A stretch of DNA of 50,737 nt from Candidatus Peregrinibacteria bacterium. Its GTDB lineage: Bacteria; Patescibacteriota; Gracilibacteria; Peribacterales; Peribacteraceae. The notes beneath the pieces were generated by a model, which was not told the DNA's origin, made no database searches, and saw only the letters and a list, made by a program, of their open reading frames with translations. This document shows positions 1 to 50,737 of this stretch, piece by piece. Within the stretch, counting starts at the first letter, position 1. Every line of letters starts with the position of its first letter. The stretch covers positions 1 to 50,737 of the forward strand of contig JACPYA010000041.1 of assembly GCA_016196295.1 (NCBI GenBank), given 5' to 3'. A program made the position numbers and the translations under genes.

Positions 1-18
1 CCAACTGAGCTACGCCCC
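1..18 (-). tRNA. 5' end of a tRNA gene cut by the window edge; isotype cannot be determined
   Basis: The reverse complement of 1-18 reads GGGGCGTAGCTCAGTTGG, which is an acceptor 5' strand plus the D-arm consensus. The rest of the gene lies left of the window. Confidence 0.5.
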
Positions 19-29
19 GATGGTTTGAA

Positions 30-90
30 GGATTATCAGGAGCCAACTGCCTGTCCTCCGTAGCCTTGGCGAAGGAGGAAGCTACGCCCC
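30..90 (-). repeat. tRNA-linked repeat module (R1 family): a copy of the tRNA 5' end, then CCTTCG-hairpin-CTACGG, then a TGATAAT box
   Basis: The reverse complement reads GGGGCGTAGCTTCCTCCTTCGCCAAGGCTACGGAGGACAGGCAGTTGGCTCCTGATAATCC. It starts with the same 11 nt as the adjacent tRNA and is homologous to 196-256 and 5195-5261. Confidence 0.7.
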
Positions 91-139
91 GATGTTGTAA
101 AAATGAAGGAAGGCTCCCGGACGCGCAAGCGCTTTATTT

Positions 140-190
140 GACGGTTCGAATCTGCAGGCATATTCGAAGCCCAACTGAGCTACGTCGATG
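140..190 (-). pseudogene. tRNA-derived fragment that does not fold as a tRNA
   Basis: The reverse complement contains GACGTAGCTCAGTTGGG (a tRNA D-arm) followed by the 7-bp palindromic stem TTCGAAT..ATTCGAA. I could not build an acceptor or T arm. Confidence 0.3.
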
Positions 191-195
191 GCGTT

Positions 196-256
196 GGACA
201 ATGAACAGAAGCTACTGCTGTCCTCAGAAGCCTTGGCGAAGGAGGAAGCTACGCCC
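196..256 (-). repeat. Second copy of the tRNA-linked R1 module
   Basis: The reverse complement reads GGGCGTAGCTTCCTCCTTCGCCAAGGCTTCTGAGGACAGCAGTAGCT..., nearly identical to 30-90 over about 40 nt. Confidence 0.65.
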
Positions 257-301
257 GAACTGGAGAAATGATACAGCATTTTCGCACTTGGCACTTCGCA
301 C

Positions 302-2449
302 TTGGCACTTCATCATGGCCGTATGCGCTACCTCGTCCTCCCCTCGTCGCGCTCATCCGGGATTGGCAACGGGCTGACGTATGAGGCGAACGATGTGAAA
401 GTGGGATCGGCCGTGCGGGTCCCGCTTCGAAACAAACTGGTCGAAGGAATCGTGTTCGATGTTATACAGGAGAGAGCATCGGTGGAGTACGACGTGAAAC
501 AGGTGAAAGAAATTCTCGGAGATGCTCCTCTTCTGACCGATGTGCAGCTTCGGCTCGTTCGATGGGTAGCGGAGGAATACTGCTGTTCTCTTCGGGCCGC
601 GCTGAGTGTCTTTCTTCCGCCTCCTCCATGGTCTGCACTCCTGCCAGCGGACATTACTGGATATGCTCTCAAGGGATCGATCCCCGAACATTTGCGAAGC
701 AAAAAACAGATGCACGTCCTCGAATATTTGCAGGGTAAAGATTGGGTCTCCATCGATAATCTCAAAGGAGGGACGGGAGTGACGAAACCCGTCCTCGATG
801 CACTGTTGAAGCAAGACCTGATTGAAAAATCCCTCCAAAAGGAATCATCGACGGAAACCAAAAACCAAAAACCAAAAACAAATCAACCGATCCTCACGGA
901 AGCCCAAAAAAGCGCATATGAATCAATGAGGGCGGACCCCAGACCATCGCTTCTCTTTGGCATCACGGGAAGCGGAAAAACCGAGGTCTATGCCCAGCTG
1001 ATCGCCGATACGATTGAGGCGGGCAAGCAAGCGATCCTCCTCGTGCCGGAGATCCTCCTCACGGAACACTCCATTCATCGGTTCCGGAATCTGATCGATC
1101 CCGAATACATTGCCATCGTTCACAGCCGCCTGACGCCCTCGCAGCGACGCGAAACGTGGAAGAAGATTCATCGAGGCGAGATTTCCCTCGTCATCGGCTC
1201 CCGGAGCGCACTCTTCAGTCCACTCTCGAAGCTCGGCCTTGTCATCCTCGACGAGGAGCACGAGTGGACGTACAAGAATGAACAGACGCCGCGCTATCAC
1301 GCGCGCGAAACGGCAGACGCACTCTGTCGATTCACGGGCGCGAAGCTCGTGCTCGGGACGGCGACCCCGTCGCTCGAGTCGTGGGCGCGGGCAAAAGCCG
1401 GAAGGTATCATCTCGCGAGACTGCCGGAGCGATATAAGAATCAGCCGCTTCCGGCCGTGCGTGTCATTGATCTCGCAGAGGCGCGCTTCGGGGCGATGTA
1501 TCCCTTCTCTCCCCCACTGCTTACTGCCATCGAGGAGCGTCTGAAGAAAGGAGAGCAGTCCGTACTGTTTTTGAATCATCGCGGGACTGCAACATCGCTC
1601 CTCTGCCTGCAGTGCCGGCGGCGGATCGTCTCGCCCGAGTCGCAACTGCCATTCACTGTTCACGAAGGACGAGACGGAAAGCCGTTTTTGCTCGATCACA
1701 TCTCCGGCGTCAGCGCTCCGGTGCCAAGCGAATGCCCGTCCTGTCACTCGACAAATCTCCTCGCGGTCGGTGCAGGGACACAGAAGGTGGAAGCATTGCT
1801 GAGAAAACAATTCCCGACCGCCCGACTGCTGCGCGCAGACAGCGACACGCTCGAGCATCCCGAGCAGATGCGACTCCTCCTCGAAAAGATGCGCGACGGG
1901 CGCGCGGACATCTTGCTCGGCACACAATCGGTCGTAAAGGGTCTGGACCTTCCCAATGTCACGTTGGCAGCGGTCCTCGTCGCCGACATCGGACTCTCGC
2001 TCCCCCACTTCCGTGCCGGCGAACGCATCTTCCAGCTCCTCACGCAGCTCACAGGAAGGAGTGGGCGTGCGAAGCTGGGGGAGGTGATCATCCAGACCTT
2101 TCGTCCCAACGCTCCCGAAATTTTGGCTGCTGCAAAGCATAAAACGGAGCCCTACCTGGAGCAAGAACTGAAGCTGCGTCTGTATACCGGCTACCCGCCC
2201 GCGACCCGCATGATCCGGCTAATTTTCCGCGGGTCGGACGCGAAACTCCGTGCGGAGAAGCTGCACATCGCCGTTCTGCAGACCATCGCGCGCCAGTCTC
2301 TCACGGCAAAAGCGAGCGTCGCGCCCACACTCTTCGGAGCCGGGAAGGTGTGGCATGTCCTCCTCTCTTGTGAGGAGCCACGGAAGATTATTACACAATT
2401 GGATTTGACTGATGTGGTGATCGATGTGGATCCCATCGAATGTGTGTGA
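302..2449 (+). CDS. priA: Primosomal protein N' (replication restart helicase PriA)
   Basis: 715-aa ORF with the Walker A motif GITGSGKTEVY, DEEH, a Cys-rich insertion (CLQCRR...CPSCHS) and C-terminal helicase motifs. The start is uncertain (TTG at 302 or ATG at 323). Confidence 0.9.
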   Translation: MALHHGRMRYLVLPSSRSSGIGNGLTYEANDVKVGSAVRVPLRNKLVEGIVFDVIQERASVEYDVKQVKEILGDAPLLTDVQLRLVRWVAEEYCCSLRAALSVFLPPPPWSALLPADITGYALKGSIPEHLRSKKQMHVLEYLQGKDWVSIDNLKGGTGVTKPVLDALLKQDLIEKSLQKESSTETKNQKPKTNQPILTEAQKSAYESMRADPRPSLLFGITGSGKTEVYAQLIADTIEAGKQAILLVPEILLTEHSIHRFRNLIDPEYIAIVHSRLTPSQRRETWKKIHRGEISLVIGSRSALFSPLSKLGLVILDEEHEWTYKNEQTPRYHARETADALCRFTGAKLVLGTATPSLESWARAKAGRYHLARLPERYKNQPLPAVRVIDLAEARFGAMYPFSPPLLTAIEERLKKGEQSVLFLNHRGTATSLLCLQCRRRIVSPESQLPFTVHEGRDGKPFLLDHISGVSAPVPSECPSCHSTNLLAVGAGTQKVEALLRKQFPTARLLRADSDTLEHPEQMRLLLEKMRDGRADILLGTQSVVKGLDLPNVTLAAVLVADIGLSLPHFRAGERIFQLLTQLTGRSGRAKLGEVIIQTFRPNAPEILAAAKHKTEPYLEQELKLRLYTGYPPATRMIRLIFRGSDAKLRAEKLHIAVLQTIARQSLTAKASVAPTLFGAGKVWHVLLSCEEPRKIITQLDLTDVVIDVDPIECV

Positions 2450-2551
2450 AAAAAACGTACTACGGAACGGCTAAACGGATCGGCTGTAAAGAGAACTCGG
2501 TTTGGTGAGGGCGTCTCCGTACTATCCTACGGAAAATCCCCCTCCAACCCT

Positions 2552-3148
2552 ATGCAACTGCAGAAATATTTGGCGGAATTGCTCGGCACCTTCGCCCTCA
2601 CGCTCGCCGTATGGCTGTCGATCGGCTTCTCCATGCCGCTCAGCACCCCGCTCATCGCCGCGATCACGCTGGGCCTCTTTGTCTACACGGTCGGCCACGT
2701 GAGCGGAGCACACCTGAACCCCGCCATCACCTGCGCGCTCATCAGCATCAATAAGATCAAGCCGCAGGACGGAGCGCTCTACATCGTCGCGCAGTTTTTG
2801 GGAGCCATGCTCGCGATGATCGTCGGCCGGATGCTGACGGGCGAGACGGTGCAAGTCGGCGCAAGTAACTCCCTTGCCGTCGGAACAGCAGAGGCGCTCG
2901 GAGCCCTCTTCTTCGCCTTCGGCGTTGCATCCGTTGCCTACAAGAAAGTCCAGATGCCGGCATCTGGCATCGTCGTAGGCGGCTCCCTCCTCCTCGGTAT
3001 CTACGTCGCGCTCAGCCTCAGCAATGGCGTCTTGAACCCGGCCGTCGCGCTCGGCATCGGATCGCTGAACCCCATGTACATCCTCGGTCCCGTCATCGGG
3101 GCCGTCGCCGGTATGTGGGCGTTCCGGTTCCTCTCCGACGAAAAATGA
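2552..3148 (+). CDS. MIP/aquaporin-family channel
   Basis: 198 aa, hydrophobic, with two NPA boxes (HLNPAIT and VLNPAVA) in the expected half-repeat arrangement. Confidence 0.85.
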   Translation: MQLQKYLAELLGTFALTLAVWLSIGFSMPLSTPLIAAITLGLFVYTVGHVSGAHLNPAITCALISINKIKPQDGALYIVAQFLGAMLAMIVGRMLTGETVQVGASNSLAVGTAEALGALFFAFGVASVAYKKVQMPASGIVVGGSLLLGIYVALSLSNGVLNPAVALGIGSLNPMYILGPVIGAVAGMWAFRFLSDEK

Positions 3149-3189
3149 TCGCAGCCATGGAAGGTTGCTTTCCTTCATCATCTTGTTTG

Positions 3190-3669
3190 TTATAAACGAG
3201 AGCGCCCTTCCATGGGCGCGACTCTGATGTGGTAGAGGGCGATCCCCGCCGCGACCGCCACGTTCAATGATTCTTTCTTTCCGAGCATCGGGATTTTTAT
3301 GACCGCATCGCAGACAGAAAGGATATCCTCTGGCACGCCAGAGAGCTCGTGCCCCACGATGAGGCAGATCTTTTGTGGAGGATCGTAATCCTGTAGCTCG
3401 ATCGCATCGGGCGTGAGCTCCAGTGCGACGATTCTCCATCCTTGCTTCTTGAGAGCCTTCAATGTGTGCATGTGGTCCTCGGATTTCTCCCACTGAATGG
3501 TTTCCTCCGCGCCGAGAGCGGTCTTCGTGATTTCTTTGCGTGGCGGCGTTCCCGTGTACCTCGCGAGATAAATCTTCTCGACCGCGCAGGCATCGGCCGT
3601 CCTAAAAAATGACCCGACATTCCAGAGCGAGCGGACATTGTGGGCCATCAATCGGATGCGTCGATCCAT
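3190..3669 (-). CDS. SpoU/TrmH-family RNA 2'-O-methyltransferase
   Basis: 159 aa with the motifs NVGSFFRTADA, LIVGHELSGVP and ESLNVAVAAGIALY, typical of the SPOUT SpoU class. Confidence 0.8.
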   Translation of the reverse strand: MDRRIRLMAHNVRSLWNVGSFFRTADACAVEKIYLARYTGTPPRKEITKTALGAEETIQWEKSEDHMHTLKALKKQGWRIVALELTPDAIELQDYDPPQKICLIVGHELSGVPEDILSVCDAVIKIPMLGKKESLNVAVAAGIALYHIRVAPMEGRSRL

Positions 3670-4923
3670 CTAGAGGTCACTCATGCGTTCGAGCGTGCTC
3701 GCATGGGGATTTGCGAAGACTTCCAGGAGTGCGGACTTTTTGAGATCTTTCTCCGTGACATTGCGGCACGTGTAACAGATGCCCGTCTCGCTCCCCTTTC
3801 CGAATGCAGGCGCTCCGGTATCGGGGATGTCGCGTCGAAGCAGGCTGATGCCGGAAAAGAGTTCCTGCACCTGATCCTCTGTCAGCGGTTCTATTTTCTT
3901 TGCTTCGTTATTCCAGCGGTGCAGTGTTCCCTTCAGACGGACGTATGCGCGCTCCTTGTTGGGATTGAAGTGCCCTAGTTGCTTCAGAACCGACTCGTGG
4001 GACCCGGAGCCAAGCGTGATGTACTTCCACTGCTTCAGCGAGAGCTTGGGGGCAATACGATGTGCCGCTTGTTCCACGGTATGCTCCTCGTTGTTTGTGA
4101 TGATCGTATCGATGAAGATTTCGACGTCCTTCGCCTCTCTCCCCGGGACTTCCCATTTCCACTCGTACGTACTTCCCGGACTTGATGGTTTTTTACCCTT
4201 TTCGATCCAACGTTTCAGCGCGGCGAAATAAGGGGCCCCGTTTGGCGTGCGCTCCGGGTGCGGCATGAGTGCCACGACATTCCCCGCAGGATTGCAGATA
4301 CCGGCAATCGCAAACATCGATCCATTGGGCGTGACGATCGGATCGGTGGAAACATTCCCGTTCTCATCACAGTATTCGAATGCAATCTGCTTATTTTTTT
4401 TGAGTTCCTTGATGAGGTCCGGATCGCGCGTCGTGAAGCGCCCTTCCCCATGCGCGATCGGAAGGTGCATCACGCCATTCCAATCGGACGTTGCGCATCG
4501 ACTGCGATCACTGGGCTTGATCCAGACCCATTCATTCAGAAATCCAACACCGGTCCATGTGCCATTCTCTTCGATCGCGTTTCTCGCCAAGCTCATGTGA
4601 AGTCCGCGATCCAGCGGGATCAAGCCGCTCTCGACGAGGGTCTGCGCACCGTTGCAGTTCCCGATGATCGTCTTCCCCTTAGCGGCTTCGTCGCTTAAAA
4701 ACTTCATCAGCGGATCGCGCGCGGCGACCATGCCCGAACGTCCGCGATCTTCGTAACTGAATCCTCCGGGGATGAAGTATCCATCGATGTCTTTCAACTT
4801 TGCGTGATCGTCATTCCACCGGAAATACACCGCCTCCATTCCCGCGTTCTTGATCGCTCGCAGAGATTCCACCTCACAGTTGTTCCCGGGGAAGGAAACG
4901 ACGGCGACGCGAGAGGCTTTCAT
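3670..4923 (-). CDS. purQ: Phosphoribosylformylglycinamidine synthase glutaminase subunit PurQ with a C-terminal extension of about 150 aa
   Basis: The N-terminal roughly 260 aa carry FPGNNCE, GGFSYED, GNCNGAQ and HGEGRF (a class-I amidotransferase of the PurQ type). I did not recognise the C-terminal extension with confidence; it may be PurS-like. Confidence 0.8.
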   Translation of the reverse strand: MKASRVAVVSFPGNNCEVESLRAIKNAGMEAVYFRWNDDHAKLKDIDGYFIPGGFSYEDRGRSGMVAARDPLMKFLSDEAAKGKTIIGNCNGAQTLVESGLIPLDRGLHMSLARNAIEENGTWTGVGFLNEWVWIKPSDRSRCATSDWNGVMHLPIAHGEGRFTTRDPDLIKELKKNKQIAFEYCDENGNVSTDPIVTPNGSMFAIAGICNPAGNVVALMPHPERTPNGAPYFAALKRWIEKGKKPSSPGSTYEWKWEVPGREAKDVEIFIDTIITNNEEHTVEQAAHRIAPKLSLKQWKYITLGSGSHESVLKQLGHFNPNKERAYVRLKGTLHRWNNEAKKIEPLTEDQVQELFSGISLLRRDIPDTGAPAFGKGSETGICYTCRNVTEKDLKKSALLEVFANPHASTLERMSDL

Positions 4924-5194
4924 GACGGAATGTTACCAGACGTCCTATGATTTTTCATTCCTTTCTTTTTCGCGAGCTGCTCGCACTTCGAGCAAGATTT
5001 GATCGTATATTCAACTATGATATTCATAGACGGATCTGGTGATGGGACTACCTTCGCCTTTTTCATCATGGCCTGCGTGTGCGATGCGCGCCTCGCTAAG
5101 TTTCAACCAGGCGATTTGATCAAGCTCTTTCAGATCAATGGAATAAGCATATCCATCTACTCATTTGATTCGCAATCCTTCATACTATTTATAG

Positions 5195-5261
5195 GCCCCC
5201 GTAGCTTCCGCCTTCGTCCCGCTCTTGCGGGACTACGGACGGACAGGAGTGGCTATAATCC
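5195..5261 (+). repeat. R1 module upstream of tRNA-Arg, containing a TATAAT box
   Basis: GCCCCCGTAGCT (identical to tRNA-Arg positions 1-12) is followed by TCCGCCTTCGTCCCGCTCTTGCGGGACTACGGACGGACAGGAGTGGCTATAATCC. TATAAT lies about 30 nt upstream of the tRNA start. Confidence 0.7.
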
Positions 5262-5291
5262 TCTTCGATCGAACGATCTTTAGATTTCCGT

Positions 5292-5367
5292 GCCCCCGTA
5301 GCTCAGTGGATAGAGCAGTGGGTTTCTAACCCATTGGCCGTAGGTTCGATTCCTGCCGGGGGTACCA
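5292..5367 (+). tRNA. tRNA-Arg (anticodon TCT) with encoded CCA
   Basis: Hand-folded cloverleaf of 76 nt: acceptor GCCCCCG/CGGGGGT, D arm GCTC-AGTGGATA-GAGC, anticodon loop TTTCTAA, T arm GTAGG-TTCGATT-CCTGC, then A-CCA. Confidence 0.9.
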
Positions 5368-5374
5368 TTGTATT

Positions 5375-5605
5375 ATGCAGCGCATCGGAGTCTATATATT
5401 AGAAGGCAGAAGATTCTATGTTGGCAGCACGACAGATCTTGATCGCAGGCTTCTACAACACGAGAAAGGTCATACACATACTACAAAAAGAATCGGAAAA
5501 TGGGTTTTGAAGAAATTTTTCCCATGTGCTTCGGTCTCAGAAGCCAGAACTCTGGAGGCGCAGATCAAAAAATCAAAGAACATATCTAGATGGCTTACCG
5601 AATAG
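5375..5605 (+). CDS. Small GIY-YIG nuclease-family protein (UPF0213/YhbQ-like)
   Basis: 76 aa: GVYILEGRRFYVGSTTDLDRRLLQHEKG matches the GIY...YVG...R...H core. It begins 7 nt after the tRNA-Arg CCA, and its stop codon lies inside the downstream tRNA fragment. Confidence 0.8.
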   Translation: MQRIGVYILEGRRFYVGSTTDLDRRLLQHEKGHTHTTKRIGKWVLKKFFPCASVSEARTLEAQIKKSKNISRWLTE

Positions 5606-5662
5606 AGCAGCCCCGCATTTCTGCGGGGTTGGCCGTAGGTTCGATTCCTACCGGGGGTACCA
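5602..5662 (+). pseudogene. Duplicated 3' portion (D loop to CCA) of a tRNA-Arg(TCT)-like gene
   Basis: ATAGAGCA-GCCCCGCATTTCTGCGGGGT-TGGCC-GTAGGTTCGATTCCTAC-CGGGGGTACCA. The T arm and acceptor match tRNA-Arg at 5292-5367. The anticodon arm has diverged into a non-canonical 6- or 8-nt loop, and no 5' acceptor or D-arm partner lies directly upstream. Confidence 0.75.
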
Positions 5663-5732
5663 AATATTATCAACAATGACTGAATTGTCTTACCATACAC
5701 ATGTGGTGATTTTCTGGTATACTCCATCCGAT

Positions 5733-6275
5733 ATGAGTACCGATCAGAACTCGGCACCCGCCTCCTCGGGCGCTCCTGTTTCTCCGAGCGCACCGGCGAA
5801 GCCGGTACTCTCTCCGGAGCGAGACATCGAGGAGAACAAAGACCTCGCGGCCTTCAGTTACCTCTGGATCATGTCGGTGATCGTGTATTTCCTCAAAAAA
5901 GATTCGCCGTTCGTGCGTTTCCATAGCAAACAGGCGATGGTGCTCTTCGCGCTCACGATCCCCGTCTGGCTGATCCCCATTGCGCTCATCGGGCGGCTCC
6001 TGGAACTTCTGATCCTCGCGGGGATGATCATCGGCTTTCTCGGTGCCGCGCAGGGGCAGTGGAAGGACGTGCCGTTCATCGGACCGTTCTCGCGCGGGGA
6101 AACGACGCTCCGACAGTCGTGGCAGCAGCTCGTGGCGCGCAGCACGGGACTGTCAAAAGTGTTGAAGAGCATGTTTCGCAGGACGAAGAAGTATGTAGAT
6201 GCTGATGTCACGAAGAGTAAGAAAAATCAGGATACGAACTCTCCACCCCCCTCTGCTCCCCCCTCCTCTCTGTGA
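5733..6275 (+). CDS. DUF4870-type small membrane protein
   Basis: The ATG at 5733 gives 180 aa. The motif AAFSYLWIMSVIVYFLKKDSPFVRFHSKQAMVLF and the TM helices fit this family. The longer ORF from 5526 overlaps the tRNA fragment and is unlikely. Confidence 0.65.
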   Translation: MSTDQNSAPASSGAPVSPSAPAKPVLSPERDIEENKDLAAFSYLWIMSVIVYFLKKDSPFVRFHSKQAMVLFALTIPVWLIPIALIGRLLELLILAGMIIGFLGAAQGQWKDVPFIGPFSRGETTLRQSWQQLVARSTGLSKVLKSMFRRTKKYVDADVTKSKKNQDTNSPPPSAPPSSL

Positions 6276-6395
6276 CCTACAAGCGCATCATCCGCCTGCG
6301 CGGTAAGCAACATCAGAGGTGTCGAAAAAATAATATGGCATTGATCGCCGATACCGCTTCGGCGAGAGTAAAGCCGCCATTTTTCTTATACTCTC

Positions 6396-7103
6396 ATGAA
6401 CTATAAACGCATTATGTTGAAGCTCTCCGGCGAAGTCTTCTCCGGTGACGAAGAGTACGGCATTCATCGGGCGGCATTCCTCGATACCGCGAAGCAGATT
6501 CAAGACGTCTACAAAACCGGCGTGCAGGTCGTGATCGTCGTCGGAGGCGGCAACATCTGGCGCTATCGCGACACCAAGGAAAATGGAATCGAAAGGACTG
6601 TCAGCGATGCGATGGGCATGCTCGCAACCGTCATGAACAGCGTCGCCCTGCAGGCCGCGCTCGAGTCCCTGGGCCTTGAAACACGCGTCCTTTCCGCCAT
6701 CGATATTCCACAGCTCGCAGAACCCTTCATCAAACGCCGAGCCCAGAGGCACCTGCAGAAGAACCGTATCGTCATCTGCGCTGGTGGGACGGGAAACCCG
6801 TACTTCACGACCGACAGTGCCGCCGCGCTCCGTGCGCTGGAACTCTCGTGCGATGTGCTCCTCAAAGCAACGAACGTCGATGGCGTCTATGACAAGGACC
6901 CGAACAAGCACAAGGATGCCGTCAAATACGACGAGCTCACGTTCCAGCAGGCGCTCGACAAGCACCTCGACATCATGGATCAAGCGGCCTTCAGCCTCTG
7001 TCAGGACCAGTCGCTCCCCATCGTCGTGTTCAATTTTATGAAAAAAGGATCGCTGCTCAAGGCCGCCAAAGGCGAGAAGATCGGAACATTTGTCCGCGCA
7101 TAG
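6396..7103 (+). CDS. pyrH: UMP kinase
   Basis: 235 aa with KRIMLKLSGE, VVGGGNIWR and GTGNPYFTTDSAAALRA, the classical PyrH motifs. Confidence 0.95.
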   Translation: MNYKRIMLKLSGEVFSGDEEYGIHRAAFLDTAKQIQDVYKTGVQVVIVVGGGNIWRYRDTKENGIERTVSDAMGMLATVMNSVALQAALESLGLETRVLSAIDIPQLAEPFIKRRAQRHLQKNRIVICAGGTGNPYFTTDSAAALRALELSCDVLLKATNVDGVYDKDPNKHKDAVKYDELTFQQALDKHLDIMDQAAFSLCQDQSLPIVVFNFMKKGSLLKAAKGEKIGTFVRA

Positions 7104-7560
7104 AGTGAGTAGTGAGTAGTGAGTAGTTTGTAGTGAGTAGGAAACTTCTATACAGTGAACCGCTATGCCCATTCAGAGCTATCGGGATCTTATTGTGTGG
7201 CAAAAGTCCATGGATCTTGTGACCCTCGTCTACAAACTGACCAAGGACTTTCCAAAAGATGAGTTGTACGGGCTAACGTCGCAAATGAGACGGAGTGCTG
7301 CATCCATTCCTTCCAATATTTCAGAAGGAAGCAGAAGATCTACACGCAAGGAGTTCAGAAGATTCCTCTGTATCGCTTATTCGTCAGGAGCTGAGCTGGA
7401 AACTCAATTAGAAATCGCTATTCGCCTCGAATATGGTAATCTGGTGTTCATTCAGGAAGCTCAAAATCTCCTTACAGAAATTATGAAGATGCTTAATAAA
7501 ATGACTTATTCACTCAAGCCAGCAGTCTCTGTTAACTACTCACTACCAACTACCCACTGA
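7103..7560 (+). mobile_element. IVS-like hairpin element carrying a four-helix-bundle gene, inserted between pyrH and frr
   Basis: The 5' arm at 7103-7141 is (GTGAGTA)n-like (AGTGAGTAGTGAGTAGTGAGTAGTTTGTAGTGAGTAGG). The 3' arm at 7536-7558 (CTACTCACTACCAACTACCCACT) is its imperfect complement. The ORF lies in the loop. Confidence 0.7.
7165..7560 (+). CDS. Four-helix-bundle protein (23S rRNA intervening-sequence protein family)
   Basis: 131 aa: YRDLIVWQKSMDLV...FPKDELYGLTSQMRRSAASIPSNISEGSRRST-KEF..FL.IAYSSGAELETQL is the family signature. Confidence 0.9.
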   Translation: MPIQSYRDLIVWQKSMDLVTLVYKLTKDFPKDELYGLTSQMRRSAASIPSNISEGSRRSTRKEFRRFLCIAYSSGAELETQLEIAIRLEYGNLVFIQEAQNLLTEIMKMLNKMTYSLKPAVSVNYSLPTTH

Positions 7561-7563
7561 TCC

Positions 7564-8106
7564 ATGTCCGACCCACGTATCGTCCAGTTTCATGCGGCTG
7601 CCGAAAAAGTACTCACGTTCCTACACGCTGAATATTCAAAATTGCAGACGGGACGCGCAAACGCATCGCTTATCGAGCACATCGAGGTCGATGCGTACGG
7701 GCAGAAACAGCCGCTCAAAACCATTGCCGGCATCAATGTCACGGATGCCCGTTCCATCGCCATCCAACCGTGGGACCGATCGATCATCGCCAATGTCGAG
7801 AAGGCGTTGCAGGTCGCCGATCTCGGCATCAATCCCGTCAATGACGGCGTCCTCGTGCGCATGAATTTCCCGCCGATGACGCAGGAACGCCGCGAGCAGA
7901 TCGTGAAGGTGGTCCATAAACTCGCCGAAGAAGCGAAAATATCGCTCCGCAAACACCGCCAGGACGTGCATGACTCCATTAAAGGGGAGAAGGACGAAGA
8001 CGTAAAAGAGACGCTGGTCGAGCAGCTGCAGAAAGAAGTGGATGCAGCGAACGCAAAAATCGTCGATTCGGCGAAGAAGAAAGAGCAGGAGGTGATGACT
8101 GTTTGA
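7564..8106 (+). CDS. frr: Ribosome recycling factor
   Basis: 180 aa with RTGRANASLIEHIEVDAYG and NDGVLVRMNFPPMTQERR, the typical Frr pattern. Confidence 0.95.
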   Translation: MSDPRIVQFHAAAEKVLTFLHAEYSKLQTGRANASLIEHIEVDAYGQKQPLKTIAGINVTDARSIAIQPWDRSIIANVEKALQVADLGINPVNDGVLVRMNFPPMTQERREQIVKVVHKLAEEAKISLRKHRQDVHDSIKGEKDEDVKETLVEQLQKEVDAANAKIVDSAKKKEQEVMTV

Positions 8107-9126
8107 TCAATCTTGCAGATGCTCCGTGAAGAATTCTTTTGATTTCAGCATGAAGTCGCTCCACTGCGGGCCGAACTCATGGCCCTCGCCGGGATATTCG
8201 ACGTATTCGATTTCTTTTCCAAGTTGCGTCAGCATTTTCACGAGCTCGTCGGACCATTCCTTTGGAACATCTTTGTCGTTATCACCGTGAAAGACGAGCA
8301 CTGGCACGGCGATCTTCGAAAGATGATTCTTCGAGGAGAGTGCCTGCCAGAAGGCCGGATTTTCTTCGTAGCGTCCGTAGAGCTCTACGGTGCGATCGTC
8401 GTCATCGCGCCGGTCACGCCACCGCTCGAAGTTCTTCCAGGCGTCCGTGTGTACCGGTGCGTAGAGGACTGCGGCATCGACCGCGTCCGGATACGCAGTG
8501 ATGATGTTCTGCGTGATGCCCCCGCCCATCGAGTGGCCCAGCATCCCCACGCGACTCGCATCGATCGAGGGAATCTTTGCTTCGCGAATCGCGTCGATAC
8601 CGTTCAGAACGTCCATGCTGTACTCGAGTCCTGCATCATAGACCTTTCGCTCATCGGGGCTCTCGTCGCCGCCCGCATGGCCGCGATAGTCGCTGTGGAG
8701 CACGGCAAACCCGTTGCGGGCCAAGTAATCCTGCTCGCGCTTGAGTCCCCTGCCGTTCGTATAAATGTCACGGTCGATGTAGCCGTGATTGAGCAGCAGA
8801 AGCGGAAATGAACCCTGCCCCTTGGGAACGTTCAGAATGCCCGTGATCAGAAGACCATTGCTCCGATAGGAAATCGTGTATCGCGTGTAGAGCGCGTGAT
8901 CGCCGAGGACGTCCTCCAGACGGAAATCCGATCCCTCTAATCGCATGTTTCCGAAGGAATCGAGCGTCAGTTCCGGCGGAACCTGATGCAGTACGTCACT
9001 CGCAGAGGATGCGAATGAAGTTTCTGCAGACGATGAGCCATTCGTCGAAACCCCGGCATCGGTCGTCGCGACAGGATCGCAGCCGAGAAGCAACCCGAGC
9101 GTCCAGAGGATCAATGTCTTTTTCAT
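8107..9126 (-). CDS. Secreted or lipoprotein alpha/beta hydrolase (S9/dienelactone-hydrolase-like)
   Basis: The ATG at 9126 gives MKKTLILWTLGLLLGC (a lipobox). It has the nucleophile elbow GHSMGG and a C-terminal GDNDKDVP...H pattern. The ORF extension upstream of 9126 is probably not coding. Confidence 0.75.
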   Translation of the reverse strand: MKKTLILWTLGLLLGCDPVATTDAGVSTNGSSSAETSFASSASDVLHQVPPELTLDSFGNMRLEGSDFRLEDVLGDHALYTRYTISYRSNGLLITGILNVPKGQGSFPLLLLNHGYIDRDIYTNGRGLKREQDYLARNGFAVLHSDYRGHAGGDESPDERKVYDAGLEYSMDVLNGIDAIREAKIPSIDASRVGMLGHSMGGGITQNIITAYPDAVDAAVLYAPVHTDAWKNFERWRDRRDDDDRTVELYGRYEENPAFWQALSSKNHLSKIAVPVLVFHGDNDKDVPKEWSDELVKMLTQLGKEIEYVEYPGEGHEFGPQWSDFMLKSKEFFTEHLQD

Positions 9127-9542
9127 CGCATGCGCTGCGGGCGTAACGCTCGATTCACGGCAAAGGCCAAGGCCGCTGAGTTCAGGAAGATCAGGAGCGG
9201 CAGAAGATAGTAAAACATGCGGCGTGGGTGAAAGGAATGCGACGCTACGAGCGCTCCAAAAAACTTTCAAGGCAAAAAGTGGAGATTTCCGTTCGCGAAA
9301 AAAATCTGCGTCAAAACTGCGAGCAGAGCATAGAAAATGCATTCTGCCGCAGAAAATCTTTGCAGAATTGCAAAGGAATCGTACAATGGTTTTTTACCAT
9401 CTCTCTTTCCTATGGCTACGAAGAAGAAGAGAAAGTCGAAGAAGAGGAAATCGACGAAGAAGAAAAGGCGCCGCTAGTCGTCGGCCTCGACTGCGAAGCA
9501 GTCTCATCCCCCCGCATGTGCGGGGCGGGCCGGGACTGTTTT

Positions 9543-11153
9543 TCAGCGCATCCCCATCCACTTCCAGGCGGTAACGGTTCCCGCCGTGAAGCCGACGATG
9601 CTCGTGATGATGAAGACGAGCATGAGGAGGTTTTGCTGCTGCGGATTCGCCGCGCCGTGATCTCCTTCCAGGAGACAGCGTTTGGAACAGCCGTCATTGG
9701 AGACTCGGTTGCCGTCATCGCACTGCTCCAGAGTCTGGCGGAAGCCATCACCGCAGTCCGGCAGGAGACAGAAGTTCGTGCATTCATCGCGATTGCTCTT
9801 GTTGCCATCGTCGCACTCCTCCTCGCTGTCCAGCGTTCCATCGCCGCAGGAATGTTTTTTGCAGGTGGAGCGACAGCGATCGGGGTCCGCATCGGAGTTC
9901 TTGTCTCCATCGTCACACTCCTCCCCGAGGTCGATGACGCGGTTGCCGCAGGTGCTCGTCTCCAGCGTACAGAAGGCGGAACAGCCGTCGCCTTTGGTCT
10001 GGTTGCCATCATCGCACTCCTCGCCCAAGTCCCGGATGCCGTTGCCGCAGATGCCGCTCTCCGTCGCGCAGAATGTGCTGCATCCGTCGCCATCATTGCG
10101 GTTCCCATCGTCGCAGATTTCTCCGGTATCCAGCGAGCCGTTGCCACAGAGGAGCGAGATGCCTGAAGATCCTTTGCAGGCATCGGAGCACTGCGACCCG
10201 CCGTCGCACTCCTCGCCCTTGTCCGTGACGCCGTCGCCGCAAATGGGGGGCGTGCAGCTGAGGCGGCACGTGTTTGGCTGCGTGTTCGAGTTGCTTGCGC
10301 CCGCATCGCAGATTTCTCCGAAAAGAGGATCCACGACGCCGTCGCCGCAGCGCGGCAACGTGCACATGGGGCGACACGCATTGGGAACGAAGGAGGAGTT
10401 GCGCTCGCCTTGGTCACAGGCCTCTCCGGCATCCAGCGTGCCGTTGCCGCACCTCGTGGGGCCGGCGGGACTCTGGGGAATGCGCAGCGTGCCTGCGGAG
10501 CCCGTGAAAGGCCGGACCGAACCGGCGGATCCGTTTCGCGCGTACTTGTCGAACATCGACTCGGTCACGGCAGGCAAATCTCCCAGACACGGCTTGCGCG
10601 CCCAGTAGCATCCGCCGACAACCGACTGATCCGCCTTGATGACGGGGTGCGTGCAGTACTCGCCACACTGCGGAATGTATGGCGTTTTTTTTACAGTTCC
10701 TGTTCCCGTTTTGGGATCGATTTGTTCTTCCATCCGGTACAGAGGCTCGCATTCCTCCCCGCCCTGTTGCCAGAGGATTCCATCGCCACATTCCGGAACC
10801 ATACAGTTGCTCATGCATCCGACCGCGCGCTTGAAGCGGTCGCCGACGACCGCATTTTTGCGTTGTCCCAGGTCGCATTCCTCGCCCTCATCGATCACCC
10901 CATTGCCGCACTTCGGCCCTGGTGGCGGAAGGACGACAGGGGGAGGGGGGGGCGGGGCAGATGTATTGAAAGCGGGCGGTTGCGTTCCACTCGGGATGTG
11001 CACGCCTCCTGAACTGGCATACCCGTAGGCGATCTTCCCGACCCGCGTGGCATCCACGGGATCGGACCACTCCGTCTCGATGAGGAAGAGGGCGAAGAAC
11101 AGAACGAATGTCGCGATCATCGCCGGGCGCGCAGGGTGTGTGTGTGCGGGCAT
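9543..11153 (-). CDS. Membrane-anchored cysteine-rich repeat protein (DUF4215 / Myxococcus-type Cys-rich repeats)
   Basis: 536 aa with an N-terminal TM helix, about ten repeats of C-G(D/N)G..D.GE.CD.G.......C...C, and a C-terminal TM helix. Confidence 0.75.
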   Translation of the reverse strand: MPAHTHPARPAMIATFVLFFALFLIETEWSDPVDATRVGKIAYGYASSGGVHIPSGTQPPAFNTSAPPPPPPVVLPPPGPKCGNGVIDEGEECDLGQRKNAVVGDRFKRAVGCMSNCMVPECGDGILWQQGGEECEPLYRMEEQIDPKTGTGTVKKTPYIPQCGEYCTHPVIKADQSVVGGCYWARKPCLGDLPAVTESMFDKYARNGSAGSVRPFTGSAGTLRIPQSPAGPTRCGNGTLDAGEACDQGERNSSFVPNACRPMCTLPRCGDGVVDPLFGEICDAGASNSNTQPNTCRLSCTPPICGDGVTDKGEECDGGSQCSDACKGSSGISLLCGNGSLDTGEICDDGNRNDGDGCSTFCATESGICGNGIRDLGEECDDGNQTKGDGCSAFCTLETSTCGNRVIDLGEECDDGDKNSDADPDRCRSTCKKHSCGDGTLDSEEECDDGNKSNRDECTNFCLLPDCGDGFRQTLEQCDDGNRVSNDGCSKRCLLEGDHGAANPQQQNLLMLVFIITSIVGFTAGTVTAWKWMGMR

Positions 11154-11259
11154 TTCTTCCTATTGTATCATGTTTTTGGCTTATTGTCGCGGTCGAGACA
11201 GTTGTTCGGATAGCCCAAAAGTGACATAATATTTATGGTATTTCGCTTTTTGAGCGCTT

Positions 11260-12678
11260 ATGCGACTCACAAAAATAGTATGCACGTTGGGGCCGGCAAG
11301 CCAGTCTCTGGAGGCTATTGCCGCGCTCGCGGAGGGGGGCATGAACGTTGCGCGCATCAACCTCTCGCACGGAGGCCGCGAACAGCACAAGGACTTCATC
11401 GCAAAGGTGCGCCGCGTGAGCGCGGATCGGAAGAAGAGAGGGCTCCCCGCGGTCGGCATCATGCTCGACACGAAGGGGGCGGAGATTCGCACGGGCGACA
11501 CCGATCATCCGTTTGAGATCAAGAAGGGCCAAGAAGTGGTGTTCTCGCCCGACACTGGCCCGCACGGAAAACGCACGACGATCGCCGTCAATTACTCCGG
11601 ATTCGGGAAAGACGTCCGTGAGACGGATCGCATCCTCATCGACAATGGCGAGCTCATTTTCGACATTCTCTCGATCGAGAAGAACGGCGATGTGATCGCG
11701 AAGGCACGGCAATCCGGCACGATCGGTTCTCGCAGGCACATCAATTTGCCCGGCGCGGACATCGATCTCCCCTCTCTCACGGAGCAAGATTGGAAGGACC
11801 TGGAGTTCGGCGTCGAGGAACATGCGGACTTCGTCGCGCTCTCGTTCATCCGAACGGGTGACGACATCGCGGACGTCCGCACCCTGCTTCGCAAGAAGAA
11901 GAGCGGGATGCAGATCGTCGCGAAGATCGAAACGAAGCAGGCCGTCGATCACATCGAAGAGATCATTCGCGCGTCGGACGGCGTCATGGTCGCGCGCGGC
12001 GACCTGGGAGCGGAGCTCCCCTTCGAGACCTTGCCCGTCATCCAAGACCAGATCGTTCTGCGCTGCCGTCAGGCGGGTGTGCCTGTCATCGTCGCGACGC
12101 ACATGCTCGAAAGCATGATCCATCAGCCGACGCCGACGCGCGCGGAGGTGACGGACATCGCCCATGCGGCGACGACCGGCGCCGATGCGACGATGCTCTC
12201 CGGAGAAACGGCTTCCGGCAAGCATCCTCTGCTCGCCCTGGATGCGATGGATCGGGTGCTCCGAGCGACGGAATCGCATCTCTCTCGTTTCGTCCAAGAT
12301 GATTCTTCGGGCGTGCGGACGGAGCGCGAGGCTCGTGCAGAGGCCGCTACGACACTCGCTGATTCCACGGAAGCGCACGCGCTCCTCGCGTTCACGCGCA
12401 CAGGCCAAACCGCCCGCGATCTTGCAAAATTCCGCCCGCGCATCCCCATCATCACCTTCACCGATCACCCCGAGGTCGCGCGCATGTTGCAGATCGCGTT
12501 CGGCGTGTTGCCTCTCGAAATGCCTCTGGATGAAGACCCGGAAACGACCGTCCTGAATGCCATGCAGATCTGCACGCGTGCGGGACTCCTGAAGTCCGGC
12601 GACCGGGTCGTGATCGTCTCGGACACCAAGGCTCATGAACAGCTGATTAACACCGTACAACTGCGGGTGATTCCCTGA
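11260..12678 (+). CDS. pyk: Pyruvate kinase
   Basis: 472 aa with TKIVCTLGPAS, MNVARINLSHG, MVARGDLG and a C-terminal alpha/beta domain. Confidence 0.95.
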   Translation: MRLTKIVCTLGPASQSLEAIAALAEGGMNVARINLSHGGREQHKDFIAKVRRVSADRKKRGLPAVGIMLDTKGAEIRTGDTDHPFEIKKGQEVVFSPDTGPHGKRTTIAVNYSGFGKDVRETDRILIDNGELIFDILSIEKNGDVIAKARQSGTIGSRRHINLPGADIDLPSLTEQDWKDLEFGVEEHADFVALSFIRTGDDIADVRTLLRKKKSGMQIVAKIETKQAVDHIEEIIRASDGVMVARGDLGAELPFETLPVIQDQIVLRCRQAGVPVIVATHMLESMIHQPTPTRAEVTDIAHAATTGADATMLSGETASGKHPLLALDAMDRVLRATESHLSRFVQDDSSGVRTEREARAEAATTLADSTEAHALLAFTRTGQTARDLAKFRPRIPIITFTDHPEVARMLQIAFGVLPLEMPLDEDPETTVLNAMQICTRAGLLKSGDRVVIVSDTKAHEQLINTVQLRVIP

Positions 12679-12685
12679 TCCTATA

Positions 12686-12730
12686 CGGCTTCGTCCTCCC
12701 GCATGCGCGGGACGGGACTACGCCGATATT
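12686..12730 (+). repeat. 45-bp R1-type hairpin module, one half of a perfect inverted pair with 16425-16469
   Basis: CGGCTTCGTCCTCCCGCATGCGCGGGACGGGACTACGCCGATATT. Its reverse complement occurs identically at 16425-16469. Confidence 0.9.
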
Positions 12731-12779
12731 TTCGAATAGAGGAATGAATCACTGATGATGTTATTAGCGCAAAGGCGTA

Positions 12780-13073
12780 TTACTTTCTCCGCAGCGCGAC
12801 TTCGCTCTCGCCTTCGGTGTATTTTGGGTTGCGGATCGACACCATCACTTGAATGAGGTTGTCATTTTGCAGCGTTTCCATTGCCTGCGACTCCGCGATA
12901 TGCATGTTCAAAACCTCCTGTTCGAGCAGGAGCAACGAGCGCTCGCGTTCGAGCGAACGGAGGCGGTAGCCCTTCGTGGCATTCGCATTCTCGTGGAAGA
13001 GGATCAAAAGCGCGAGGACGAGAATGAGCGAGCCGATGGAGGCCATCAGCAGCACGGTGCTCTGGTTCACCAT
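12780..13073 (-). CDS. FtsL-like small bitopic division protein (by position and topology only)
   Basis: The ATG at 13073 gives 97 aa with one N-terminal TM helix and a coiled-coil-like tail. It lies immediately downstream of rsmH, as in dcw clusters. Confidence 0.5.
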   Translation of the reverse strand: MVNQSTVLLMASIGSLILVLALLILFHENANATKGYRLRSLERERSLLLLEQEVLNMHIAESQAMETLQNDNLIQVMVSIRNPKYTEGESEVALRRK

Positions 13074-13158
13074 TCGTCCCAAAGACGAACGGTGAGGAAT
13101 ATCCGACGATGATGAGGGGAAACCGAGCACAGAGGGCAAGTGGAAGTGTAGCAGAAGA

Positions 13159-14076
13159 TCAGGCGCGGCGCCGAAGGACGCGCAGTCGGGCACTGCGGGA
13201 GCGAGGATTCGCCTCGATCTCGACGGGGGAAGGAGTCACGGGTTTCTTCGTCAGGAGCTCAAAGGGCGACTCTCGTAGGATTCCTCCCTTCTCAGGATCC
13301 TTCTCGGGGGTGGAGAGCGAACGGAATGCCTGCTTCACCGCTCTGTCCTCGAGCGAGTGGTACGCAATGACGCCGAATCTGCCGCGCGGCTTCAGCAGCT
13401 TCGGAGCGCTGTGCAGGAGTGACTGGAGGGCACCGATTTCGTCATTCACGGCGATGCGCAGTGCTTGGAAGACTTGCGGAAGAATAGAGAGCGCTTTGTA
13501 ACCGAAGAGTTCTTCAACGCAGGACCGCACATCCGTCGTGCGCAGAGGCGACTCCTGCGTTCGCGCTTTTTTCGAGAGTGCGTGCGCCAGCTTTCCCGCT
13601 CCGCGCAATTCCCCGTAGGAGCGAAGAACCTCCGCGATCGCATCGGGAGCGGCTCTCGCGAGGAATGCTGCGGCGCTGCGTCCTTTCGACCGGTCGAATC
13701 GCAGATCCAGCGGGCCGTCTGCGCGGAAGGAAAATCCCCTCTCGGGATCGTCGAAGTGCGGCGAGCTCACGCCCAGGTCCGCGAAGATGATGTCGCAGGG
13801 CGGAAGCGCTATATCTGCGAGGGAACGAAAGTTCGCATGGTGGTACTGCGTGTGACCGGGAATTCCTTCGAGGACGTTCTTCGCGTGATCGAGATTCGCT
13901 TGGTCGGCGTCGAGGACGATCAGCCGGCCGCTTGGCCCAATCTCTTTTTTCAACGAGGCTGCATGGCCTCCCAGACCTACGGTCACGTCGAGCACGGTTT
14001 CACCCGGTTTTGGGGAAAGCAGCGCAAGCACGGGCGACTCCCCCTCGGTGCCATGAAGGACGGGCCGATGGCTCAT
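13159..14076 (-). CDS. rsmH: 16S rRNA (cytosine1402-N4)-methyltransferase
   Basis: 305 aa with HRPVL, DVTVGLGGH, DLGVSSPHFD, FQALRIAVNDE and YHSLEDR. Confidence 0.95.
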   Translation of the reverse strand: MSHRPVLHGTEGESPVLALLSPKPGETVLDVTVGLGGHAASLKKEIGPSGRLIVLDADQANLDHAKNVLEGIPGHTQYHHANFRSLADIALPPCDIIFADLGVSSPHFDDPERGFSFRADGPLDLRFDRSKGRSAAAFLARAAPDAIAEVLRSYGELRGAGKLAHALSKKARTQESPLRTTDVRSCVEELFGYKALSILPQVFQALRIAVNDEIGALQSLLHSAPKLLKPRGRFGVIAYHSLEDRAVKQAFRSLSTPEKDPEKGGILRESPFELLTKKPVTPSPVEIEANPRSRSARLRVLRRRA

Positions 14077-14209
14077 CCCTGCATTCTACGAATCGCTTTC
14101 CGCGGGGCAATGAATCGGTCTTGTCCCTCAAGGAATCCCCGTTTCTTGTATACAAAAGTTGATCGCATTACGCAGCCTCCCCACCCCGCTTCAGAGCCTC
14201 CCTGGAGCA

Positions 14210-14395
14210 ATCATTGGTATGAACCCCAGAGCAAGCTCTGGACTCCCTCTTCTGGAGCAAGCTCCGGGGAACCCGCCTGATCCGAACGATCAGATCGTTC
14301 GGGCGGGTCAAACCATCGACTTCGCTTGCAGTGCCACAACACAAAAAGCCCCTTGTCCGGCGTAGCCGAGCGGAGCGAGGCGAAGTCGGATTGAC
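14210..14395 (-). ncRNA. Candidate structured RNA, copy A (unclassified)
   Basis: The 186-nt core is homologous to 29004-29210. An AT-rich TATTAT box lies just upstream on the minus strand. Several hairpins are retained even where the sequence is replaced. Confidence 0.5.
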
Positions 14396-14426
14396 GTAAA
14401 TAATAAATAGTATAAAGTAATGCACT

Positions 14427-14972
14427 TTGGTGCTCTTCGCATCCACTGTTCTTGGCTTGCTGCTGGGATTTTCTTCCCCGATCTCGCTGCTGAATGCCGT
14501 GCCGGAAACGCGCTGGCAGCCGGAGGCGGGAGACGTCCTCCTGATCGATACGAAGGAGAACGTTGGGTACTTGGTGCACCGTGACGGGGTCTTCACGACC
14601 TTCCGTCTCGCCACGGGCCAACGCAGAGTCGTGAGCTACATCGGCCGCACGTACGACGCGACGACCCCGGAGAAATCGTGGGTAGCGCAGAGTCCGGTTG
14701 AGTTTAAAGGTGACCGCATTACCTTCGGAGCCGAGGGTCGTTTCCTGCGTCTCTGGGACGATGGGGAGCGCACGCCGTACGGCATTCATCCTCACCTCTA
14801 TAACGAGCGGATGCTCGCAAAGGATGATCGCTTCGAGAGCATGGGGTGCATCATCGTCAGCGACGCCATGATGCAGGTGATCGAAGACACATTCGCCCTC
14901 AACGGCAATCACCTCGAAGTCGTGACCTCCTTCGGTCTCGAGGGGCTTCGAAAGAGCTTGGCGCTCCAATAA
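14427..14972 (+). CDS. L,D-transpeptidase (YkuD) domain protein
   Basis: 181 aa with an N-terminal TM or signal sequence and GIHPH...SMGCIIVS, which resembles the YkuD catalytic His/Cys motif. Confidence 0.65.
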   Translation: MVLFASTVLGLLLGFSSPISLLNAVPETRWQPEAGDVLLIDTKENVGYLVHRDGVFTTFRLATGQRRVVSYIGRTYDATTPEKSWVAQSPVEFKGDRITFGAEGRFLRLWDDGERTPYGIHPHLYNERMLAKDDRFESMGCIIVSDAMMQVIEDTFALNGNHLEVVTSFGLEGLRKSLALQ

Positions 14973-15238
14973 TCGCACCTGCAGGTAGGTTGCAATGTTC
15001 TTCGTAACATTTTTTTCAGAGCAACTTTGCCTTTTGTCGTTTTAAAATAGCGTTCTCTTCCCAGTGCATCTTCTTCTAAATGAAATGCTTCGTAAAAAAG
15101 AATTCTGAAAGGTCGCCGAGTTTTTGTGGATTCCACTTTGCCCTCTTGATGTTCCACGAGACGTTTGCGCAAGTCACGAGTGAATCCAATGTATAATTTT
15201 TCATCTCGTAGGCTCTGCAAAACATAGGTGTAATACAT
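14909..15238 (-). CDS. Small GIY-YIG nuclease-family protein
   Basis: 109 aa: YYTYVLQSLRDEKLYIGFTRDLRKRLVEHQEG...RERYFKTTKGK. The last roughly 25 aa overlap the convergent L,D-transpeptidase gene and look like read-through. Confidence 0.8.
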   Translation of the reverse strand: MYYTYVLQSLRDEKLYIGFTRDLRKRLVEHQEGKVESTKTRRPFRILFYEAFHLEEDALGRERYFKTTKGKVALKKMLRRTLQPTCRCDYWSAKLFRSPSRPKEVTTSR

Positions 15239-15297
15239 AGCAAGCGAGTATATCAGTGGCCATGAACCACTCGCTAGCGCTCGGATTCATTGCTCGC

Positions 15298-15377
15298 CAT
15301 AAACCAAGCGACCCACATTAATAGTGCGGTGTACTACCTGCCACTATTTCTCAAGCATACTGTCGCTTTGGTTTATG
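15298..15377 (-). pseudogene. Degenerate copy of the tRNA-Ser(GCT) 5' half, enclosed by a 16-nt inverted repeat
   Basis: The minus strand reads ATAGTGGCAGGTAGTACACCGCACTATTAATGTGG, compared with GAGTGGCCGAAAGCACCGCACTGCTAATGCGG in the tRNA. It is flanked by CCATAAACCAAGCGAC / GTCGCTTTGGTTTATGG. Confidence 0.5.
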
Positions 15378-15391
15378 GCGGAGAGGGAGGG

Positions 15392-15552
<161 letters not shown>

Positions 15553-15620
15553 GTGGCTGATCAAGTATACGGAACTCCGTGCCACATACGCTAGTCTTAA
15601 GATGCGATTGGGATGAACGC

Positions 15621-16364
15621 CTAGCCGACTTTCGAGACTGCCATCGTGTACGCGCACCACTCGCACTCCGGGTGCGCGGGCGGAGGAGACGTGCGATGCA
15701 GACAGAGATGGATCTCCTGAAGGGCCTCGTCCACCCATGCGGAAGTACCGCGGTAGGGAAGCAGTTGCACGGAAAATTCGAGCGTGCGGTCGAAGGCCTC
15801 TTTGTCTTTGGACGCATTCACGTAGACGAAGTAACCGGTATCGGAAACCTTATAGCCGTTTTTTCGCATCAACCACTGGTAGATCTCGAGTTGCCTCTTG
15901 TATGACTGGCGCCAGTCATCCTCGAGCGAGATCTCCTTCTGCGTGCTCGTCGCCTTGTAATCCACGACGATCAGCTCATCGCCTTTTGTCTTCCAGACAT
16001 CATCGATGGCACCGGTGACGACGAACCCGGTCTCCGCATGATGATGCTCGATCCCCTTGAAGTTGTCTCGCCACACTGCCAAGTCCGGATGGATGAAGGG
16101 CACCGCATCGATCCCGTAGGCCGTCATGAGCGGATGGGCCTGGCCCTTCGCTCGATGGAGATCGAATTCTTTCTTGAGGAGAGTGTCGACGGCGCTATTG
16201 AGGGTGAAGGGAGGACCGTCGGGGCGGTTGATCCCCAGACGCCGGTCGAGGTAGAAGCAGCGCGGACACTTCAGGAAGAGTTCAATCTTGCTCCGGCTCA
16301 AGCGATAGGGCTCCGCAGATTGCGGATCGTAGAGGTTGCGAGTGCGGATGCCATCTTTTTTCAT
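15621..16364 (-). CDS. PD-(D/E)XK nuclease with Cas4/AddB-like cysteine cluster
   Basis: 247 aa with an N-terminal CPRCFY, a VVDYK...QLEIYQ core (D-EVK-like plus QxxxY) and a C-terminal CEWCAY, giving four Cys as in Fe-S-binding RecB-like nucleases. Confidence 0.7.
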   Translation of the reverse strand: MKKDGIRTRNLYDPQSAEPYRLSRSKIELFLKCPRCFYLDRRLGINRPDGPPFTLNSAVDTLLKKEFDLHRAKGQAHPLMTAYGIDAVPFIHPDLAVWRDNFKGIEHHHAETGFVVTGAIDDVWKTKGDELIVVDYKATSTQKEISLEDDWRQSYKRQLEIYQWLMRKNGYKVSDTGYFVYVNASKDKEAFDRTLEFSVQLLPYRGTSAWVDEALQEIHLCLHRTSPPPAHPECEWCAYTMAVSKVG

Positions 16365-16424
16365 GTCTGCATCTTATACGGCTTCGCATTATAAACACCA
16401 CGCACACTGTTGTGTCGTAACGCC

Positions 16425-16469
16425 AATATCGGCGTAGTCCCGTCCCGCGCATGCGGGAGGACGAAGCCG
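16425..16469 (-). repeat. Inverted partner of the 45-bp module at 12686-12730
   Basis: A perfect 45/45 reverse-complement match. Confidence 0.9.
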
Positions 16470-16588
16470 CATTACAAAGCGCGATGCCGTATCCGCCACA
16501 ACCATGTTGCGCAAAAGTACATTTCTTTGTGAAAAGACTAGTCGCTCTGATAGCATGATCGTTAATTTACCCCTCCCCCACTTCTCCT

Positions 16589-16933
16589 ATGGCAGTTACG
16601 CTCGCCTGGGTACTCGGTCTCGTCCTGACACTCGTCGGAGTGCTCGGGTTCTTCAACGATCCGGTGCTCGGTATTTTCGAGGTTGATCCGGTCCACAACG
16701 TGATCCACCTCCTCAGCGGTCTCGTCGGCCTCTTTGCCGCCAGCAAAGGCATGACCTACGCCCGCCAGTACTTGATCGTGTTCGGCTTGATCTACGCCGT
16801 CGTCACGGTCCTCGGCTTCACGATGGAGAGTCCGCTCCTCGGGCTCGTCTCGGTGAATGACTGGGACAACTACCTCCACGCGGCGATCGCGGCGGTGAGC
16901 TTGCTGGTCGGATTCAGCGGAAAGAAGTCCTAA
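16589..16933 (+). CDS. DUF4383-type small membrane protein
   Basis: 114 aa with four hydrophobic segments and GVLGFF...VHNVIHLLSG, typical of the family. Confidence 0.65.
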   Translation: MAVTLAWVLGLVLTLVGVLGFFNDPVLGIFEVDPVHNVIHLLSGLVGLFAASKGMTYARQYLIVFGLIYAVVTVLGFTMESPLLGLVSVNDWDNYLHAAIAAVSLLVGFSGKKS

Positions 16934-16944
16934 GACGGGGATAC

Positions 16945-16976
16945 AAAAAAACCCGGTTCGCGAGAGCCGGGTTTTT
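16945..16976. terminator. Bidirectional intrinsic terminator between convergent genes
   Basis: AAAAAAA-CCCGG-TTCGCGAGAG-CCGGG-TTTTT: a GC stem flanked by an A run and a T run. Confidence 0.7.
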
Positions 16977-16985
16977 ACCTGTGTG

Positions 16986-17321
16986 TCACTGAGGCGCGCT
17001 GCCCTGCCATCCCACCGCGTCGAGACAGCCTTCTCTCTTGAACTGCGAGAGCGCCAGACACTGATTGTAGAGCCATTCTTCGTCTTTCGACGGATCATAG
17101 TCATCCGCAAGCTGCAGCCCGAAGGAATAGCCCTCCTCATACTGGGCGTAGGCGATATCACACTGCTCGTCGGTCTCGAACCGCTCGCAATCGAAATACT
17201 CGCCGTCCGGCACGTCCTCCCCGAGCACGACGTCGTCCAGGCGACTGTAATCGACGACGGAACCTTGGCATGCGCCGAGGATCACGGAGAGACCGCACAG
17301 TGTACAGGAGAGTTTGCGCAT
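16986..17321 (-). CDS. Small acidic lipoprotein, unknown function
   Basis: 111 aa with the signal and lipobox MRKLSCTLCGLSVILGAC. Confidence 0.55.
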   Translation of the reverse strand: MRKLSCTLCGLSVILGACQGSVVDYSRLDDVVLGEDVPDGEYFDCERFETDEQCDIAYAQYEEGYSFGLQLADDYDPSKDEEWLYNQCLALSQFKREGCLDAVGWQGSAPQ

Positions 17322-17376
17322 GGGGGGACTCTAGGAAGAAATGTCTCCGTATTCAAGCACGGTGACCTCGCTTCGT

Positions 17377-18969
17377 TCAAGGAACTATGTCCTGAATCTT
17401 CCGATCCGCCTCCCGGAGGACCTCCTCTTTCTTCTCCTGCGCTTTCTTCTTCGCTTCATCGATCCGATGTTGAATGTCACTCTGTCGTACGCTTCTCTCC
17501 GCCGCAGTCAGGATCGACCGTGCTTCCGCGATCAGTTTAGACGCGGCTTTTGAGAGGTCTTGAGACTCACCAAACAGGGAGGCATCGAGTTTGATCCTGG
17601 CTTCTGCAAGTTTGGCCTTGGCGTCATTCAGTTTCGCTTCCGCATCTGCGCTGCTGCCGACGCGTGCAAAGAGCGCCCAGGCATCATCGATTTTCTTCTG
17701 CGCGTGCTTCAGCTGCGCGGATGCCGCGCCCTGGCTGCGCTCTTTCTTGTTGCCCTCGGCTCCGAGTTTCTGTTCGATGTTCATGAAGAGCTGCGCCTCC
17801 TCGATGTTCCTCAGCGACTGCTTGCGGAGCGTATCTGCCTCGCCGCTCGAGCCCGTCCGCAGCTTGATGCGTGCTTCCGCGAGAGCGGACTCGGCCTCGA
17901 CGATCTTCGCTTCGGATTGCAGCGAGACGGATGCGCCGTTCTTCCTCGATTCGATCGATGACCGCACGGCCGCGATGCGGGAATGCGCCTCGTCGATCTT
18001 CGCCTCCGCTTTGTGGTCGGTGACGATGGCCCGCGCGATGATCGAGGACGACGCCCCTTCGTCGGCCACCGTCTCCTGTTTCAGAGCAACGGTTGCGGAG
18101 GCCTCGCCATTGGCGGCGTCCATGGCGACCGCGGCGATCGCAATACCGCCATCTGTCTCCCGCATATCGGCGACGGTCCGCACGCCCTTGAGAAGCACGG
18201 CGATTTCACGCCGTGCTCCCTGGCGAGAGTGGGCAACCTTCTGGAGGACGAAGTCATGCGCCAGGAGCGACGTGTTCAGGTGTTCATCGATCTCCGATGC
18301 AATCTCCACCTGACCGCTCTCCTGCAGCCGTTCAATCTGCCGACGGACGTTCGCCGAGTGTTTCTCCATTTGGCTCGTCAGGAACGCCGCATGTTCGGGG
18401 CTCAGACGCGTCTCGAGTGCCAGTACCTCTGCTTCTTCCAACCGCTTCTGCGCACGCGCCGACTCGACGCGCGCCTTCGCCTCTGGCGAGAACGCAAACG
18501 TCGATCGCATGGACTCATTGACGTAAATCTTCATGGGATACAGCGTGTCACCGGGCAGAGCCGACTGTGCCGCGTACGAGGCGGTTCCTCCGAGACCGAG
18601 CACGAGGATCAGCACGGAAGCCATCATGGGCATCAGGCGGACCTGTGCAAACAGATCAACAATGGACCAGGACGTCTGCCGGCTCTCCGAACCAACATAC
18701 GGATAATCCTTCATGAACTTTTGAATCGAACGAAAAACGGCCGACTTTTCTCCCGGGCTGAGGCGAACCGCATGTCGCGCTTGGCCGGCAAAGTGCTGGT
18801 CGGACTTGCTCATCTGCATGGTGTGACGGGCAGGTTCCGCGTTTCTTACAGCTCCGGCTATCCCAAGAGACAAAAGCGGAAGGAAGGCTGCAAAGAGCTG
18901 CCCGCGCTCAGCAGGACTGAGGGCCACCTCCCGCGCCATGCCGAAGAACGACTCGAGATCCCTATCCAT
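17377..18969 (-). CDS. Long alpha-helical membrane protein downstream of the ECF sigma factor (DUF5667-like; putative anti-sigma or sigma-associated)
   Basis: 530 aa with one TM helix near residue 120 and an Ala/Glu/Lys-rich helical ectodomain. Its start overlaps the sigma gene stop by 8 nt. Confidence 0.55.
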   Translation of the reverse strand: MDRDLESFFGMAREVALSPAERGQLFAAFLPLLSLGIAGAVRNAEPARHTMQMSKSDQHFAGQARHAVRLSPGEKSAVFRSIQKFMKDYPYVGSESRQTSWSIVDLFAQVRLMPMMASVLILVLGLGGTASYAAQSALPGDTLYPMKIYVNESMRSTFAFSPEAKARVESARAQKRLEEAEVLALETRLSPEHAAFLTSQMEKHSANVRRQIERLQESGQVEIASEIDEHLNTSLLAHDFVLQKVAHSRQGARREIAVLLKGVRTVADMRETDGGIAIAAVAMDAANGEASATVALKQETVADEGASSSIIARAIVTDHKAEAKIDEAHSRIAAVRSSIESRKNGASVSLQSEAKIVEAESALAEARIKLRTGSSGEADTLRKQSLRNIEEAQLFMNIEQKLGAEGNKKERSQGAASAQLKHAQKKIDDAWALFARVGSSADAEAKLNDAKAKLAEARIKLDASLFGESQDLSKAASKLIAEARSILTAAERSVRQSDIQHRIDEAKKKAQEKKEEVLREADRKIQDIVP

Positions 18970-19471
18970 TTTTCAGGTGGGTACGCAGCTGCTGGAGGCC
19001 CCGGTGGAGGCGCACGGAAATGACATTCGTGGACTCTCCCGTGAGCTCGGCGATCTCCGACGGCGAGAGGCCGTCTACGTGACGCATGATGAGGACATCG
19101 CGGTACGACTGCTCGATCTTGTGAAACGTCGAGAGCACCTTCCACTGATCGACTTTCGTTTTCATCTCCGCCGCACCGTCGAACCCCGGCTCGAACCCCG
19201 CCTCCAGGAGCGAATCGAGCGACACTTCCTTCTTCTTGCGCACCTCGTCGATCACCAAGTTGTTTGCAACCTTGTAGAGGAAGGCGCGGATATTATCGAC
19301 TTTTTCTCCTTTGCGCAGGTACTCCCACGTCTTCATGAACGTCTCCTGCATCAGCTCCTTCGCCCGATCGCGATTGAACACGCGGAAGTAGCAGTGCCGG
19401 AAGATCGCATCCGCATACTCTTCGTACGCGGCGGTGAACAGTTCCGATGGATCCTCGTTTCCAGAGACCAT
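18962..19471 (-). CDS. ECF-type RNA polymerase sigma-70 family factor
   Basis: The ATG at 19471 gives 169 aa. Region 2 is FRHCYFRV...AKELMQETFMKTW and region 4 is YRDVLIMRHVDGLSPSEIAELTGESTNVISVRLHRG. Confidence 0.85.
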   Translation of the reverse strand: MVSGNEDPSELFTAAYEEYADAIFRHCYFRVFNRDRAKELMQETFMKTWEYLRKGEKVDNIRAFLYKVANNLVIDEVRKKKEVSLDSLLEAGFEPGFDGAAEMKTKVDQWKVLSTFHKIEQSYRDVLIMRHVDGLSPSEIAELTGESTNVISVRLHRGLQQLRTHLKNG

Positions 19472-19779
19472 AGGGGCGAACGTGAGAAAGGGTCCGCAGA
19501 GTATCATAGGAAGCTTCTTCTCACACGGTCTCTCTTCATGAAAACGTAGATCCCGTCGAGCGGGACCCATGTCGCTCACGATGCGTGTATCATCAGATAT
19601 TGGCGAATGCGAGTGCCGTGGCGAAGCCAAGAGCCAATGCGAGAACGAGCGATGAAGCGATGAGAATGCCCTGTACGGACGGTGGGATCCCCAGGTGCTC
19701 CTGCCGGTGATGGGTCAAAATGGAGGGAGCCATACGGATGCTATGACGCGGATGGGAAGGGGAAATTACATGGTCAAAA

Positions 19780-19851
19780 GGGACGACAAAGATGCCAAGG
19801 ACGACAACGAGCGGCTTCCTTGTCGTCTTTGTACTCTTTGTCGTCTTACCC
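19780..19851 (-). terminator. Long simple-repeat hairpin just after the M23 peptidase stop codon (possible terminator)
   Basis: The arms are built from GACGACAA(A/G) units: GACGACAAAG...GACGACAA, a 12-nt loop, then TTGTCGTC...TTTGTCGTC. On the minus strand the hairpin is followed by CCCTTTTG. Confidence 0.35.
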
Positions 19852-20382
19852 TCGTGCAATATTTTTTAGATACTGCGTATCCGAAAAAGTCATCGAAAGA
19901 TACTCCTGGGCGGTATCGGCATATTCCGCATCGTAATGTAAATCCTGGTCGAGCCAGAGTCTCGTAAATTCGGTCACGTCTACTGCTCCGTCGTAGCCAT
20001 TGTCTTTGTTCTGCACGACGCCGCTCTTGAGGATCTTGTACGTCCAGTGCAGGTGCGGGCCGGTCGCGTGGCCGGTCTTGCCGCTCTCGCCGACGGGATC
20101 GCCCTGATAGATGTTCTGTCCCGTCGTGACGGTCGTCTTCGACAGGTGCGCAAGGAGGCTCCTGCGCTTGCCATCGTCAATCGTCACGGAGAGGCCGTAC
20201 CCCGCAATGCCCTCATCTTTCACCGTCGCGATGCCATCGTGGGGCGCATAGACGATCGTTCCTTCCGGAATGCCAAAATCAATCCCATTGTGACCCGCAA
20301 GTCCGAAGGGCAGATAGAGATCCGGGTTCTGTCCGAACCCTTGGGTAATGAGCGGCGCGCCGGGGATGGGTGAGAAAATCAT
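19846..20382 (-). CDS. M23-family metallopeptidase
   Basis: 178 aa with HNGIDFG, a GxxGxSTGPHLH-like motif (GKTGHATGPHLHW) and the LAHL motif. Confidence 0.85.
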   Translation of the reverse strand: MIFSPIPGAPLITQGFGQNPDLYLPFGLAGHNGIDFGIPEGTIVYAPHDGIATVKDEGIAGYGLSVTIDDGKRRSLLAHLSKTTVTTGQNIYQGDPVGESGKTGHATGPHLHWTYKILKSGVVQNKDNGYDGAVDVTEFTRLWLDQDLHYDAEYADTAQEYLSMTFSDTQYLKNIARG

Positions 20383-20395
20383 AGGGAAAAGGAGG

Positions 20396-20495
20396 CGGTT
20401 TTTGGTTTATGGTTTTTTGTTTTTCGTTCGGCAGATATACGAATGAAATCGCGTGTTCTCGGAAAACGAAAAACCAAAAACGAATCAACGAAAAA
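20396..20495 (-). repeat. ORF-less simple-repeat hairpin between gnd and the M23 peptidase gene
   Basis: The plus-strand arms are GGTTTTTGGTTTATGGTTTTTTGTTTTTCGTT and AACGAAAAACCAAAAACGAATCAACGAAAAAC, with a loop of about 30 nt. The architecture matches the arms around the four-helix-bundle genes. Confidence 0.6.
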
Positions 20496-20498
20496 CAT

Positions 20499-21944
20499 TC
20501 ATTGCCATTTTGTATGAAATGAACCCGGTTTGTCCAATCGTTCATACGTGTGTGCACCAAAGTAATCGCGCTGCGCCTGCGTGAGATTTTGCGGCAGCCA
20601 AGCGGTGCGGTAGGCATCGAAGTAGGTGAGGGATGCGGCCAGCGCCGGGAGCGGGATGGCATGGAGCGCGCCGAGTGCGACGACTCTGCGCCACTGTAAC
20701 TGCCGTTCATCACTGAATCGATCTCGAATCTCCTTCGAGGCCTTCTCATCTCCTTTGAAAGATTCCTGAAAGATGGACAGCACATCGCTCCGGATGATGC
20801 ATCCTCCACGCCAGATTCGTGCGACCTCACTCACGTTCAGACTCCATTTTTCTTCGGCGCTGGGAACGAACAGCAGTTGAAAGCCTTGCGCGTAGGTATT
20901 CAGGACGGAAAGTTCGAGCGCGGCGCGAACCATTTCGATGAGCACTTTTTTGTCGTAGGACACGGAGGTATCCTTCGTAAGATTGGCATGTTTGCTCATC
21001 TGCATGCGGAAATCTCGACCTCCGGAGACGATGCGCGCATCGACCGCCGCGGTGATCGTCGGCACCGCGACGCCGTAGTGCATCGCGGCATCCGTGGTCC
21101 ACTTTCCAGTCCCCTTCTGACCGGCGGCATCCTTGATAACATCGATGAGGTCCTTCTTCGTGTCGGGATCTTTCTCGCGCATCACCTTTGCGGCGATCTC
21201 GACGAGGAAGGAATGCAAGTATCCCCCATTCCATGTTTCAAATGCCTGCGCGATGTCAGCGTTCGTCATGTTTCCCTCCACTTTGAGGAGGTGATACGCC
21301 TCCGCAAGGAGCTGCATGATCCCATACTCGATCCCGTTATGGACCATCTTCACGAAATGCCCTACGCCTCCTTTGCCGAGATACGTGACACACTTTCCTT
21401 TCGCGCCGCCTGTGGTGCCCGTCTCGGCGCGGCCGAGCCGCGACGGAAGCAAAGTCGAACCATCGTCGGCAGCCATCTTTTTGAGGAGGGGTTCAAGCAC
21501 AGCGTACGCCTCCTTCGATCCGCCCGGCATCATGCTTGGACCCTTCAGCGCCCCCTCTTCTCCACCGCTCACGCCGAGCCCGATCAGGTGAATCCCCTTC
21601 TCCAAAAGCTGCGCCTCGCGTTTCTCCGTATCCCTATAATGGCTGTTGCCGGCGTCGATCACGATATCTCCCTTCTGAAGATGGGGAAGCAATTCCTTCA
21701 GCACCTGATCGACCGCTTCGCCCGCTTTGACCATCAAAAGAATCGGGCGAGGAGGTTTGAGCGCTTTCGCAAGCTCCGCGTAGGTTTTACAGGCGACGAA
21801 GACCCCTTCCTTTCCGTGCTCTTCGATAAATGCATCAAGTTTTTCTTTCGTGCGATTGTACACGGCAACCGTTGCTCCATTGCGGGCGGCATTGCGGGCA
21901 AGGTTTGCCCCCATTGTGCCGAGGCCGATCAATCCTAGTTGCAT
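20499..21944 (-). CDS. gnd: 6-phosphogluconate dehydrogenase (decarboxylating)
   Basis: 481 aa with GLIGLGTMGANLARN, GVSGGEEGA and a conserved C-terminal dimerisation domain. Confidence 0.95.
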   Translation of the reverse strand: MQLGLIGLGTMGANLARNAARNGATVAVYNRTKEKLDAFIEEHGKEGVFVACKTYAELAKALKPPRPILLMVKAGEAVDQVLKELLPHLQKGDIVIDAGNSHYRDTEKREAQLLEKGIHLIGLGVSGGEEGALKGPSMMPGGSKEAYAVLEPLLKKMAADDGSTLLPSRLGRAETGTTGGAKGKCVTYLGKGGVGHFVKMVHNGIEYGIMQLLAEAYHLLKVEGNMTNADIAQAFETWNGGYLHSFLVEIAAKVMREKDPDTKKDLIDVIKDAAGQKGTGKWTTDAAMHYGVAVPTITAAVDARIVSGGRDFRMQMSKHANLTKDTSVSYDKKVLIEMVRAALELSVLNTYAQGFQLLFVPSAEEKWSLNVSEVARIWRGGCIIRSDVLSIFQESFKGDEKASKEIRDRFSDERQLQWRRVVALGALHAIPLPALAASLTYFDAYRTAWLPQNLTQAQRDYFGAHTYERLDKPGSFHTKWQ

Positions 21945-22375
21945 GATATGTTGGTAGCTTGGTAGCTTGGTAGCGGGGTAGCTGGTTTGGAAGTTCCGAT
22001 GCGATTTGGTTTTGTATGTTCATGTAAATAACGCATTAATTTTGCTAGTTGTGCTCCGATTTTTTTGGTCATCGCTGAAGCCTCTTCAAATTCCTTTTCT
22101 AAGACATACCCATCGTCCAGACCGGGATACAGCAGAGATCGAACCTCTGCAGCTGAGCGCTTTGCATAACCGAGAAACATAATGAATTCTGGATTCGTGG
22201 TCGCATCGTTCCCCTCTGCAATATTCGCCATTATGGAAACCGTAGCTCTGCTAATTTGATCGGCCCAAGCCCAATCTTTTTTTGCAACCGCCCTTTTCGT
22301 AAATTTTCGAACCAGTCGCATTAAGCTGCGAGCTTCTTTCCACGCCTCTATGTCTTCAAAGGATGCGAATGCCAT
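21935..22375 (-). CDS. Four-helix-bundle protein (23S rRNA IVS protein family)
   Basis: 146 aa: SFEDIEAWKEARSL...ADQISRATVSIMANIAEGNDATTNPEFIMFLGYAKRSAAEVRSLL. Confidence 0.9.
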   Translation of the reverse strand: MAFASFEDIEAWKEARSLMRLVRKFTKRAVAKKDWAWADQISRATVSIMANIAEGNDATTNPEFIMFLGYAKRSAAEVRSLLYPGLDDGYVLEKEFEEASAMTKKIGAQLAKLMRYLHEHTKPNRIGTSKPATPLPSYQATNISCN

Positions 22376-22425
22376 AAAAAAAAATTAACGAGCTACCAAG
22401 CTACCAATGCTACCCAGCTACCTTC
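21945..22425 (-). mobile_element. IVS-like hairpin element carrying a four-helix-bundle gene, inserted between tal and gnd
   Basis: The arms are (GGTAGCT)n at 21950-21990 on the plus strand and (AGCTACC)n at 22390-22425. In gene orientation the G/T-rich arm is at the 5' side, as at 7103. Confidence 0.7.
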
Positions 22426-23051
22426 TTCCAGTCATCCAAGAACCTCTTCAACCCGACATCCGTCAGCGCATGCTGCGGCAATTTCTTGAAGACATCGACC
22501 GGCACGGTGCAGATGTGTGCGCCGAGTTTGGCTGCATCGACGATGTGACGCGGATGACGCGTGGACGCGACGAGCACCTCACAATCGAAATCGTACTGGA
22601 GCCAGATCTGCATGATCTCTCCGATGAGCGCCATGCCGTTTTCCCCGATGTCATCGAGACGGCCGATGAACGGGCTGATGATGTTCGCCCCTGCTTTCGC
22701 CGCGAGGACCGCTTGTGCTGCGGAGAAAATCAAGGTCGTATTGGTGCGGATTCCCTTTGAACGGAAGTAATGCAGTGCCTTGAGCCCTTCCGTCGTCATC
22801 GGCACTTTCACGACCACGTGCTTATGCCAGCTCGCGTATTCTTCGCCCTGCTTCTTCATCCCTGCGAAATCCGTCGCCGTCACCTGCGCGCTGACGCACG
22901 GAACGTGCTTGCACATCTCGATGACCGTCTTCTTAAAATCTTTTCCTTCCTTGGCGACGAGGGACGGATTGGTCGTAACGCCGTCGAGCACTCCCCAGGA
23001 AGCGATCTCCGCTACACTTTCGACATTGGCAGTGTCTAGGAATAATTTCAT
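22410..23051 (-). CDS. tal: Transaldolase, short (fructose-6-phosphate aldolase-like) type
   Basis: 213 aa with MKLFLDTANV, GVTTNPSL, VVKVP and ISPFIGRLDD. Confidence 0.95.
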   Translation of the reverse strand: MKLFLDTANVESVAEIASWGVLDGVTTNPSLVAKEGKDFKKTVIEMCKHVPCVSAQVTATDFAGMKKQGEEYASWHKHVVVKVPMTTEGLKALHYFRSKGIRTNTTLIFSAAQAVLAAKAGANIISPFIGRLDDIGENGMALIGEIMQIWLQYDFDCEVLVASTRHPRHIVDAAKLGAHICTVPVDVFKKLPQHALTDVGLKRFLDDWKKVAG

Positions 23052-23182
23052 AAAGTATGGTAATGGAATGCCGCCTGCCCCGCACTTATCGGAGCGAAGC
23101 GAAGATATGGTGCGGGGTATCTAAGAATAATTTCATAGAAAGACGCGTAAAGCTCTGCCATACTACTCGTCTTACACTGCGT

Positions 23183-23938
23183 ATGCGATCCCGATTTTTT
23201 CTCTCCATCGGCATGCTCTCGGTTCTGCTCTTCGCGTGCGAGCGCCCCCCGGAAGTGGTCTTCGAATCCCCTTCACGAAGCTCATCCTCGGCTTCTTCGC
23301 AGCGCCTGGAGGTGAACGCAGAAGCATCGTCGAATGCATCCTTTATACAGCAGCAGATGGATCCTGTGACCATTCCCGGAAGCGTTTTGATCAAGATGGT
23401 CTTTGCACCGCAGGCCCCTCACGCAAACTGGGATGAGCCGTACCAGGAAGCGTGCGAGGAAGCTTCCCTCATTATCGTCCATCACTACCTCACGGGCGCT
23501 CCCCTCTCGCGAGAGGATGCCGACCGGGAGATCCTCGCGATGGTCGCGTGGGAGAATGAACATTTCGGAGGGTACGAAGACACGACGGCCGCGCAAGTAA
23601 AACAAATCGCCGAGGAGCATCTCGGCCGCTCCGCGGAGGTCACGTACGATCCGACGATCGAAGACATCAAGCAGCAGCTCGCGCGCGGCAATCCCGTGAT
23701 CGTTCCGGCCGCGGGGCGCGACCTGGGCAATCCCTACTTCAGCGGCGAGGGCCCGTGGTACCACATGCTCGTCATCGTCGGCTATGACGAAGATGAATTC
23801 GTCACGCACGACGTCGGCACGCGGCGCGGCGAAAACTACCGGTACGGCCAACAGGTCCTCTACGATGCCATCCACGACTGGACCGGCGTGAAGGAAGAGA
23901 TTCGCAGCGGCAGGAAAGCGATGATTGTCCTCAGGTAG
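23183..23938 (+). CDS. Secreted C39-like (papain-fold) peptidase domain protein
   Basis: The ATG at 23183 gives a lipoprotein-like signal (LSVLLFAC). APQAPHANWDEPYQEACEEASLII and the later H/D residues resemble the Peptidase_C39_2 family. Confidence 0.6.
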   Translation: MRSRFFLSIGMLSVLLFACERPPEVVFESPSRSSSSASSQRLEVNAEASSNASFIQQQMDPVTIPGSVLIKMVFAPQAPHANWDEPYQEACEEASLIIVHHYLTGAPLSREDADREILAMVAWENEHFGGYEDTTAAQVKQIAEEHLGRSAEVTYDPTIEDIKQQLARGNPVIVPAAGRDLGNPYFSGEGPWYHMLVIVGYDEDEFVTHDVGTRRGENYRYGQQVLYDAIHDWTGVKEEIRSGRKAMIVLR

Positions 23939-24212
23939 ACCCGAGGCGCGTATTGAGTTTCTGAATTTCTTGCTGTTTCATGCGGAGCTCCGCTGCTCGC
24001 TGACGGACTTCCTTCTCCATTTCTTGAGCCGCTTGCAATTCTTTTTGCGCGAGAGCCGCTCGCTTGCGCGCCTCTTCCTGCTCTTTGAGATGGAGCTTTT
24101 GCTCCAGATCCCTGGATTTACGGTCTGCCTCTGTGATTTTGCGCGATGCACGAATACTGCGCCGTGCCGCTTCTTTGAGTGTGACCATGCCTTGTATGAC
24201 GTCACACCTCAT
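23931..24212 (-). CDS. Hypothetical coiled-coil protein
   Basis: A 93-aa ORF, Lys/Glu/Gln-rich and heptad-like, with no recognisable family. Confidence 0.35.
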   Translation of the reverse strand: MRCDVIQGMVTLKEAARRSIRASRKITEADRKSRDLEQKLHLKEQEEARKRAALAQKELQAAQEMEKEVRQRAAELRMKQQEIQKLNTRLGST

Positions 24213-24218
24213 CCGGAC

Positions 24219-24602
24219 TTACATATCTTTTTTCTGTGCAAAGAGACCAAAGGTTGCTTTTTGTGTTGCCGTAAGCCCCGCATAAAATTCTTCGTATGCT
24301 CTTCGTGTTTCTTCATCTGCGCCTTCCAAGTAATCGTCAAGGAGATCCTCGCCTGTCTGTTGGATCGAGAGCCCGTGTCTTCGTGCCGCCGTCTCATTGA
24401 CGAACAACGTATCCCCGGTACCCTGTTCCTCCGTATGATGTGTCGTATCGGCGTCAATCGTCTCTTCATCCTCGATCATTTTTTGCAGGCACCGCTGAAA
24501 TGCCTGTTGCAGACAGAGTCGATTGATCTTCATTGTCCCCTGCCCATCGAAGGGACTGCCGGCAGCCGGAAGCATCTCGAAGTGATCCGATAGTGCGACC
24601 AT
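24219..24602 (-). CDS. Hypothetical acidic protein
   Basis: A 127-aa ORF lying 6 nt upstream of the previous ORF, with no recognisable family. Confidence 0.35.
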   Translation of the reverse strand: MVALSDHFEMLPAAGSPFDGQGTMKINRLCLQQAFQRCLQKMIEDEETIDADTTHHTEEQGTGDTLFVNETAARRHGLSIQQTGEDLLDDYLEGADEETRRAYEEFYAGLTATQKATFGLFAQKKDM

Positions 24603-24793
24603 AAGTTGGCGGCATTATTGGCATTCGCGCCTCTATGTCAATTTGATCGTTTGCTTGAGCTGAGAATCCTTCATCCCTACACTCAAAATGACCGCAGGCG
24701 GGAATGCCTGCCGCTCCCCTTTCATCCATGCCCCGTTCCAGACCTCCGAAAGAAACACTCATCGGGAAAGATCCGTCCATTGTTCCCCTTTCG

Positions 24794-27148
24794 ATGCAGC
24801 GAATCTTCCAGACACAGGAGCAGGTGGAAAGCATCTGGATTGGGCCAGAAGATGCCAAAAAGTTGAGCACAGATGACCTGAAAGCCTACGACCTCGCGAA
24901 GAAGATCATGGCGCACCTCTGCATCCAGGCGCCGACCAAACACAAGTCCGGGCACCCCGGCGGACCGCTTTCCTCTTTCACGTTCGCCTACTTCCTCTAT
25001 AAGCGCCGTGATCTGTCTACCGATGCGCCCTTTCGCATGAGCGCCGGGCATTTGAGCCTGCTTGCCTACGGGCTCCAATGGCTGTTCCATCGCGAGGGAT
25101 CCGACCCTCGACTCCAGAGTCCTCAGACGATCATCGATGCGTTCAGGGTTCCCGACGGGCTTCCCGGTCACGTGGAGGCGGGCATCGGCGACATCCCGTT
25201 CGGCGCGGGCCCGCTGGGGAAAGGCGTCAGCAATGCCCTCGGTGTCGCGTTTGGCATGCAGTACCTGAAGAAACAGGGTGCCGTCGATGTCCTGATGGCG
25301 GACGGCGACGCGCAAGAAGGACAGATCATGGAAGCCTTCCGTCTTGCATCGCACTTGGGACTCGGAAACCTTCTCGTTCACGGAGATTTCAACGACATTC
25401 AGTTGAGCGATATGCCGAGCCGCACGGTGGCTGCGGACTTCGCGCAGATCGCGAAGGCAGCAGGGTGGCAAGTGATCGAGGTGCAGAATGGGAATGACCC
25501 GGGACAAGCGGTCGCGGGGCTCGACCTCGCCGATACGCTCCGATCCAAAGGCAAACCCATCTTCCTCTGCTACTACACGACCATGGGCCACGGCGTGAAG
25601 GTGATGGAGGAAGGCTCGAACACCGGGAAGGCGAACTACCACGGCTCGCCGCTCAAAGATGACGTCGCGGCGCAGGCGCTGAAGGATCTGCCCCCACTCG
25701 AGGAGCTTGTCACGCAGTACCAGCCGTACCGACGACAGTGGAAAGTGGAAAGTGCAAAGTGGAAAGCCGGTCCATTGTCTCCCCCGCCGAAAATCGAGAG
25801 AACCATCACGGCGGAAAAAGGCGCGGCGCGGCAGGACTTCGGCGCGGTGCACCTGAAAAATCTCATGAACGCCGATGCGCGCATCGTCATCCTGCACGCG
25901 GACCTCGCGGCGTCCGGCGGCTTCGACCCTTCGGCGCGCTTCGCTTGCTCAGGGCAAGCACCTCGCGTCATAAACGTTGGCGTGGCGGAAGCGAACATGT
26001 ACATGATGGCGGCGGGGATGCGCCAAGCGGGACTGCTCCCGGTGACCTACACGTTCGCGGCTTTCGGCACGAATGAAGCGAGGGCGAACGCGCGCCTCAT
26101 TGACATCAATTGCGGCCACACGCGCTGCGCGGTGCTCCACGACTGCACGCACGCGGGGCTCTCCGTCGGCGAAGACGGCGAGACGCATCAAGAGCGAAAT
26201 TACCTGAATATCCCGCTGGACCGCACGCAGGTCTGGATGCCAGGCGACAGCAACCAAGCGGCGGCGATGGCGGAACGCGGGATGGAGCTGATCGCGGAAG
26301 GCACGACGAGCGTCTATGTCTTCTTCCCCCGGAGCGGCCACGAGCAGCTGAAAACTCCCACAGGCGAAGTGATCTACGGAAAAGAGTATCGCTTCGACGG
26401 CAAAATCGACCTCATCCGCGGCAAAAACGACGCAACCGACCAGGTGACGATCATCGCGACGGGCATCCCCGTCCATGATGCGGTGCTGGCCGCGGATGCC
26501 CTCGCAGCGAATGGACGAGTGGAAAGAGGAAAGAGGAAAGAGGAAAAAGAACGGACAAAACTTTCCACTTTCCACTCTCCACTTTCAACTTCTCCGCACT
26601 TTCCACTTTCCCTGCCCGTCCGGCAGGCGGGCACTTTCAATTTTCCACTTCGTGTAAGAGTGCTGAACGTCTCCTGCGTCCGCCCCATCGACGCCTCGGC
26701 GATCATCCAGGCGGCGCTCGAGACGTCGCATTTGATCGTCGTCGAAGATCACCACAGTGAAGGAGGACTCGCGACGCAGGTCGCAGACATCATCGCGGAC
26801 TTCCAGCTCCCCTGCTCGCTGCGCCGTCTCGGCGTGAACCACTATTTTCCCTCCGGCACGGACAAAGACCTCAAGTTCCTCGCCGGTCTCGACTGGGAGA
26901 GCATCGTGAACGCGGTGCTGGATGAATTACACTCGGAAGTGACGGGAGGCGAAGATGCTCTTGTAACAGCCATTTTTGCGATGTCGAAGAATGCGAAAGA
27001 GAGCCGGTTCCAGGATGCCGCGGCACCCTTCATCGATCGGCTCAAAAACGAGAAAGGCTATCTGGAATCCTTGCGAGCCGCGTGGGCGAAGCGCTCCTGT
27101 CCGCCGGAGAAGCTGCCGGACAATGCGCGGCTCAGAAGTCTGATCTGA
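24794..27148 (+). CDS. tkt: Transketolase (N- and C-terminal halves fused) with repeat-derived insertions
   Basis: It contains HPGGPLS, GDG..QEG (the ThDP site), a Pyr domain (GVAEANM) and a C-terminal domain. The ATG at 24794 is the likely start. See the findings for the insertions at 25737 and 26516. Confidence 0.9.
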   Translation: MQRIFQTQEQVESIWIGPEDAKKLSTDDLKAYDLAKKIMAHLCIQAPTKHKSGHPGGPLSSFTFAYFLYKRRDLSTDAPFRMSAGHLSLLAYGLQWLFHREGSDPRLQSPQTIIDAFRVPDGLPGHVEAGIGDIPFGAGPLGKGVSNALGVAFGMQYLKKQGAVDVLMADGDAQEGQIMEAFRLASHLGLGNLLVHGDFNDIQLSDMPSRTVAADFAQIAKAAGWQVIEVQNGNDPGQAVAGLDLADTLRSKGKPIFLCYYTTMGHGVKVMEEGSNTGKANYHGSPLKDDVAAQALKDLPPLEELVTQYQPYRRQWKVESAKWKAGPLSPPPKIERTITAEKGAARQDFGAVHLKNLMNADARIVILHADLAASGGFDPSARFACSGQAPRVINVGVAEANMYMMAAGMRQAGLLPVTYTFAAFGTNEARANARLIDINCGHTRCAVLHDCTHAGLSVGEDGETHQERNYLNIPLDRTQVWMPGDSNQAAAMAERGMELIAEGTTSVYVFFPRSGHEQLKTPTGEVIYGKEYRFDGKIDLIRGKNDATDQVTIIATGIPVHDAVLAADALAANGRVERGKRKEEKERTKLSTFHSPLSTSPHFPLSLPVRQAGTFNFPLRVRVLNVSCVRPIDASAIIQAALETSHLIVVEDHHSEGGLATQVADIIADFQLPCSLRRLGVNHYFPSGTDKDLKFLAGLDWESIVNAVLDELHSEVTGGEDALVTAIFAMSKNAKESRFQDAAAPFIDRLKNEKGYLESLRAAWAKRSCPPEKLPDNARLRSLI
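26516..26652 (+). mobile_element. ORF-less hairpin element of about 135 nt inserted in frame in tkt
   Basis: GTGGAAAGAGGAAAGAGGAAAGAGG ... CTTTCCACTTTCCACTCTCCAC form inverted arms. The CCCTGCCCGTCCGGCAGGCGGGCACTTTC hairpin is identical to the one at 42510-42540 and 42576-42606. Confidence 0.7.
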
Positions 27149-27175
27149 GAGATCAGCCGTTCAGGCGGCGGAGCA

Positions 27176-28255
27176 TCAGTACTTCCTCGTTCCATTGAGC
27201 ATGATGGTCAATCCCGATCCCGCGATGGTGGAGCCGACCTGGTCGATGGAGAACCGGATGACCGACCCCTCGGTGAGCGCCGTGGTGCTGAAGATGCCGG
27301 TCTTGGCGCTCGTCTTCGCGCTCACCGCGATTTGCGGCTTCGTCGAGTAGATGCTCGTTCCATCTTTGAAGACATCGACGATGATCGCGGCGCCGGTCGG
27401 CGCGACATTCACGCGGAGACTTCCCGTGCCGAGCGTGATGCCGTACGGCATCGTCACCACGGCGCCGCCCGTGGCCGTCACGAAGAGTCCCCCTTCGAAG
27501 AACCAGACCATGGAACTCGTCGGTGTCTTCCAAACGGGAGCGGACAAGCCCTGCGAGAGGATGATCTGCCCGGACGTTCCTTGCGCCGTGCGGCTGAGCG
27601 TCCCGCCGCTCGTGAAGGCGATCGCGCCCGAGCTCATAAAGTTGTTTGCCTTGATCAACGAACCGGAGATGTTTCCGGACACTCGCAGGTTGCTCTTGAA
27701 CCGTGACGCGTTGCTCACGACCAGCGATCCCGAAGCGTACAGGCCGCCGGTCACGTTCAGGTCGTCGCTGAATTCAAACCGGTCTTCGGCGTTCAGGAAC
27801 TTCAAGGTCTCGTTCGTCGAGTCGGAACCGAACGTGAGGACGGCGTCCGCTGCTCCACTATCCGAATTGATGGAGAGGTCCGCCTTCGTTTTGACCTCGC
27901 CGCTCACCGTGAGCGTTCCCGAACCCGTGATATTGCCCTGCACGTGGAGGTCGTCGGTGAATTCAAAGCGAGCCGGGGCGCGGTTCCAGTAGAGTTTCTC
28001 ATTGAGCGTGCCGCCGAAGCGGATCTCGACGTCCGTCAGCTGGTCGCCCTCGTCGATGACTTGGAAGGATTCGGTATTCACGAGCAGCGTCGGGCTCCAG
28101 CTGGAGGTCGCGGCAGAGACCCCCGTGCTCGCGAGCAGGACCATCGGAGCGAGGAGCCCCGCAAGGACGCGGGACAGGCTTCGCTTCGTGCAGTGCCGGC
28201 GATGGCGCAAGGCGCGGATCACGGCTGAGGAGGGCAAGAGGAAGATGCGGGACAC
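27176..28255 (-). CDS. Secreted repeat protein (tail-fibre or beta-helix-like repeats), paralogue of 36255-37808
   Basis: 359 aa with a signal peptide. The N-terminal roughly 170 aa are nearly colinear with those of the 517-aa protein (SWSPTLLVNTESFQ.IDEGD...TLKFLNAEDRFEFSDDLN.TG). Confidence 0.75.
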   Translation of the reverse strand: MSRIFLLPSSAVIRALRHRRHCTKRSLSRVLAGLLAPMVLLASTGVSAATSSWSPTLLVNTESFQVIDEGDQLTDVEIRFGGTLNEKLYWNRAPARFEFTDDLHVQGNITGSGTLTVSGEVKTKADLSINSDSGAADAVLTFGSDSTNETLKFLNAEDRFEFSDDLNVTGGLYASGSLVVSNASRFKSNLRVSGNISGSLIKANNFMSSGAIAFTSGGTLSRTAQGTSGQIILSQGLSAPVWKTPTSSMVWFFEGGLFVTATGGAVVTMPYGITLGTGSLRVNVAPTGAAIIVDVFKDGTSIYSTKPQIAVSAKTSAKTGIFSTTALTEGSVIRFSIDQVGSTIAGSGLTIMLNGTRKY

Positions 28256-28842
28256 GGCGCTTCGTCAGGGCCCCGAAGCAGACGCGCGCGCAGCGCCTCT
28301 GTATTCGGAGACCCGAGAAGGACGAAGAGGAGAATCAGGTTGATGACGACGCTCGCGCACAGGAGGCCCATGGCAAATCTGCTCCATGCGAAACGCGGAG
28401 CGCGGGCTTCGCCGGTCTCCGGCGCCTGCTCTGCGCGCGCGACGGGCGCGGGGGCCGCCTGCGTTTCCGCAGGCCGTTCCACCGCGACCGGAACGGACGG
28501 CGTTGCATCCGCGGGCACCGTATGGAGCGCCGCGATGCAGGATCGCAGCTTCTCCGGGAACGGAGCGGGTTTATCCTCCAGGGACCGCAGATCATGCGGA
28601 TCGAACCTCTTCAGCCATCGATAAAACGTCGTCCGGGCGATGCCGAATGTCCGGCACGTCCTGCTGATGGACCGGTGCAGGGCGAAGTCCGAGAACCACG
28701 ACAGGCGCTCGACGACTTCGTGACGCATGTGCTCCTGCCGCGCGCGCGCGAGGAGGGACTGCAGGTGCTCGAAGCTGATGGGGAGCAGGGACACGGGGAT
28801 GGATGTTTGTGCGTGTGGAGCGCGATACCTGTCGCGCGACAA
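28219..28842 (-). CDS. Membrane-anchored helix-turn-helix protein (transposase-N-terminal-like HTH)
   Basis: 207 aa: RLSWFSDFALHRSISRTCRTFGIARTTFYRWLKRFDPHDLRSLEDK resembles the IS481/IS3 HTH. It also has a C-terminal TM helix (GLLCASVVINLILLFVLLG). It has no DDE domain. Confidence 0.7.
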   Translation of the reverse strand: MSRDRYRAPHAQTSIPVSLLPISFEHLQSLLARARQEHMRHEVVERLSWFSDFALHRSISRTCRTFGIARTTFYRWLKRFDPHDLRSLEDKPAPFPEKLRSCIAALHTVPADATPSVPVAVERPAETQAAPAPVARAEQAPETGEARAPRFAWSRFAMGLLCASVVINLILLFVLLGSPNTEALRARLLRGPDEAPCPASSSCPPQP

Positions 28843-29003
28843 ATCCTGTTATTATACGCCTGCGGCCCCTTTTCTTCAAGGGAGACGCGTCCTGCGTTCT
28901 CCCGAGGAGGGCTCTTTTCTGCAGCGCTACACTTGCCTCCGTACGGCTGTCGCGCTCCATCCGGAGGGTCACAATGGTCACTGGAAATTATATTTACTAT
29001 TCT

Positions 29004-29210
29004 GTCAATCCGCCTTCGTCCCGCAAGTGCGGGACTGCGCCGGACAAGGGGCTTTTGTGTTGTGGCATTGCAAGCGAAGCCGATGGTTTGACCCGCCCGA
29101 ACGATCTGATCGTTCGGATCGGGGCGGGTTCCCCGGAGCGTGCTCCGCAAGGGGGAGTCCAGAGCCCTGCCTGCCGGCAGGCAGGTTGCTCCGGGATTCA
29201 TACCAATGAT
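29004..29210 (+). ncRNA. Candidate structured RNA, copy B (unclassified)
   Basis: The 207-nt core is homologous to 14210-14395 in reverse orientation. It is preceded by the AT-rich TTATATTTACTATTCT. It carries an extra perfect hairpin (CCTGCCTGCCGGCAGGCAGG) at the tip of a conserved stem. Confidence 0.5.
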
Positions 29211-29244
29211 CAGTGTGCCGCATCGATTGCCCGCTCACGTGTCC

Positions 29245-30045
29245 TTACCAGTCGAGAAACCAGAAGAAGTGCCTCCTTCTCTTGGCGGGCGTCCCCCCCA
29301 CGCTCGCGGCGGGCTTCACCTCCACGCCGACCCAGTTCCACTGAGCGGCACTTGTCCCGAACGCATCAAAATTCATGGTGACGGCTGTGCCAGACGGGGT
29401 TGTGTCGGAAGCCTTGTTCACCGCAAGCCCAGAGATTAACCCACTAAGATGGAAGGGATCTTCCGTGTCCGTTGAGGTAGGGGATCCCAAGGCGTTCCAG
29501 TCGTCCGCACAGCCAAATCCGCGCGAGTTATTCACGGTTGATGTGTAGATCGTGGGGGTGATGTTGTTGGTGTTGGAGTCCCCCTCGCCGCTCGCTCCGA
29601 TGGGGGAAGAGGTGTCGTGGCCCGTGATCACGTACACCTTGATCGCTTTGGCAAGCTTACTGGAGTTCGATGTCGCAGAGACGGTCATGCCCGTCCGTCC
29701 AGTCGTGAGCAGGGCGTACGCAGCAGCGGCGTTACCATCTGAGATGCTGCTCTCGAATCCGTCTCGCGAAACGATTTCCGTCCACGTCAGTGCAGCACCA
29801 TTGTTGGTTATCGTGATCGTCACGTCCTCGTCGTTCAAAGAGTCGCTAAGCACACAGACAAGGAGCAGCGAGGAATCCGGTGGGTTGAACGCTGCCGAGG
29901 TGACTGACGTAGAGTCTAGCGCTACGAGCGCAGGAGTTGAGGCATCGATCGCGATGGCTGCCTGCGCAATCGTTGGCAGCAACACACTGCAGATCGTCAG
30001 CAAAGAAACAAGGAAGCGCCGTACGTCTGTCCTCGTGATCATCAT
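29245..30045 (-). CDS. Secreted protein homologous to the C-terminal domain of the 1576-aa giant
   Basis: Starting at MM (30045) gives a signal peptide (FLVSLLTICSVLLPTIAQA). About 230 aa align with residues 1340-1576 of the neighbouring gene (..GRTGMTV.AT...K...KVYV..GH...SPIGASGEG...NNITP..YTSTV.NS.GFG..DW..). Confidence 0.75.
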   Translation of the reverse strand: MMITRTDVRRFLVSLLTICSVLLPTIAQAAIAIDASTPALVALDSTSVTSAAFNPPDSSLLLVCVLSDSLNDEDVTITITNNGAALTWTEIVSRDGFESSISDGNAAAAYALLTTGRTGMTVSATSNSSKLAKAIKVYVITGHDTSSPIGASGEGDSNTNNITPTIYTSTVNNSRGFGCADDWNALGSPTSTDTEDPFHLSGLISGLAVNKASDTTPSGTAVTMNFDAFGTSAAQWNWVGVEVKPAASVGGTPAKRRRHFFWFLDW

Positions 30046-30293
30046 GCCGATACGAAATGAACGCGCGGTCGTACGGATCATGCTGCTGGGAGAATTACCA
30101 TACACGATCAACTGTTCCGGCGGAAGCCGGAAGCAGTTGACAGGTCGCCATACGGCTTCGCGATATAAACGCAACGGATGTTTCATGCCGTGTTACAAAT
30201 AGCGGCGTAGCGATGTCGCTTCGCCGCTATTGATGATGTATTGCATGAGTCATTAATGATGTTTATATCGCAGAGCCGTATCAGATCTTGTCC

Positions 30294-33200
30294 TTAATTT
30301 CCCGGCCGTACTTCAAAGCCCACCCAGTTCCATTTCGTGGCAGCCGTGCCCGCAGCATCGAAATTCATTGTGACCGACGTTCCTGCCCCGGCGGTGCTGG
30401 CCGCTTTGGAGGCACTCAACCCAGAAACAAGGCCCGCGACGTGGAAGGCATCTTCCTCGTCCGTTGAACTAGGAAATCCGGAGGCATTCCAATCAGCGGC
30501 CACGCCGAACCCAAGGGAGTTTGATACTGTTGATGTATAGAGAGAGGGAGTGATGTTATTGGTCGTGGAGCTGCCTTCGCCGGAGGCTCCGATCGGGCTA
30601 ACAGTGTTGTGGCCGCTCACCACATAGACCTTCATCGATAGTCTCTTCGCTTGATCGGTCATCGTTGCCGTGACCGTCATGCCGGTTCGTCCGGTGGGGA
30701 GCAGAGCATAGAAGGCACTGGCCTCTCCTTCCTGCGCTCCAGGATCGACAATACTTCGTTCCCGAATGAGCGTCCACGGAATGGCGGTTCCATTGTTCGT
30801 GATGGCAATATTGGGGTCACTCCCTATTGCTGCATCTGCGGAGATCAAGACCAGAAGGAGAGCATTGTTCGGAGGATTAAACAAGGCTGTCGTAACAGAC
30901 GTATCGCCGGTCACGCGGGCCGGACTGGAGGGATCAATGATGATAGTCCCCGTCGTCTGCGTATTCGCCGTCGTCACCGTGACCGACGAAGCAGCGGTAT
31001 TCCCCGCCGCATCCCGCGCACGTGCCGTGAGGGTATGACTGCCATTACTCGCTGTCGTCGTGTTCCAACTGATGCTGTAGGGGGAGGTCGTGTCTTCCGT
31101 TCCAAGGTTCGCGCCGTCGAGGAGGAATTGCACCCCGGCGACGCCCACGTCATCCACGGCAGTGGCGGCAACCGTCACGGCGCCCGTCACCGTTGCCCCG
31201 TTCGCAGGAGCGGTCATGGAGACTGCGGGGGGAGTGGTATCAACGACGTTACTCACTGTCACGTTCACAATGGCAGATGCCATCTGATTCCCCGCAGCAT
31301 CTCGTGCACGTGCCGTGAGCGTATGGCTCCCGTTTGTCGCAGTGGTGGTGTTCCATGACACCGAGTACGGACTGGTTGTGTCTTCTGCACTCAGGTTCAC
31401 CCCATCGAGGAGGAACTGGACACCGGTGACGCCGACGTTATCTGCAGCATTCGCGGAAACGATGATGATACCTGAGGCTGTTGCTCCGTTGCTGGGACTC
31501 GTGACGGAGACGGCGGGGGGGAGGGTATCGGGAGTGCCGGAGAACGTCAGCGTGAAAACGCTGTTCCCCGGAGCTGTGAACGAGAAGGCGTTACCGCTGA
31601 CAGGGATATCCGCACCGCGGGTGAAGTTGTTGGAGTTGTCCGTGACGTAAAACTCCAGCATGGGGACAGCCGGCAGGTTCGCCAGCGTCGCCGAGAAGTT
31701 CACGTCTCCAGCGCCGGCATTGCGGCCGACAATCGTTACGCGACCGGTGGCGGAATGATGGAAGGCGTAGATCGTCACGTTACCGTTCCCTTCATTCGCC
31801 GCGATCCTCCGCGATCCTCCAGGGACGAACTTGAAGAGCTGTGCGAATTCATAGAAGGCCTTGCGCGGTGTGTACGTGCGTGTTCCGGTATCGTAGGAAA
31901 GGAGCGCCGTCCCATTGCCGACGTCATTCGGCGGCGTCGAGCCGCGGCCGGCGCGGGTCGCGTGGTTGTAGACGCTATCGTAGCCGTCCCAGACGAGGAT
32001 GGCCGAAGGGCCCTGGCCGATGTGCGCGAGCGTATCCCAGATATTAGAGACTTCCGTAATCCAGAAGTTCTTACCGGGGGGCATGGCAGCTCCTGCACCG
32101 CAGGAATCGCCGGCGTAATTATGGAAGGAGAAGTGATCCAATTTATTCATCACCGTGGCATTGCCGGTAATTTCCGGCACGTAGCTGTTCACGCCGGTGC
32201 AGACAGCCGCAGTGTCCGGGCCGACGAGGCGCAGATCGCCGAGGCCGATGGCATCGAGTTTGTTCGCCAATTTCTCGAACACGCGCGGCAACTGGAACGC
32301 ATCCATGCGGACGCCTTCGTAGATATCCCAGTCGGGCTCGTTGGTCGGGGCGAAGAGCCCGAACTGCAAGCCGCGATTGTTGCGGGCATAAGAGGCGACA
32401 GCGGTGACGGTTTCGACCCATTCGTCCTCCGCTGTCGCTGTGGGGAGATCGGAGCCGCCGTTCCACAACGGGCCGCGACCCATGAAGTTCAGCATGAGAT
32501 TGTTCGTAATCCCCTTGCTGTTGAGGTACGCCATCGTCGCCCACAGCTCTTCGAATTTCGGCGTCGAGAAGAGGGAATTATAGTACGTCCAATCATAGAC
32601 GGCGGGGTCGGCATTGTCGTTCGCCTGCTCCCAGTCGGCCTCGTCGATGATCACGCGAAAGAGAGTGGAGCCGTTCTGATCGACCAGCATGTCGAGGGCA
32701 GGGCGCAGCTCGCCGTTGTCCCAACTTGCGGCATTCGCGCTGACGCCGAACCCGTCGATCGCCTGGAACTGCACGGCGCCATCAAGGGTAAGGGGTGTTC
32801 CGCCGCCGTTGCTCACCGTGACATTCACGACATTCGATGCCGCCACATTGCCGGCTTGATCCGTCGCCACGGCGGAGAGCTGATGACTGCCATTGGGGAC
32901 TGTCGCGGTATTCCACGAGATGGAATAGGGAGCAACTGTATCCGGAACGCCGAGATTTCCTCCATCCAATTTGAATTGCACGCTTGCGACACTGACATTA
33001 TCACTCGCCGTGGCGGCAACGCCTATGCTTCCACTCACGGTTGCCCCATTGAGGGGAGATGTGACGGAAACCGCGGGGGGCGTCGTATCGGGATTGCTGA
33101 CCGTCACGCTCACGGTCGTCGATGTCGTCTGATTTCCGGCTGCGTCCCGCGCGCGTGCCGCGAGGGTGTGATTGCCGTTGCTCGCGGTCGTGGTGTTCCA

Positions 33201-35024
33201 GGAGACGCTGTAGGGAGACGCGGTATCTTCGCTCCCAAGGTTCGCCCCATCGAGGAAGAATTGGACTCCCGCAACGCCGACATTGTCCGCCGCCGCCGCA
33301 TCGACGTTCACCGCAGCGGAGAGGGTCGAACCGCTTGCGGGAGCCGTAATGGAAACCGTTGGCGCGCTTGTATCGTTTTCCACGGCAACGTTCACAACCG
33401 CTGAGCTCGTGATATTTCCCGCTGCGTCCCTCGCCACGGCGGTGAGGCCATGGGGTCCATTTATCGCCGTCAGGGTGTTCCAGGAGACGCTGTAGGGCGA
33501 GGCCGTATCCTCGGGCCCAAGGTCCTGGCCATCGAGCTTGAACTGGACGCCGGCAACGGACACGTTGTCTGTCGCATTCGCTGCAACGTTCACGACATTC
33601 GTCACCGTGCTGCCGTCAGAGGGAGCTGTCAGAGATACAGCCGGAGGCTCGCTGTCGAGATTTTGGACGATCACGTTGACGATCTGCGATGTCGTGCTGT
33701 TGCCAGCCGCATCGCGCGCGACGGCGGTCAGCTGGTGCGATCCTTCCGATGCCGTCGTGGTGTTCCACGAGATCGAATAGGGCGATGTTGTGTCCTCGGC
33801 TCCCAGGTTTATTCCATCCAATTTGAATTGCACGCCGGCAACGGAGATGTTATCGGACGCAGTCACGTTGATCGAAATCGTTCCCGCAAGAACGGACCCT
33901 TCGATGGGCACAGTGACCGAGACGCTCGGCGGTGTCGTGTCGGCATTCTGCACGGTAACTGTCACGACGGACGACGTGGTGACATTGCCGGCCGCATCGC
34001 GCGCGACGGCGGTCAGCTGGTGCGATCCTTCCGATGCCGTCGTGGTGTTCCACGAGATCGAATAGGGCGATGTTGTGTCCTCGGCTCCCAGGTTTATTCC
34101 ATCCAATTTGAATTGCACGCCGGTGACGGAGACGTTGTCCGTCGCGGTTGCCGCCACGGACACGGAACCCGCGACGGTCGCGCCTTCCGTCGGAGCAGTC
34201 ACGGAGACAGCGGGAGGCGTGGTATCGGGGGCCGAGTCTACGGGCGTATTCATGTCCGCTTGGATCTCGGTGGCGCTGAGCGCGCGCTTGTAGATGCGCA
34301 CTTCATCGATTTGGCCCCGGAAGTATTCGCCCCATACGGCATTGCCGCCGATGCGCAGCGGGTCGTTCGAGGTCGTGATGCTGCCCGTGCGCGCGGTGCT
34401 TCGGATCAGGTTTCCATTCAGATAGAGACGCAGTGAAGATGCATCATATGTCACCGCGAGGTGCGACCACGCGTTCGTCGGGAGCGACGCTGAACCGTAC
34501 ACTGCCGGGTAGGAAGATCCCCCGCTCCGCAAGAAGCCGGAGGGAACGTTGCCTTCATTGCCGGAATTGGCATAGAGAGCGTAGGAAAGTTCTCCCGGCA
34601 CTTCCTTGAGGATCACCGTGCGCCAGCCAATCGAAGCCGTCGGTCGCACCCACGCCTCCATGGTCATGCCCGTCGTCAGATCCAGCGATCCGTTCGGATT
34701 GTCGGTGATATTGACCCGGTCGTTGCTGCCGTCGAAATTGAGCGCAGAAGCGCCATACTTCTTGTCCGTCGTCGTCCACGTGGCTTGGAAGATCGATCCG
34801 TTGTTATTATTCCCAGAAATGTCATTGAGCGTTGCGCCGGATCCCTCGTTGAATCCGTACGCGGCGACGAGATCGCTCGCTGCTTGCGCTTGAAGGCGCA
34901 CGAGCGGGAAGACAGGAGGTACGACGAAAACGAAGGCAAGCAGAACAATGCAGATTGCCGCAAGGCGATCGCGACTGGGAAGAACGAGACGCATGAAAGT
35001 GGAGGGAAACGAGTTGGGGCGCAT
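30294..35024 (-). CDS. Giant surface protein: signal/TM, LamG-like lectin domain, about 7 Ig-like repeats, clan-A glycoside-hydrolase-like domain, 3 Ig-like repeats, unknown C-terminal domain
   Basis: 1576 aa with a LamG signature (LNFDG..D.V......MT.EAWV...W.H.A.TYD...LRLY.NG...IDEVRIY). The units of about 95 aa read TTPP.VSVT.P..GATV.G.V.V.A.A.DNV.V.GVQF.LDG.NLG.EDT.SPYS.SWNT. The TIM-barrel-like part has TNEPD and WITEV. Confidence 0.85.
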   Translation of the reverse strand: MRPNSFPSTFMRLVLPSRDRLAAICIVLLAFVFVVPPVFPLVRLQAQAASDLVAAYGFNEGSGATLNDISGNNNNGSIFQATWTTTDKKYGASALNFDGSNDRVNITDNPNGSLDLTTGMTMEAWVRPTASIGWRTVILKEVPGELSYALYANSGNEGNVPSGFLRSGGSSYPAVYGSASLPTNAWSHLAVTYDASSLRLYLNGNLIRSTARTGSITTSNDPLRIGGNAVWGEYFRGQIDEVRIYKRALSATEIQADMNTPVDSAPDTTPPAVSVTAPTEGATVAGSVSVAATATDNVSVTGVQFKLDGINLGAEDTTSPYSISWNTTTASEGSHQLTAVARDAAGNVTTSSVVTVTVQNADTTPPSVSVTVPIEGSVLAGTISINVTASDNISVAGVQFKLDGINLGAEDTTSPYSISWNTTTASEGSHQLTAVARDAAGNSTTSQIVNVIVQNLDSEPPAVSLTAPSDGSTVTNVVNVAANATDNVSVAGVQFKLDGQDLGPEDTASPYSVSWNTLTAINGPHGLTAVARDAAGNITSSAVVNVAVENDTSAPTVSITAPASGSTLSAAVNVDAAAADNVGVAGVQFFLDGANLGSEDTASPYSVSWNTTTASNGNHTLAARARDAAGNQTTSTTVSVTVSNPDTTPPAVSVTSPLNGATVSGSIGVAATASDNVSVASVQFKLDGGNLGVPDTVAPYSISWNTATVPNGSHQLSAVATDQAGNVAASNVVNVTVSNGGGTPLTLDGAVQFQAIDGFGVSANAASWDNGELRPALDMLVDQNGSTLFRVIIDEADWEQANDNADPAVYDWTYYNSLFSTPKFEELWATMAYLNSKGITNNLMLNFMGRGPLWNGGSDLPTATAEDEWVETVTAVASYARNNRGLQFGLFAPTNEPDWDIYEGVRMDAFQLPRVFEKLANKLDAIGLGDLRLVGPDTAAVCTGVNSYVPEITGNATVMNKLDHFSFHNYAGDSCGAGAAMPPGKNFWITEVSNIWDTLAHIGQGPSAILVWDGYDSVYNHATRAGRGSTPPNDVGNGTALLSYDTGTRTYTPRKAFYEFAQLFKFVPGGSRRIAANEGNGNVTIYAFHHSATGRVTIVGRNAGAGDVNFSATLANLPAVPMLEFYVTDNSNNFTRGADIPVSGNAFSFTAPGNSVFTLTFSGTPDTLPPAVSVTSPSNGATASGIIIVSANAADNVGVTGVQFLLDGVNLSAEDTTSPYSVSWNTTTATNGSHTLTARARDAAGNQMASAIVNVTVSNVVDTTPPAVSMTAPANGATVTGAVTVAATAVDDVGVAGVQFLLDGANLGTEDTTSPYSISWNTTTASNGSHTLTARARDAAGNTAASSVTVTTANTQTTGTIIIDPSSPARVTGDTSVTTALFNPPNNALLLVLISADAAIGSDPNIAITNNGTAIPWTLIRERSIVDPGAQEGEASAFYALLPTGRTGMTVTATMTDQAKRLSMKVYVVSGHNTVSPIGASGEGSSTTNNITPSLYTSTVSNSLGFGVAADWNASGFPSSTDEEDAFHVAGLVSGLSASKAASTAGAGTSVTMNFDAAGTAATKWNWVGFEVRPGN
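33706..34123 (-). repeat. 133-bp perfect direct repeat at 285-bp spacing inside the giant gene
   Basis: 33706-33838 is identical to 33991-34123 by direct reading. The 285-bp spacing equals one 95-aa Ig-like unit. Confidence 0.9.
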
Positions 35025-35066
35025 GATGCCCCTCCAAACCCCCTTTGTACAGACCTACATTTTGAA

Positions 35067-35421
35067 TGGCGGAGAGGGAGGGTCTGCTTCGCGCTTTTGC
35101 TCTGCAAAGCTACGCAAGGCAGAGAGCTACGCAGACCAGAAATGTCGTTTTGCGAATGAATATCCAGAGCCTTGTTTTAGATAACGTTCAAATATCTCGG
35201 CTTTCTGTCGGTCTGAAAAAGTTACGACAACTTCGATTTTCCACGGAACATGCGGGCTTGTTGTTTTAGTCAGTGTGCGATTGTGCTCATCCATTCGCAC
35301 ACGAGGATCTTTGGTTGTGTATCCTACATATGTCATCCGGGGATTTTTGATGCTTCGCAGAAGATATACGTGATACATAGTTCCCTATCGTAGCCAATTC
35401 TGCAAAGCTTGCGAAGTAGGA
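35067..35421 (-). mobile_element. Putative autonomous GIY-YIG mini-element bounded by tRNA-Ser 3'-end copies
   Basis: The left boundary is TGGCGGAGAGGGAGGG (35067-82, the same 16-mer as the 3' end of tRNA-Ser(GCT)) followed by the hairpin GGTCTGC...GCAGACC. The right end is GCAAAGCTTGCGAAGTAGGA, followed by TGGCGG. The ends are homologous to the ends of the 67- and 75-nt ORF-less units. Confidence 0.6.
35127..35378 (-). CDS. Small GIY-YIG nuclease-family protein
   Basis: 83 aa: MYHVYLLRS...TYVGYTTKDPRVRMDEHN...AEIFERYLKQGSG. The stop codon TAG lies within the GCGTAGCT core of the terminal hairpin. Confidence 0.75.
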   Translation of the reverse strand: MYHVYLLRSIKNPRMTYVGYTTKDPRVRMDEHNRTLTKTTSPHVPWKIEVVVTFSDRQKAEIFERYLKQGSGYSFAKRHFWSA

Positions 35422-35583
35422 TGGCGGTTCTTCTCCGCAAGCTACGAAGAACATTCACTTGCATTGCTCTGCACGAGATCCTACGTAGCTTGCGAAGTAG
35501 GATGGCGGTTCTTCTCCGCAAGCTACGAAGAACATTCACTTGCATTGCTCTGCACGAGATCCTACGTAGCTTGCGAAGTAGGA
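35422..35583 (-). repeat. Two tandem 81-bp units (a 75-nt MITE-like element plus the TGGCGG duplication) abutting the 3' end of tRNA-Ser(TGA)
   Basis: The units start at 35422 and 35503, and the third TGGCGG (35584) is the tRNA 3' end itself. Each unit has two hairpins whose 12-nt loops (TTCGCAAGCTAC and GTAGCTTGCGGA) are mutually complementary. Confidence 0.85.
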
Positions 35584-35673
35584 TGGCGGAAGCGGGAGGA
35601 TTCGAACCTCCGATGCTCTTGCGAGCATACCTGTTTTCAAGACAGGCCCGATCAACCACTCCGGCACGCTTCC
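35584..35673 (-). tRNA. tRNA-Ser (anticodon TGA) with a long variable arm and encoded CCA
   Basis: The reverse complement reads GGAAGCGTGCCGGAGTGGTTGATCGGGCCTGTCTTGAAAACAGGTATGCTCGCAAGAGCATCGGAGGTTCGAATCCTCCCGCTTCCGCCA. Confidence 0.9.
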
Positions 35674-35760
35674 AAAATAATGATAGCAAATTGGTGCGGG
35701 GCAAGCCGTCGCCTTAAACCACTCGGGGCCGAAGGCCACCCTTCGGGTCTCCCTCTCCAG

Positions 35761-36262
35761 ATGGAGCGGAAAGCGTAAAGCAAAGAGCGTAAAGTGCGAA
35801 GGACAGAAAGAAACCGTAAAGCTGAACAGGAGATTTGCTACGATAGGATCATGCATCAAGATAGCCCTTTGAAGAGAAAAACGTACGCATTCGCGTTGCG
35901 CGTGACATTGCTCTGCAAAAAATTGATGGAAGAGAAGAAAGAATATGTTCTGAGTAAACAATTTTTGAAGAGCGCGACGAGTATTGGCGCAAATGTCGCA
36001 GAGGCCCAACATGCGCAAAGCCGAAATGATTTTGCAGCAAAGCTTTCCATTGCCTTGAAAGAAGCCTGGGAAAGCGATTTCTGGATTCATCTTCTCTGTG
36101 ATGCTTCGTATATCGGGCACAGCACAGGAGAGGAACTCTTGAGAGATCTTTCGGAAATCATCGCTCTCCTCACATCGAGCATCAAGACAGCAAGAAAAAA
36201 TTCCCTTTAAACTCGCCACTCTCTGCTCTTTGCTCTGCGTTCTACGCTCTCTGCTTACTTCT
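35761..36262 (+). mobile_element. IVS-like hairpin element carrying a four-helix-bundle gene
   Basis: The 5' arm is GGAGCGGAAAGCGTAAAGCAAAGAGCGTAAAGTGCGAAGG. The 3' arm is CTCTCTGCTCTTTGCTCTGCGTTCTACGCTCTCTGC (GCAAAGAGC/GCTCTTTGC and AGAGCGTA/TACGCTCT pair). Confidence 0.65.
35851..36210 (+). CDS. Four-helix-bundle protein (23S rRNA IVS protein family)
   Basis: 119 aa from the ATG at 35851: TYAFALRV..LCKKL...KEYVLSKQFLKSATSIGANVAEAQHAQSRNDFAAKLSIALKEAWES.FW..LL. Confidence 0.85.
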   Translation: MHQDSPLKRKTYAFALRVTLLCKKLMEEKKEYVLSKQFLKSATSIGANVAEAQHAQSRNDFAAKLSIALKEAWESDFWIHLLCDASYIGHSTGEELLRDLSEIIALLTSSIKTARKNSL

Positions 36263-37808
36263 TCGTCTCGATGTTGAAGTTGAACCAGCTGGCATCGGCG
36301 TACGCGCGGTCGGTGACGGCGGCGCCGGATGAGACCATCTTGATCATGAGCGTGATGTAGCTTCCTGACGCAAAGGCTCCCCCCGCTTCCGGTCCCGTGA
36401 TGGTGGCTGTCGTCCACGTCGTCGCCTTCAAGCTGGAGCCGCCCGTGAGAGGGATCGGCGTGTTGTTGGTGTCGAGCGCGCGGACTTCCAGCCAGCCTCC
36501 CGACGCGCGGTAGCGAAACTCCATCGGCTTCGTGCTCTCCCAGCCACTGAACTGGTCGGGGATGCGTACGCGCGAGATGATCCAGTAGTTCTGGTTGCTG
36601 GTCTTCGTCGATTGCCAGCGGTAGAAGTTCACGGTGCTGCCGGAGTCGTAGCGAAGGCCCAGCGAGCCGACGGCGGACGTGGCCGCGCCGCTCTGGAAGT
36701 AGATCGCGTGGGGATATTCCGGGTTCAAGAAGATCATCGATCCGCTGTTGCGGGTCACGGCGGCGGCCTGCGTATCGATGTCCGCGCTCCACGAGAGCTG
36801 TCCGGCGCCATCCGTTTTCAGAACCTTGCCCGATGCGGAACCGTCGAACGCCGGGAAGGTGTAGGTGACCCCGTTGAGACGGATCGTCGATTTGAAGACG
36901 GCCGCGCCGCCGAAGGTCACGGCGCCGGTGGCGCTGAGCGTGCCGGTCGTGTGGACGTCCTCCGAGAATTCAAAACGATCTTCGGCGTTCTTGAACGTCA
37001 CCGTTTCGTTCGTCGTATCGGAGCCGAAGGTCAAGACGGTGTCCGCCGCGGTCTGGTCCGCGTTGATGGTGAAATCTCCTTTCACGCTACCCGCGCCGCC
37101 GATGCTGAGCGCGCCGGATGCGGTGAGAACGCCGGTGGCATGCACATCATCGCTGAATTCGAAGCGGTCTTCCGCGTTCTTGAAGGTCACGGTTTCGTTC
37201 GTCGTATCGGAGCCGAAGGTCAAGACGGTGTCGGCAGCGGTCTGATCCGCGTTGATGGTGATGTCTCCTTTAATGGTGGCGGAACCGCCGATGACGAGTG
37301 CGCCGGACGCGGTGATGACGCCCGTCGCGTTGAGGTCGTCGCTGAACTCAAAGCGGTCTTCGGCGTTGAGGAACTTCAAGGTTTCATTGGTCGAATCGGA
37401 CCCGAAGGTGAGGACGGCATCCGCGGCTCCCGCATCGGCATTGATCGTGAGGTCTGCTTTCGTTTTCACGTTGCCGCTCACGGTGAGCGTTCCCGAACCG
37501 GTGATGTTCCCGTCCGCGCGAATGTCATCCGTGAATCTGAATTCGGCATTTGTCCGATCCCAGTAAATTTTCTCATTCAGCGTCCCGCCGAAGCGCAGTT
37601 CCACGTCCGTCGTCGAGTCACCCTCATCGATCGTCTGGAAGGATTCCGTGTTCACCAGCAGCGTCGGGCTCCACGCGGACGTGGCTGCGAGAGCTCGCGG
37701 GACACTTGCGAGAAGACCGCTCACGAAGAGAGCGAGAGCCGCGCTCGTCATGCGTTTCTTCAAGAGGAATGCCACGGTGCGTTTGGGTGTGTGCATGTGT
37801 GTGTGCAA
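36255..37808 (-). CDS. Secreted repeat protein (tail-fibre or beta-helix-like repeats)
   Basis: 517 aa with a signal peptide and three tandem units of about 65 aa (VLTFGSDTTNETVTFKNAEDRFEFSDDVHATGVLTASGAL.IGG). It is a paralogue of 27176-28255. Confidence 0.8.
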   Translation of the reverse strand: MHTHMHTPKRTVAFLLKKRMTSAALALFVSGLLASVPRALAATSAWSPTLLVNTESFQTIDEGDSTTDVELRFGGTLNEKIYWDRTNAEFRFTDDIRADGNITGSGTLTVSGNVKTKADLTINADAGAADAVLTFGSDSTNETLKFLNAEDRFEFSDDLNATGVITASGALVIGGSATIKGDITINADQTAADTVLTFGSDTTNETVTFKNAEDRFEFSDDVHATGVLTASGALSIGGAGSVKGDFTINADQTAADTVLTFGSDTTNETVTFKNAEDRFEFSEDVHTTGTLSATGAVTFGGAAVFKSTIRLNGVTYTFPAFDGSASGKVLKTDGAGQLSWSADIDTQAAAVTRNSGSMIFLNPEYPHAIYFQSGAATSAVGSLGLRYDSGSTVNFYRWQSTKTSNQNYWIISRVRIPDQFSGWESTKPMEFRYRASGGWLEVRALDTNNTPIPLTGGSSLKATTWTTATITGPEAGGAFASGSYITLMIKMVSSGAAVTDRAYADASWFNFNIETKK

Positions 37809-37905
37809 TGGTTCTCACCAGTATAGCAAAATAGACATTCTTCTGCAATCCTCCTTATATTGACAGATCCGTCAAATATGATTTTTAATTCCTCTAGGCT
37901 ATACG

Positions 37906-39489
37906 TCATTCGGCGAGCAATTCGACCCACTGCAGCTTGATGTCGGCTGCTTTCATCTGCTCGGTGTCCTTGGCGTAGAGCCGCAATTTGATGATGAAGT
38001 CCTGCCCGGCCGTCCAGGTGGCGGCGCTAAACTCCACCTGCGTCGTCGCAAAGGATATGCTGGCGAGGTCCGTGGTAGACCCGGAGAGGGTCACCGCGGC
38101 ACCCGCCGTGTCATAGACGAAGATATCCATCTTGTTCTTGGCCGTATCCGTGCTGCTGCTGGCATACGTGACGGCGAGCGGATTGTCTTTCCAGCGTATG
38201 AAGTCCGACGGGATCGTCGCGCGAATGTTGATATCGTAGTCCTGCAGCGAGGTCTTCGTGCTCGTCCACACGTAGTGGTTTCGCAGCGAGCCGGTGCCAT
38301 TCACCCAGAGCTGTCCGACGTTGCTGCTTCCATCGGCGCCGTACGCGGCGCCCGGATACTGCGCATGCAGATACACTTCGGTCGTCTTCTCACGATCATC
38401 GCTGCTGAGCGCGCGGCGATCGGTCACCCCTCCCGCCGTGATGCTCCCGCCGGAGGTCGCCACTTCCGCGAGCGGAATGTAACTGATGTTCGTCGGGAAG
38501 CCGTACGTGCGAATGATGAGGCCTGTCGATGTCAAAAATACGTAGTTGGTTGCGCTGTTCGCGACATCCTGATTGCTTGCCCCCGCATAGTTCACGATGT
38601 TGCCGTTCAGCCGGTATCCGCCGGCCGCGATGTTGATCTTCAGCCCGGCGCCGGAGGACACGCGCAGGTGGGTATTTGTCGCGCTCGAAATCGCATTGAT
38701 ATCGACGCCGTTGATGAGCCCCGTCACGGTCAAGTTTCCCTGCACGCGCAACGCGCTGTTGAAGTCGAAGCGGCTGTTATAGGCATCGTACGAGAGGGTC
38801 TTATCGAGCGTCGTTCCGAAGCGCAGCACGACCGACCCCGTCGAACTCATCGTGTTGTCCGCGTCGATGGTGAAGCGGTTTCTGTCCGTGCCGCCGGCGA
38901 TTTGATCCACGCGCAGCAGTCCCCCGCTCTCGAGCACGGGGATCGCGCCGCTGCCCGTGCCGACGTCCCTGCGATCGATCATATCGGCGTTGAGCGCGGA
39001 AGGAACGGAGAGCACGGGAGAGCGATCGACGCTCGCATCGTTCGCATCCCGATCGAGGAGTTCGTAGGCCGTATCCGCCGCGGTCGATGCTTTCACTTCC
39101 ACCTGCAGGAAGAGGCTCGTGAGCGTATCCACGGGGACCGAGTCGATCGTCGGAAGGGCCGTGCCGCTCCCGAGCTGCACCGAAAAGTACCCGCGGCTGT
39201 CGGGCGTGACCGTGAAGACTTCGTACCAGCTCGCATAGTTGCTCGCACTCGTGTTGATCGCTCCCGTCGCCGTGACATCCCCGGAGACGTAGTCCGCGCT
39301 CTTCCAGTAACTGAAGCGAACCTTATGCGCGCTCGTGATGGGATCGCCGCTGCTATTCAAGAGATGACCGTTATACACGTGCTTGAGGGGGGCCGTGGTC
39401 GTCGCGGATGCCCGGGGAGAGAGCATCATCGCTCCCAACACCAGCGTGAAGACGAGCGCCGCGCCTGTGAGGAAATGTCGGCGTTTCAT
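37906..39489 (-). CDS. Secreted protein, unknown family (Tat-like signal)
   Basis: The ATG at 39489 gives MKRRHFLTGAALVFTLVLG. 527 aa, Thr/Ser/Gly/Asn-rich and beta-rich. Its start overlaps the upstream stop by 4 nt (ATGA). Confidence 0.7.
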   Translation of the reverse strand: MKRRHFLTGAALVFTLVLGAMMLSPRASATTTAPLKHVYNGHLLNSSGDPITSAHKVRFSYWKSADYVSGDVTATGAINTSASNYASWYEVFTVTPDSRGYFSVQLGSGTALPTIDSVPVDTLTSLFLQVEVKASTAADTAYELLDRDANDASVDRSPVLSVPSALNADMIDRRDVGTGSGAIPVLESGGLLRVDQIAGGTDRNRFTIDADNTMSSTGSVVLRFGTTLDKTLSYDAYNSRFDFNSALRVQGNLTVTGLINGVDINAISSATNTHLRVSSGAGLKINIAAGGYRLNGNIVNYAGASNQDVANSATNYVFLTSTGLIIRTYGFPTNISYIPLAEVATSGGSITAGGVTDRRALSSDDREKTTEVYLHAQYPGAAYGADGSSNVGQLWVNGTGSLRNHYVWTSTKTSLQDYDINIRATIPSDFIRWKDNPLAVTYASSSTDTAKNKMDIFVYDTAGAAVTLSGSTTDLASISFATTQVEFSAATWTAGQDFIIKLRLYAKDTEQMKAADIKLQWVELLAE

Positions 39490-40352
39490 GATCGGGAGAA
39501 GCGAGCGGAACGTTTCTGCTTGGATGTGCGATGTGCGCGTCTGCGTTTCTGAGGATTGTGGCTCGTCGCATCCCGCGCGAGGAAATCTTCGCTGCGCTGG
39601 AGCAGCCGGGCGCAGAGGAGAAGGAGGAGAAGCGCGAGCAGGAAGAGCGACCACGGGAGAGAGAGGGTGCGCAGGGGCTGCAAATCGAGGAGAGCTGCAC
39701 GCAATCCGACGAGACTTCTTGATTGGAAATGCCCGAGTGGCCTCTCGTACGTCGCGGCCGGTCGCTGACGTCGCTGTGCGAGCGGGAACCGGTTACGCGC
39801 ACTCTGCGAAGGGAGGAGACGGCGGAGGGCGCCGCGCAGCGAGCGCTTCGGGGCGCGTACGCTCCGGGGAAGCGTTGGCGCGGATGTTCGCAGTCGTTGT
39901 TCGCGTCGCTGGAGGACTCTCTTGAGGAGAGCGGCGGTTGAGGGCCGCACAGGCGCGGCCGGTCGCGCGGGAGCAGTCGGCCGCGCCGCTCTGTCCTTGT
40001 TCGGCGTGCGCGGTTTCGCGTTGGCGGCCGTCGTGCCATGACCGTGTACGCCGCCACTCGGGGCGACGGACGACTCGGAAGACACGGAAGATGTCGAACT
40101 CGCGGAACTGCCGGCGACGAAGGTGCTCGTGATCTGGAAGCTCGTCCCCGTGAGCGGCTGCTGGTTCCACGCAAGGCCCGTCTCATTGAGGTGGAAGCTC
40201 GTCGAATCCATGGTTGTTTGCGTCGCGTCATTGGGAAGTGTCTCTTCCAGGCGGAAAGATGTGCTCGTGAGGGCTGAGGCCGACACCGGGACACTCAATC
40301 CCACTAGCGTGCACACGACACGAATGCCGATGACGAAGAGAAGTTTTTTCAT
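39486..40352 (-). CDS. Secreted and anchored protein: triple STSF-motif domain, Ser-rich linker, Arg/Pro-rich region, C-terminal TM
   Basis: The ATG at 40352 gives MKKLLFVIGIRVVCTLVGLSVPVSASA. A C-terminal TM helix (WSLFLLALLLLLLCARLL) is followed by a basic tail. There are ATGA overlaps with both neighbouring genes. Confidence 0.6.
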   Translation of the reverse strand: MKKLLFVIGIRVVCTLVGLSVPVSASALTSTSFRLEETLPNDATQTTMDSTSFHLNETGLAWNQQPLTGTSFQITSTFVAGSSASSTSSVSSESSVAPSGGVHGHGTTAANAKPRTPNKDRAARPTAPARPAAPVRPSTAALLKRVLQRREQRLRTSAPTLPRSVRAPKRSLRGALRRLLPSQSARNRFPLAQRRQRPAATYERPLGHFQSRSLVGLRAALLDLQPLRTLSLPWSLFLLALLLLLLCARLLQRSEDFLARDATSHNPQKRRRAHRTSKQKRSARFSRS

Positions 40353-40891
40353 GAGGCAAAAATGCCGAGCTGGTTCTCGATGGAATGAATCGATCCCCTC
40401 TTCCGCGGAGTCGGGCTGAACGTTTGAGCGGCTTCGAAAATCATGCGTTTGAGCCGGTGAGATTTCGTACTCGCGAAGAAGAAGCCGTGCCGCGCGATGA
40501 CGCGGCCGACCGTGGATGCGGAGAAGAGGAGTCCATGCTCCTCCAAAAGCCTGCGAGCGATGGCGTCTTTGCTCATCGTCGGATGCTCCAGGCGGCAAAA
40601 ACGGATCAACTCAATGACGAACGCGGGCGTTTCCTCCTTGCGCGTGCGGTGCGGCCGCTTCGATTGCTCCTCAAGGCTCCGCGCATTCTCTGGATCAAAC
40701 CGGCCGGCCCAGCGGTGATACGTCGAGCGGGAGATGCCAAAGTGCTTGCACGTCAGGCTGATATTCCCCGCGTGATCGAGGGCATAGGCAAACCAAGACA
40801 AGCGCAGTTTGGCGCCAGACGAGAGCTCGAGGTTTTTCGCTCTACGTCGCAAATTTTCCACGAGTTGCCTTGTATGTGTGTTATAGGTCAT
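40349..40891 (-). CDS. Helix-turn-helix protein resembling the N-terminal DNA-binding part of IS481/IS3 transposases, without a catalytic domain
   Basis: 180 aa: RLSWFAYALDHAGNISLTCKHFGISRSTYHRWAGRFDPENARSLEEQSKRPH...VIELIRFCRLEHPTMSKDAIARRLLEEHG. A paralogue of 28219-28842. Confidence 0.75.
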   Translation of the reverse strand: MTYNTHTRQLVENLRRRAKNLELSSGAKLRLSWFAYALDHAGNISLTCKHFGISRSTYHRWAGRFDPENARSLEEQSKRPHRTRKEETPAFVIELIRFCRLEHPTMSKDAIARRLLEEHGLLFSASTVGRVIARHGFFFASTKSHRLKRMIFEAAQTFSPTPRKRGSIHSIENQLGIFAS

Positions 40892-41202
40892 TGTGTATGT
40901 TCATGGTTATTATACTATATTTTACTGAATATGTCTAATATGTCCTGGAACATTCCAAGAGGCCTCGCGAACCGCTCTTTCTGACATTGGACGGTCTCGC
41001 ATGCGTCTGAACCTTCCGCGTCACGATGCACGCCCTCGAGGCTTCGGATAGATGAGGCTCGAACCGATGGCTTCTGCGAGAGGCAAGGCCTCTCGTGCGA
41101 GTGCATCTGCATCACTCTGAGCACCTCGCATACCGCTCTCAGGCGTCCACTTATTCAACCTTGTGACCGAGGAGAGAAATTGATACGCTCGGAGCCACAT
41201 CT

Positions 41203-42240
41203 ATGTCCCTCACGCCCAGCCGGAAACACAGCATCGCCACGCTCTCCGGACTGCTGCTCCTTAGCGCTGCTGCTCCTGCCTTCGCGCAGCCGGCGCCGTC
41301 TTTCTCCGATCTCCCCTCCGGACACGCGGCCTTCGAAGCCGTGGAATATCTGAAAACGCAGGGTGTCATCTCGGGCTACGCGGATGGAACGTTCAAGCCG
41401 AATGCCAAGGTGAATCGCGCGGAAGCGGTGAAGATCCTCATTGCGCCGCTCGTGAACGCCCAGCAGTTGGGCCAATTGGCGCACACCCCCTATGAAGACG
41501 TCGCCGCCGACGCCTGGTACAGGCCGTACGTCGAAGCGGCACGGCAGTCCTTTGGCATCATCGACGGACCGCCGCAGACGACGGTCTTTCACGGCGAGCG
41601 CCCCGTGCTGAAAGTCGAGTTCATCAAGATGCTCCTCCTCGCCAACAAGGCCGATGTCGGCGCGTACGGCGAAATCAAACTCCCCCTCTCCGTCGATGTC
41701 ACGAACACGGAGGAGTGGTTTTATCCCTACATTCGATATGCCGTCTCGTCATCGATCACCATGATCTCCGCGGACGGCACGCTGTCACCGGGTCGCGAAC
41801 TCACGCGTTCCGACGTCGCGCTCTTCCTGCACCGTTTCCTGATGTACCGCGAAGGCCGTCGCACGCAGGCCCTGCTCTCGGAGGCCGAAACGGAAATCCA
41901 CAATATCCTCGATTCGCTCGAGAAAAACGACATCACGCAAGCGGAACAAGCTTCGGCCCGGGCGCTCATCGCCGCGCGAGGCGCGCATGCGAGCAAACCG
42001 ACGGAAGCGGTGACGCAAGGAGCGGTGAAAACGACGGAGGCGTTCCGCGCTCTCGTCCGGGCGTACCGAGCGGGCGTGTCGGGCGACCTCGATACCGTCA
42101 TCGCCCTGGCATCGGAAGCATGGAACCTCGCAGCGAAGGCAAAGGAGCTGGACCCGACCTTGGCCTCGATCTCGGATCAAGTCCAGCAGACGGCGAAGAA
42201 CATGGCAGATAGCGCCCGTGCCCTCAAGGCTGCGCCTTGA
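41203..42240 (+). CDS. Secreted SLH-domain protein
   Basis: 345 aa with a signal peptide and an S-layer-homology motif (FSDLPSGHAAFEAVEYLKTQGVISGYADGTFKPNAKVNRAEAVKIL). Confidence 0.75.
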   Translation: MSLTPSRKHSIATLSGLLLLSAAAPAFAQPAPSFSDLPSGHAAFEAVEYLKTQGVISGYADGTFKPNAKVNRAEAVKILIAPLVNAQQLGQLAHTPYEDVAADAWYRPYVEAARQSFGIIDGPPQTTVFHGERPVLKVEFIKMLLLANKADVGAYGEIKLPLSVDVTNTEEWFYPYIRYAVSSSITMISADGTLSPGRELTRSDVALFLHRFLMYREGRRTQALLSEAETEIHNILDSLEKNDITQAEQASARALIAARGAHASKPTEAVTQGAVKTTEAFRALVRAYRAGVSGDLDTVIALASEAWNLAAKAKELDPTLASISDQVQQTAKNMADSARALKAAP

Positions 42241-42314
42241 GGAGTGGAAAGTGAGACGGAGAGTGGAAAGTTGAAGGTGGAAAGTGGAAAGAGAAAAGGT
42301 TAAGATAGCAAACT

Positions 42315-42458
42315 ATGGTTCCTGAGCCCCTGCGATTTTGGCTGCGACTCATCACTGATGCAAGCTATGCTCCGGATACAAGAACAAAGCTACTGCAGGA
42401 AGAACTCACATCAATTATTTCCATGCTCGTTCAGAGCATTAAGACCGCCAAGATCGTC
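42315..42458 (+). pseudogene. Truncated four-helix-bundle gene (C-terminal helix region only)
   Basis: EPLRFWLRLITDASYAPDTRTKLLQEELTSIISMLVQSIKTAK aligns with the C-terminus of the 35851-36210 protein (ESDFWIHLLCDASYIGHSTGEELLRDLSEIIALLTSSIKTARK). The N-terminal two thirds are missing. It is flanked by GTGGAAAG / CTTTCCAC repeat arms. Confidence 0.7.
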
Positions 42459-42490
42459 CATAACTTTCCATTTACCACTTTACACTTTCC

Positions 42491-42622
42491 ACTCTTCACG
42501 GTCCGTAACTTTCCCTGCCCGTCCGGCAGGCGGGCACTTTCTACTTTGCACTTTTCACTCTTCACGGTCCGTAACTTTCCCTGCCCGTCCGGCAGGCGGG
42601 CACTTTCCACTTTCCATTTTGC
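42491..42622 (+). repeat. 66-bp tandem duplication (x2) containing the CCCTGCCCGTCCGGCAGGCGGGCA hairpin
   Basis: CTCTTCACGGTCCGTAACTTTCCCTGCCCGTCCGGCAGGCGGGCACTTTC occurs at 42491 and at 42557. Confidence 0.85.
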
Positions 42623-42648
42623 ATTTTCCACTTCCATTTAAGGCGCAT

Positions 42649-43002
42649 GTGATTGCGGGCTCGGGGAGAGGCCGCAAGCTTGGCGTGCCCACGCTCAATG
42701 TGAATCTCGCGCAAGTTCCCAGCGATCTTGAGGATGGCATCTACGCGTGTTTCGTGAACGTCCAGGGCAAGAAAATGCAGGGCGCGCTCCATATGGGACC
42801 TCGCCCGGTCTTTCAGGATAGCCGCGCGTGCGAAGTGCACTTGATCGGAGAACTTCTGAACGATCCGCCGCAAGACGTGGAGATCGAAATCGTCGAGCGT
42901 CTCCGGGAGATCCGAGACTTTCCGTCCGCGCAGGCGCTGCAAGAGCAAATGCGAGAGGATATTGACCAGGCGAGGGCTATCCTCGCAAAAAAAGGTCGAT
43001 AG
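42649..43002 (+). CDS. Riboflavin kinase domain protein (monofunctional; start uncertain)
   Basis: VIAGSGRGRKLGVPTLNV...GIYA..V......GALHMGPRPVF......EVHLI...D.YG..IEIE.V.RLR. The first in-frame plausible start is GTG at 42649. The upstream part of the ORF is repeat DNA. Confidence 0.7.
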   Translation: MIAGSGRGRKLGVPTLNVNLAQVPSDLEDGIYACFVNVQGKKMQGALHMGPRPVFQDSRACEVHLIGELLNDPPQDVEIEIVERLREIRDFPSAQALQEQMREDIDQARAILAKKGR

Positions 43003-43013
43003 AATGGTTCGGC

Positions 43014-44312
43014 ATGTTGCGCTCGCTCAAAGACAGAATCGGACAACGCAGTCCCATTCGCCTCCTGTGGCACCGGGGAAAGGCACTGCTTGCCGCAATC
43101 CGGTATGGCTTCCCTGCGCGGCGACTCGTCGTGCTCGGCATCACGGGAACGGACGGCAAGACGACGACGGTCGGCATGGTGACCCACATCTTACGATCCG
43201 CCGGGGTACGCGTCGGCGCCGCTTCGACTGCCTTTTTCGATACGGGAAATGGCGCGAAGGAGAACCCCTTGCACCTCACGTCCATTAATCCGTTTGTCTT
43301 GCAGAAGTTACTTCGAACGATGGTGAAAAACGGCTGCACGCACGCTGTCGTCGAGGCCTCCAGCCACGGGCTCGTGCAACATCGCCTGGACTGGATCTGG
43401 CCACGGGTCGCCGCGATCACCAATATCGCGCTTGAGCACCTCGACTATCACGGGACGATGGAGCAATACCGTCGTGATAAAGCGATCCTCTTTCGGATGC
43501 TCGGGGGCATGGGGACGAAAATCCTGAATGCGCGAGATCCGACCTTCCGAGAGTATCAAGCGATTCCATCCGAACGAACGATCGTGTGGGGGGATCCGGA
43601 GGTACACGCACCCACAAAACTCTGGCTCACGGACACAGTGTTACAGCCTGCCGAGAGTTCCGCACGCGTGCACCTCGCTTCTTCTGGATCCACGCAATCG
43701 ATGGAACTCCATTTGAAGATACCGGGGGGCTTCAATCTGGAAAACGCGCTCACGGCGATCGGCTGTGCACTCGCCGTCGGAGTATCGATCCAAGCGGCCG
43801 TGAAAGCCCTCGGCTCATTTGCAGGAATTCCCGGACGGCTCGAACGGATCGACGAGGGGCAACCATTCTCGGTCTACGTAGACTTTGCTGTTTCGCCGCA
43901 GGCATACGAGAAAGCGCTCCACACACTGCGCGGTATCGTCGGGGATGCAGGTCGCGTGATGGTCCTCTGTTCGAGCTGCGGCAACCGCATGCGCGAGAAA
44001 CGGCCGGAGATCGGGCGCATCTGCTCTGAGCTCGCAGACGTTGTCGTCGCGTGTGAAGACGAAACCTACGGCGAAGATCCGCATACCGTGCTCGAGGAGG
44101 TGTGGGCCGGCGTGGATCAAACGCAGTGCGAAGCGCACAAGATCTTCGATCGTCGCGAAGCAATCCGCTTTTTGCTTACACACGCACGCGCCGGTGACGC
44201 CGTGGTCGTCTGTGGCATGGGACCGTTTTCGACGATGACGAAACTGGAAGGCAGAGTGCCGTGGGACGAGAGAATCGTGACACGGTCAATCCTCCAAGAC
44301 ATGAGATTTTAA
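43014..44312 (+). CDS. murE: Mur ligase, MurE-like (UDP-MurNAc-tripeptide synthetase), with a short N-terminus
   Basis: 432 aa with GITGTDGKTTT, EASSHGL.QHR, TNI.LEHLDYHGTME.Y, GGFNLENAL and GRLERI. Confidence 0.8.
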   Translation: MLRSLKDRIGQRSPIRLLWHRGKALLAAIRYGFPARRLVVLGITGTDGKTTTVGMVTHILRSAGVRVGAASTAFFDTGNGAKENPLHLTSINPFVLQKLLRTMVKNGCTHAVVEASSHGLVQHRLDWIWPRVAAITNIALEHLDYHGTMEQYRRDKAILFRMLGGMGTKILNARDPTFREYQAIPSERTIVWGDPEVHAPTKLWLTDTVLQPAESSARVHLASSGSTQSMELHLKIPGGFNLENALTAIGCALAVGVSIQAAVKALGSFAGIPGRLERIDEGQPFSVYVDFAVSPQAYEKALHTLRGIVGDAGRVMVLCSSCGNRMREKRPEIGRICSELADVVVACEDETYGEDPHTVLEEVWAGVDQTQCEAHKIFDRREAIRFLLTHARAGDAVVVCGMGPFSTMTKLEGRVPWDERIVTRSILQDMRF

Positions 44313-44349
44313 AAGGGTCGGCGACACGCGAGGTGCCCCGACCCAGGGT

Positions 44350-44463
44350 TCACGACTCGTCGCCGATACCTGTCAGATGACAGATGAGGCAGAGAGCGGC
44401 GACGCCGAAAATCATGACCATGATCGGCAGCGCCATTTCGTCTTGCAGGAATCCTTCCAGCAT
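44350..44463 (-). CDS. Possible 37-aa hydrophobic peptide
   Basis: Read by hand as MLEGFLQDEMALPIMVMIFGVAALCLICHLTGIGDES. It is preceded by GGAAGGAG 8 nt upstream of the ATG and is below the ORF-track length cut-off. Confidence 0.3.
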   Translation of the reverse strand: MLEGFLQDEMALPIMVMIFGVAALCLICHLTGIGDES

Positions 44464-44556
44464 GTGACACACTCCTTCCATAGAGAAACGAAACGTAAGT
44501 GAACCCGAAAACCTTCAGAAAAAAAGCTTGCGGGTTCACTGTACCTACGGCGTACG

Positions 44557-45333
44557 ATGCGAAGGATCGACGTTCGTATTCGTAGATTATTATCATCTAT
44601 TTTTAACAAATTGTCAATTACAGCGATCATCGCCGGAATAGACGAAGCGGGACGCGGAGCGCTGGCCGGACCGGTGGTCGCGGCGGCGTGCGTCTTGAAA
44701 GCAGAGCTCTTTCGGAAAGTCGCGCCGTTCCTGCATTGGTCTCCCAAGAAACGCAAGAACCAAACGGGGCACTGTCGCATCGGCGACAGCAAGAAACTGA
44801 CTCCCGAGGAGCGCGCTGTCGCGTACGAATGGATCACGCGACATTCTTCTTTCGGCGTGGGCATGTCCCCGTCGGAAGATGTGGAAACGCTCGGCATTCT
44901 CGGCGCGACGGAGAAAGCGATGCATCTTGCACTGAAAGATTTGGAGAAGACGCTTCGGCCAACCTACTTGCTCGTCGATGGCCGCGATGCGTTCTGGTTC
45001 GACTACCCGCACAGCTCGCTCATCGGCGGGGATGGACTCGAGCCCTGCATCGCGGCGGCGTCGATCATCGCGAAGGTGACGCGCGACCGCTGGATGACGG
45101 ACATCGCGAAGCACCACGCGTCGTTCGGCTTCGATCGTCACAAAGGGTACGGCACGGCCGGCCACTTCGCGGCGCTGAAAGTGCACGGCCCGTGCGCCAT
45201 CCACCGCAAAAATTTCCTGCGGAAGTTCTTCGAAACGGGAGAGACGACTTACGATTTGTCCGACGCCGGCCCCATCCCCATCCACCTCCAAAGCAGCACG
45301 CCGGCGAGGAAGATCGGCAGCGTGAGCAGCTGA
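44557..45333 (+). CDS. rnhB: Ribonuclease HII
   Basis: AGIDEAGRGALAGPVVAAA, DSKKL and KGYGT. The start may be an internal TTG near 44611. The 3' end overlaps convergent lgt. Confidence 0.85.
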   Translation: MRRIDVRIRRLLSSIFNKLSITAIIAGIDEAGRGALAGPVVAAACVLKAELFRKVAPFLHWSPKKRKNQTGHCRIGDSKKLTPEERAVAYEWITRHSSFGVGMSPSEDVETLGILGATEKAMHLALKDLEKTLRPTYLLVDGRDAFWFDYPHSSLIGGDGLEPCIAAASIIAKVTRDRWMTDIAKHHASFGFDRHKGYGTAGHFAALKVHGPCAIHRKNFLRKFFETGETTYDLSDAGPIPIHLQSSTPARKIGSVSS

Positions 45334-46043
45334 CCGCGACTGAGCTGGAAGAAGACGAAATCAATGAGCGGATATTCCTGCGCGCGGAAGTATTCGAGCA
45401 AGAACCGCAGGAGCCCGTAGAGCATCAGGAAGAGCGCGAAGGTCCGGCCGGGGTGATAGGGGCGCGCCGCACGGAGGTGCCCGTAGCAGAGTCCTGCGAT
45501 CAAAAGGTCCTTGAGGACGGCATAGATTTGCGTCGGGTGCCGCAGTCCTTCGACCCCGGGGATCGCGATGCCCCACGGAAGATCCGTCGGGTTCCCGTAG
45601 AGCTCCATATTGATGAAATTGCCAAAGCGTCCGAAGGCGAGGCCGATCGCCACCGGAACCGCGATGACGTCGGCGAGCCTGCGGACATCGAGGCCTTTCC
45701 TCCAACTGAAGTAAAAGAGTCCGATCGCGACGCCCAGGAACCCTCCATGCGAGGACATGCCGCCCTTCCAGACCATCAAGATCTGCAGGGGCCGGATGGA
45801 GTAATACGCAGGTTCATAGAAGAGGACGTATCCCAGACGCCCGCCGATGATCACGCCGAGGACCGTCACGGAGACGACCGATGCCCAATCTTCACGACTG
45901 AGGTGGAGTCCTCGTTCCTTCTGCAACCGCGGCAGAAGAAAGAGAGCAAGGAGGAACGCCAGCAAATACATGAGGCCGTACCAGTGGATGGCAAAGCCGA
46001 AGAGCTCGAGGGCAACGGGACGGGAAGGGAAGAAAGAGATCAT
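45249..46043 (-). CDS. lgt: Prolipoprotein diacylglyceryl transferase
   Basis: 264 aa with IHWYGLMY, GGRLGYVLFY, RHPTQIY and multiple TM helices. Confidence 0.9.
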   Translation of the reverse strand: MISFFPSRPVALELFGFAIHWYGLMYLLAFLLALFLLPRLQKERGLHLSREDWASVVSVTVLGVIIGGRLGYVLFYEPAYYSIRPLQILMVWKGGMSSHGGFLGVAIGLFYFSWRKGLDVRRLADVIAVPVAIGLAFGRFGNFINMELYGNPTDLPWGIAIPGVEGLRHPTQIYAVLKDLLIAGLCYGHLRAARPYHPGRTFALFLMLYGLLRFLLEYFRAQEYPLIDFVFFQLSRGQLLTLPIFLAGVLLWRWMGMGPASDKS

Positions 46044-47527
46044 AGAGCGGTGCAGGAAGGAGAAACGGCAAGCAGAGAGGGAGAATCAGTTTTCTGCAAA
46101 CACGGATCTTCAAGGAATCGCTCTGCATTCTCTCCGTACCTTGCCGAAAATCGATCGGTGAGAAAGACTGCGGCGGGACCGCTCACGCTTCTGAGAACAT
46201 TTCTCCGCTCGGCCTGCGTGCCGAGGAGAAACTTTTCCCATTCGCCATAGTCCCACGGCGATTCGAAGACTCCTGGACCCGCGATGCGATGGTTCGGAAG
46301 GTAACCGCGCAGCCACGGTGCGGTTTCCGGCTCCAGCGCGAGGATGAGCGTTGCCTCCGGGAGCGCCGCCGCATCGGCGATGCGTCGGAAGGTCTCGCTG
46401 TCGATCGTCGGGCGGATTTCCTCGAGTGGGTACTGCTCACAGATCTGGAAACTGAGGAGACAGAGCAGATCCAGCTGATTCGGTGCGATCGCCTGCAACG
46501 TGAAGAGCGCTTGCACGAGGAGGAGGACGCAGACGAGGCTTTGGAGCGCCCACGACTTCCAGCGCGTCCATGCTTGAGCGACGGCGTAGCCCGCAAACGG
46601 CAGGAGGAAGAAATCGAGGTGCAGGAAAAATCGCCGATAGAAGAGGAACTTGGCGGCAACCGCAATGAGCGCCCACAGGGCCGCGACGTGCCAGATGGAA
46701 ATCCCTTCATCCATGCTCAGGATGAAGCCGATGACGCCGAGCAGCAGGAGCAGCCCGGAGTACACGAGAAACACCGATGGAGGCGGAAATGTGCCTGGCA
46801 CCGCATTGCCTTGGAAGATCATGGAAAGGTGCTGCAAGACAACGTCCCACATCGGCACGTACCACAATGCGCCGAGAATGAGCGCGGGGACGACCAGCAG
46901 GAGAATTTTCCGAAATCCAGGACCACCCTCTGTTTTGAAGTAATCGACGACGAGCCACGTGAGGACGATGAGACCGAGGAGAAACCCCGTTTGGTGATGC
47001 GTCGCGAACGCGAACATCCCGAACAGGATCGCGGCAAAGGAGTGCTCCTCGATGAAATGAAACGTGAGCGCGACGAAGATGAGTGCGAGCGCCGTTTTCC
47101 AATACATGAGAAGGAAGCCCTCGTACTGCGCGACGGAGAGAAGCGCCATGAGGAGCGTCAGGAAGCCCACCAAACGGCCATAACTGCGCCCCGCGGTGAA
47201 CGCGAGGACGAGGGCCGTTGCGATCGGAACGAGGTTCCAGACCCAGCCGACGAGAGCGTCTACGGGGAGGCCCAAGCGCAAGAGGATCGTCGAGAAGAAG
47301 AAGAGGCCGAGCGGGTGCTCCAGAGCCCACCCGTCCATGGGAGCGATGCTGAACGGCGGAAACGCCGTCGTATGTTTCACAAAAAGATAGCGATAGATGC
47401 CGGGATCAAACCCGAGCGGCACCTCGAAGGCAAAGAGCGTCCAGGCGTACTTCGCGAGAAGCAGCAGTATAAGGACCACATACCCCACGATGTACCATCG
47501 ATCCTCCGAAAAGCGCGTGAGTCGCAT
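46040..47527 (-). CDS. Polytopic membrane protein, ArnT/PMT-like (GT-C fold) glycosyltransferase candidate
   Basis: The ATG at 47527 gives 495 aa with about 12 predicted TM segments and a soluble C-terminal domain. It lies downstream of two GT4 genes in the same operon. Confidence 0.55.
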   Translation of the reverse strand: MRLTRFSEDRWYIVGYVVLILLLLAKYAWTLFAFEVPLGFDPGIYRYLFVKHTTAFPPFSIAPMDGWALEHPLGLFFFSTILLRLGLPVDALVGWVWNLVPIATALVLAFTAGRSYGRLVGFLTLLMALLSVAQYEGFLLMYWKTALALIFVALTFHFIEEHSFAAILFGMFAFATHHQTGFLLGLIVLTWLVVDYFKTEGGPGFRKILLLVVPALILGALWYVPMWDVVLQHLSMIFQGNAVPGTFPPPSVFLVYSGLLLLLGVIGFILSMDEGISIWHVAALWALIAVAAKFLFYRRFFLHLDFFLLPFAGYAVAQAWTRWKSWALQSLVCVLLLVQALFTLQAIAPNQLDLLCLLSFQICEQYPLEEIRPTIDSETFRRIADAAALPEATLILALEPETAPWLRGYLPNHRIAGPGVFESPWDYGEWEKFLLGTQAERRNVLRSVSGPAAVFLTDRFSARYGENAERFLEDPCLQKTDSPSLLAVSPSCTAL

Positions 47528-47531
47528 AGAA

Positions 47532-48557
47532 TTAGACAGAGCATAGCGGCGACAGAGCCGCCTGTAACTGATCGCGCGCGCGACTGCGCGAGAAGCGCTG
47601 CGTGATGTCACATTTGGCGTTCCGTGACAGCGTGGAACGCTCTTGTGCGTTTCTCAGAAGTGTGGTGATCGCATCTGCCAAGGCATCACGATCGCCCGGA
47701 GGCACGAGCACGCCTGTTTTTTGGTGCGAGACGAGCGAGCGAAGGCCATCGCAGTCACTCGCGACGACCGTCGTCCCCGCGGCAAGAGCTTCCGTACACG
47801 CGAGGCCAAATCCTTCGAGATAGGAAGGACACACGGCGATACTCGCACGATGGAGAAGATTGTGGAATTCTTCTTCGGAAAGCCTCGAATGCTGTCCGGT
47901 GATGACGAGCTTCGCGGTCGGGATGTTTTTCTTCACATTCTCCCATGCCTGCAGGAGCACATCGACTCCTTTTCGCCGATCAACCCGGGCGGCACACACG
48001 CACAGGTCCGGATCGCGCTCCATGCCCCGTGTCTCCCACTCTGCAGGATCAAATGATTGAAGCAAAAACTGTGCAGAAGGAAGACCGTAATCATTCAGAA
48101 GGACTTGCATCGCATCATTCGAAAAACAGCACACTCGATCGGCCTTGTGATACGATGCTGTCTCGAGGGGAATGAAGATCCGCTTCCATGCCTCCCCGGG
48201 CACGAACGCAGCTTGCTGCAGGTACGTGTGGTAGCAGAGGTAGACGAGAGAGGATCTTTTTGGCTTTCCGAAGAGGAAAAGTCCGCCTGGTCCTCCGGGG
48301 ATGATGAGCAACGTAATGGAGTGGGCTGATGTCCATTGCGACAAGATCAAAGGAAGAAGCAGAGACATCAGAAGATGGCCTCCGATGTTTTTCGTGATGC
48401 GCAGCAGTCGATGGGTGCTGGGGCTGAGCACCGTGACCGTCGCTCCCATCGCGCGCAGATCCTCCTCGAGTATCAACATCGCCTTACCGAGACCACCCGT
48501 GAAAGGAGGACTGTCCCATGTCACGATGCCGATGCGCGCCTTAGAGAGCGAAGACAT
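47532..48557 (-). CDS. Glycosyltransferase family 4 (GT-B)
   Basis: 341 aa with RVDRRKGVDVLL and the EGFGLACTEALAAGTTVVAS (E-X7-E region). Confidence 0.8.
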   Translation of the reverse strand: MSSLSKARIGIVTWDSPPFTGGLGKAMLILEEDLRAMGATVTVLSPSTHRLLRITKNIGGHLLMSLLLPLILSQWTSAHSITLLIIPGGPGGLFLFGKPKRSSLVYLCYHTYLQQAAFVPGEAWKRIFIPLETASYHKADRVCCFSNDAMQVLLNDYGLPSAQFLLQSFDPAEWETRGMERDPDLCVCAARVDRRKGVDVLLQAWENVKKNIPTAKLVITGQHSRLSEEEFHNLLHRASIAVCPSYLEGFGLACTEALAAGTTVVASDCDGLRSLVSHQKTGVLVPPGDRDALADAITTLLRNAQERSTLSRNAKCDITQRFSRSRARDQLQAALSPLCSV

Positions 48558-49557
48558 GCCGATAGGAATGGAGGAGCCCCGGCCAGTGAAAGTGCTTCAT
48601 TGTCTCACGGGAAACGGACGCGCTGGGGAGAGGTCGCTTGAGCGCCTGGAGAATGACGCGTGCACAGTCGTCCGGATCTTCACTGCGAAAAAAATGACCG
48701 GTCTTCCCTTCGATGACCGCATCGGTGATGCCGTCGATGGATGCGGCGGCCACCGGCAGGCCGCGACTCCCTGCCTCGATGCAGGCGATGCCGAACCCTT
48801 CCGGATCGTCTGCGCGCTCGATGTTCGGCATGACGAAGAGATGAGCGCGGTTCAACCATCCGTCACGCGTCCTATCATCGCAATCTATGAGGAGTTGAAC
48901 GGATGTTTCAAGGTGAAGACTTCGAATGATCGATCGAATGCCTGTCTCACATGGGCCCGAACCGATGATGATGTACCGCAGGGTGGGGATTTCTTTCAGG
49001 AGGAGCGGAAACACATGACGGAGAAACCACGCGGCACCCTTGCGGGGGATCAACCGCGCGACCGTGAGGAGCGTAAGAGGAGACTGCGTTGTTCGCTGCG
49101 TCTGCGAAGTCTCCCACGTGCCGCAGGGAATGACGGAGATTTTTGCGTGTGGCACTCCCCTTCCCTCTACTTGATGTGCTGTCCAGCGACTGATCGAGAC
49201 GACATGATCCATGGCAGGCAAGCTCGACCGGAGCAGTCTCTGGTACCACTTCTTCGGATAGACGACATCGAGGCCGCAGGCCGTAACCGAGATGGGAATG
49301 CCCGTCATGCGTCCGAGCGCCGCGCCAAGCGGACAAAGCGCGGCATCTCCCAGGTGAATCCGAGAGACATATCTTCGGCTTCGGTAAGCGGAAAACAATG
49401 CGCGCAACGGGAAGCTTACGTCGGCGAAGAAGAGCGGTGCAACTCGCTTCACGCGTACACCCGGAAATTGCTGAAAACCCTTCCAGAGATCCGCATTCAG
49501 TCGCTGCATGCCTCCCGTCCCTCGCACTTTGCGCGTGATGTAGAGAAGCTCCGTCAC
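48541..49557 (-). CDS. Glycosyltransferase family 4 (GT-B)
   Basis: 338 aa with RLIPRKGAAWFL and EGFGIACIEAGSRGLPVAA. It overlaps the next gene by 17 nt. Confidence 0.8.
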   Translation of the reverse strand: MTELLYITRKVRGTGGMQRLNADLWKGFQQFPGVRVKRVAPLFFADVSFPLRALFSAYRSRRYVSRIHLGDAALCPLGAALGRMTGIPISVTACGLDVVYPKKWYQRLLRSSLPAMDHVVSISRWTAHQVEGRGVPHAKISVIPCGTWETSQTQRTTQSPLTLLTVARLIPRKGAAWFLRHVFPLLLKEIPTLRYIIIGSGPCETGIRSIIRSLHLETSVQLLIDCDDRTRDGWLNRAHLFVMPNIERADDPEGFGIACIEAGSRGLPVAAASIDGITDAVIEGKTGHFFRSEDPDDCARVILQALKRPLPSASVSRETMKHFHWPGLLHSYRHVFAL

Positions 49558-49616
49558 GGGGAGAGGATCCAGAACTTTCCGTGCAGATGCAAGGGTTTCG
49601 CACTATTCTACTGCCC

Positions 49617-50648
49617 ATGTTGATCCTCGGAATCGAAACATCGTGCGACGAGACGGCTGCCGCAGTCGTCGAAGACGGCGTGCATGTCAAAAGCTCCATC
49701 ATCGCAAGTTCCAAGAAATTTTTTGAGCGGAAGACGGGCGTGATCCCGGAGGAAGCCGCGCGCAAGCAAGTCGAGTGCATGATCCCCGTGCTCGAGGCGG
49801 CATTAAAAGATGCGACGATAGACCCTTCCGCTCTCGATGCGATCGCGGTGACGCGCGGGCCCGGACTCCTGGGGTCACTGCTCGTTGGCACAACAACCGC
49901 GCGGCTGCTTGCATCCACGTGGAAGAAGCCGCTCATTGGCGTCCACCATACACTCGGCCATTTGAGCTCCACGTGGTTGGAGGCACAAGATGCTCCCGCC
50001 TTTCCGATCCTCACGCTCTCGGCCTCCGGCGGGCATACCGATCTGTGGCTACGCACGTCGCACATGAGCGGCATGCTCCTCGGCGCGACGCGCGACGACG
50101 CGGCCGGCGAAGCGTTCGACAAGGGCGCCAGCCTGCTCGGGCTCCCCTACCCCGGCGGGCCTTCCATCGCAAAAGCTGCGGAATCCGGAAACCCGCATGC
50201 CTACACGTTTCCGATTCCTCTCGCGCAGGAGGACACACTCGACTTCAGTTACTCCGGGCTCAAAACCTCTCTGAAATATCTCCTCAGAGACCTGAAGGGT
50301 GAGGGTATCCTCGCGGACCTCGCGGCTTCGTACCAACACGCGATCTGCGCGCACCTCGCCGATCGCTTTGCCCGCGCCCTCGGCAAGCACCCGGAGGCGA
50401 AGGAACTGCATGTCGTGGGTGGAGTCTCCGCGAACACCGTGCTGCGAGAGATGCTCCGGACACTCCCCAGGCCATTTCGAGCACCGGTGAAACTCTCCTA
50501 CTGCACAGACAATGCCGCAATGATCGCCAGTGCGGGATACTTCCTGCAGAAAGAACACGGCAAGCGCGCCTTCGCTCCATTCACGACGGAAGCATCTCTC
50601 CCGCGCAGCGCCGTTCTGCAGCAAACTACGCGAGTGACGGGAGAATGA
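49617..50648 (+). CDS. tsaD: tRNA N6-adenosine threonylcarbamoyltransferase
   Basis: The ATG at 49617 gives MLILGIETSCDETAAAVV. It also has GVHHTLGH, SGGHT, DDAAGEAFDK and GGVSAN. Confidence 0.95.
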   Translation: MLILGIETSCDETAAAVVEDGVHVKSSIIASSKKFFERKTGVIPEEAARKQVECMIPVLEAALKDATIDPSALDAIAVTRGPGLLGSLLVGTTTARLLASTWKKPLIGVHHTLGHLSSTWLEAQDAPAFPILTLSASGGHTDLWLRTSHMSGMLLGATRDDAAGEAFDKGASLLGLPYPGGPSIAKAAESGNPHAYTFPIPLAQEDTLDFSYSGLKTSLKYLLRDLKGEGILADLAASYQHAICAHLADRFARALGKHPEAKELHVVGGVSANTVLREMLRTLPRPFRAPVKLSYCTDNAAMIASAGYFLQKEHGKRAFAPFTTEASLPRSAVLQQTTRVTGE

Positions 50649-50737
50649 CACTCCCCGCGATCGCGAGGATCCCGAGGAAGGCCACGAGGCGGACGAGCGT
50701 GGATTTTTTTATACGGCTACGCGAAATGATGAAAAAC

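Follow-up and report, generated by a model that had tools for sequence, protein, structure and literature searches.

What is the gene of a very small nuclease doing between a complete tRNA gene and a second, partial copy of the same tRNA? The question is raised by positions 5195-5662 of the window (i.e., the whole stretch of 50,737 nt of Candidatus Peregrinibacteria DNA that was analysed), where an intact tRNA-Arg(TCT), a spacer of 7 nt, an ORF for a 76-aa GIY-YIG protein and a tRNA copy running from the D loop to CCA follow each other in this order. This layout had been proposed in a sequence-only reading of the locus and is confirmed by ARAGORN, Pfam and alignments.

Layout of the tRNA-Arg locus

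All features of the locus lie on the forward strand (+), and its neighbours are a GATase (GATase_5), a DUF4870 gene and pyrH. The native upstream flank (S, 5140-5194) is homologous to the DNA directly 5' of the lone tRNA-Arg in the cassette-free syntenic loci L138 and L141 (..ccttcatactatctatag). Since this flank is shared, the outer tRNA fragments stand at the end positions of the resident tRNA, with one working tRNA inside. The first of these fragments is an exact copy of tRNA positions 1-12 (5195-5206 = 5292-5303, spacing 97 nt), as the earlier reading had stated; by our own arithmetic, roughly 1e-4 exact 12-nt matches are expected by chance within about 1 kb. It is followed by an R1-type hairpin repeat (CTTCG..CTACG, 5207-5242) with further copies at 12689-12722, 16433-16466 and 29009-29039.

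The fragment had been taken for the start of an R1 module. It is better read as the remnant of a degenerate upstream pseudo-unit (A*) whose D loop has taken up an unrelated hairpin repeat. L008 is arranged alike, i.e., a module of the R1 kind follows GTAGCT in the pseudo-unit A there as well. From the sequence, we read the next segment (S', 5243-5291), which contains a TATAAT, as the degenerate remainder of A* (CAGGAGTGGCTATAATC, roughly the D arm) together with the spacer that precedes the intact tRNA; the promoter scan of the locus, including S', gave no full sigma-70 match. S' has no counterpart in the empty sites; weak similarity (z 2.6-3.0) exists to the spacer of L011 and to the upstream flank of L009. 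The spacer types of the window and L009 are similar and apparently in swapped order, at z values of only 2.6-3.5.

The intact tRNA-Arg (B, 5292-5367, anticodon tct, CCA encoded) is called by ARAGORN and scores 71.1 bits with the Rfam tRNA model. Behind the 7-nt spacer (5368-5374), which holds no Shine-Dalgarno-like sequence, the ORF (C, 5375-5605) runs into the downstream copy D: its stop codon TAG (5603-5605) lies, as noted before, inside the duplicated D loop, within the D-arm-like ATAGAGCA (5602-5609). D has three parts. The D-arm-like GCTTACCGAATAGAGCA (5593-5609) overlaps the final ORF codons; 5593-5610 shares 78% identity with the D arm at 5301-5318. It is followed by a GC hairpin (5610-5629) and then by the variable loop, T arm, 3' acceptor strand, discriminator and CCA of the tRNA (5630-5662), which lie inside a 34-nt repeat. 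The near-identity of T arm and acceptor holds: 5629-5662 equals 5334-5367 at 33 of 34 positions, and the lone change replaces T.G by T-A at one pair of the T stem.

An independent complete tRNA at the downstream position is ruled out, in accordance with the earlier reading. That is, ARAGORN makes no tRNA call for this copy, a complete cloverleaf with a 7-nt anticodon loop is absent from it, and the Infernal alignment of 5591-5651 to positions 8-63 of the tRNA model lacks the acceptor stem and, with 20.4 bits, stays under the gathering score of 29. It had also been asked whether the two outer fragments rebuild an ancestral tRNA when joined. When A and D pieces are joined, ARAGORN reports a cloverleaf labelled 'tRNA-???' with an 'anticodon' of 2 or 4 nt, so the joined outer halves are a hairpin pseudo-tRNA and not a decodable ancestor. 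The extra tRNA pieces are unable to decode because they carry the hairpin. A group I intron in the tRNA gene, or another known RNA family, was also considered and dismissed: none is found in Rfam at the gathering or E-value threshold, and the ORF follows a complete tRNA.

The parallel that had been drawn with a tRNA-Ser locus is real, since GIY-YIG genes stand in a parallel arrangement at two tRNA-Ser loci of the window.

A minimal GIY-YIG protein

The ORF product matches Pfam family PF01541 (GIY-YIG) with 43.6 bits (cut-off 22.6, E 3.8e-11). The catalytic residues Y7, Y15, G17, R25, H29 and E61 are invariant in 8 homologues, and the Asn position (N69) is occupied by N or H. Its AlphaFold model (pLDDT 85) has the alpha/beta GIY-YIG fold in the order b-b-a-a-b-a-a, and the best Foldseek matches are the UPF0213 proteins BH0048 and EF2693 and the N-terminal domain of UvrC (probability about 1.0, query-normalised TM 0.51-0.66). 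From these features, the product is predicted to be a catalytically complete GIY-YIG nuclease. In unsaturated ORF pairs, dN/dS is 0.12-0.3, i.e., the gene is under purifying selection.

The whole protein consists of the catalytic domain; a C-terminal DNA-binding domain, as in Seg or I-Tev enzymes, is absent. Its site specificity is therefore unexplained. The closest known proteins are probably the UPF0213 / YhbQ / bacterial Slx1-like group, which provides the best sequence and fold matches (PDB 1zg2, E 3.8e-5, followed by 1ywl, E 0.02), is of similar size and likewise has no extra domains; the structure-specific nuclease Slx1 is among the nearest solved relatives. Identity to UPF0213 proteins is, however, only about 30%, and no NCBIfam model reaches its cut-off (TIGR01453 19.7 bits vs 56). 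In the searched literature we found no description of a tRNA linkage or of pseudo-tRNA repeats for UPF0213. With PADLOC, no significant match of the ORF to an anti-phage defence or toxin-antitoxin system was obtained (best PDC-S14, E 0.004, 32 residues). The C-termini of most homologues read ..W-x-EQPR, encoded by (T)AGAGCAGCCCCGC, or are set by the TAG within TAGAGCA. Such ORFs are routinely mislabelled as 'excinuclease ABC subunit C'.

A conserved hairpin in place of the anticodon arm

The anticodon loop of the downstream copy had been described as aberrant and 'rewritten'. This does not hold: the anticodon arm (positions 27-43) is exactly replaced by a conserved, element-specific GC hairpin and has not decayed. 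In the window, the hairpin GCCCCGCATTTCTGCGGGGT (GCCCCGC-ATTTCT-GCGGGGT, 5610-5629) has 20 nt compared to the 17 nt of the anticodon arm, and is predicted to form a 7-bp stem (10 pairs when neighbouring bases are included). The module (GCCCCG..CGGGGT) occurs in more than 170 units from two phyla and shows covariation. Among the matches listed, it has 63 sequence variants, in which the stem is conserved and the inner pairs covary; the loops are variable, and G.T pairs (4) but no A.C pairs are seen. Stems are nearly all Watson-Crick, the commonest variant being a perfect 18-bp palindrome. The hairpin is selected as a structure.

The hairpins also follow their locus. The A and D hairpins within one locus share the length class in 25/25 cases, compared to 71% of the between-locus pairs, and the base directly left of the hairpin (in the D loop) tracks the partner tRNA, being A in 4/5 Arg loci and G in Lys loci. 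The hairpin could serve as a nuclease site, protect from cleavage or stabilise the message at its 3' end. It does not qualify as an intrinsic terminator: a T run is lacking, TGGCCGTAGG follows, and the terminator scan found none at 5610-5640. We also rejected the TTTCT in the window's hairpin loop as a relic of the anticodon loop; the likeness is probably coincidence, because relatives have unrelated loops (GCCCCGCAT..TGCGGGGT).

Recurrence in two phyla

The four-part layout was found in more than 130 loci of Peregrinibacteria and Verrucomicrobia, with unit A (5' tRNA half plus hairpin), B (intact tRNA), C (ORF) and D (hairpin plus 3' tRNA half). It is kept in 11/11 loci that were found through the protein alone and also appears in at least 120 loci found through the hairpin pattern. 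Partner tRNAs are Lys-UUU, Lys-CUU, Arg-UCU and "Met"-CAU. The cassettes span about 330-450 bp, with an ORF-sized cargo of roughly 230 bp, proteins of 76-85 aa and, in related loci, about 4-31 nt between tRNA and ORF. The same design is present in independent NCBI, JGI, ENA and Logan assemblies.

In most loci with both units, D and the local B show 100% identity over the 3' part, and this holds for very different tRNA sequences; A units share 83-94% identity with B in their 5' halves (across loci). Full units at the upstream position, as in L007, L009, L011 and L016, comprise tRNA positions 1-26, the hairpin and positions 44 to about 50-65. The 5' acceptor strand is missing from nearly all D units (identity 0.18), and the 3' part from A units. 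Beyond that, A units are variably truncated and may form tandem arrays upstream, which in one family each carry a copy of the promoter region. Many ORF-bearing loci are without A or without D; about 25 have B-C-D minus A, among the matches listed.

A phage or plasmid origin was rejected, given that the hairpin pattern is absent from viral contigs and the protein is unmatched in phage and plasmid collections. The full-text literature that we searched contains no description of a tRNA, GIY-YIG and hairpin-tRNA-halves arrangement. The cassette is apparently selfish and undescribed.

Gain, loss and exchange of partners

That ORF and duplication are of insertion type and not fixed, as had been supposed, is borne out by comparison with relatives without the ORF. 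In the syntenic order SpoU, GATase, tRNA-Arg, DUF4870, pyrH, frr, the tRNA stands alone in L141, L138-140, L142 and L144 (pyrH of L141 and L138-140 is 88% identical to that of the window). The same site is occupied in the window and in L009 (pyrH 85%), L011 (75%) and L006/L012 (65%), i.e., it shows the presence/absence polymorphism looked for in Seg / I-Tev type elements. Other families behave alike: L046, L065 and L110 are three states of a single locus, with A precisely absent in L110, while L049, L101 and L105 share a left flank with A-B-C-D, a lone hairpin pseudo-tRNA and A-B behind it, respectively, and differ in their right flanks. Tandem C-D units that repeat the same tRNA-to-ORF junction occur in L006, L012, L013, L016 and L035. 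In the Lys family, the exact insertion borders are not definable because the sequences 3' of the tRNA differ between relatives.

The ORF phylogeny is incongruent with host or target, again a feature looked for in Seg / I-Tev type elements. Each of the 60 bootstrap trees requires no fewer than 8 changes of the tRNA partner, where 3 is the minimum possible and shuffled labels give at least 21. The window ORF shares 78% and 75% identity with the Lys-linked L008 and L007, compared to 70% with the syntenic Arg-linked L009, although pyrH of the latter is 85% identical. Between loci, the ORFs have reached saturation at synonymous sites, the cassettes at the syntenic Arg locus included, and cassettes are therefore able to persist for long. 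Since the 3' copy stays identical to the neighbouring tRNA despite this saturation, it is not a passively displaced remnant.

We also considered a possible import of the inner tRNA by the element. The tRNA-Arg of cassette loci share a short D loop and a TGGCC variable loop; because the cassette-free L142 has the same type, these features are not diagnostic of import and were dropped as a sign of it.

How the cassette may spread

At about even odds (probability roughly 0.5), we regard 5195-5662 as a single copy of a compact nuclease cassette, selfish and homing-like, that takes up residence in tRNA genes. The nuclease would cut tRNA-gene DNA, as the phage GIY-YIG enzyme SegB does, and recombination between the tRNA-derived repeats would copy the cassette into cognate tRNA genes, be it by a homing-like route or by single-crossover integration of a C-D unit. 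The same repeat recombination could amplify and delete the cassette. Since a complete tRNA always stays in place ahead of the ORF, the host would not lose its decoding capacity. The ORF is probably expressed from the tRNA promoter, with a near-leaderless message freed by tRNA 3' processing.

Several points weigh against this reading. Cleavage by the nuclease is only predicted, and if tRNA-gene DNA were the target, the retained tRNA B would be a target too, for which an immunity mechanism is not evident. A plain homing model does not require that the hairpin be conserved over two phyla, nor does a simple crossover model predict the D-loop base left of the hairpin that follows the partner tRNA. 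Long persistence at the syntenic Arg locus could point to a useful function, and the phage and plasmid collections searched gave no homologue.

A second reading is a system acting at the RNA level, which we consider unlikely but still to be reckoned with. Here, a cellular or addiction-type nuclease would be co-transcribed with the tRNA, and the hairpin pieces would act as RNA, be it as a tRNA mimic by which the protein is bound, titrated or guided in the manner of an antitoxin or decoy, or simply as a 3' stem-loop that stabilises the message. The preserved structure with variable loops, including G.T but no A.C pairs, agrees with this, as does the position of D directly after the stop codon and of the A arrays upstream, in one family with promoter-region copies. 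D units also keep identity features of their own tRNA, and a full-length pseudo-tRNA in L100 carries a compensatory acceptor change. Purifying selection on the ORF, long persistence at a syntenic locus and the fact that the partner tRNAs all read ANN codons, with charging that we take to be anticodon-dependent, point in the same direction. However, complete tRNA mimics (L100, L101) are rare, because nearly all D units are without the 5' acceptor strand and A units without the 3' part; some D units carry T-loop insertions (L006, L011), and A or D is missing from many ORF-bearing loci. The lack of a significant PADLOC match speaks against an RNA-level system as well, and the patchy distribution with its deletion derivatives fits a dispensable element. 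To our knowledge, GIY-YIG enzymes are DNases.

It is doubtful that a minimal nuclease without a DNA-binding domain has the hairpin pseudo-tRNA pieces as its working partner, either as the structured DNA ends that it cuts (in a hairpin-directed, tRNA-carrying mobile element) or as a tRNA-shaped RNA that places the enzyme on tRNA genes. If true, either partner role would amount to a novel route by which mobile elements gain target specificity. The first variant, spelled out as a transposon-like element, has the nuclease recognise the A and D hairpins, as single-stranded or cruciform DNA, as its ends, such that spacer, tRNA and ORF are excised or copied into another hairpin pseudo-tRNA or tRNA gene. 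In about 20 loci, among the matches listed, hairpins of matching type in direct orientation do flank spacer, tRNA and ORF on both sides. The almost purely Watson-Crick stems with their palindromic commonest variant, the kinship with Slx1 and the lone complete hairpin pseudo-tRNA of L101, which lies behind the left flank that it has in common with the A-B-C-D locus L049, are in line with such ends. We nevertheless find this model rather improbable: A is missing from the B-C-D loci counted above and precisely so from L110, A units are variably truncated, and those of one family are plainly tandem duplications that include the promoter region. Moreover, the would-be targets are rare; our acceptor-pairing screen, which suggested lone hairpin pseudo-tRNAs as common 'empty targets', was too permissive, and only L100-D and L101 are convincingly complete. 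We know of no GIY-YIG transposase.

A tRNA, cargo and a direct repeat of the tRNA 3' part form the classic signature of integrase-borne islands and prophages (attL/attR), and the locus could be the remnant of such an island, with the 3' tRNA copy as attR and the ORF as leftover cargo. The distal direct repeat is present (33/34 positions), next to an intact tRNA and putatively foreign DNA. On the other hand, the 76-aa GIY-YIG ORF is the only gene between the repeats; a tyrosine or serine recombinase gene is absent there, and the neighbours are GATase, DUF4870 and pyrH. The same cargo of roughly 230 bp recurs in more than 130 loci, the repeat extends back to the D arm with a conserved hairpin for the anticodon arm, and there is an upstream 5' half. 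We therefore disfavour an integrase island as very improbable. Finally, chance likeness, a faulty assembly or a tandem tRNA duplication that decays neutrally around an unrelated ORF has a negligible probability: short repeats are common in the genome, but recurrence of the same design across four assembly sources and two phyla, hairpin covariation and the identity of D and B refute it.

Relation to known systems

The homing-like reading has its closest model in SegB of phages T4/T6, a free-standing GIY-YIG homing endonuclease within a tRNA gene cluster. Its cleavage sites lie within tRNA genes (motif RAWTSGAAC); tRNA and segB are amplified in tandem through recombination that it drives, truncated copies included, and its homologues are enriched beside tRNAs (PMC2330249; PMC13096335). 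Both are GIY-YIG nuclease genes among tRNA genes. SegB, in contrast, comes from phages, measures about 200 aa or more and includes a DNA-binding part, whereas the cassette encodes a UPF0213-type bare catalytic domain of 76-85 aa on bacterial chromosomes, with TIGR01453 far below its cut-off and no phage homologues in the collections searched. The cassette ORF furthermore lies 4-31 nt behind one specific tRNA, is accompanied by hairpin-substituted tRNA halves and has its stop in the D arm.

A second parallel exists with free-standing GIY-YIG ORFs of fungal mitochondria. These insert at the 3' ends of genes and bring a replacement 3' segment, with the displaced original found downstream, as was reportedly seen for Allomyces atp6 (Paquin and colleagues, in 1994). 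As proposed for the cassette, a conserved gene is kept functional by a duplicated piece, and a partial copy lies downstream of the nuclease gene. The fungal target is, however, protein-coding, with an in-frame fusion and a displaced piece that decays, while the cassette would target a tRNA and its downstream copy stays identical to the tRNA save for the conserved hairpin.

With type III toxin-antitoxin systems (ToxIN), the cassette shares tandem structured repeats (the A arrays) upstream of a small nuclease gene in one direction. Tandem ToxI repeats act as decoy and antitoxin for ToxN, which is the parallel to an RNA-level system. Unlike in ToxIN, a functional tRNA lies between repeats and ORF, and the protein is of GIY-YIG and not of ToxN or AbiE type; RNA binding and toxicity of the cassette protein are purely hypothetical.

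Implications

The cassettes create pseudo-tRNA fragments and tandem repeats, and with them assembly and annotation problems around tRNA genes. The rule that every extra tRNA piece has a hairpin for the anticodon arm is a clean structural one, and provides an entry point to the question of what a nuclease without DNA-binding domain recognises. The finding adds a widespread and apparently unnoticed class of very small mobile cassettes to bacterial chromosomes, with genome-reduced Peregrinibacteria and abundant soil Verrucomicrobia as hosts. For some of the many stand-alone UPF0213-like GIY-YIG proteins, a large group that lacks an assigned function, it points to a role. It also carries over to cellular genomes the link between GIY-YIG enzymes and tRNA genes that was recently demonstrated with SegB of phages.

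Anatomy of the tRNA-Arg(TCT) locus

The sequence-only reading had described positions 5195-5662 as an intact tRNA-Arg, 7 nt, a 76-aa GIY-YIG ORF and a copy of the tRNA's 3' part, together with a copy of tRNA positions 1-12, and this layout was recovered throughout. The tRNA-Arg(tct) (unit B, 5292-5367) is the sole ARAGORN call in the region and obtains 71.1 bits with Rfam. Its CCA is separated by a 7-nt spacer from the ORF (unit C, 5375-5605), which matches GIY-YIG PF01541 with 43.6 bits (cut-off 22.6). The stop codon (TAG, 5603-5605) indeed lies in duplicated D-arm sequence, i.e., within ATAGAGCA, a repeat of the 3' side of the tRNA D arm; the whole D-arm-like stretch (5593-5610) matches that arm by 78%. 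The downstream copy (unit D) continues with the 20-nt GCCCCGCATTTCTGCGGGGT (5610-5629), which substitutes the 17-nt anticodon arm and folds into a strong hairpin, and with variable loop, T arm, acceptor 3' strand and CCA (5629-5662). The near-identity reported for T arm and acceptor holds (33/34 positions equal the tRNA). What had been called an aberrant anticodon loop is instead a conserved GC hairpin in place of the anticodon arm, maintained and showing no decay.

The downstream copy is no independent tRNA, i.e., ARAGORN makes no call and Infernal yields merely a local match (model positions 8-63, 20.4 bits) under the cut-off. Nor do the 5' and 3' pieces rebuild an ancestral tRNA when joined, the check proposed with the sequence-only reading: ARAGORN then returns a 'tRNA-???' cloverleaf with a 2- or 4-base 'anticodon'. 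The upstream fragment (5195-5206) reproduces tRNA positions 1-12 without a mismatch, offset 97 nt upstream. Rather than as the start of an R1 module, as first described, it is better read as part of a degenerate A unit (5195-5291) that comprises positions 1-12, an R1-type repeat inserted in the D loop and unrelated to A, a mutated D arm (CAGGAGTGGCTATAATC) and a spacer.

The R1 family (CCG-CTTCG..stem-loop..CTACG-G) occupies 5207-5242, 12689-12722, 16433-16466 (-) and 29009-29039 in the window. The copy in the degenerate unit follows immediately after GTAGCT in the D loop; a module of the R1 kind is found at the matching position in a Lys-type pseudo-unit of another genome (L008, ~1666-1703). 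The spacer types (native ..ccttcatactat..tatag; ..acgatcttt..cgt) are apparently swapped in order between window positions 5140-5291 and 1760-1920 of the syntenic locus L009, at weak similarity (z 2.6-3.5). Elsewhere in the window, 25-nt inverted repeats of AGTGAGTAG type (7104-7128, 7534-7558) bracket a 23S_rRNA_IVP-family ORF (7165-7560, Pfam E 4e-39). Clusters of short ACTTTCCACTTTCC-type repeats (26560-26635, 42463-42634), each followed by the hairpin CCCTGCCCGTCCGGCAGGCGGG and built of 66-nt units, have inverted partners at 25716-25766 and 42260-42291.

Recurrence in other genomes

Close homologues of the ORF are confined to Peregrinibacteria/Peribacteria, the nine closest showing 64-80% identity. 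Most homologues end in ..W-x-EQPR, the translation of (T)AGAGCAGCCCCGC, and thus nearly every homologue has the tRNA-like tail and hairpin behind its ORF. The contigs read share a single design in the order A, B, C, D. Here, A denotes 0-3 upstream pseudo-units (tRNA 1-26, GC hairpin, positions 44 to ~50-65, ~40-nt spacer), C begins 4-31 nt after B, and D combines the D arm's 3' part with the hairpin and positions 44-76. Partner tRNAs are Arg-TCT (window, L005, L009, L011), Lys-TTT (L007, L014), Lys-CTT (L008, L010) and, in three genomes of Verrucomicrobia (L015-L017), 'Met'-CAT.

A metagenome scan with the pattern TAGAGCA + GCCCCG..CGGGGT + TGG provided at least 120 loci. Among the matches listed, the same four partners recur, and the states B-C-D (~25 loci), A-B-C-D (~20), A-B-C (~10) and A-B (~25) are found; C-D and A also form tandem arrays, and a few units occur alone. 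The TAG of TAGAGCA is the ORF stop in the majority of loci from both phyla.

Conservation of hairpin, tRNA pieces and ORF

The 173 hairpins comprise 63 variants. While their outer stem is fixed by the search pattern used for collection, the adjacent pairs covary (A-T, C-G, T-A, G-C), and loops vary freely. Peregrinibacterial stems reach 12-13 bp with sequences that differ yet remain complementary; the hairpin of L005 and L011 (GCTCCGC/GCGGAGT) represents a double compensatory change. Within a locus, A and D hairpins agree in length class without exception (25/25, compared to 71% of between-locus pairs).

In most loci with both, D and the local tRNA agree to 100% in their 3' part, although the tRNAs vary widely across loci. 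D is without the 5' acceptor strand (identity 0.18), whereas A has the 5' half (0.83-0.94) and misses the 3' part (0.35). Synonymous ORF sites are saturated between window and relatives (pS 0.82-0.95, pN 0.17-0.23), and unsaturated pairs show dN/dS of 0.12-0.3; both indicate purifying selection on the protein. As the 3' part of D mostly equals that of B despite this saturation, gene conversion or selection keeps D like B.

Independent insertions of 22-24 nt are located exactly in the T loop of D (L006 ~375-400, L012 ~417-440, L011 ~2278-2300), and several truncations of A and D also stop in the T arm. These positions may mark a break hotspot. The motif of the phage nuclease SegB is likewise T-loop-like.

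Presence, amplification and partner switching

Syntenic relatives were located via the downstream DUF4870 protein and share the gene order SpoU, GATase, tRNA-Arg(TCT), DUF4870, pyrH, frr. Sorted by pyrH identity to the window, the cassette is absent at 88.5% (L141) and 87.7% (L138-140), present at 84.7% (L009), absent at 79% (L144) and 77% (L142/143), and present at 75% (L011) and 65% (L006/L012). That is, the comparison with relatives without the ORF, as proposed from the sequence, reveals a lone tRNA at L138-L144 and an ORF that is not fixed. The 5' flank of the lone tRNA (L138, L141) corresponds to that of the window's 12-nt fragment.

In L138-L140 (~2270-2350, reverse strand), tRNA-Arg(TCT) is inverted relative to DUF4870; behind it come a hairpin module of ~63 nt and 18 nt that repeat the tRNA 3' end (GTCCTGCCGAGGGTACCA). 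This is another small element duplicating a tRNA 3' end.

One Verrucomicrobia locus is present in three states: A-B-C-D (L046), B-C-D with A precisely missing (L110), and A-B with a 70-nt ORF stump fused to D's end (L065). Another set has a common left flank and differing right flanks, namely A-B-C-D (L049), a lone complete hairpin pseudo-tRNA (L101), and A-B followed by just spacer and ATG (L105). The exact tRNA-to-ORF junction recurs in tandem C-D units. One Lys family shows homology between the spacer behind A and the upstream promoter region; its A arrays arose by tandem duplication of the promoter together with tRNA 1-50.

Neighbour-joining of 62 ORFs gives a tree with 10 changes of tRNA partner (at least 8 in 60/60 bootstrap trees; possible minimum 3; at least 21 for shuffled labels). 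The window ORF is nearer to its Lys-linked counterparts (L008, L007) than to the ORF of the syntenic L009.

The nuclease

The protein is the catalytic domain alone; GIY/YIG tyrosines, glycine, Arg and Glu are invariant in 8 homologues. Its confidently predicted structure (pLDDT 85) is nearest to the UvrC N-terminal domain and two UPF0213 proteins (BH0048, EF2693); the sequence matches also include Slx1. No NCBIfam model, including that for group I intron endonucleases, matched at cut-off, and PADLOC gave no significant match. A profile search of 1.84 billion representatives yielded 76 clusters at E <= 1e-10. Phage and plasmid collections yielded no relatives of the protein, and the hairpin pattern was not found in viral contigs. 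Public records annotate the 76-81-aa ORFs (e.g., L001/L007) as 'excinuclease ABC subunit C' or 'GIY-YIG nuclease family protein'; the L008 gene is interrupted by TAG in its first third, and its record has only the 3' part as a 51-aa 'hypothetical protein'.

Proposed mechanism and alternatives

The cassette has a conserved anatomy, is patchily distributed, amplifies and decays via its own repeats and switches partners. Its logic resembles that of free-standing homing endonuclease genes and of those mitochondrial GIY-YIG ORFs that give their host gene a second 3' end. In contrast to free-standing homing endonucleases, the protein is without their defining DNA-binding domain, and the repeats are of another kind. 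No account of stand-alone bacterial GIY-YIG genes accompanied by tRNA halves with a hairpin substitution turned up in the full-text literature searched; the 2006 superfamily survey noted only a bacterial Slx1-like domain fused to a tRNA methyltransferase. The closest studied case is phage SegB, a GIY-YIG nuclease encoded in a tRNA cluster, which cuts within tRNA genes such that homologous recombination leads to tandem amplification of tRNA-plus-segB (PMC13096335; PMC2330249).

By analogy, we consider a selfish, homing-like cassette at roughly even odds. The nuclease would break tRNA-gene DNA, and repair between tRNA-derived repeats would copy the cassette into cognate tRNA genes. The same repair would multiply C-D or A units and also delete them. 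If a tRNA gene and a C-D unit recombined by one crossover, the product would be a complete tRNA, the insert and a 5'-truncated copy, i.e., the exact B-C-D order, and the tandem C-D arrays fit C-D as crossover unit. The host would be unharmed because one complete tRNA is always retained. No promoter-like or ribosome-binding sequence belongs to the ORF itself, whose nearly leaderless message probably derives from the tRNA transcript.

Against breakage of tRNA genes speaks that a 76-aa domain has no evident site choice, that the retained tRNA would be a target too, and that the base left of the hairpin tracks the partner tRNA. Furthermore, the model does not need the hairpin, which is conserved from Peregrinibacteria to Verrucomicrobia and may be the enzyme's site, a block to cleavage or recombination, or a 3' stabiliser. 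Inner hairpin pairs are nearly all Watson-Crick (G.T 4 times, A.C 0), a make-up that may fit RNA as well as single-stranded DNA. That the cassette acts at the RNA level, as decoy or regulator, we consider unlikely, and a hairpin-directed transposon-like element we doubt more strongly still.

Related tRNA-Ser loci and choice of partner

All 3/3 tRNA genes of the 50.7-kb window are followed by a co-oriented GIY-YIG ORF. At the tRNA-Ser loci (14909-15552 (-), 35066-35760 (-)), the ORFs (14909-15238 (-), Pfam E 1.3e-15; 35127-35378 (-), Pfam E 9.5e-13) belong to other subfamilies, and the repeats are 81-83-nt two-hairpin modules ending in a tRNA 3'-end copy (CCGCCA or CCCTCCCTCTCCGCCA; 15375-15457, two copies at 35397-35558, 35066-35093). 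The same logic had been noted for tRNA-Ser(TGA); co-oriented ORF and 3'-end copy are shared, but ORF subfamily and repeat type differ. At that locus, an upstream GGAGAGGGAG (~35743-35752) is complementary to CTCCCTCTCC past the ORF, so the outer split acceptor agrees with tRNA-Ser(GCT) and not with the inner tRNA-Ser(TGA). Given these three tRNAs, the link between GIY-YIG ORFs and tRNAs in the lineage is broader than the Arg-locus family.

The partner called 'Met(CAT)' by ARAGORN (L015-L017 and many metagenome loci, e.g., L046, L110) has a tRNA-Ile2-like body and may be ileX-like (CAU, modified to lysidine). If it is tRNA-Ile2, every partner of the cassette would read A-starting codons (AAA/AAG, AGA, AUA).

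Follow-up and report, generated by a model that had tools for sequence, protein, structure and literature searches.

The 460-nt gap between pyrH and frr was made up of a 5' arm, a 131-aa IVP ORF and a 3' arm, and we consider it probable (roughly 60%) that this unit, cassette A, is a cassette of the intervening sequence (IVS) type lying in an mRNA operon: a gene that lacks a promoter of its own, encodes a basic four-helix-bundle protein, is set in inverted heptamer arms and was acquired from outside. This reading is preferred because heptamers likewise precede the S23p ORF in the 23S IVS of Coxiella, and RNase III cuts there. The features of the locus, in the coordinates of the window (the whole stretch of 50,737 nucleotides that was analysed), were as follows.

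6396–7103, plus strand: pyrH (UMP kinase), from the ORF list; TIGR02075, E = 9e-94
7101–7103, plus strand: TAG stop codon of pyrH, directly abutted by the 5' arm of cassette A
7104–7145, plus strand: 5' arm of cassette A, (AGTGAGT) × 5.3, i.e., N4-TAG units
7165–7560, plus strand: IVP (four-helix-bundle) gene of cassette A, 131 aa; PF05635 and TIGR02436
7531–7558, plus strand: 3' arm of cassette A, CTA-N4 units (AACTACTCACTACCAACTACCCACT), complement of the 5' arm
7564–8106, plus strand: frr (ribosome recycling factor), downstream half of the split pair; TIGR00496, E = 2e-53

Tandem Repeats Finder placed AGTGAGT, with a period of 7 and 5.3 copies, at 7104–7140, and a frame count found TAG in all three frames of this 5' arm. 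The inverted arms were detected as 7104–7128 with 7534–7558 (25 nt, 88% complementary) and as 7118–7145 with 7531–7558 (28 nt, 86% complementary). The 3' arm overlapped the TGA stop codon of the ORF (7558–7560) and coded for the C-terminal tail of the protein, NYSLPTTH, and the ATG of frr was located 5 nt beyond the end of the arm. The IVP gene lay on the same strand as pyrH and frr, and no promoter- or terminator-like sites were returned by a scan of the plus strand of 6200–8300. A preliminary description of this DNA had treated the gap as a single arm–ORF–arm unit, with a 3' arm that is an imperfect complement of the 5' arm and overlaps the ORF stop; both points were borne out, the first by the repeat finder, the inverted repeats, the profile matches and the fold.

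Further cassettes were present in the window.

21935–22422, minus strand: cassette B, between transaldolase (22410–23051) and gnd (20499–21944)
22386–22422, minus strand: 5' arm of cassette B, TTGGTAGC-type 8-mers, holding the tal stop codon
21951–21983, minus strand: 3' arm of cassette B, inverted repeat with 22386–22422
21935–22375, minus strand: IVP ORF of cassette B, its tail overlapping the gnd start; PF05635, E = 2e-24
35764–36249, plus strand: cassette D, between a tRNA (35587–35673, minus strand) and the 3' end of a gene at 36255–37808 (minus strand)
35764–35796 and 36217–36249, plus strand: arms of cassette D, AGCGTAA-type, without periodic TAG
35794 (or ATG at 35851) to 36210, plus strand: IVP ORF of cassette D; PF05635, E = 2.5e-23
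42243–42633, plus strand: cassette E, decayed, with a 5' arm of (AGTGGAA)n at 42243–42291
42315–42470, plus strand: IVP remnant of cassette E, last helix only; E = 7e-10 against the D protein

The preliminary description had counted three further loci of the same architecture; two of these (B and D) were intact, and the third (E) was decayed to the last helix. The 3' arm of cassette E was duplicated (42463–42495 and 42601–42633), with a GC hairpin between the copies. The IVP proteins of A, B and D were 23–29% identical to one another.

Folding of 7090–7575 gave MFE and centroid structures in which, as had been anticipated, the arms closed the whole unit (z = −2.46, with 1/100 shuffles equal). 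The arm–arm duplex of cassette A reached −35.9 kcal/mol, compared with −16.9 ± 4.1 for the shuffles (z = −4.7, reached by 0/300), and the duplexes of cassettes B and D gave z = −8.7 (−51.9 kcal/mol) and z = −4.5, respectively. Across the cassettes of the window, the duplex z thus ranged from −4.5 to −8.7 and was equalled by 0/300 shuffles. The z values of the whole-cassette folds were −2.5, −3.2 and −0.2 for A, B and D, respectively, those of A and D being modest; the fold of cassette B was closed by its arms.

Complementary flanking arms above control were found in 94% of 80 IVP genes from many bacterial phyla, a figure that denotes the IVP loci above the 95th percentile of the frr control (p = 6e-23). 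Arm complementarity was scored by local alignment in place of RNA duplex energies, which for long flanks (130 × 230 nt) mainly reflected length and GC and separated own and cross pairs poorly. Median scores were 33 for arms of one locus, 17 for arms of different loci and 16 for the frr control. The order of variant units was mirrored between the two arms, and arm polarity was consistent, the 5' arm being C-poor and the 3' arm G-poor. Heptamer repeats are common in the window, and heptamers have been reported as over-represented in bacteria (PMC4692102), as would suit ordinary microsatellites flanking a small gene by chance or neutral slippage. This explanation is scarcely credible and was refuted by the within- versus between-locus scores, the frr control and the duplex shuffles; the 94% of IVP genes above control, the mirrored unit order and the consistent polarity also speak against it.

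The upstream gene was co-directional with the IVP gene at 59/63 loci and usually ended at or in the 5' arm (median stop-to-arm gap −1 nt). The downstream gene was co-directional at 49/64 loci and started beyond the 3' arm, at a median distance of 9 nt, and the IVP start codon was located just inside the 5' arm. At cassette B, the ORF-neighbour heuristic called the upstream gene opposite-strand because it picked an antisense ORF that is spurious; the actual upstream gene is transaldolase, which runs in the same direction and ends in the arm. The same layout was seen in viral-classified contigs. Among the cultured bacteria, Gaetbulibacter aestuarii JCM 17455 (locus L072) has a cassette, and XCC0516 of Xanthomonas campestris and alr0549 of Nostoc belong to the protein family. 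A search of 40 related IVP loci and the window with Rfam returned tRNAs only, with an rRNA context at 0/40 of the related loci and no match of the arms to a known RNA family. In this sample, the usual habitat of IVP genes was therefore the boundary of two co-directional protein genes and not rRNA, and the layout was stereotyped: a TAG-heptamer arm, the ORF and a CTA-heptamer arm, with borders that coincide with the stop and start codons of the neighbours. Our literature search returned no paper in which IVP genes outside rRNA are tied to hairpin arms of heptamers, and we could not find an earlier description of the hairpin-arm layout around IVP genes of many phyla.

The view that pyrH and frr are normally adjacent and are interrupted here proved correct: the two genes were adjacent in 64/80 related loci, and in none of these 64 did an IVP gene lie between them. 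Comparison of pyrH–frr spacing also brought up the empty sites, with the IVP gene absent from the spacer (15–151 nt) in 18/18 of the closest relatives, whose pyrH and frr were 67–88% and 56–79% identical, respectively. The GC content of cassette A was 42.7%, compared with 55–57% in its flanks, and cassettes B and D were likewise of low GC. Because of the empty sites in relatives and the low GC, cassette A fits an insertion of outside (foreign) origin, placed exactly in the pyrH–frr spacer. Of the cassette, the closest relative (L081) retained only CACTAGCAACTACTTAC, homologous to the 3' arm of A, directly before frr, and this apparent remnant shows that loss, and not gain alone, has taken place at the site.

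The protein of cassette A matched PF05635 over its full length (positions 1–106 of 106; E = 4e-39, 133.5 bits against a cut-off of 33.8) and TIGR02436 (E = 6e-37, 126.3 bits against a cut-off of 24), confirming that the ORF encodes a four-helix-bundle protein of the IVS family. Its sequence also matched solved four-helix-bundle pentamers (PDB 2GSC, E = 6e-24; 2RLD, E = 2e-7). Its pI was 9.3, and the IVP proteins were basic (pI 8.9–9.3). One search alone brought up 7,856 relatives, and the database sequence closest to A was 69% identical. To our knowledge, PF05635/TIGR02436 is a very large family without a known function, named after rare copies in rRNA. No PADLOC defence model matched the three IVP proteins of the window at E ≤ 0.01.

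The only characterised relative of IVP that we know of is Avd, which acts through a reverse transcriptase, and cassette A gave weak matches to the bAvd (PF22296, E = 3e-4) and DivGenRetAVD (NF033474, E = 5e-5) models. These scores were far under the curated cut-offs (21.8 against 40 bits and 23.5 against 80 bits, respectively). The neighbours were pyrH and frr; a reverse transcriptase and a template/variable repeat pair were absent at the locus, and no reverse transcriptase adjoined the other window cassettes. It is most improbable that the gene encodes the Avd accessory protein of a diversity-generating retroelement. Avd and IVP are alike in their homologous, basic and pentameric four-helix-bundle fold (PDB 4DWL and 2GSC, as cited in PMC10053308).

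The arms followed a common pattern, (N4-TAG)n on the 5' side and (CTA-N4)n on the 3' side, mostly with 4–5 units. TAG was enriched 4-fold in the arms (208 observed against 52 expected) and was periodic in 50/66 of them, and 46/66 of the 5' arms had stops in all three sense frames, compared with 9.4 expected. The periodic stop was TAG, in preference to TAA and TGA; a pure role as any stop codon does not account for this bias. About 80% of arm positions were Watson–Crick paired, and complementarity was 94% at TAG positions and 75% at spacer positions. Arm similarity tracked protein similarity (Mantel test, 0/2000 permutations), and the units AGTGAGTAG / AGTTTGTAG were common to cassette A and 3/8 of its closest protein relatives (L001, L002 and L009). 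The arms had been described as entirely different in sequence, which was overstated given the family-wide periodic TAG/CTA and the units shared with these three relatives. Selection on pairing rather than on arm sequence is, as originally worded, not supported, in view of the TAG enrichment, the 94% versus 75% complementarity and the Mantel result. Because of the TAG periodicity, the TAG complementarity and the tracking of protein by arm similarity, the arms are, judging from these patterns, under sequence-level constraint and co-inherited with the protein, besides pairing. The idea that the 5' arm was copied, during insertion, from a spacer already present in the host was considered and rejected, since L001, L002 and L009 carry the same units.

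Under the preferred reading of an IVS-type cassette in an mRNA operon, the cassette would be transcribed as part of the host operon, and the arms of the transcript would pair as a stem of ~25–35 bp that loops out the IVP ORF, so that the stop of the upstream gene and the start of the downstream gene meet at its base. RNase III would cut this stem, as in the homologous 23S rRNA IVS, and so part the transcript into pyrH, IVP and frr segments. Any reading frame entering from upstream would be halted by the periodic TAG at the border of the cassette, and it is proposed that insertion at a gene boundary is tolerated because upstream frames are stopped in this way. The periodic stop was absent in some arms, those of D and E included, which counts against this proposed role.

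The arm mismatches comprised 86 G.U and 110 A.C pairs (p = 0.10). Because there was no excess of G.U over A.C, the usual sign of sense-strand RNA-level selection is missing, which would allow for a process acting on DNA or for repeat units that turn over rapidly. The arms might be terminal inverted repeats that bound a foldback element or a non-autonomous transposon and are recognised in trans by a transposase, a recombinase or a single-strand hairpin enzyme, with IVP as a passenger or accessory and RNA pairing incidental. Such an element would be consistent with the mismatch pattern, with the high complementarity at TAG/CTA, as for a protein recognition array, with the co-inheritance of arms and ORF and with the patchy presence and foreign GC. 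MITE-like, ORF-less derivatives were also found, in the window and at locus L097. In the window they were the following.

20397–20496, minus strand: hairpin F, ORF-less, (GGTTTTT)n / (AAAACCA)n with a 36-nt loop
~26513–26611: a second ORF-less heptamer hairpin, within the transketolase ORF

Hairpin F (−27 kcal/mol, z = −2.9) filled the spacer downstream of gnd and had the arm polarity of the IVP cassettes. Several results stand against a DNA-level element, which we regard as unlikely. No transposase or recombinase adjoined any window cassette, and target-site duplications were not detected, the longest word shared by the outer flanks being 3.5 nt within and 3.6 nt between loci, although the arm boundaries are fuzzy enough for short duplications to have been missed. 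A DNA-only element would not need the orientation bias towards the flanking genes (59/63), and the arms differed widely between cassettes, TAG excepted. The identical IVP proteins P0047 and P0029, each on 17 contigs, were always in one genomic context, and therefore gave no sign of recent transposition; multiple near-identical cassette copies at different sites were found neither for these two nor for the window IVPs. From the patchy distribution and GC, we infer that the cassettes may nevertheless be mobile.

TRAP binds spaced (G/U)AG triplets, and by analogy a ring-forming IVP might bind the 4–5 UAG (or CUA) triplets in single-stranded RNA. Binding would compete with the stem and could set the translation of IVP itself, the access of RNase III or the translational coupling of the upstream and downstream genes. 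The periodicity of TAG specifically, and not of TAA or TGA, and its place as the best-conserved part of the arm would suit such a regulatory RNA–protein module. The peak at 4–5 units per arm, the basic pI and the position of the IVP start codon immediately within the 5' arm would suit it too, as would the homopentameric toroid formed by 2GSC, the solved structure most closely related to IVP (PMC4990558). However, the comparison is pure analogy, cassettes D, E, L037, L051 and L078 were without TAG, and Avd works via a reverse transcriptase, which adjoined none of the window cassettes. We consider this module quite improbable.

The likeness to the architecture of 23S rRNA IVS, noted in the preliminary description, held up. 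The IVS of Coxiella is closed by a terminal stem of 28 bp, and tandem heptamers precede its S23p ORF; it was cleaved by RNase III in vitro, the ends mapped by RACE fall in the stem, and the cut is at the first repeat (PMC4990558). The 23S IVS of Coxiella burnetii and Leptospira share with cassette A a PF05635 protein, a terminal inverted-repeat stem (~28 bp) whose loop holds the ORF, tandem heptamers in the 5' part before the ORF, a GC content below that of the host and a patchy distribution. Unlike these, cassette A is located in the pyrH–frr mRNA spacer and not in 23S helix 9, 25 or 45, and its cleavage by RNase III is a prediction, whereas that of the Coxiella IVS has been shown. The cassette arms also carry a periodic TAG, while the Coxiella repeat unit is GACAGAT, with a copy number that varies between strains (PMC4990558). 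The nature and spread of IVS elements have been a standing question since the 1990s (PMC4990558).

MITEs and REP/BIME elements are likewise short, intergenic and bounded by inverted repeats, and ORF-less derivatives occur in the window. In contrast to them, the arms of the cassettes consist of tandem simple repeats, with differences from copy to copy, a target-site duplication was not found, and most cassettes carry a conserved protein gene. Integron cassettes are promoterless and hold a single gene bounded by attC, an element that varies in sequence but keeps its structure. The IVP cassette is similar in being a promoterless single gene bounded by a recombination or structure element, but attC is located at one cassette end only and folds locally, whereas two arms bracket the IVP ORF, and neither an integrase nor a cassette array is present.

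Intergenic heptamer arrays have been described as TAACTGA in Beggiatoaceae, cyanobacteria and Bacteroidetes, as GGGAATC in Xanthomonas, where 70–75 convergent (inverted) pairs occur, and as cyanobacterial STRR (PMC4679880, PMC4692102). As in the IVP cassettes, the 7-nt units are located in spacers between co-directional genes, and the forward orientation holds stop codons and often ends beside a start codon; array lengths vary among close relatives (PMC4679880, PMC4692102). A link to IVP/S23p is absent from these papers, '23S' occurring in neither of them and 'S23' or 'four helix' not in PMC4679880. The IVP cassettes offer a possible origin for these unexplained repeats. More broadly, and tentatively, IVP/S23p could be one widespread class of gene-boundary cassette, of which the 23S IVS and many orphan heptamer arrays (TAACTGA, GGGAATC and STRR-type) would be special cases or remnants. 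The (N4-TAG)4–5 / (CTA-N4)4–5 arms would then serve as three-frame insulator, RNase III stem and array for a pentameric IVP ring, which would control processing, translational coupling or cassette mobilisation; this combined proposal is more doubtful than not.

For annotation, the cassettes flag repeat hairpins that are in frame within enzymes, and upstream genes that take their stop codon from an inserted element. TAG was the stop codon of 31/59 upstream genes, compared with 18/46 downstream controls, a weak enrichment.

The gap between pyrH and frr contains a hairpin-bracketed ORF of the four-helix-bundle, S23p-type family (IVP), referred to as cassette A, with the following features:

6396–7103, pyrH (equivalog model match)
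7104–7140, 5' arm of cassette A, 5.3 copies of AGTGAGT, directly abutting the pyrH stop codon
7165–7560, IVP ORF of cassette A, 131 aa
7531–7558, 3' arm of cassette A, overlapping the TGA stop codon of the IVP ORF
7564–8106, frr (equivalog model match), beginning 5 nt past cassette A

In a profile search, the cassette A ORF matched TIGR02436 (E = 6e-37) and the entire length of PF05635 (E = 4e-39), and the nearest solved structures were 2GSC (E = 6e-24) and 2RLD. The arms displayed 86–88% complementarity across 25–28 nt. When 7090–7575 was folded, the arms closed both the MFE and centroid structures (z = −2.46), and the arm–arm duplex alone reached −35.9 kcal/mol compared with −16.9 ± 4.1 in shuffles. 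Because the arms close the fold and the duplex lies far below the shuffles, cassette A is a real feature and not a chance product. The profile matches, repeats, fold and duplex energy confirmed the hairpin-bracketed IVP ORF of the preliminary description, including the fold and HMM search that it had proposed.

The pyrH–frr pair had been described as normally adjacent, and the spacing comparison bore this out. Among 80 loci with frr from a metagenome scan, pyrH was directly 5' of frr in 64, and no IVP lay between the two genes in any of these 64. The spacers of the 18 closest relatives (pyrH 67–88% identical) measured 15–151 nt. In the closest relative, L081, the spacer was 35 nt, and its last 20 nt (CACTAGCAACTACTTAC) aligned with the 3' arm of cassette A (CACTACCAACTACCCAC) directly before the frr ATG. 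We read this spacer end as a leftover of the same cassette, so the site has seen both gain and loss. Solo CTA-type heptamer arrays, pyrimidine-rich and located just before frr, were present in the spacers of L085–L087, L090 and L091 (CCCTAAC x6 in L087), and the L097 spacer carried an ORF-less hairpin, (TGGTTxx)n/(AAAACxA)n. The arrays and hairpin in these loci and L081 may be what is left of separate cassettes that had inserted at this position. The frr leaders in this clade were C/T-rich and had no Shine-Dalgarno sequence. The overall GC content of the window was 57.7%, and that of cassettes A, B and D was 42.7%, 44.8% and 45.5%, respectively, compared with 55–57% in the flanks. Judged from sequence comparison, cassette A is an insertion.

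Further loci of this kind were identified in the window:

21935–22375, minus strand, cassette B ORF (PF05635, E = 2e-24), between the transaldolase gene and gnd
22386–22422 and 21951–21983, arms of cassette B, TTGGTAGC-type
35794–36210, plus strand, cassette D ORF (PF05635, E = 2.5e-23)
35764–35796 and 36217–36249, arms of cassette D
42243–42633, locus E, (AGTGGAA)n/(CTTTCCA)n arms with an IVP remnant
20397–20496, heptamer hairpin without an ORF

Cassettes B and D were both intact, with the same layout as cassette A, and their predicted folds were likewise arm-closed (duplex z-scores of −8.7 and −4.5, respectively). The transaldolase ORF terminated at a TAG within arm B, and the gnd start overlapped the tail of IVP B. 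In locus E, the D-type IVP remnant is reduced to its last helix (E = 7e-10). Pairwise identity among the three intact IVPs was only 23–29%.

A scan of species-representative genomes yielded 80 IVP loci (relatives 47–67% identical), mostly from Patescibacteria/CPR and otherwise from Gammaproteobacteria, Bdellovibrionales, Gemmatimonas, Flavobacteriia isolates, Saprospiraceae, Planctomycetes, Prevotella and spirochaetes. To score the arms, the 230 nt after the conserved core were reverse-complemented and aligned with the 130 nt 5' of the ORF. The median score was 33 within loci and 17 between loci; identically constructed frr controls had a median of 16 and a 95th percentile of 20.6, which was exceeded by 94% of the IVP genes (Mann-Whitney p = 6e-23). 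Viral-classified contigs showed the same arm–ORF–arm layout, and no rRNA context was found in the 40 loci tested. One Saccharibacteria contig (L032) carried two cassettes with different arms, at 2951–3365 and 4500–4966, 1.1 kb apart. The gene for another IVP, P0004, followed two adjoining ORFs of 93 aa and 133 aa, each matching RrnaAD (rRNA adenine dimethylase family), which looks like a split ksgA adjoining the cassette.

Cassettes were 407–546 nt long, and their borders match gene borders. With neighbors defined as ORFs of at least 90 aa, 59 of 63 loci had a co-directional 5' neighbor. The stop codon of this neighbor lay at or within the 5' arm, and the gap had a median of −1 nt and mostly ranged from −25 to +19. 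The 3' neighbor was co-directional in 49 of 64 and started a median of 9 nt past the 3' arm.

The 5' arms were built of N4-TAG units and the 3' arms of CTA-N4 units, mostly 4–5 per arm. A period of 7 was the commonest (33 of the 41 5' arms above the repeat-score cut-off, 39 of 80 being below it), with period 8 less frequent and 9 rare. In 66 well-defined 5' arms, TAG occurred 208 times against 52 expected by composition, and TAA (38 vs. 50 expected) and TGA (34 vs. 52 expected) were not enriched. TAG was spaced at 7–8 nt in 50 of these arms; stops occupied all three sense frames in 46 (9.4 expected) and all three antisense frames in 43 of 66 3' arms. The 5' arms were C-poor (8%) and the 3' arms G-poor (9%). 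Of the TAG positions, 94% were complementary to the opposite arm, compared with 75% of positions in the 4-nt spacer (odds ratio 5.4, p = 6e-35). Arm similarity rose with protein similarity (Mantel r = 0.28, reached by 0 of 2000 permutations), and the cassette A units AGTGAGTAG and AGTTTGTAG recurred in L001, L002 and L009, whose proteins are 64–67% identical to that of cassette A; therefore, the arms are a component of the cassette that accompanies the ORF. Selection on arm pairing rather than arm sequence had been proposed: pairing held, but freedom of sequence did not, since periodic TAG is enriched and arms track the protein. On these alignments, the arms are constrained in sequence as well as in pairing. 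An account of the arms purely at the RNA level fits poorly with mismatches that show no G.U excess (86 vs. 110 A.C), with a preference for TAG only and not stop codons in general, and with the absence of stops from some arms. The TAG preference, the 4–5 units per arm, the basic protein (pI ~9) and its pentameric homologues led us to speculate that some protein, perhaps IVP itself, might bind the TAG triplet array.

According to Warrier et al. (2016, PMC4990558), the Coxiella 23S rRNA intervening sequence (IVS) combines a terminal stem of 28 bp with an S23p ORF, carries two or three tandem GACAGAT heptamers just 5' of that ORF, and has a GC content below that of the genome. Cassette A shares this design but lacks the defining rRNA site. 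The proposed analogy with IVSs is thus supported by anatomy and published precedent, and the element is an IVP-family member that, on this analogy, would work like an IVS outside rRNA. Some CPR rRNA insertions are reported to contain 23S_rRNA_IVP ORFs (PMC11270868). Intergenic heptamer arrays with stop codons, among them TAACTGA (PMC4679880) and, in Xanthomonas, inverted pairs of GGGAATC (PMC4692102), were catalogued as unexplained and not tied to IVP genes. Within incomplete literature coverage, no earlier account was found of either TAG-heptamer arms or an IVP cassette placed in an mRNA spacer; to our knowledge, this widespread pattern has not been described before.

The best-supported reading is that the IVS-type cassette lacks a promoter and is transcribed together with the host operon; the plus-strand scan around cassette A found nothing promoter-like or terminator-like. 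The arms would pair as a stem of ~25–35 bp with the ORF looped out, placing the upstream stop beside the downstream start. RNase III would cut this stem, as expected from the homology with rRNA IVSs, and the three-frame TAGs would halt upstream translation at the cassette border. We infer that the cassette is processed and mobile. Movement by classical transposition is disfavored, as target duplications were not found, each identical IVP protein was confined to one context, and there was no PADLOC match.

Other repeats were observed in the window. The transketolase ORF (24704–27148, 814 aa) carried an in-frame, ORF-less hairpin, (GGAAAGA)n/(ACTTTCC)n, and after it a GC-rich hairpin (26513–26635; −46.5 kcal/mol, z = −3.5), the former in the linker joining the Pyr and C domains; the N-Pyr linker held a solo (AGTGGAA)x4 array (25737–25766). 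The heptamer arms inside this gene had no stop codons and were translated (…KLSTFHSPLSTSPHFPLSLPVRQAG…). The exact 25-nt GC-rich palindromic hairpin CCCTGCCCGTCCGGCAGGCGGGCAC occurred three times against 0 expected (26610–26634, 42513–42537 and 42579–42603), always joined to ACTTTCC-type 3' arms, and in locus E it belonged to a 66-nt unit repeated 2.2 times. Solo heptamer-type arrays were also found in ORF 302–2449, (AAACCAA)x3.6 being translated in frame (855–879), and immediately 5' of its likely ATG, (TTCGCACTTGGCAC)x2.2 (281–311). Small GIY-YIG ORFs lay near tRNA genes, at 5375–5605 (plus strand, 76 aa, PF01541 E = 4e-11; tRNA 5292–5364) and 35127–35378 (minus strand, 83 aa, PF01541 E = 1e-12; tRNA 35587–35673). 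A perfect 81-nt tandem repeat (35406–35589, 2.3 copies, 100% identity) adjoined cassette D and stopped at the 3' end of the latter tRNA gene (minus strand) with a 3-nt overlap. A 189-nt tandem repeat (36966–37424, 2.4 copies, 81% identity) encoded repeated protein modules in the 517-aa ORF 36255–37808 (minus strand).

Follow-up and report, generated by a model that had tools for sequence, protein, structure and literature searches.

Cassettes encoding PF05635, the 'IVS' cassettes, have been regarded chiefly as a peculiarity of 23S rRNA. The SDRs of Nostoc, which Elhai et al. reportedly described in 2008, are said to be hairpins of 21-27 nt with compensatory changes, often lying in tandem heptamers (STRR), sometimes nested in themselves, and present or absent between close relatives. 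SDRs have been reported from Nostocaceae only (PMC5861425). In Coxiella, tandem heptamers lie in the 5' arm of the 23S IVS, whose inverted-repeat stem is cut by RNase III; 23S IVS carry a PF05635 ORF that is often decaying (PMC4990558). The RPEs of Rickettsia are palindromic and gene-less, about 100-150 bp long, and lie in frame in housekeeping and metabolic genes, where they are judged compatible with the protein fold (PMC10969869). REPs are short palindromes, some of which lie within ORFs and keep the reading frame of replication, repair and aaRS genes, and REP/RAYT systems are defined by a GTAG or CGTC tag at the palindrome end together with a RAYT gene (PMC3733652). A literature search for heptamer or four-helix-bundle cassettes in CPR, and for in-frame palindromes in Patescibacteria, gave nothing directly relevant.

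The element described here lies in the gene for transketolase (tkt), an essential enzyme of sugar metabolism, on a contig of an uncultured, groundwater-type member of the Peregrinibacteria; the whole 50,737-nt stretch that was analysed is referred to as the window. The database gene call for tkt starts at 24728 and gives a product of 806 aa with the Pfam domains Transketolase_N, Transket_pyr and Transketolase_C, and no others. Homologues at E<=1e-20 number 465, with the top matches from Peregrinibacteria/Peribacteria, and the closest PDB match is the split transketolase 6YAJ. Neither the window's own contig nor a same-species contig was among the matches in the metagenome and genome collections searched, which also yielded no empty-site allele. 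A 135-nt stretch of the gene is an insertion relative to its homologues. In the alignment it is missing from all 21 homologues of 61-78% identity, and the equivalent loop, which could be delimited in 20 of 24 Peribacteria tkt loci, measures 5-16 aa in these, versus 53 aa in the window's tkt. In 6YAJ, residues 244 and 245 of the C chain are contiguous where 44 query residues stay unaligned. The first-pass annotation had placed an insertion at 26516-26652; the alignments bear out the insertion and put its best borders at 26517-26651, excision of which gives AAD-ALAANGRV-RVLNV, a loop of normal length for the transketolase family. The same annotation had located the site at the junction of the Pyr and C-terminal domains. 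This was incorrect: the site lies about 35 profile positions into the non-catalytic Transketolase_C domain, in the alpha1-beta2 loop, 3' of the VTIIATG...AADALAANG strand-helix unit and 5' of the RVRVLNV strand.

The frame across the insert reads ...ADALAANG-RVERGKRKEEKERTKLSTFHSPLSTSPHFPLSLPVRQAGTFNFPL-RVRVLNVSCVRPID, in agreement with the initial description of an in-frame hairpin element of about 135 nt. The insert has no gene of its own and is read through only in the frame of its host, tkt. All three forward frames and one reverse frame are open across it, and four open frames occurred in 4 of 5000 shuffles. Its GC content is 0.49, versus 0.60 for tkt. The arms correspond to the inverted-repeat pairs I10, I12 and I19 (complementarity 87-90%), and the ends, GAGTGGAAAG... 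and ...TTTTCCACTTC, are terminal inverted repeats. The run of repeats and the runs of their complement recorded at first are the left arm and the two parts of the right arm, respectively (Table 1). The hairpin, recorded as part of the element, is indeed present, but it is a separate 21-nt module nested exactly in heptamer phase; the insert is a composite element. The motif CACTTTCCAC has 24 matches in the window at <=1 mismatch (2.3 expected), and there are eight runs of period 7, versus 0, 0, 1 and 0 of periods 5, 6, 8 and 9. No target-site duplication was seen at the insert, which is flanked by ATGGAC and GTGTAAG with no direct repeat. The solo array elsewhere in tkt is inverted relative to 26561-26590, with 90% complementarity and a spacing of 794 nt.

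Table 1. Coordinates of the insert, its host gene and the PF05635 cassettes in the window.
Feature	Position	Strand	Description
tkt ORF	24704..27148	+	Transketolase, fused form of split-type transketolases
Solo (GTGGAAA)4 array, second element-derived stretch in tkt	25737..25766	+	PP-Pyr linker, read as QWKVESAKWKAG
Insert, putative ORF-less derivative of heptamer-armed cassette	26517..26651	+	135 nt, 45 codons
Insert left arm	26517..26549	+	GAGTGGAAAG AGGAAAG AGGAAAG AGGAAAA AG; run of (G[TA]GGAAA)n heptamers
Insert proximal right arm	26560..26610	+	(CTTTCCA/CACTTTC)n heptamers, complementary to left arm
Nested 21-nt GC hairpin	26611..26631	+	CCTGCCCGTCCGGCAGGCGGG; tkt frame reads LPVRQAG
Insert distal right arm and right terminus	26632..26651	+	CACTTTC AATTTTC CACTTC; complement-type heptamers
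Intact PF05635 cassette	7104..7558	+	(AGTGAGT)n / (ACTACTC)n arms (I17, I21); PF05635 E = 4e-39
Intact PF05635 cassette	21950..22420	-	(TGGTAGC)n / (GCTACCA)n arms; PF05635 E = 2.3e-24
Intact PF05635 cassette	35766..36260	+	(GCGTAAA/GCAAAGA)n arms, adjoins tRNA-Ser; PF05635 E = 1.6e-23
Donor-like degenerate cassette	42242..42634	+	Between SLH gene stop and riboflavin-kinase start
Degenerate cassette, left arm	42242-42298	+	Heptamer arm
Degenerate cassette, remnant ORF	42315-42470	+	C-terminal part of PF05635 gene
Degenerate cassette, right arm		+	Two 66-nt tandem units (D7), one hairpin each: 42514-42534, 42580-42600

Four PF05635 cassettes were identified in the ~51 kb of the window, three intact and one decayed. 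The full-size form consists of two inverted arrays of 7-nt repeats flanking a PF05635 gene ("23S rRNA IVS protein", bAvd-like). The first of the intact copies is wedged between an amino-acid-kinase gene (PF00696) and frr; the kinase gene is pyrH-like, judging from its adjacency to frr. The second lies between tal and gnd, in the pentose-phosphate cluster that includes tkt, and in one relative (L124) the gnd-tal spacing is only 40 nt. No rRNA was found in the window by Rfam at the gathering threshold, and the insert lies in a protein-coding gene, not in 23S rRNA. Among the 30 window ORFs scanned there was no transposase, reverse transcriptase or RAYT, and HTH-only fragments alone appeared.

The decayed cassette is the sister of the insert. 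The two have the common termini GAGTGGAAAG ... ATTTTCCACTTC (the right end of the cassette being at 42623-42634), and the insert is co-linear with the cassette's left arm plus one 66-nt unit of its right arm, hairpin included; the proximal right arm of the insert is co-linear with 42459-42513. A 29-mer, CCCTGCCCGTCCGGCAGGCGGGCACTTTC, has exactly three copies in the window, at 26610, 42513 and 42579 (0 expected, from 100 shuffles), which matches the earlier remark that the hairpin occurs twice at 42.5 kb. Outside the 29-mer, the insert differs from the 42.5-kb copy. The PF05635 ORF is absent from the insert itself, and no target-site duplication was seen at the cassette either. Within the 50.7 kb there is this one sister cassette, tkt has its single solo array, and heptamers of other families occur as well; in another Peribacter genome, an ORF-less (GTGGAAA)n mini inverted repeat lies directly 5' of tkt. 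Since both ends of the insert are co-linear with a decayed PF05635 cassette, its derivation, ORF-less, from an IVS-type cassette is supported at the sequence level. Of the initial reading as a MITE-like derivative of such a cassette, the derivation stands, on the common termini, the co-linear arms and the PF05635 remnant, and a MITE proper does not, given the lack of a target-site duplication and of a known transposase.

We consider it probable that the insert is selfish DNA, an internally deleted and ORF-less copy of a GTGGAAA-armed PF05635 cassette, likely translated as a near-neutral disordered loop. A cassette copy would have lost its interior and its ORF, retaining a right arm that holds the nested 21-nt GC hairpin. 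The likeliest source would be the sister cassette now at 42.2 kb. In five relatives, the closest among them, the SLH gene is directly 3' of tkt, which makes a local source plausible: in an ancestral order tkt-SLH-ribF, the sister cassette would have been only ~1.1 kb downstream of tkt. Copying may have occurred by transposition in trans, or by recombination or gene conversion between heptamer arrays, presumably in the direction from cassette to tkt. As 45 stop-free codons, the insert is most likely transcribed together with tkt and translated, and the product would be a disordered surface loop of ~45 residues without a role of its own. An AlphaFold2 model gives pLDDT <50 at residues 597-609 and 611-635, between a confident helix (581-594) and a confident strand (643-647), and so predicts an exposed loop compatible with the fold, as the first-pass annotation had envisaged. 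The insert would persist because it is nearly neutral at the alpha1-beta2 loop, and we infer that transketolase tolerates it. If it is translated, the product would contain the peptides TKLSTFHSPLSTSPHFPLSLPVR and QAGTFNFPLR; if it is removed, ...LAANGRVRVLNVSCVR would be expected.

The 21-nt hairpin has a distribution of its own. The sequence CCTGCCCGTCCGGCAGGCGGG has three exact copies in the window, and when it is deleted the heptamers run on in phase without a break at each of the three. Read directly, it is without a stop in all six frames, and as it is 21 nt long (7 codons, 3 heptamers), its insertion into any gene keeps the frame. Forms of 21-24 nt were found in 38 metagenome and 19 viral stretches. 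The module is in frame in fmt, nadA, mur ligase and aaRS genes, on contigs of 33-67% GC, and also occurs in a Bacillota prophage, a Dehalococcoidia-like lineage, high-GC viral contigs and Peribacteria. For one prophage rich in the hairpin (L143), neither the DNA nor the capsid protein matched any deposited phage. Wherever the module occurs elsewhere, it shifts protein length by multiples of 7 aa; among Fmt orthologues that are 82-92% identical, its presence or absence is a 7-aa polymorphism, and Fmt also shows nested 14-aa versions and 7-aa indels. A pair of filled and empty sites is found within the window itself. Stem variants with compensatory changes, CCTGCCTG..CAGGCAGG, occur in L116, L121 and L122 and at 29166-29185 of the window. 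In the Fmt lineage, GCGGG is present at all three empty sites, and the filled sites resemble a combination of 16 nt and a 5-nt repeat, a pattern that could fit single-strand 'peel-and-paste' transposition or templated repair. A sequencing artefact, in which any stop-free 21-mer would look 'in frame', was rejected: sites are common to diverged orthologues from different samples, variants are compensatory, copies are nested, and a tandem duplication (D7) takes in the hairpin. We tentatively suggest, while holding it somewhat doubtful, that the 21-mer represents an undescribed cross-phylum family of ultra-small mobile modules that preserve frame and spread through essential and phage structural genes, with copies kept alike by a putative trans-acting machinery. 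In that case the heptamer-armed PF05635 cassettes might be one habitat of the 21-mer and part of the same mobility system.

Heptamer arrays in relatives bear on whether the insert instead grew in place, an older heptamer microsatellite of the loop having expanded by slippage and then gained its complementary arm and hairpin from the neighbouring cassette, by gene conversion or illegitimate recombination. Variable loops of tkt carry clear heptamer arrays in five of 24 Peribacteria loci, the closest relative included, and a weaker one in a sixth. Such arrays lie at the insert's own loop in L001, L009 and L010 (weaker in L023), and L001, L010 and L020 also have them at two other loops of tkt; of the 10 period-7 runs counted over 168 kb of Peribacteria loci, 7 are within tkt. 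The arrays of the window and of L001 are in phase at both tkt sites. The closest relative has arrays of other units at both sites, in the phase of the window's, with (CTAAAAA/CCAAAAA)4 at the position of the solo array and in identical phase, so the insert may be descended in part from an older array. Since these loops hold arrays in relatives as well, an element that landed here, as first proposed, is indistinguishable from one that recombined into an older heptamer array. Growth in place as the full account is nevertheless unlikely: the array of every relative is built of a different unit; cutting out precisely 135 nt, with the cassette's termini as the limits, gives back a loop of normal length; and co-linearity of the right arm with the cassette over >80 nt, including the exact 29-mer, is unexpected for independent growth.

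A function in the tkt mRNA is a good deal less probable still. Here RNase III would cleave the arm stem, or the GC hairpin would act as an attenuator or terminator, tuning expression or truncating the protein. For the insert plus flanks (26505-26665), the predicted folding energy is -51.8 kcal/mol (z = -2.76; 2 of 200 shuffles as stable). The hairpin, with CTTTCAATTT after it, was picked out as a terminator-like site, RNase III acts on IVS stems in Coxiella, and full cassettes lie exactly at gene boundaries inside operons. Against such a device, the insert is conserved in no relative examined, cleavage within an essential ORF would be harmful, and Rfam at E<=10 on 26300-26850 returned only sub-threshold, generic miRNA-precursor-like hairpins and no family. 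The hairpin is followed by a poor T tract, and although it fits the simple terminator pattern, the region has no excess of such sites (5 versus 3.8 expected from shuffles), and a terminator role was dropped. The arm stem and the terminator-like hairpin could still carry an RNA-level cost or function. GC-rich 'byp' elements are bypassed in yeast mitochondria, and bypassing is also known for phage T4 gene 60. By analogy alone the insert, which is preceded by a GGA codon, might be spliced out like an intron or intein, or skipped by programmed translational bypassing, leaving a mature enzyme that lacks it. We give this very little credence, and the first-pass annotation likewise ranked removal at the RNA or protein level as the less likely course. 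No group I or II intron or ribozyme was found by Rfam, either at the gathering threshold over the whole window (three tRNAs only) or at E<=10 on 26300-26850; Pfam gave no Hint/intein domain and the insert ends lack intein junction residues; the 7-aa length multiples of the 21-nt module elsewhere fit translation; and with an open frame that is an exact multiple of three, removal is not needed. Equally improbable is an assembly artefact or a tkt that is a decaying pseudogene. Repeats common to 42.5 kb could in principle mislead an assembler, and one contig only carries the protein, but unique tkt sequence runs on in frame at both sides, and beyond the 29-mer the insert and the 42.5-kb copy differ. 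As to decay, tkt retains every column that is invariant in the 22-sequence alignment, along all 806 aa.

If the insert is indeed a deleted cassette copy, IVS-type cassettes act as dispersed repeats that are able to enter genes. A CPR genome dense in PF05635 cassettes (four in 51 kb) would be one in which ORF-less derivatives can enter an essential gene, providing a concrete route from selfish DNA to protein insertions. Heptamer arrays and 21-nt hairpins, both frame-neutral, together explain several of the loop-length differences among these transketolases. Metagenomic proteins that carry the modules show low-complexity peptides (LPVRQAG, ARLPDGQ and PARPAGG, for example), and these can lead alignments, the placing of domain boundaries and structure predictions astray. 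Should the 21-mer family prove mobile across phyla and phages, its mobility would pose a new mechanistic question.

The insert can be compared with several known systems. Like a MITE, it is small (<~500 bp) and non-coding, with terminal inverted repeats and a larger relative that has the same ends; unlike one, it lacks a target-site duplication, and the larger relative encodes only a PF05635 remnant and no recognised transposase. The term is only an analogy here. REPs and REPINs differ in that the hairpin has no GTAG or CGTC tag at its end (CGTC is only internal), and that no Y1 transposase/RAYT is encoded among the 30 window ORFs. The four cassettes of the window have the same anatomy as the 23S rRNA IVS of Coxiella, Leptospira and Salmonella (with an S23p, or four-helix-bundle, gene), and the insert shares with these IVS an inverted-repeat stem whose arms are built of tandem heptamers. 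In contrast to 23S IVS, the window cassettes lie between protein genes, with one derivative within such a gene and none in 23S rRNA, and the tkt copy has no ORF; RNase III excision without religation is also inapplicable to an mRNA that needs to be translated. The Rickettsia RPEs resemble the insert by description, as it is in frame in an intact housekeeping gene and in a predicted exposed loop. They differ in that the insert has arms of tandem heptamers, a PF05635 cassette as its apparent parent, a nested 21-nt hairpin and a CPR host, and homology to RPE sequence is unlikely given the heptamer build. The 21-mer likewise shows, by description, all four of the traits ascribed above to Nostoc SDRs. 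It differs from them in its range, which takes in Peribacteria, a Dehalococcoidia-like lineage, a Bacillota prophage and high-GC viral contigs. By analogy, the closest counterparts of the insert would be the Rickettsia RPEs together with the SDR and heptamer repeats of Nostoc.

The tkt gene encodes a transketolase with Transketolase_N, Transket_pyr and Transketolase_C domains (Pfam), and its closest homologues are Peregrinibacteria/Peribacteria (CPR) proteins with 61-78% identity. A first-pass annotation made from the DNA alone had proposed an insertion in this gene, and alignment with relatives bears this out: among 22 homologues, about 45 additional residues between AADALAANG and RVRVLNVS occur in the window protein alone. 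The stretch from A..A.D to RVLNV is 53 aa long, versus 5-16 aa in Peribacteria tkt loci (the 20 of 24 that permitted delimitation). The insert flanks align to the neighbouring residues 244 and 245 of the 6YAJ C-chain (a split transketolase), leaving 44 query residues unaligned. The borders are best estimated at 26517-26651; both ends coincide with termini common to the decayed PF05635 cassette near 42 kb, and excision gives AAD-ALAANGRV-RVLNV. The length (135 nt, or 45 codons) agrees with the preserved reading frame claimed initially, and the sequence at 26500-26660, with its purine run, complementary run and hairpin, reads as first described.

In the 806-aa gene call, the insert corresponds to residues 597-641. 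In an AlphaFold2 model of the protein (mean pLDDT 78), pLDDT is below 50 at residues 597-609 and 611-635, and a confident helix (581-594) and strand (643-647) bracket the insert. The Pfam C-domain match picks up again at profile position 37 beyond the insert, which moves the site away from its original placement at the junction of the Pyr and C-terminal domains. Together, these features place it in the alpha1-beta2 loop within the C-terminal domain. In transketolases, this domain is not known to carry catalytic residues. All invariant columns of 22 transketolases are retained in the window protein.

No stop codon interrupts the insert in any forward frame or in one of the reverse frames; among 5000 composition-matched shuffles, just 4 had as many as four open frames. 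Rfam gave no match of the insert to an intron or ribozyme family, and no intein domain was found in the protein with Pfam. With its flanks (26505-26665) it has a predicted fold of -51.8 kcal/mol (z = -2.76). The hairpin with its CTTTCAATTT tail satisfies a simple terminator pattern, and sites with this pattern show no local enrichment. On the most economical reading, the insert would be co-transcribed and translated as a disordered loop.

Features of the window that bear on the tkt insert and its relatives
Feature	Position	Strand	Remarks
(AAACCAA)n array in priA	851-885		in frame, read as TETKNQKPKTNQ; between 3'BD (3'-DNA-binding) and helicase domains
PF05635 cassette	7104-7558	+	AGTGAGT arms; E = 4e-39; between amino-acid-kinase gene (pyrH-like) and frr
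ATACGGCTTCG repeats	12683-12730, 16425-16472, 30150-30281
~170-nt repeat	14200-14370	+	without CCTGCCTGCCGGCAGGCAGG
~170-nt repeat	29030-29215	-	with CCTGCCTGCCGGCAGGCAGG
ORF-less mini inverted repeat	20397-20495		(GGTTTTT)n ... (AAAAACC)n; intergenic, M23 peptidase gene/gnd
PF05635 cassette	21950-22420	-	(TGGTAGC)n arms; E = 2.3e-24; between tal and gnd
tkt ORF	24704-27148	+
(GTGGAAA)4 array in tkt	25737-25766		PP-Pyr linker, read as QWKVESAKWKAG
Insert, left arm	26517-26549	+	purine-rich run GAGTGGAAAG(AGGAAAG)2AGGAAAA; direct reading
Insert, spacer			10 nt, between left arm and proximal right arm
Insert, proximal right arm	26560-26610	+	pyrimidine-rich (CTTTCCA/CACTTTC)n, complementary to left arm; direct reading
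Insert, GC hairpin	26611-26631	+	direct reading
Insert, distal right arm	ending 26651	+	three further heptamers
HTH-only transposase-like ORFs	28222-28842, 40352-40891
20-nt hairpin variant	29166-29185		CCTGCCTGCCGGCAGGCAGG
Two 81-nt tandem partial-tRNA repeats	35397-35558
tRNA-Ser	35584-35673
PF05635 cassette	35766-36260	+	GCGTAAA/GCAAAGA arms; E = 1.6e-23
Degenerate cassette	42242-42634	+	GTGGAAA arms; PF05635 C-terminal 40-50 codons remain; between SLH and ribF
21-mer copies	26611-26631, 42514-42534, 42580-42600

We identified four cassettes of one design in the window (about one per 12 kb). In each, a PF05635 gene (23S_rRNA_IVP, bAvd-like) is flanked by a pair of inverted arrays whose heptamer is specific to that cassette. 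They fill the exact stop-to-start gaps of their neighbours (amino-acid-kinase gene/frr, tal/gnd, SLH/ribF). The PF05635 remnant of the 42-kb cassette resembles the protein encoded at 35.8 kb (44% identical, E = 4e-10). This cassette and the tkt insert have the same two termini, GAGTGGAAAG ... ATTTTCCACTTC, and the insert is co-linear with the cassette's left arm and with a single 66-nt unit of its right arm, which has two such units. Common termini and co-linear arms make the insert an internally deleted, ORF-less relative of the 42-kb cassette, in line with the derivative of an IVS-type cassette first proposed. The 29-mer CCCTGCCCGTCCGGCAGGCGGGCACTTTC, expected by chance nowhere in the window, has three exact copies (at 26610, 42513 and 42579). 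CACTTTCCAC, with at most one mismatch, has 24 matches in the window versus 2.3 expected, concentrated at 25.7, 26.5 and 42.2-42.6 kb. Period-7 tandem runs are a specific trait of this DNA (8 in the window, and 0, 0, 1 and 0 for periods 5, 6, 8 and 9). A different Peribacter genome has an ORF-less (GTGGAAA)n...(TTTCCGT)n element directly 5' of tkt. Within the pentose-phosphate cluster gnd-tal-tkt there are thus a full cassette, an ORF-less insert and a solo array.

The SLH gene directly follows tkt in five relatives, including the closest one, and the riboflavin-kinase gene is next in one of these five. In the window, SLH, cassette and ribF sit 14 kb downstream of tkt. The stretch at 27.15-41.2 kb resembles an integrated island: it contains a tRNA-Ser accompanied by partial-tRNA repeats, transposase-like fragments that have only an HTH, and a repeat protein of 1576 aa (repeat length about 285 nt). 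Given the tkt-SLH adjacency in relatives, we infer that in the ancestral gene order the sister cassette would have been separated from the end of tkt by about 1.1 kb.

At each of the three window sites, the heptamers run on in continuous phase once the 21-nt hairpin CCTGCCCGTCCGGCAGGCGGG is deleted (e.g., ...CACTTTC CACTTTC / CACTTTC AATTTTC...); the hairpin is a separate module nested in the heptamer arm. By direct reading, the 21-mer is stop-free in 6/6 frames, and because it amounts to seven codons without stops, its insertion would never disrupt a frame. The 20-nt variant is a perfect palindrome with paired stem changes. Its presence in one copy only of the ~170-nt repeat gives a filled/empty pair in the window; the two copies are inverted, 90% identical and flank a 14.7-kb segment containing tkt, and the repeat has no match in Rfam. 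Another short repeat family starts with ATACGGCTTCG; one pair (48 nt) is 98% complementary and 3.7 kb apart, and there is a local inverted pair at 30.15-30.28 kb.

The exact 24-mer CCTGCCCGTCCGGCAGGCGGG(CAC) has 38 matches in metagenome contigs (33-67% GC), the 21-mer occurs in 19 IMG/VR stretches, and across both sets the exact 21-24-mer is scattered over contigs of 33-69% GC. Most of the 38 matches fall in the reading frame of a genuine gene (fmt, nadA, Mur ligase, GluRS, LeuRS-type aaRS, MetRS C-terminus), and in a secreted SHOCT protein family it occupies one common site in 9 diverged orthologues. The fmt hosts (L119-L123) are from a Dehalococcoidia-like lineage. Fmt orthologues with 82-92% identity show exact 7-aa presence/absence (PARPAGG, LPVRQAG) at three sites and also nested 14-aa versions (protein lengths 319, 326, 333, 340 and 343 aa), each gain or loss being 21 nt in DNA. 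Nested copies occupy the first copy's loop, and the stems carry compensatory changes. Empty fmt sites have GCGGG in 3/3; filled sites resemble a 16-nt addition together with a direct repeat of 5 nt. One of the IMG/VR sequences, a prophage from a Bacillota MAG, contains 10 copies in 14 kb, in frame and in both orientations, in tape-measure (four), terminase and other structural genes. Such features oppose a sequencing artefact and speak for a very small, widely distributed insertion module. In L086, L097, L099 and L113 (metagenome contigs), the 21-mer is nested within another hairpin, TCCGCC(A/G)(G/A)AGGCGGA (peptide SASGG/SAIGG), which suggests several families of small hairpin modules that insert into one another.

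Loops of tkt are recurrent hosts of heptamer arrays: 7 of the 10 period-7 runs in 24 Peribacteria loci (168 kb) are inside tkt, at three loops. Besides the insert, the window gene has a second element-derived stretch in the PP-Pyr linker, and the closest relative (78% aa identity) carries arrays of other units in the same phase at both sites. Its tkt linker has an (AAACCAA)n-type heptamer like that in priA of the window; the complement is found at 20397-20424. L124 (tkt of P0009) has two in-frame insertions of the small hairpin CCGCCGATTTCAATCGGCGG (peptide ADFNR), and two more GC hairpins are in the alpha1-beta2 loop that holds the window insert; the small-hairpin positions are gene residues 178, 411 and about 600. 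Given the arrays at tkt loops of relatives, the insert may have come whole as a unit or may have recombined into an older array. In L010, another Peribacteria locus, one tkt loop carries GCGGTGA and a second loop the complement. Two tkt loops about 0.8-1 kb apart share a heptamer in opposite orientation both in the window (25737-25766/26561-26590) and in L010 (711-744/1686-1721). Such arrays could pair in the mRNA or be a substrate for inversion around the Pyr-domain segment; their orientation may be chance, because both arrays of the closest relative are direct.

The first-pass observation is confirmed and, with the corrections applied, its interpretation is supported. Our literature search found no account of dispersed, intergenic PF05635 cassettes in CPR, of their ORF-less derivatives in genes, or of the 21-mer. 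The tkt insert alone is of moderate importance; it gains weight by tying IVS-type cassettes and heptamer arrays to a frame-neutral 21-nt hairpin that crosses phyla. Hairpins of 21-27 nt (SDRs) set in tandem heptamers were reportedly described from Nostoc by Elhai in 2008. Nostoc SDRs have been reported as confined to Nostocaceae (PMC5861425). REPs occur within ORFs (PMC3733652), and Rickettsia RPEs are a known case of palindromic selfish DNA that sits in frame in housekeeping genes (PMC10969869). The tkt insert acts as an RPE or MITE does; the MITE-like label holds for a small, ORF-less relative of a cassette, but the insert shows no target-site duplication and its parent bears no recognised transposase. 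The window cassettes are alike in anatomy to the Coxiella 23S IVS, in which the 5' arm contains tandem heptamers, RNase III cleaves the stem formed by the inverted repeats, and the PF05635 ORF is in decay (PMC4990558). The tkt insert differs from a strict IVS in having no ORF and lying outside rRNA.

Follow-up and report, generated by a model that had tools for sequence, protein, structure and literature searches.

What is the conserved block of about 200 nt that lies between an HTH gene and a surface-protein gene in the DNA of this Candidatus Peregrinibacteria bacterium, and why does a close relative of it recur on the other strand some 15 kb away? The preliminary description of the locus took the block for a possible structured RNA, leaving a MITE or transposon end as the alternative. 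We compared the two copies, here called A and B, with each other, with the orthologous spacers of related genomes and with sequence collections; the window referred to throughout is the whole analysed stretch of 50,737 nt (50.7 kb). The block is very probably a mobile non-coding insertion element. With rather less assurance, we favour placing A and B in a lineage-specific family of protein-less insertion elements of about 180-200 bp, MITE-like in the broad sense and mobilised in trans, probably by an enzyme of HUH type.

Both copies are located on opposite strands as had been noted (B, 29009-29210, +; A, 14390-14210, −; table 1) and are about 90% identical: blastn aligns them at 86% identity over 177 nt plus 92% over 25 nt (E 3e-53), and the mean column identity in a MAFFT alignment is 90%. 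The pattern TCAATCCG..GGTTTGACC..CCAATGAT occurs at these two sites only in the window and in none of 100 shuffles. No reading frame common to A and B is kept and no frame of the element matches a Pfam family, which agrees with the earlier remark that no ORF explains the block and disposes of a coding element. The listed differences between the copies are likewise all real by alignment, namely a swapped 5′ hairpin, a loop reading CGTG or CTTG, and a perfect 20-nt palindrome at the tip of a stem in B (29166-29185). The limits of the unit have nonetheless to be redrawn. It runs from TCCGNCTTCG... to ...CCAATGAT and starts with TCCG at 29009 and 14390, not at 29004 as first proposed; the GTCAA in between is flanking DNA, present in relatives that have no element. 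The termini, TCCG(A/C)CTTCG on the left and TTCATACCAATGAT on the right, are mutually non-complementary, so that terminal inverted repeats are absent. The right flanks are unlike (CAGTGT for B, TGCTCC for A), GTCAA stands on the 5′ side of both copies, and there is no direct repeat.

Internally, the element is a palindrome mosaic: a left REP-like module, a variable U/G-rich stretch, and, on the right, about 125 nt that are well conserved and hold three hairpins, H2 to H4. Hairpin H2 falls within a block of 40 nt identical in A and B (CGATGGTTTGAC...GGATC) and appears in every predicted fold; in a third copy, C, described below, its translation is unaltered. Hairpins H3 and H4 have a common core, GAGC-TG-CTC (GAGC.TGCTC in H3), and cross-pairing between their halves is predicted to be possible (CCCCGGAGC with GCTCYGGGG). 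In B, H4 has acquired its further nested palindrome, which resembles GC-rich palindromes of the window at 26611-26631 and 42514-42600, and one pair of the same hairpin is A-U in A and an A.C mismatch in B. The left GTAG-tagged hairpin module is swappable and can be free-standing.

Table 1. Coordinates of the two copies, their parts and flanking motifs, and the solitary module in the window.
Feature	Position	Strand	Remarks
Copy A, insertion element	14210..14390	−	181 nt; exact insertion versus L001, L004, L005
GTCAA target motif, left flank of A	14391..14395	−	+ strand reading is TTGAC, −35 box of the YkuD promoter
Hairpins of A	H2 14307-14272, H3 14265-14254, H4 14241-14226	−	
Copy B, insertion element	29009..29210	+	202 nt, TCCGCCTTCG to TTCATACCAATGAT; limits are start and stop of similarity to A
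GTCAA target motif, left flank of B, outside element	29004..29008	+	Same 5 nt beside A and in relatives' empty sites
Left-end REP-like module of B	29009..29052	+	Bottom strand GGCG(C/T)AG-hairpin-CGAAGGCGGA; 87% identical to solo module 5207-5254
Hairpin of B left module	29018-29035	+	Sequence swapped in copy A
Hairpin H2 of B	29092..29128	+	CCCGCC-CGAACGA-TCTGA-TCGTTCG-GATCGG-GGCGGG; three GATC sites
Hairpin H3 of B	29135..29146	+	GGAG-CGTG-CTCC; loop CGTG versus CTTG between copies
Hairpin H4 of B	29159..29194	+	CCAGAG...CTCCGG; nested 20-nt perfect palindrome 29166-29185, absent from A
Right terminus of B	29195..29210	+	GATTCATACCAATGAT; A/B similarity stops after GAT
Solo left-end REP-like module	5207..5254	+	Upstream of tRNA-Arg; similarity starts at TCCGCC as in full element

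Copy A lies between a divergent YkuD-like gene (14427-14972, +) and rsmH/mraW (14076-13159, −), copy B between a divergent gene for an HTH-plus-membrane-segment protein (28842-28219, −) and the 3′ end of the gene for a 313-aa secreted protein (29245-30186, −). The best homologues of the RsmH protein come from Candidatus Peribacteraceae or Peregrinibacteria and are at most 60% identical; the window thus derives from a poorly sampled CPR lineage. Both insertions adjoin promoter elements of neighbouring genes. The AT-rich box beside A is the YkuD promoter itself (TTGACG-16-TAAAGT), which is kept in relatives without the element. Pfam searches of all sizeable ORFs in the 50.7-kb window found no transposase, recombinase, reverse transcriptase, TnpB, IscB or tnpA, and ARAGORN found three tRNAs only. 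The HTH neighbour of B was considered as a transposase and rejected: it is a 207-aa protein with a C-terminal membrane segment, kept together with the downstream gene in element-free relatives. The same window also holds a GIY-YIG mini-element and four-helix-bundle genes.

Comparative evidence comes from loci of relatives that are empty. Copy A was compared with the rsmH loci of three related Peribacteraceae (L001, L004, and L005; RsmH 57-60% identical), which keep the order YkuD-rsmH-small ORF-pyruvate kinase and a spacer whose orthology can be recognised. All three read an uninterrupted ...GTCAA|TGC... where 181 nt separate GTCAA from TG in the window, and deletion of copy A in silico renders the window colinear with each of them across the junction. 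As judged by these alignments, copy A is a precise insertion; because the empty sites are continuous through GTCAA|TG, the unit starts at TCCG, GTCAA belongs to the target DNA, and the target is not duplicated. Copy B was compared, via HTH homologues (62% identical), with L056-L061, from Candidatus Peribacteria RIFCSPHIGHO2_02_FULL_52_16 and related assemblies, which have the same gene pair, a 233-nt spacer and no element. With B deleted in silico the segment measures 289 nt, versus 291 nt in L056, the junction being too diverged for a base-level empty site. Precise insertion without target-site duplication is, then, base-exact for A and a fit of length for B. A 99%-identical HTH protein was also found on two short Logan contigs (L054 and L055, from SRR12113416 and SRR12113417), which end 35-40 and 59-64 nt into the element; assemblies typically break in this manner at repeats. 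Empty sites, restored spacer length and broken contigs together lend support to the MITE or transposon-end alternative. Each copy is a discrete insertion in AT-rich, promoter-proximal intergenic DNA, directly 3′ of TCAA, and the element has neither terminal inverted repeats nor a target-site duplication.

A six-frame translation of the element, searched against a protein database, yielded one extra copy, C, in MBI3331404.1 ("PrsW", Candidatus Peregrinibacteria bacterium; P0121), whose last 70 residues (SIRLRP...RRRWSDPPERSDRSDRAGSPELAPEKRVQSLLWGSYQ*) are its read-through translation. Seen in this way as protein, four of the 35 codons in the right 105 nt visibly differ, the 5′ part is extended by 29 nt, and TGG TTT GAC has become a codon series for Trp-Ser-Asp; the junction, Asp-Ser-Ile, fits GAY TCA A|TC, in which TCAA is possible and the preceding G is not kept. 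Copy C may lie on another contig of the window's own assembly, in which case spread past one lineage would be unsupported. The element is known from two DNA copies and one inferred from protein, and both TCAA specificity and orientation bias rest on n = 2-3. A homologue search, one of the checks put forward in the preliminary description, gave none: an nhmmer profile of A and B has no match in about 100 kb of relatives' loci. Wider scans were equally barren. Pattern searches of IMG/VR (a 16-mer and a 3-motif pattern) returned chance matches only, by blastn check; the 20-mer GGTTTGACCCGCCCGAACGA, searched in GTDB genomes, gave among the matches listed only a chance 21-nt match in a Phycisphaeraceae MAG; a 24-mer and a 21-mer had 0 matches each in JGI metagenomes; and blastn against plasmids and phages found no match to the element. 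The first two of the large pattern scans included TGGTTTGAC, a stretch that differs in copy C. The family looks confined to this lineage, which is easier to reconcile with a young repeat family than with a conserved functional RNA.

How, then, does the structured-RNA reading fare? In its most definite form the copies would be paralogous genes of a free-standing sRNA family, about 190-210 nt long and transcribed from the AT-rich box upstream of GTCAA, and we consider this improbable. Boxes resembling a −10 element do occur 4-8 nt upstream of both copies, yet similarity begins only past the presumed promoter: the box that had been read as the element's own is outside the repeated unit and, beside A, belongs to the conserved YkuD promoter region, kept where no element is present. 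No internal promoter was detected in the element, and no terminator-like site follows A or B. The predicted folds are well below shuffles, but those of the opposite strand are equal or lower (z scores for the two copies are −3.2 and −3.7 on the forward strand, −4.2 and −4.9 on the reverse), and DNA folding parameters give the same outcome, with both strands below shuffles. Since both strands fold equally well, folding assigns no strand and provides no argument for RNA over DNA hairpins. Variation is mostly in loops and helix tips, and the right 105 nt are well kept in copy C, with the four codon changes already mentioned; however, no pair covaries. RNAalifold finds a compensatory change in 0 of 60 pairs, a comparison of two sequences with very low power, and in a hand-drawn structure with the helices first proposed 41 of 43 pairs are invariant, the two variable ones being A-U in A and broken by mismatch in B. 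The absence of clean compensatory double substitutions, conceded at the outset, therefore holds for both structures (0/60 and 0/43). Those helices are indeed present, and both copies fold below shuffles; the GTCAATCC/GGTTTGAC helix, the first of the structure, takes 5 nt from flanking DNA and is weakened in copy C, where Trp-Ser-Asp is encoded. A search of Rfam, another check proposed, returned no match at the gathering score in Rfam 15, in line with the earlier failure to recognise a known RNA signature; even at E ≤ 10 only miRNA, snoRNA, and lncRNA noise appeared, with HEARO, 6S, SRP, RNase P, tmRNA, ribozymes, and riboswitches unmatched. The element is, moreover, missing from the orthologous spacers and from the roughly 100 kb of relatives' DNA. 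With no Rfam match, covariation, strand preference or terminator, the proposal of a structured RNA of about 200 nt is not upheld, and any transcription of the element would be read-through or incidental. Some other genetic entities can be set aside as well: a group I/II intron (the element has the wrong terminal nucleotides and lies outside any gene or RNA), a template or variable repeat of a DGR (the differences are not confined to adenines, a reverse transcriptase is lacking, and neither copy is intragenic), and an integron attC (the core sites do not fit).

Among mobile elements, a classical DDE-derived MITE requires terminal inverted repeats and target-site duplication, of which the element has neither. 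A different non-HUH route, by an IS110/IS1111-type or other site-specific recombinase whose longer, AT-rich target would end in TTGAC, or by RNA-mediated (retro) copying, seems to us a poor candidate. IS110-family elements, too, typically insert at specific sites and lack inverted repeats; both window insertions adjoin TTGAC in AT-rich promoter-like DNA, and the left junction finds its complement in the internal GGTTTGAC. Yet this complementarity is lost in copy C, the left flanks beyond GTCAA are alike in AT-richness only (in an ungapped reading), and the short core that an IS110-type element must repeat at both junctions is not found, the left junction reading AA|TC versus AT|TG (A) and AT|CA (B) on the right; an IS110-type element as such was rejected on this account. 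The window encodes no recombinase or reverse transcriptase, and the poly-A and target duplication expected of retro-copies are missing. A further reading keeps the element within the PATEs, protein-less derivatives of IS200/IS605, and lets its right ~125 nt act as an omega-RNA-like scaffold: transcribed over the boundary, so that the flank would guide a trans-acting TnpB-type nuclease to cut TCAA-flanked empty sites. PATEs "often encode omega RNAs" acted on in trans (PMC10055086), and the architecture would fit, with a conserved structured part that abuts the right boundary, where similarity stops exactly, and a fixed motif 5′ of the left end, at the position of a TAM. Against it, the window has no tnpB, iscB or tnpA, Rfam has no match (HEARO included), an internal promoter was not detected, and no frame holds a remnant of a tnpB 3′ end; we regard it as unlikely. 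Slightly more doubtful still is the notion that these ~125 nt, carried by a protein-less, TCAA-targeting single-strand transposon of a CPR bacterium, might be a mobile guide-RNA cassette with an uncatalogued scaffold, its transcript providing a guide from the flank to a TnpB/IscB-like or new effector whose gene lies elsewhere. A flank-matched guide inside the element was also sought and dismissed as chance: in A the octamer TGCTCCAG is common to the right flank and an internal site, whereas in B no such match reaches 6 nt.

We thus return to an insertion element mobilised by a single-strand transposase. Single-strand HUH transposition, as in IS200/IS605, characteristically leaves an element 3′ of a fixed tetranucleotide, its ends not inverted and the target not duplicated, and it is because the element combines these traits that we judge mobilisation in trans by an HUH/Y1 enzyme the likeliest route. 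A transposase encoded elsewhere in the genome would act on the element; the likeliest candidate is an HUH/Y1 enzyme working on single strands, of either the IS200/IS605-TnpA or the REP-associated (RAYT) type. In this scheme the hairpins would serve as recognition structures, the top strand would be cut out, and its reinsertion would take place 3′ of TCAA where DNA is single-stranded at the replication fork. Taken by itself, the attribution to an HUH-type enzyme is tentative, our confidence in it falling somewhat short of even. The pentanucleotide GTCAA is found directly 5′ of the left end in A and B, and the Ser-Ile of copy C is consistent with TCA-A (n = 2, plus one inferred). Copies A (−) and B (+) flank the minimum of cumulative GC skew at about 25-27 kb, with n = 2 and the origin only inferred. 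This opposite orientation around the skew minimum would place both top strands on the lagging-strand template, as is expected for the IS200/IS605 family, and is suggestive. The subterminal hairpins H2-H4 are conserved, H4 lying 16 nt from the right end, and the left-end hairpin differs between A and B; were it a transposase binding site, its lack of conservation would be unexpected. Protein-less IS200/IS605 derivatives are known (the PATEs; PMC10055086). In IS608, cleavage takes place at TTAC (left flank) and TCAA (right end) (PMC3201880), sites that are read by the 4-nt guides AAAG and GAAT just 5′ of the hairpin feet (PMC3201880, PMC5934647). Here, the T-N-A-N form of the IS608 sites (PMC3201880) recurs in the flank, TCAA, and at the end of the element, TGAT. 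When the IS608 rule is applied by eye, GAGT before the foot of H4 fits a guide for TCAA at three of four positions (PMC3201880, PMC5934647), and no hairpin of the element is preceded by a CA.A-type guide for TGAT.

The left end points to a second group of repeats. The first 44-48 nt of the element form a module, TCCGCCTTCG-hairpin-CT(A/G)CGCCGGACAAGGGGCT, that also stands alone at 5207-5254, where the 5′ flank is GTAGCT, not GTCAA, and TCAA is absent; related hairpins are present at 12683-12730 and 16425-16472. On the bottom strand, GGCGTAG, a hairpin, and CGAAG follow one another in A, in the L054 version of B, and in all three of these modules, and window copy B has GCAG where L054 has GTAG. 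There are, in total, five clear REP-like modules in 50 kb, while relatives' loci hold none of exactly this type and the 50.7-kb window no RAYT gene. A GTAG-tagged palindrome is, as summarised in PMC3733652, the hallmark of the REP superfamily, for which mobilisation by RAYT transposases has been proposed. The tagged REP is there defined as a palindrome of 20-40 bp with an unpaired GTAG at one end, a description that the modules answer to, and the abstract of the same work, which records tagged REPs in 8 phyla, names none from CPR (PMC3733652).

These results bear, in the first place, on annotation: the block should be treated as a repeat or mobile element and masked, rather than listed as a candidate novel RNA, and it explains why assemblies break at this point in the lineage. 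They also show recent mobile-DNA activity in a small CPR genome, in which insertions against promoter elements might affect the expression of neighbouring genes. If the enzyme were found, the element would provide a compact, TCAA-specific system of single-strand transposition from an unstudied phylum. Most likely, the element is of a fairly ordinary repeat kind, though undescribed for this group.

The known systems that come nearest can be compared with it feature by feature. Classical bacterial MITEs, such as Correia, ERIC, RUP, and BOX, are similarly small, non-coding, intergenic, strongly folding, multi-copy, modular, and variable inside; the DDE-derived ones differ in having terminal inverted repeats and a target-site duplication. 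To the omega RNAs of TnpB/IscB there is a likeness of position only, in that a conserved structured segment of ~125 nt ends at the right boundary of a TAM-flanked element, but one with no effector gene in the window and no match in sequence or structure to a curated family. With GTAG-tagged REPs and BIMEs the element shares GTAG plus palindrome at its left end (bottom strand), modules that also occur solitarily in intergenic DNA of the window, and the build of a palindrome mosaic, with others nested in it. Unlike it, REPs are 20-40 bp long and usually very abundant; here the module is joined to a unique conserved body of ~140 nt, and window copy B carries GCAG. With IS200/IS605 PATEs and IS608 it has in common the hairpin-rich make-up without terminal inverted repeats or target duplication, the insertion directly 3′ of a fixed tetranucleotide, and T-N-A-N at flank and end; a GA.T tetranucleotide precedes the foot of one hairpin, and the orientation of the two copies would be compatible with the lagging-strand template. 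It departs from these systems in that the matching guide is ~150 nt from the left cleavage site, versus 19 nt in IS608, that the right end has no guide fitting the rule, that the left-end hairpin is not conserved between copies, and that no cognate TnpA or TnpB is encoded in the 50.7-kb window. Overall, the element is closest to the IS200/IS605-derived PATEs and to the REP/BIME mosaics, and its membership in IS200/IS605 is our working hypothesis.

The tRNA-Arg(tct) gene of the window bears repeats of both its ends. Its final 34 nt (5334-5367) occur again at 5629-5662, and between the two copies sits a 76-aa ORF (5375-5605) that matches the GIY-YIG family (PF01541, E 3.8e-11). The ORF and its flanking repeats look like a mini-element inserted at the tRNA 3' end, with the gene restored. 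On the other side, the initial 12 nt of the gene, GCCCCCGTAGCT, occur again shortly upstream at 5194-5205, and a solo REP-like module, the GTAG-tagged palindrome, lies between these repeats together with a promoter-like box, TGGCTATAAT. This upstream stretch may be a second small insertion that would have rebuilt the tRNA 5' end and supplied its own promoter. Both tRNA-Ser genes also adjoin repeats: 81-nt tandem repeats (35397-35589) for tRNA-Ser(tga), and a related 31-mer (15434-15464) for tRNA-Ser(gct).

Features of the window and of related rsmH loci (window positions unless a locus is named)
Feature	Position	Strand or orientation
tRNA-Arg(tct) upstream region with 5'-end repeat	5194-5303	
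tRNA-Arg(tct) region with 3'-end repeat	5292-5662	
23S_rRNA_IVP / four-helix-bundle (bAvd-like) gene	7165-7560	+
23S_rRNA_IVP / four-helix-bundle (bAvd-like) gene	21935-22375	-
23S_rRNA_IVP / four-helix-bundle (bAvd-like) gene	35794-36210	+
48-nt REP-like sequence (GTAG-hairpin-CGAAG), two copies	12683-12730, 16425-16472	inverted to each other
GGAAAGTGGAAAG-type repeat arrays and palindrome CCCTGCCCGTCCGGCAGGCGGG	25716-25766, 26560-26635, 42260-42634	
YkuD-rsmH spacer	14077-14209; L001 631-807; L004 6366-6594	

The four-helix-bundle family is represented by three genes within 50 kb; in L005, the rsmH locus of a relative, AA_kinase is followed directly by RRF at the position of the first of them, which may itself be an insertion. 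The two 48-nt REP-like copies are 98% identical and adjoin the outer sides of the pyruvate kinase and PD-(D/E)XK genes. Two of the three GGAAAGTGGAAAG-type array sites fall within an unusually long transketolase ORF (814 aa), between its Pfam domains; the third is intergenic. Repeat units of 189 nt (27719-28114, 36915-37688) are common to two ORFs, one of 359 aa that lies downstream of the HTH gene, the other of 517 aa (36255-37808) with a weak bactofilin match, and the products look like paralogous repeat proteins.

Cumulative GC skew reaches its minimum at about 25000-27000, possibly the replication origin; to either side of it most genes are encoded on the - strand, and the window contains no dnaA gene.

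Among Peribacteraceae with RsmH proteins of only 57-60% identity (the relatives' loci L001 and L004 are tabulated), the spacer between YkuD and rsmH shows striking conservation, for example in the stretches GATCAACTTTTGTATACAA and GGGACAAGACCGATTCATTGCC. The start of each of the two genes seems to lie no more than about 10 nt from its -10 box. The conserved spacer could be regulatory, or a small feature so far unrecognised.
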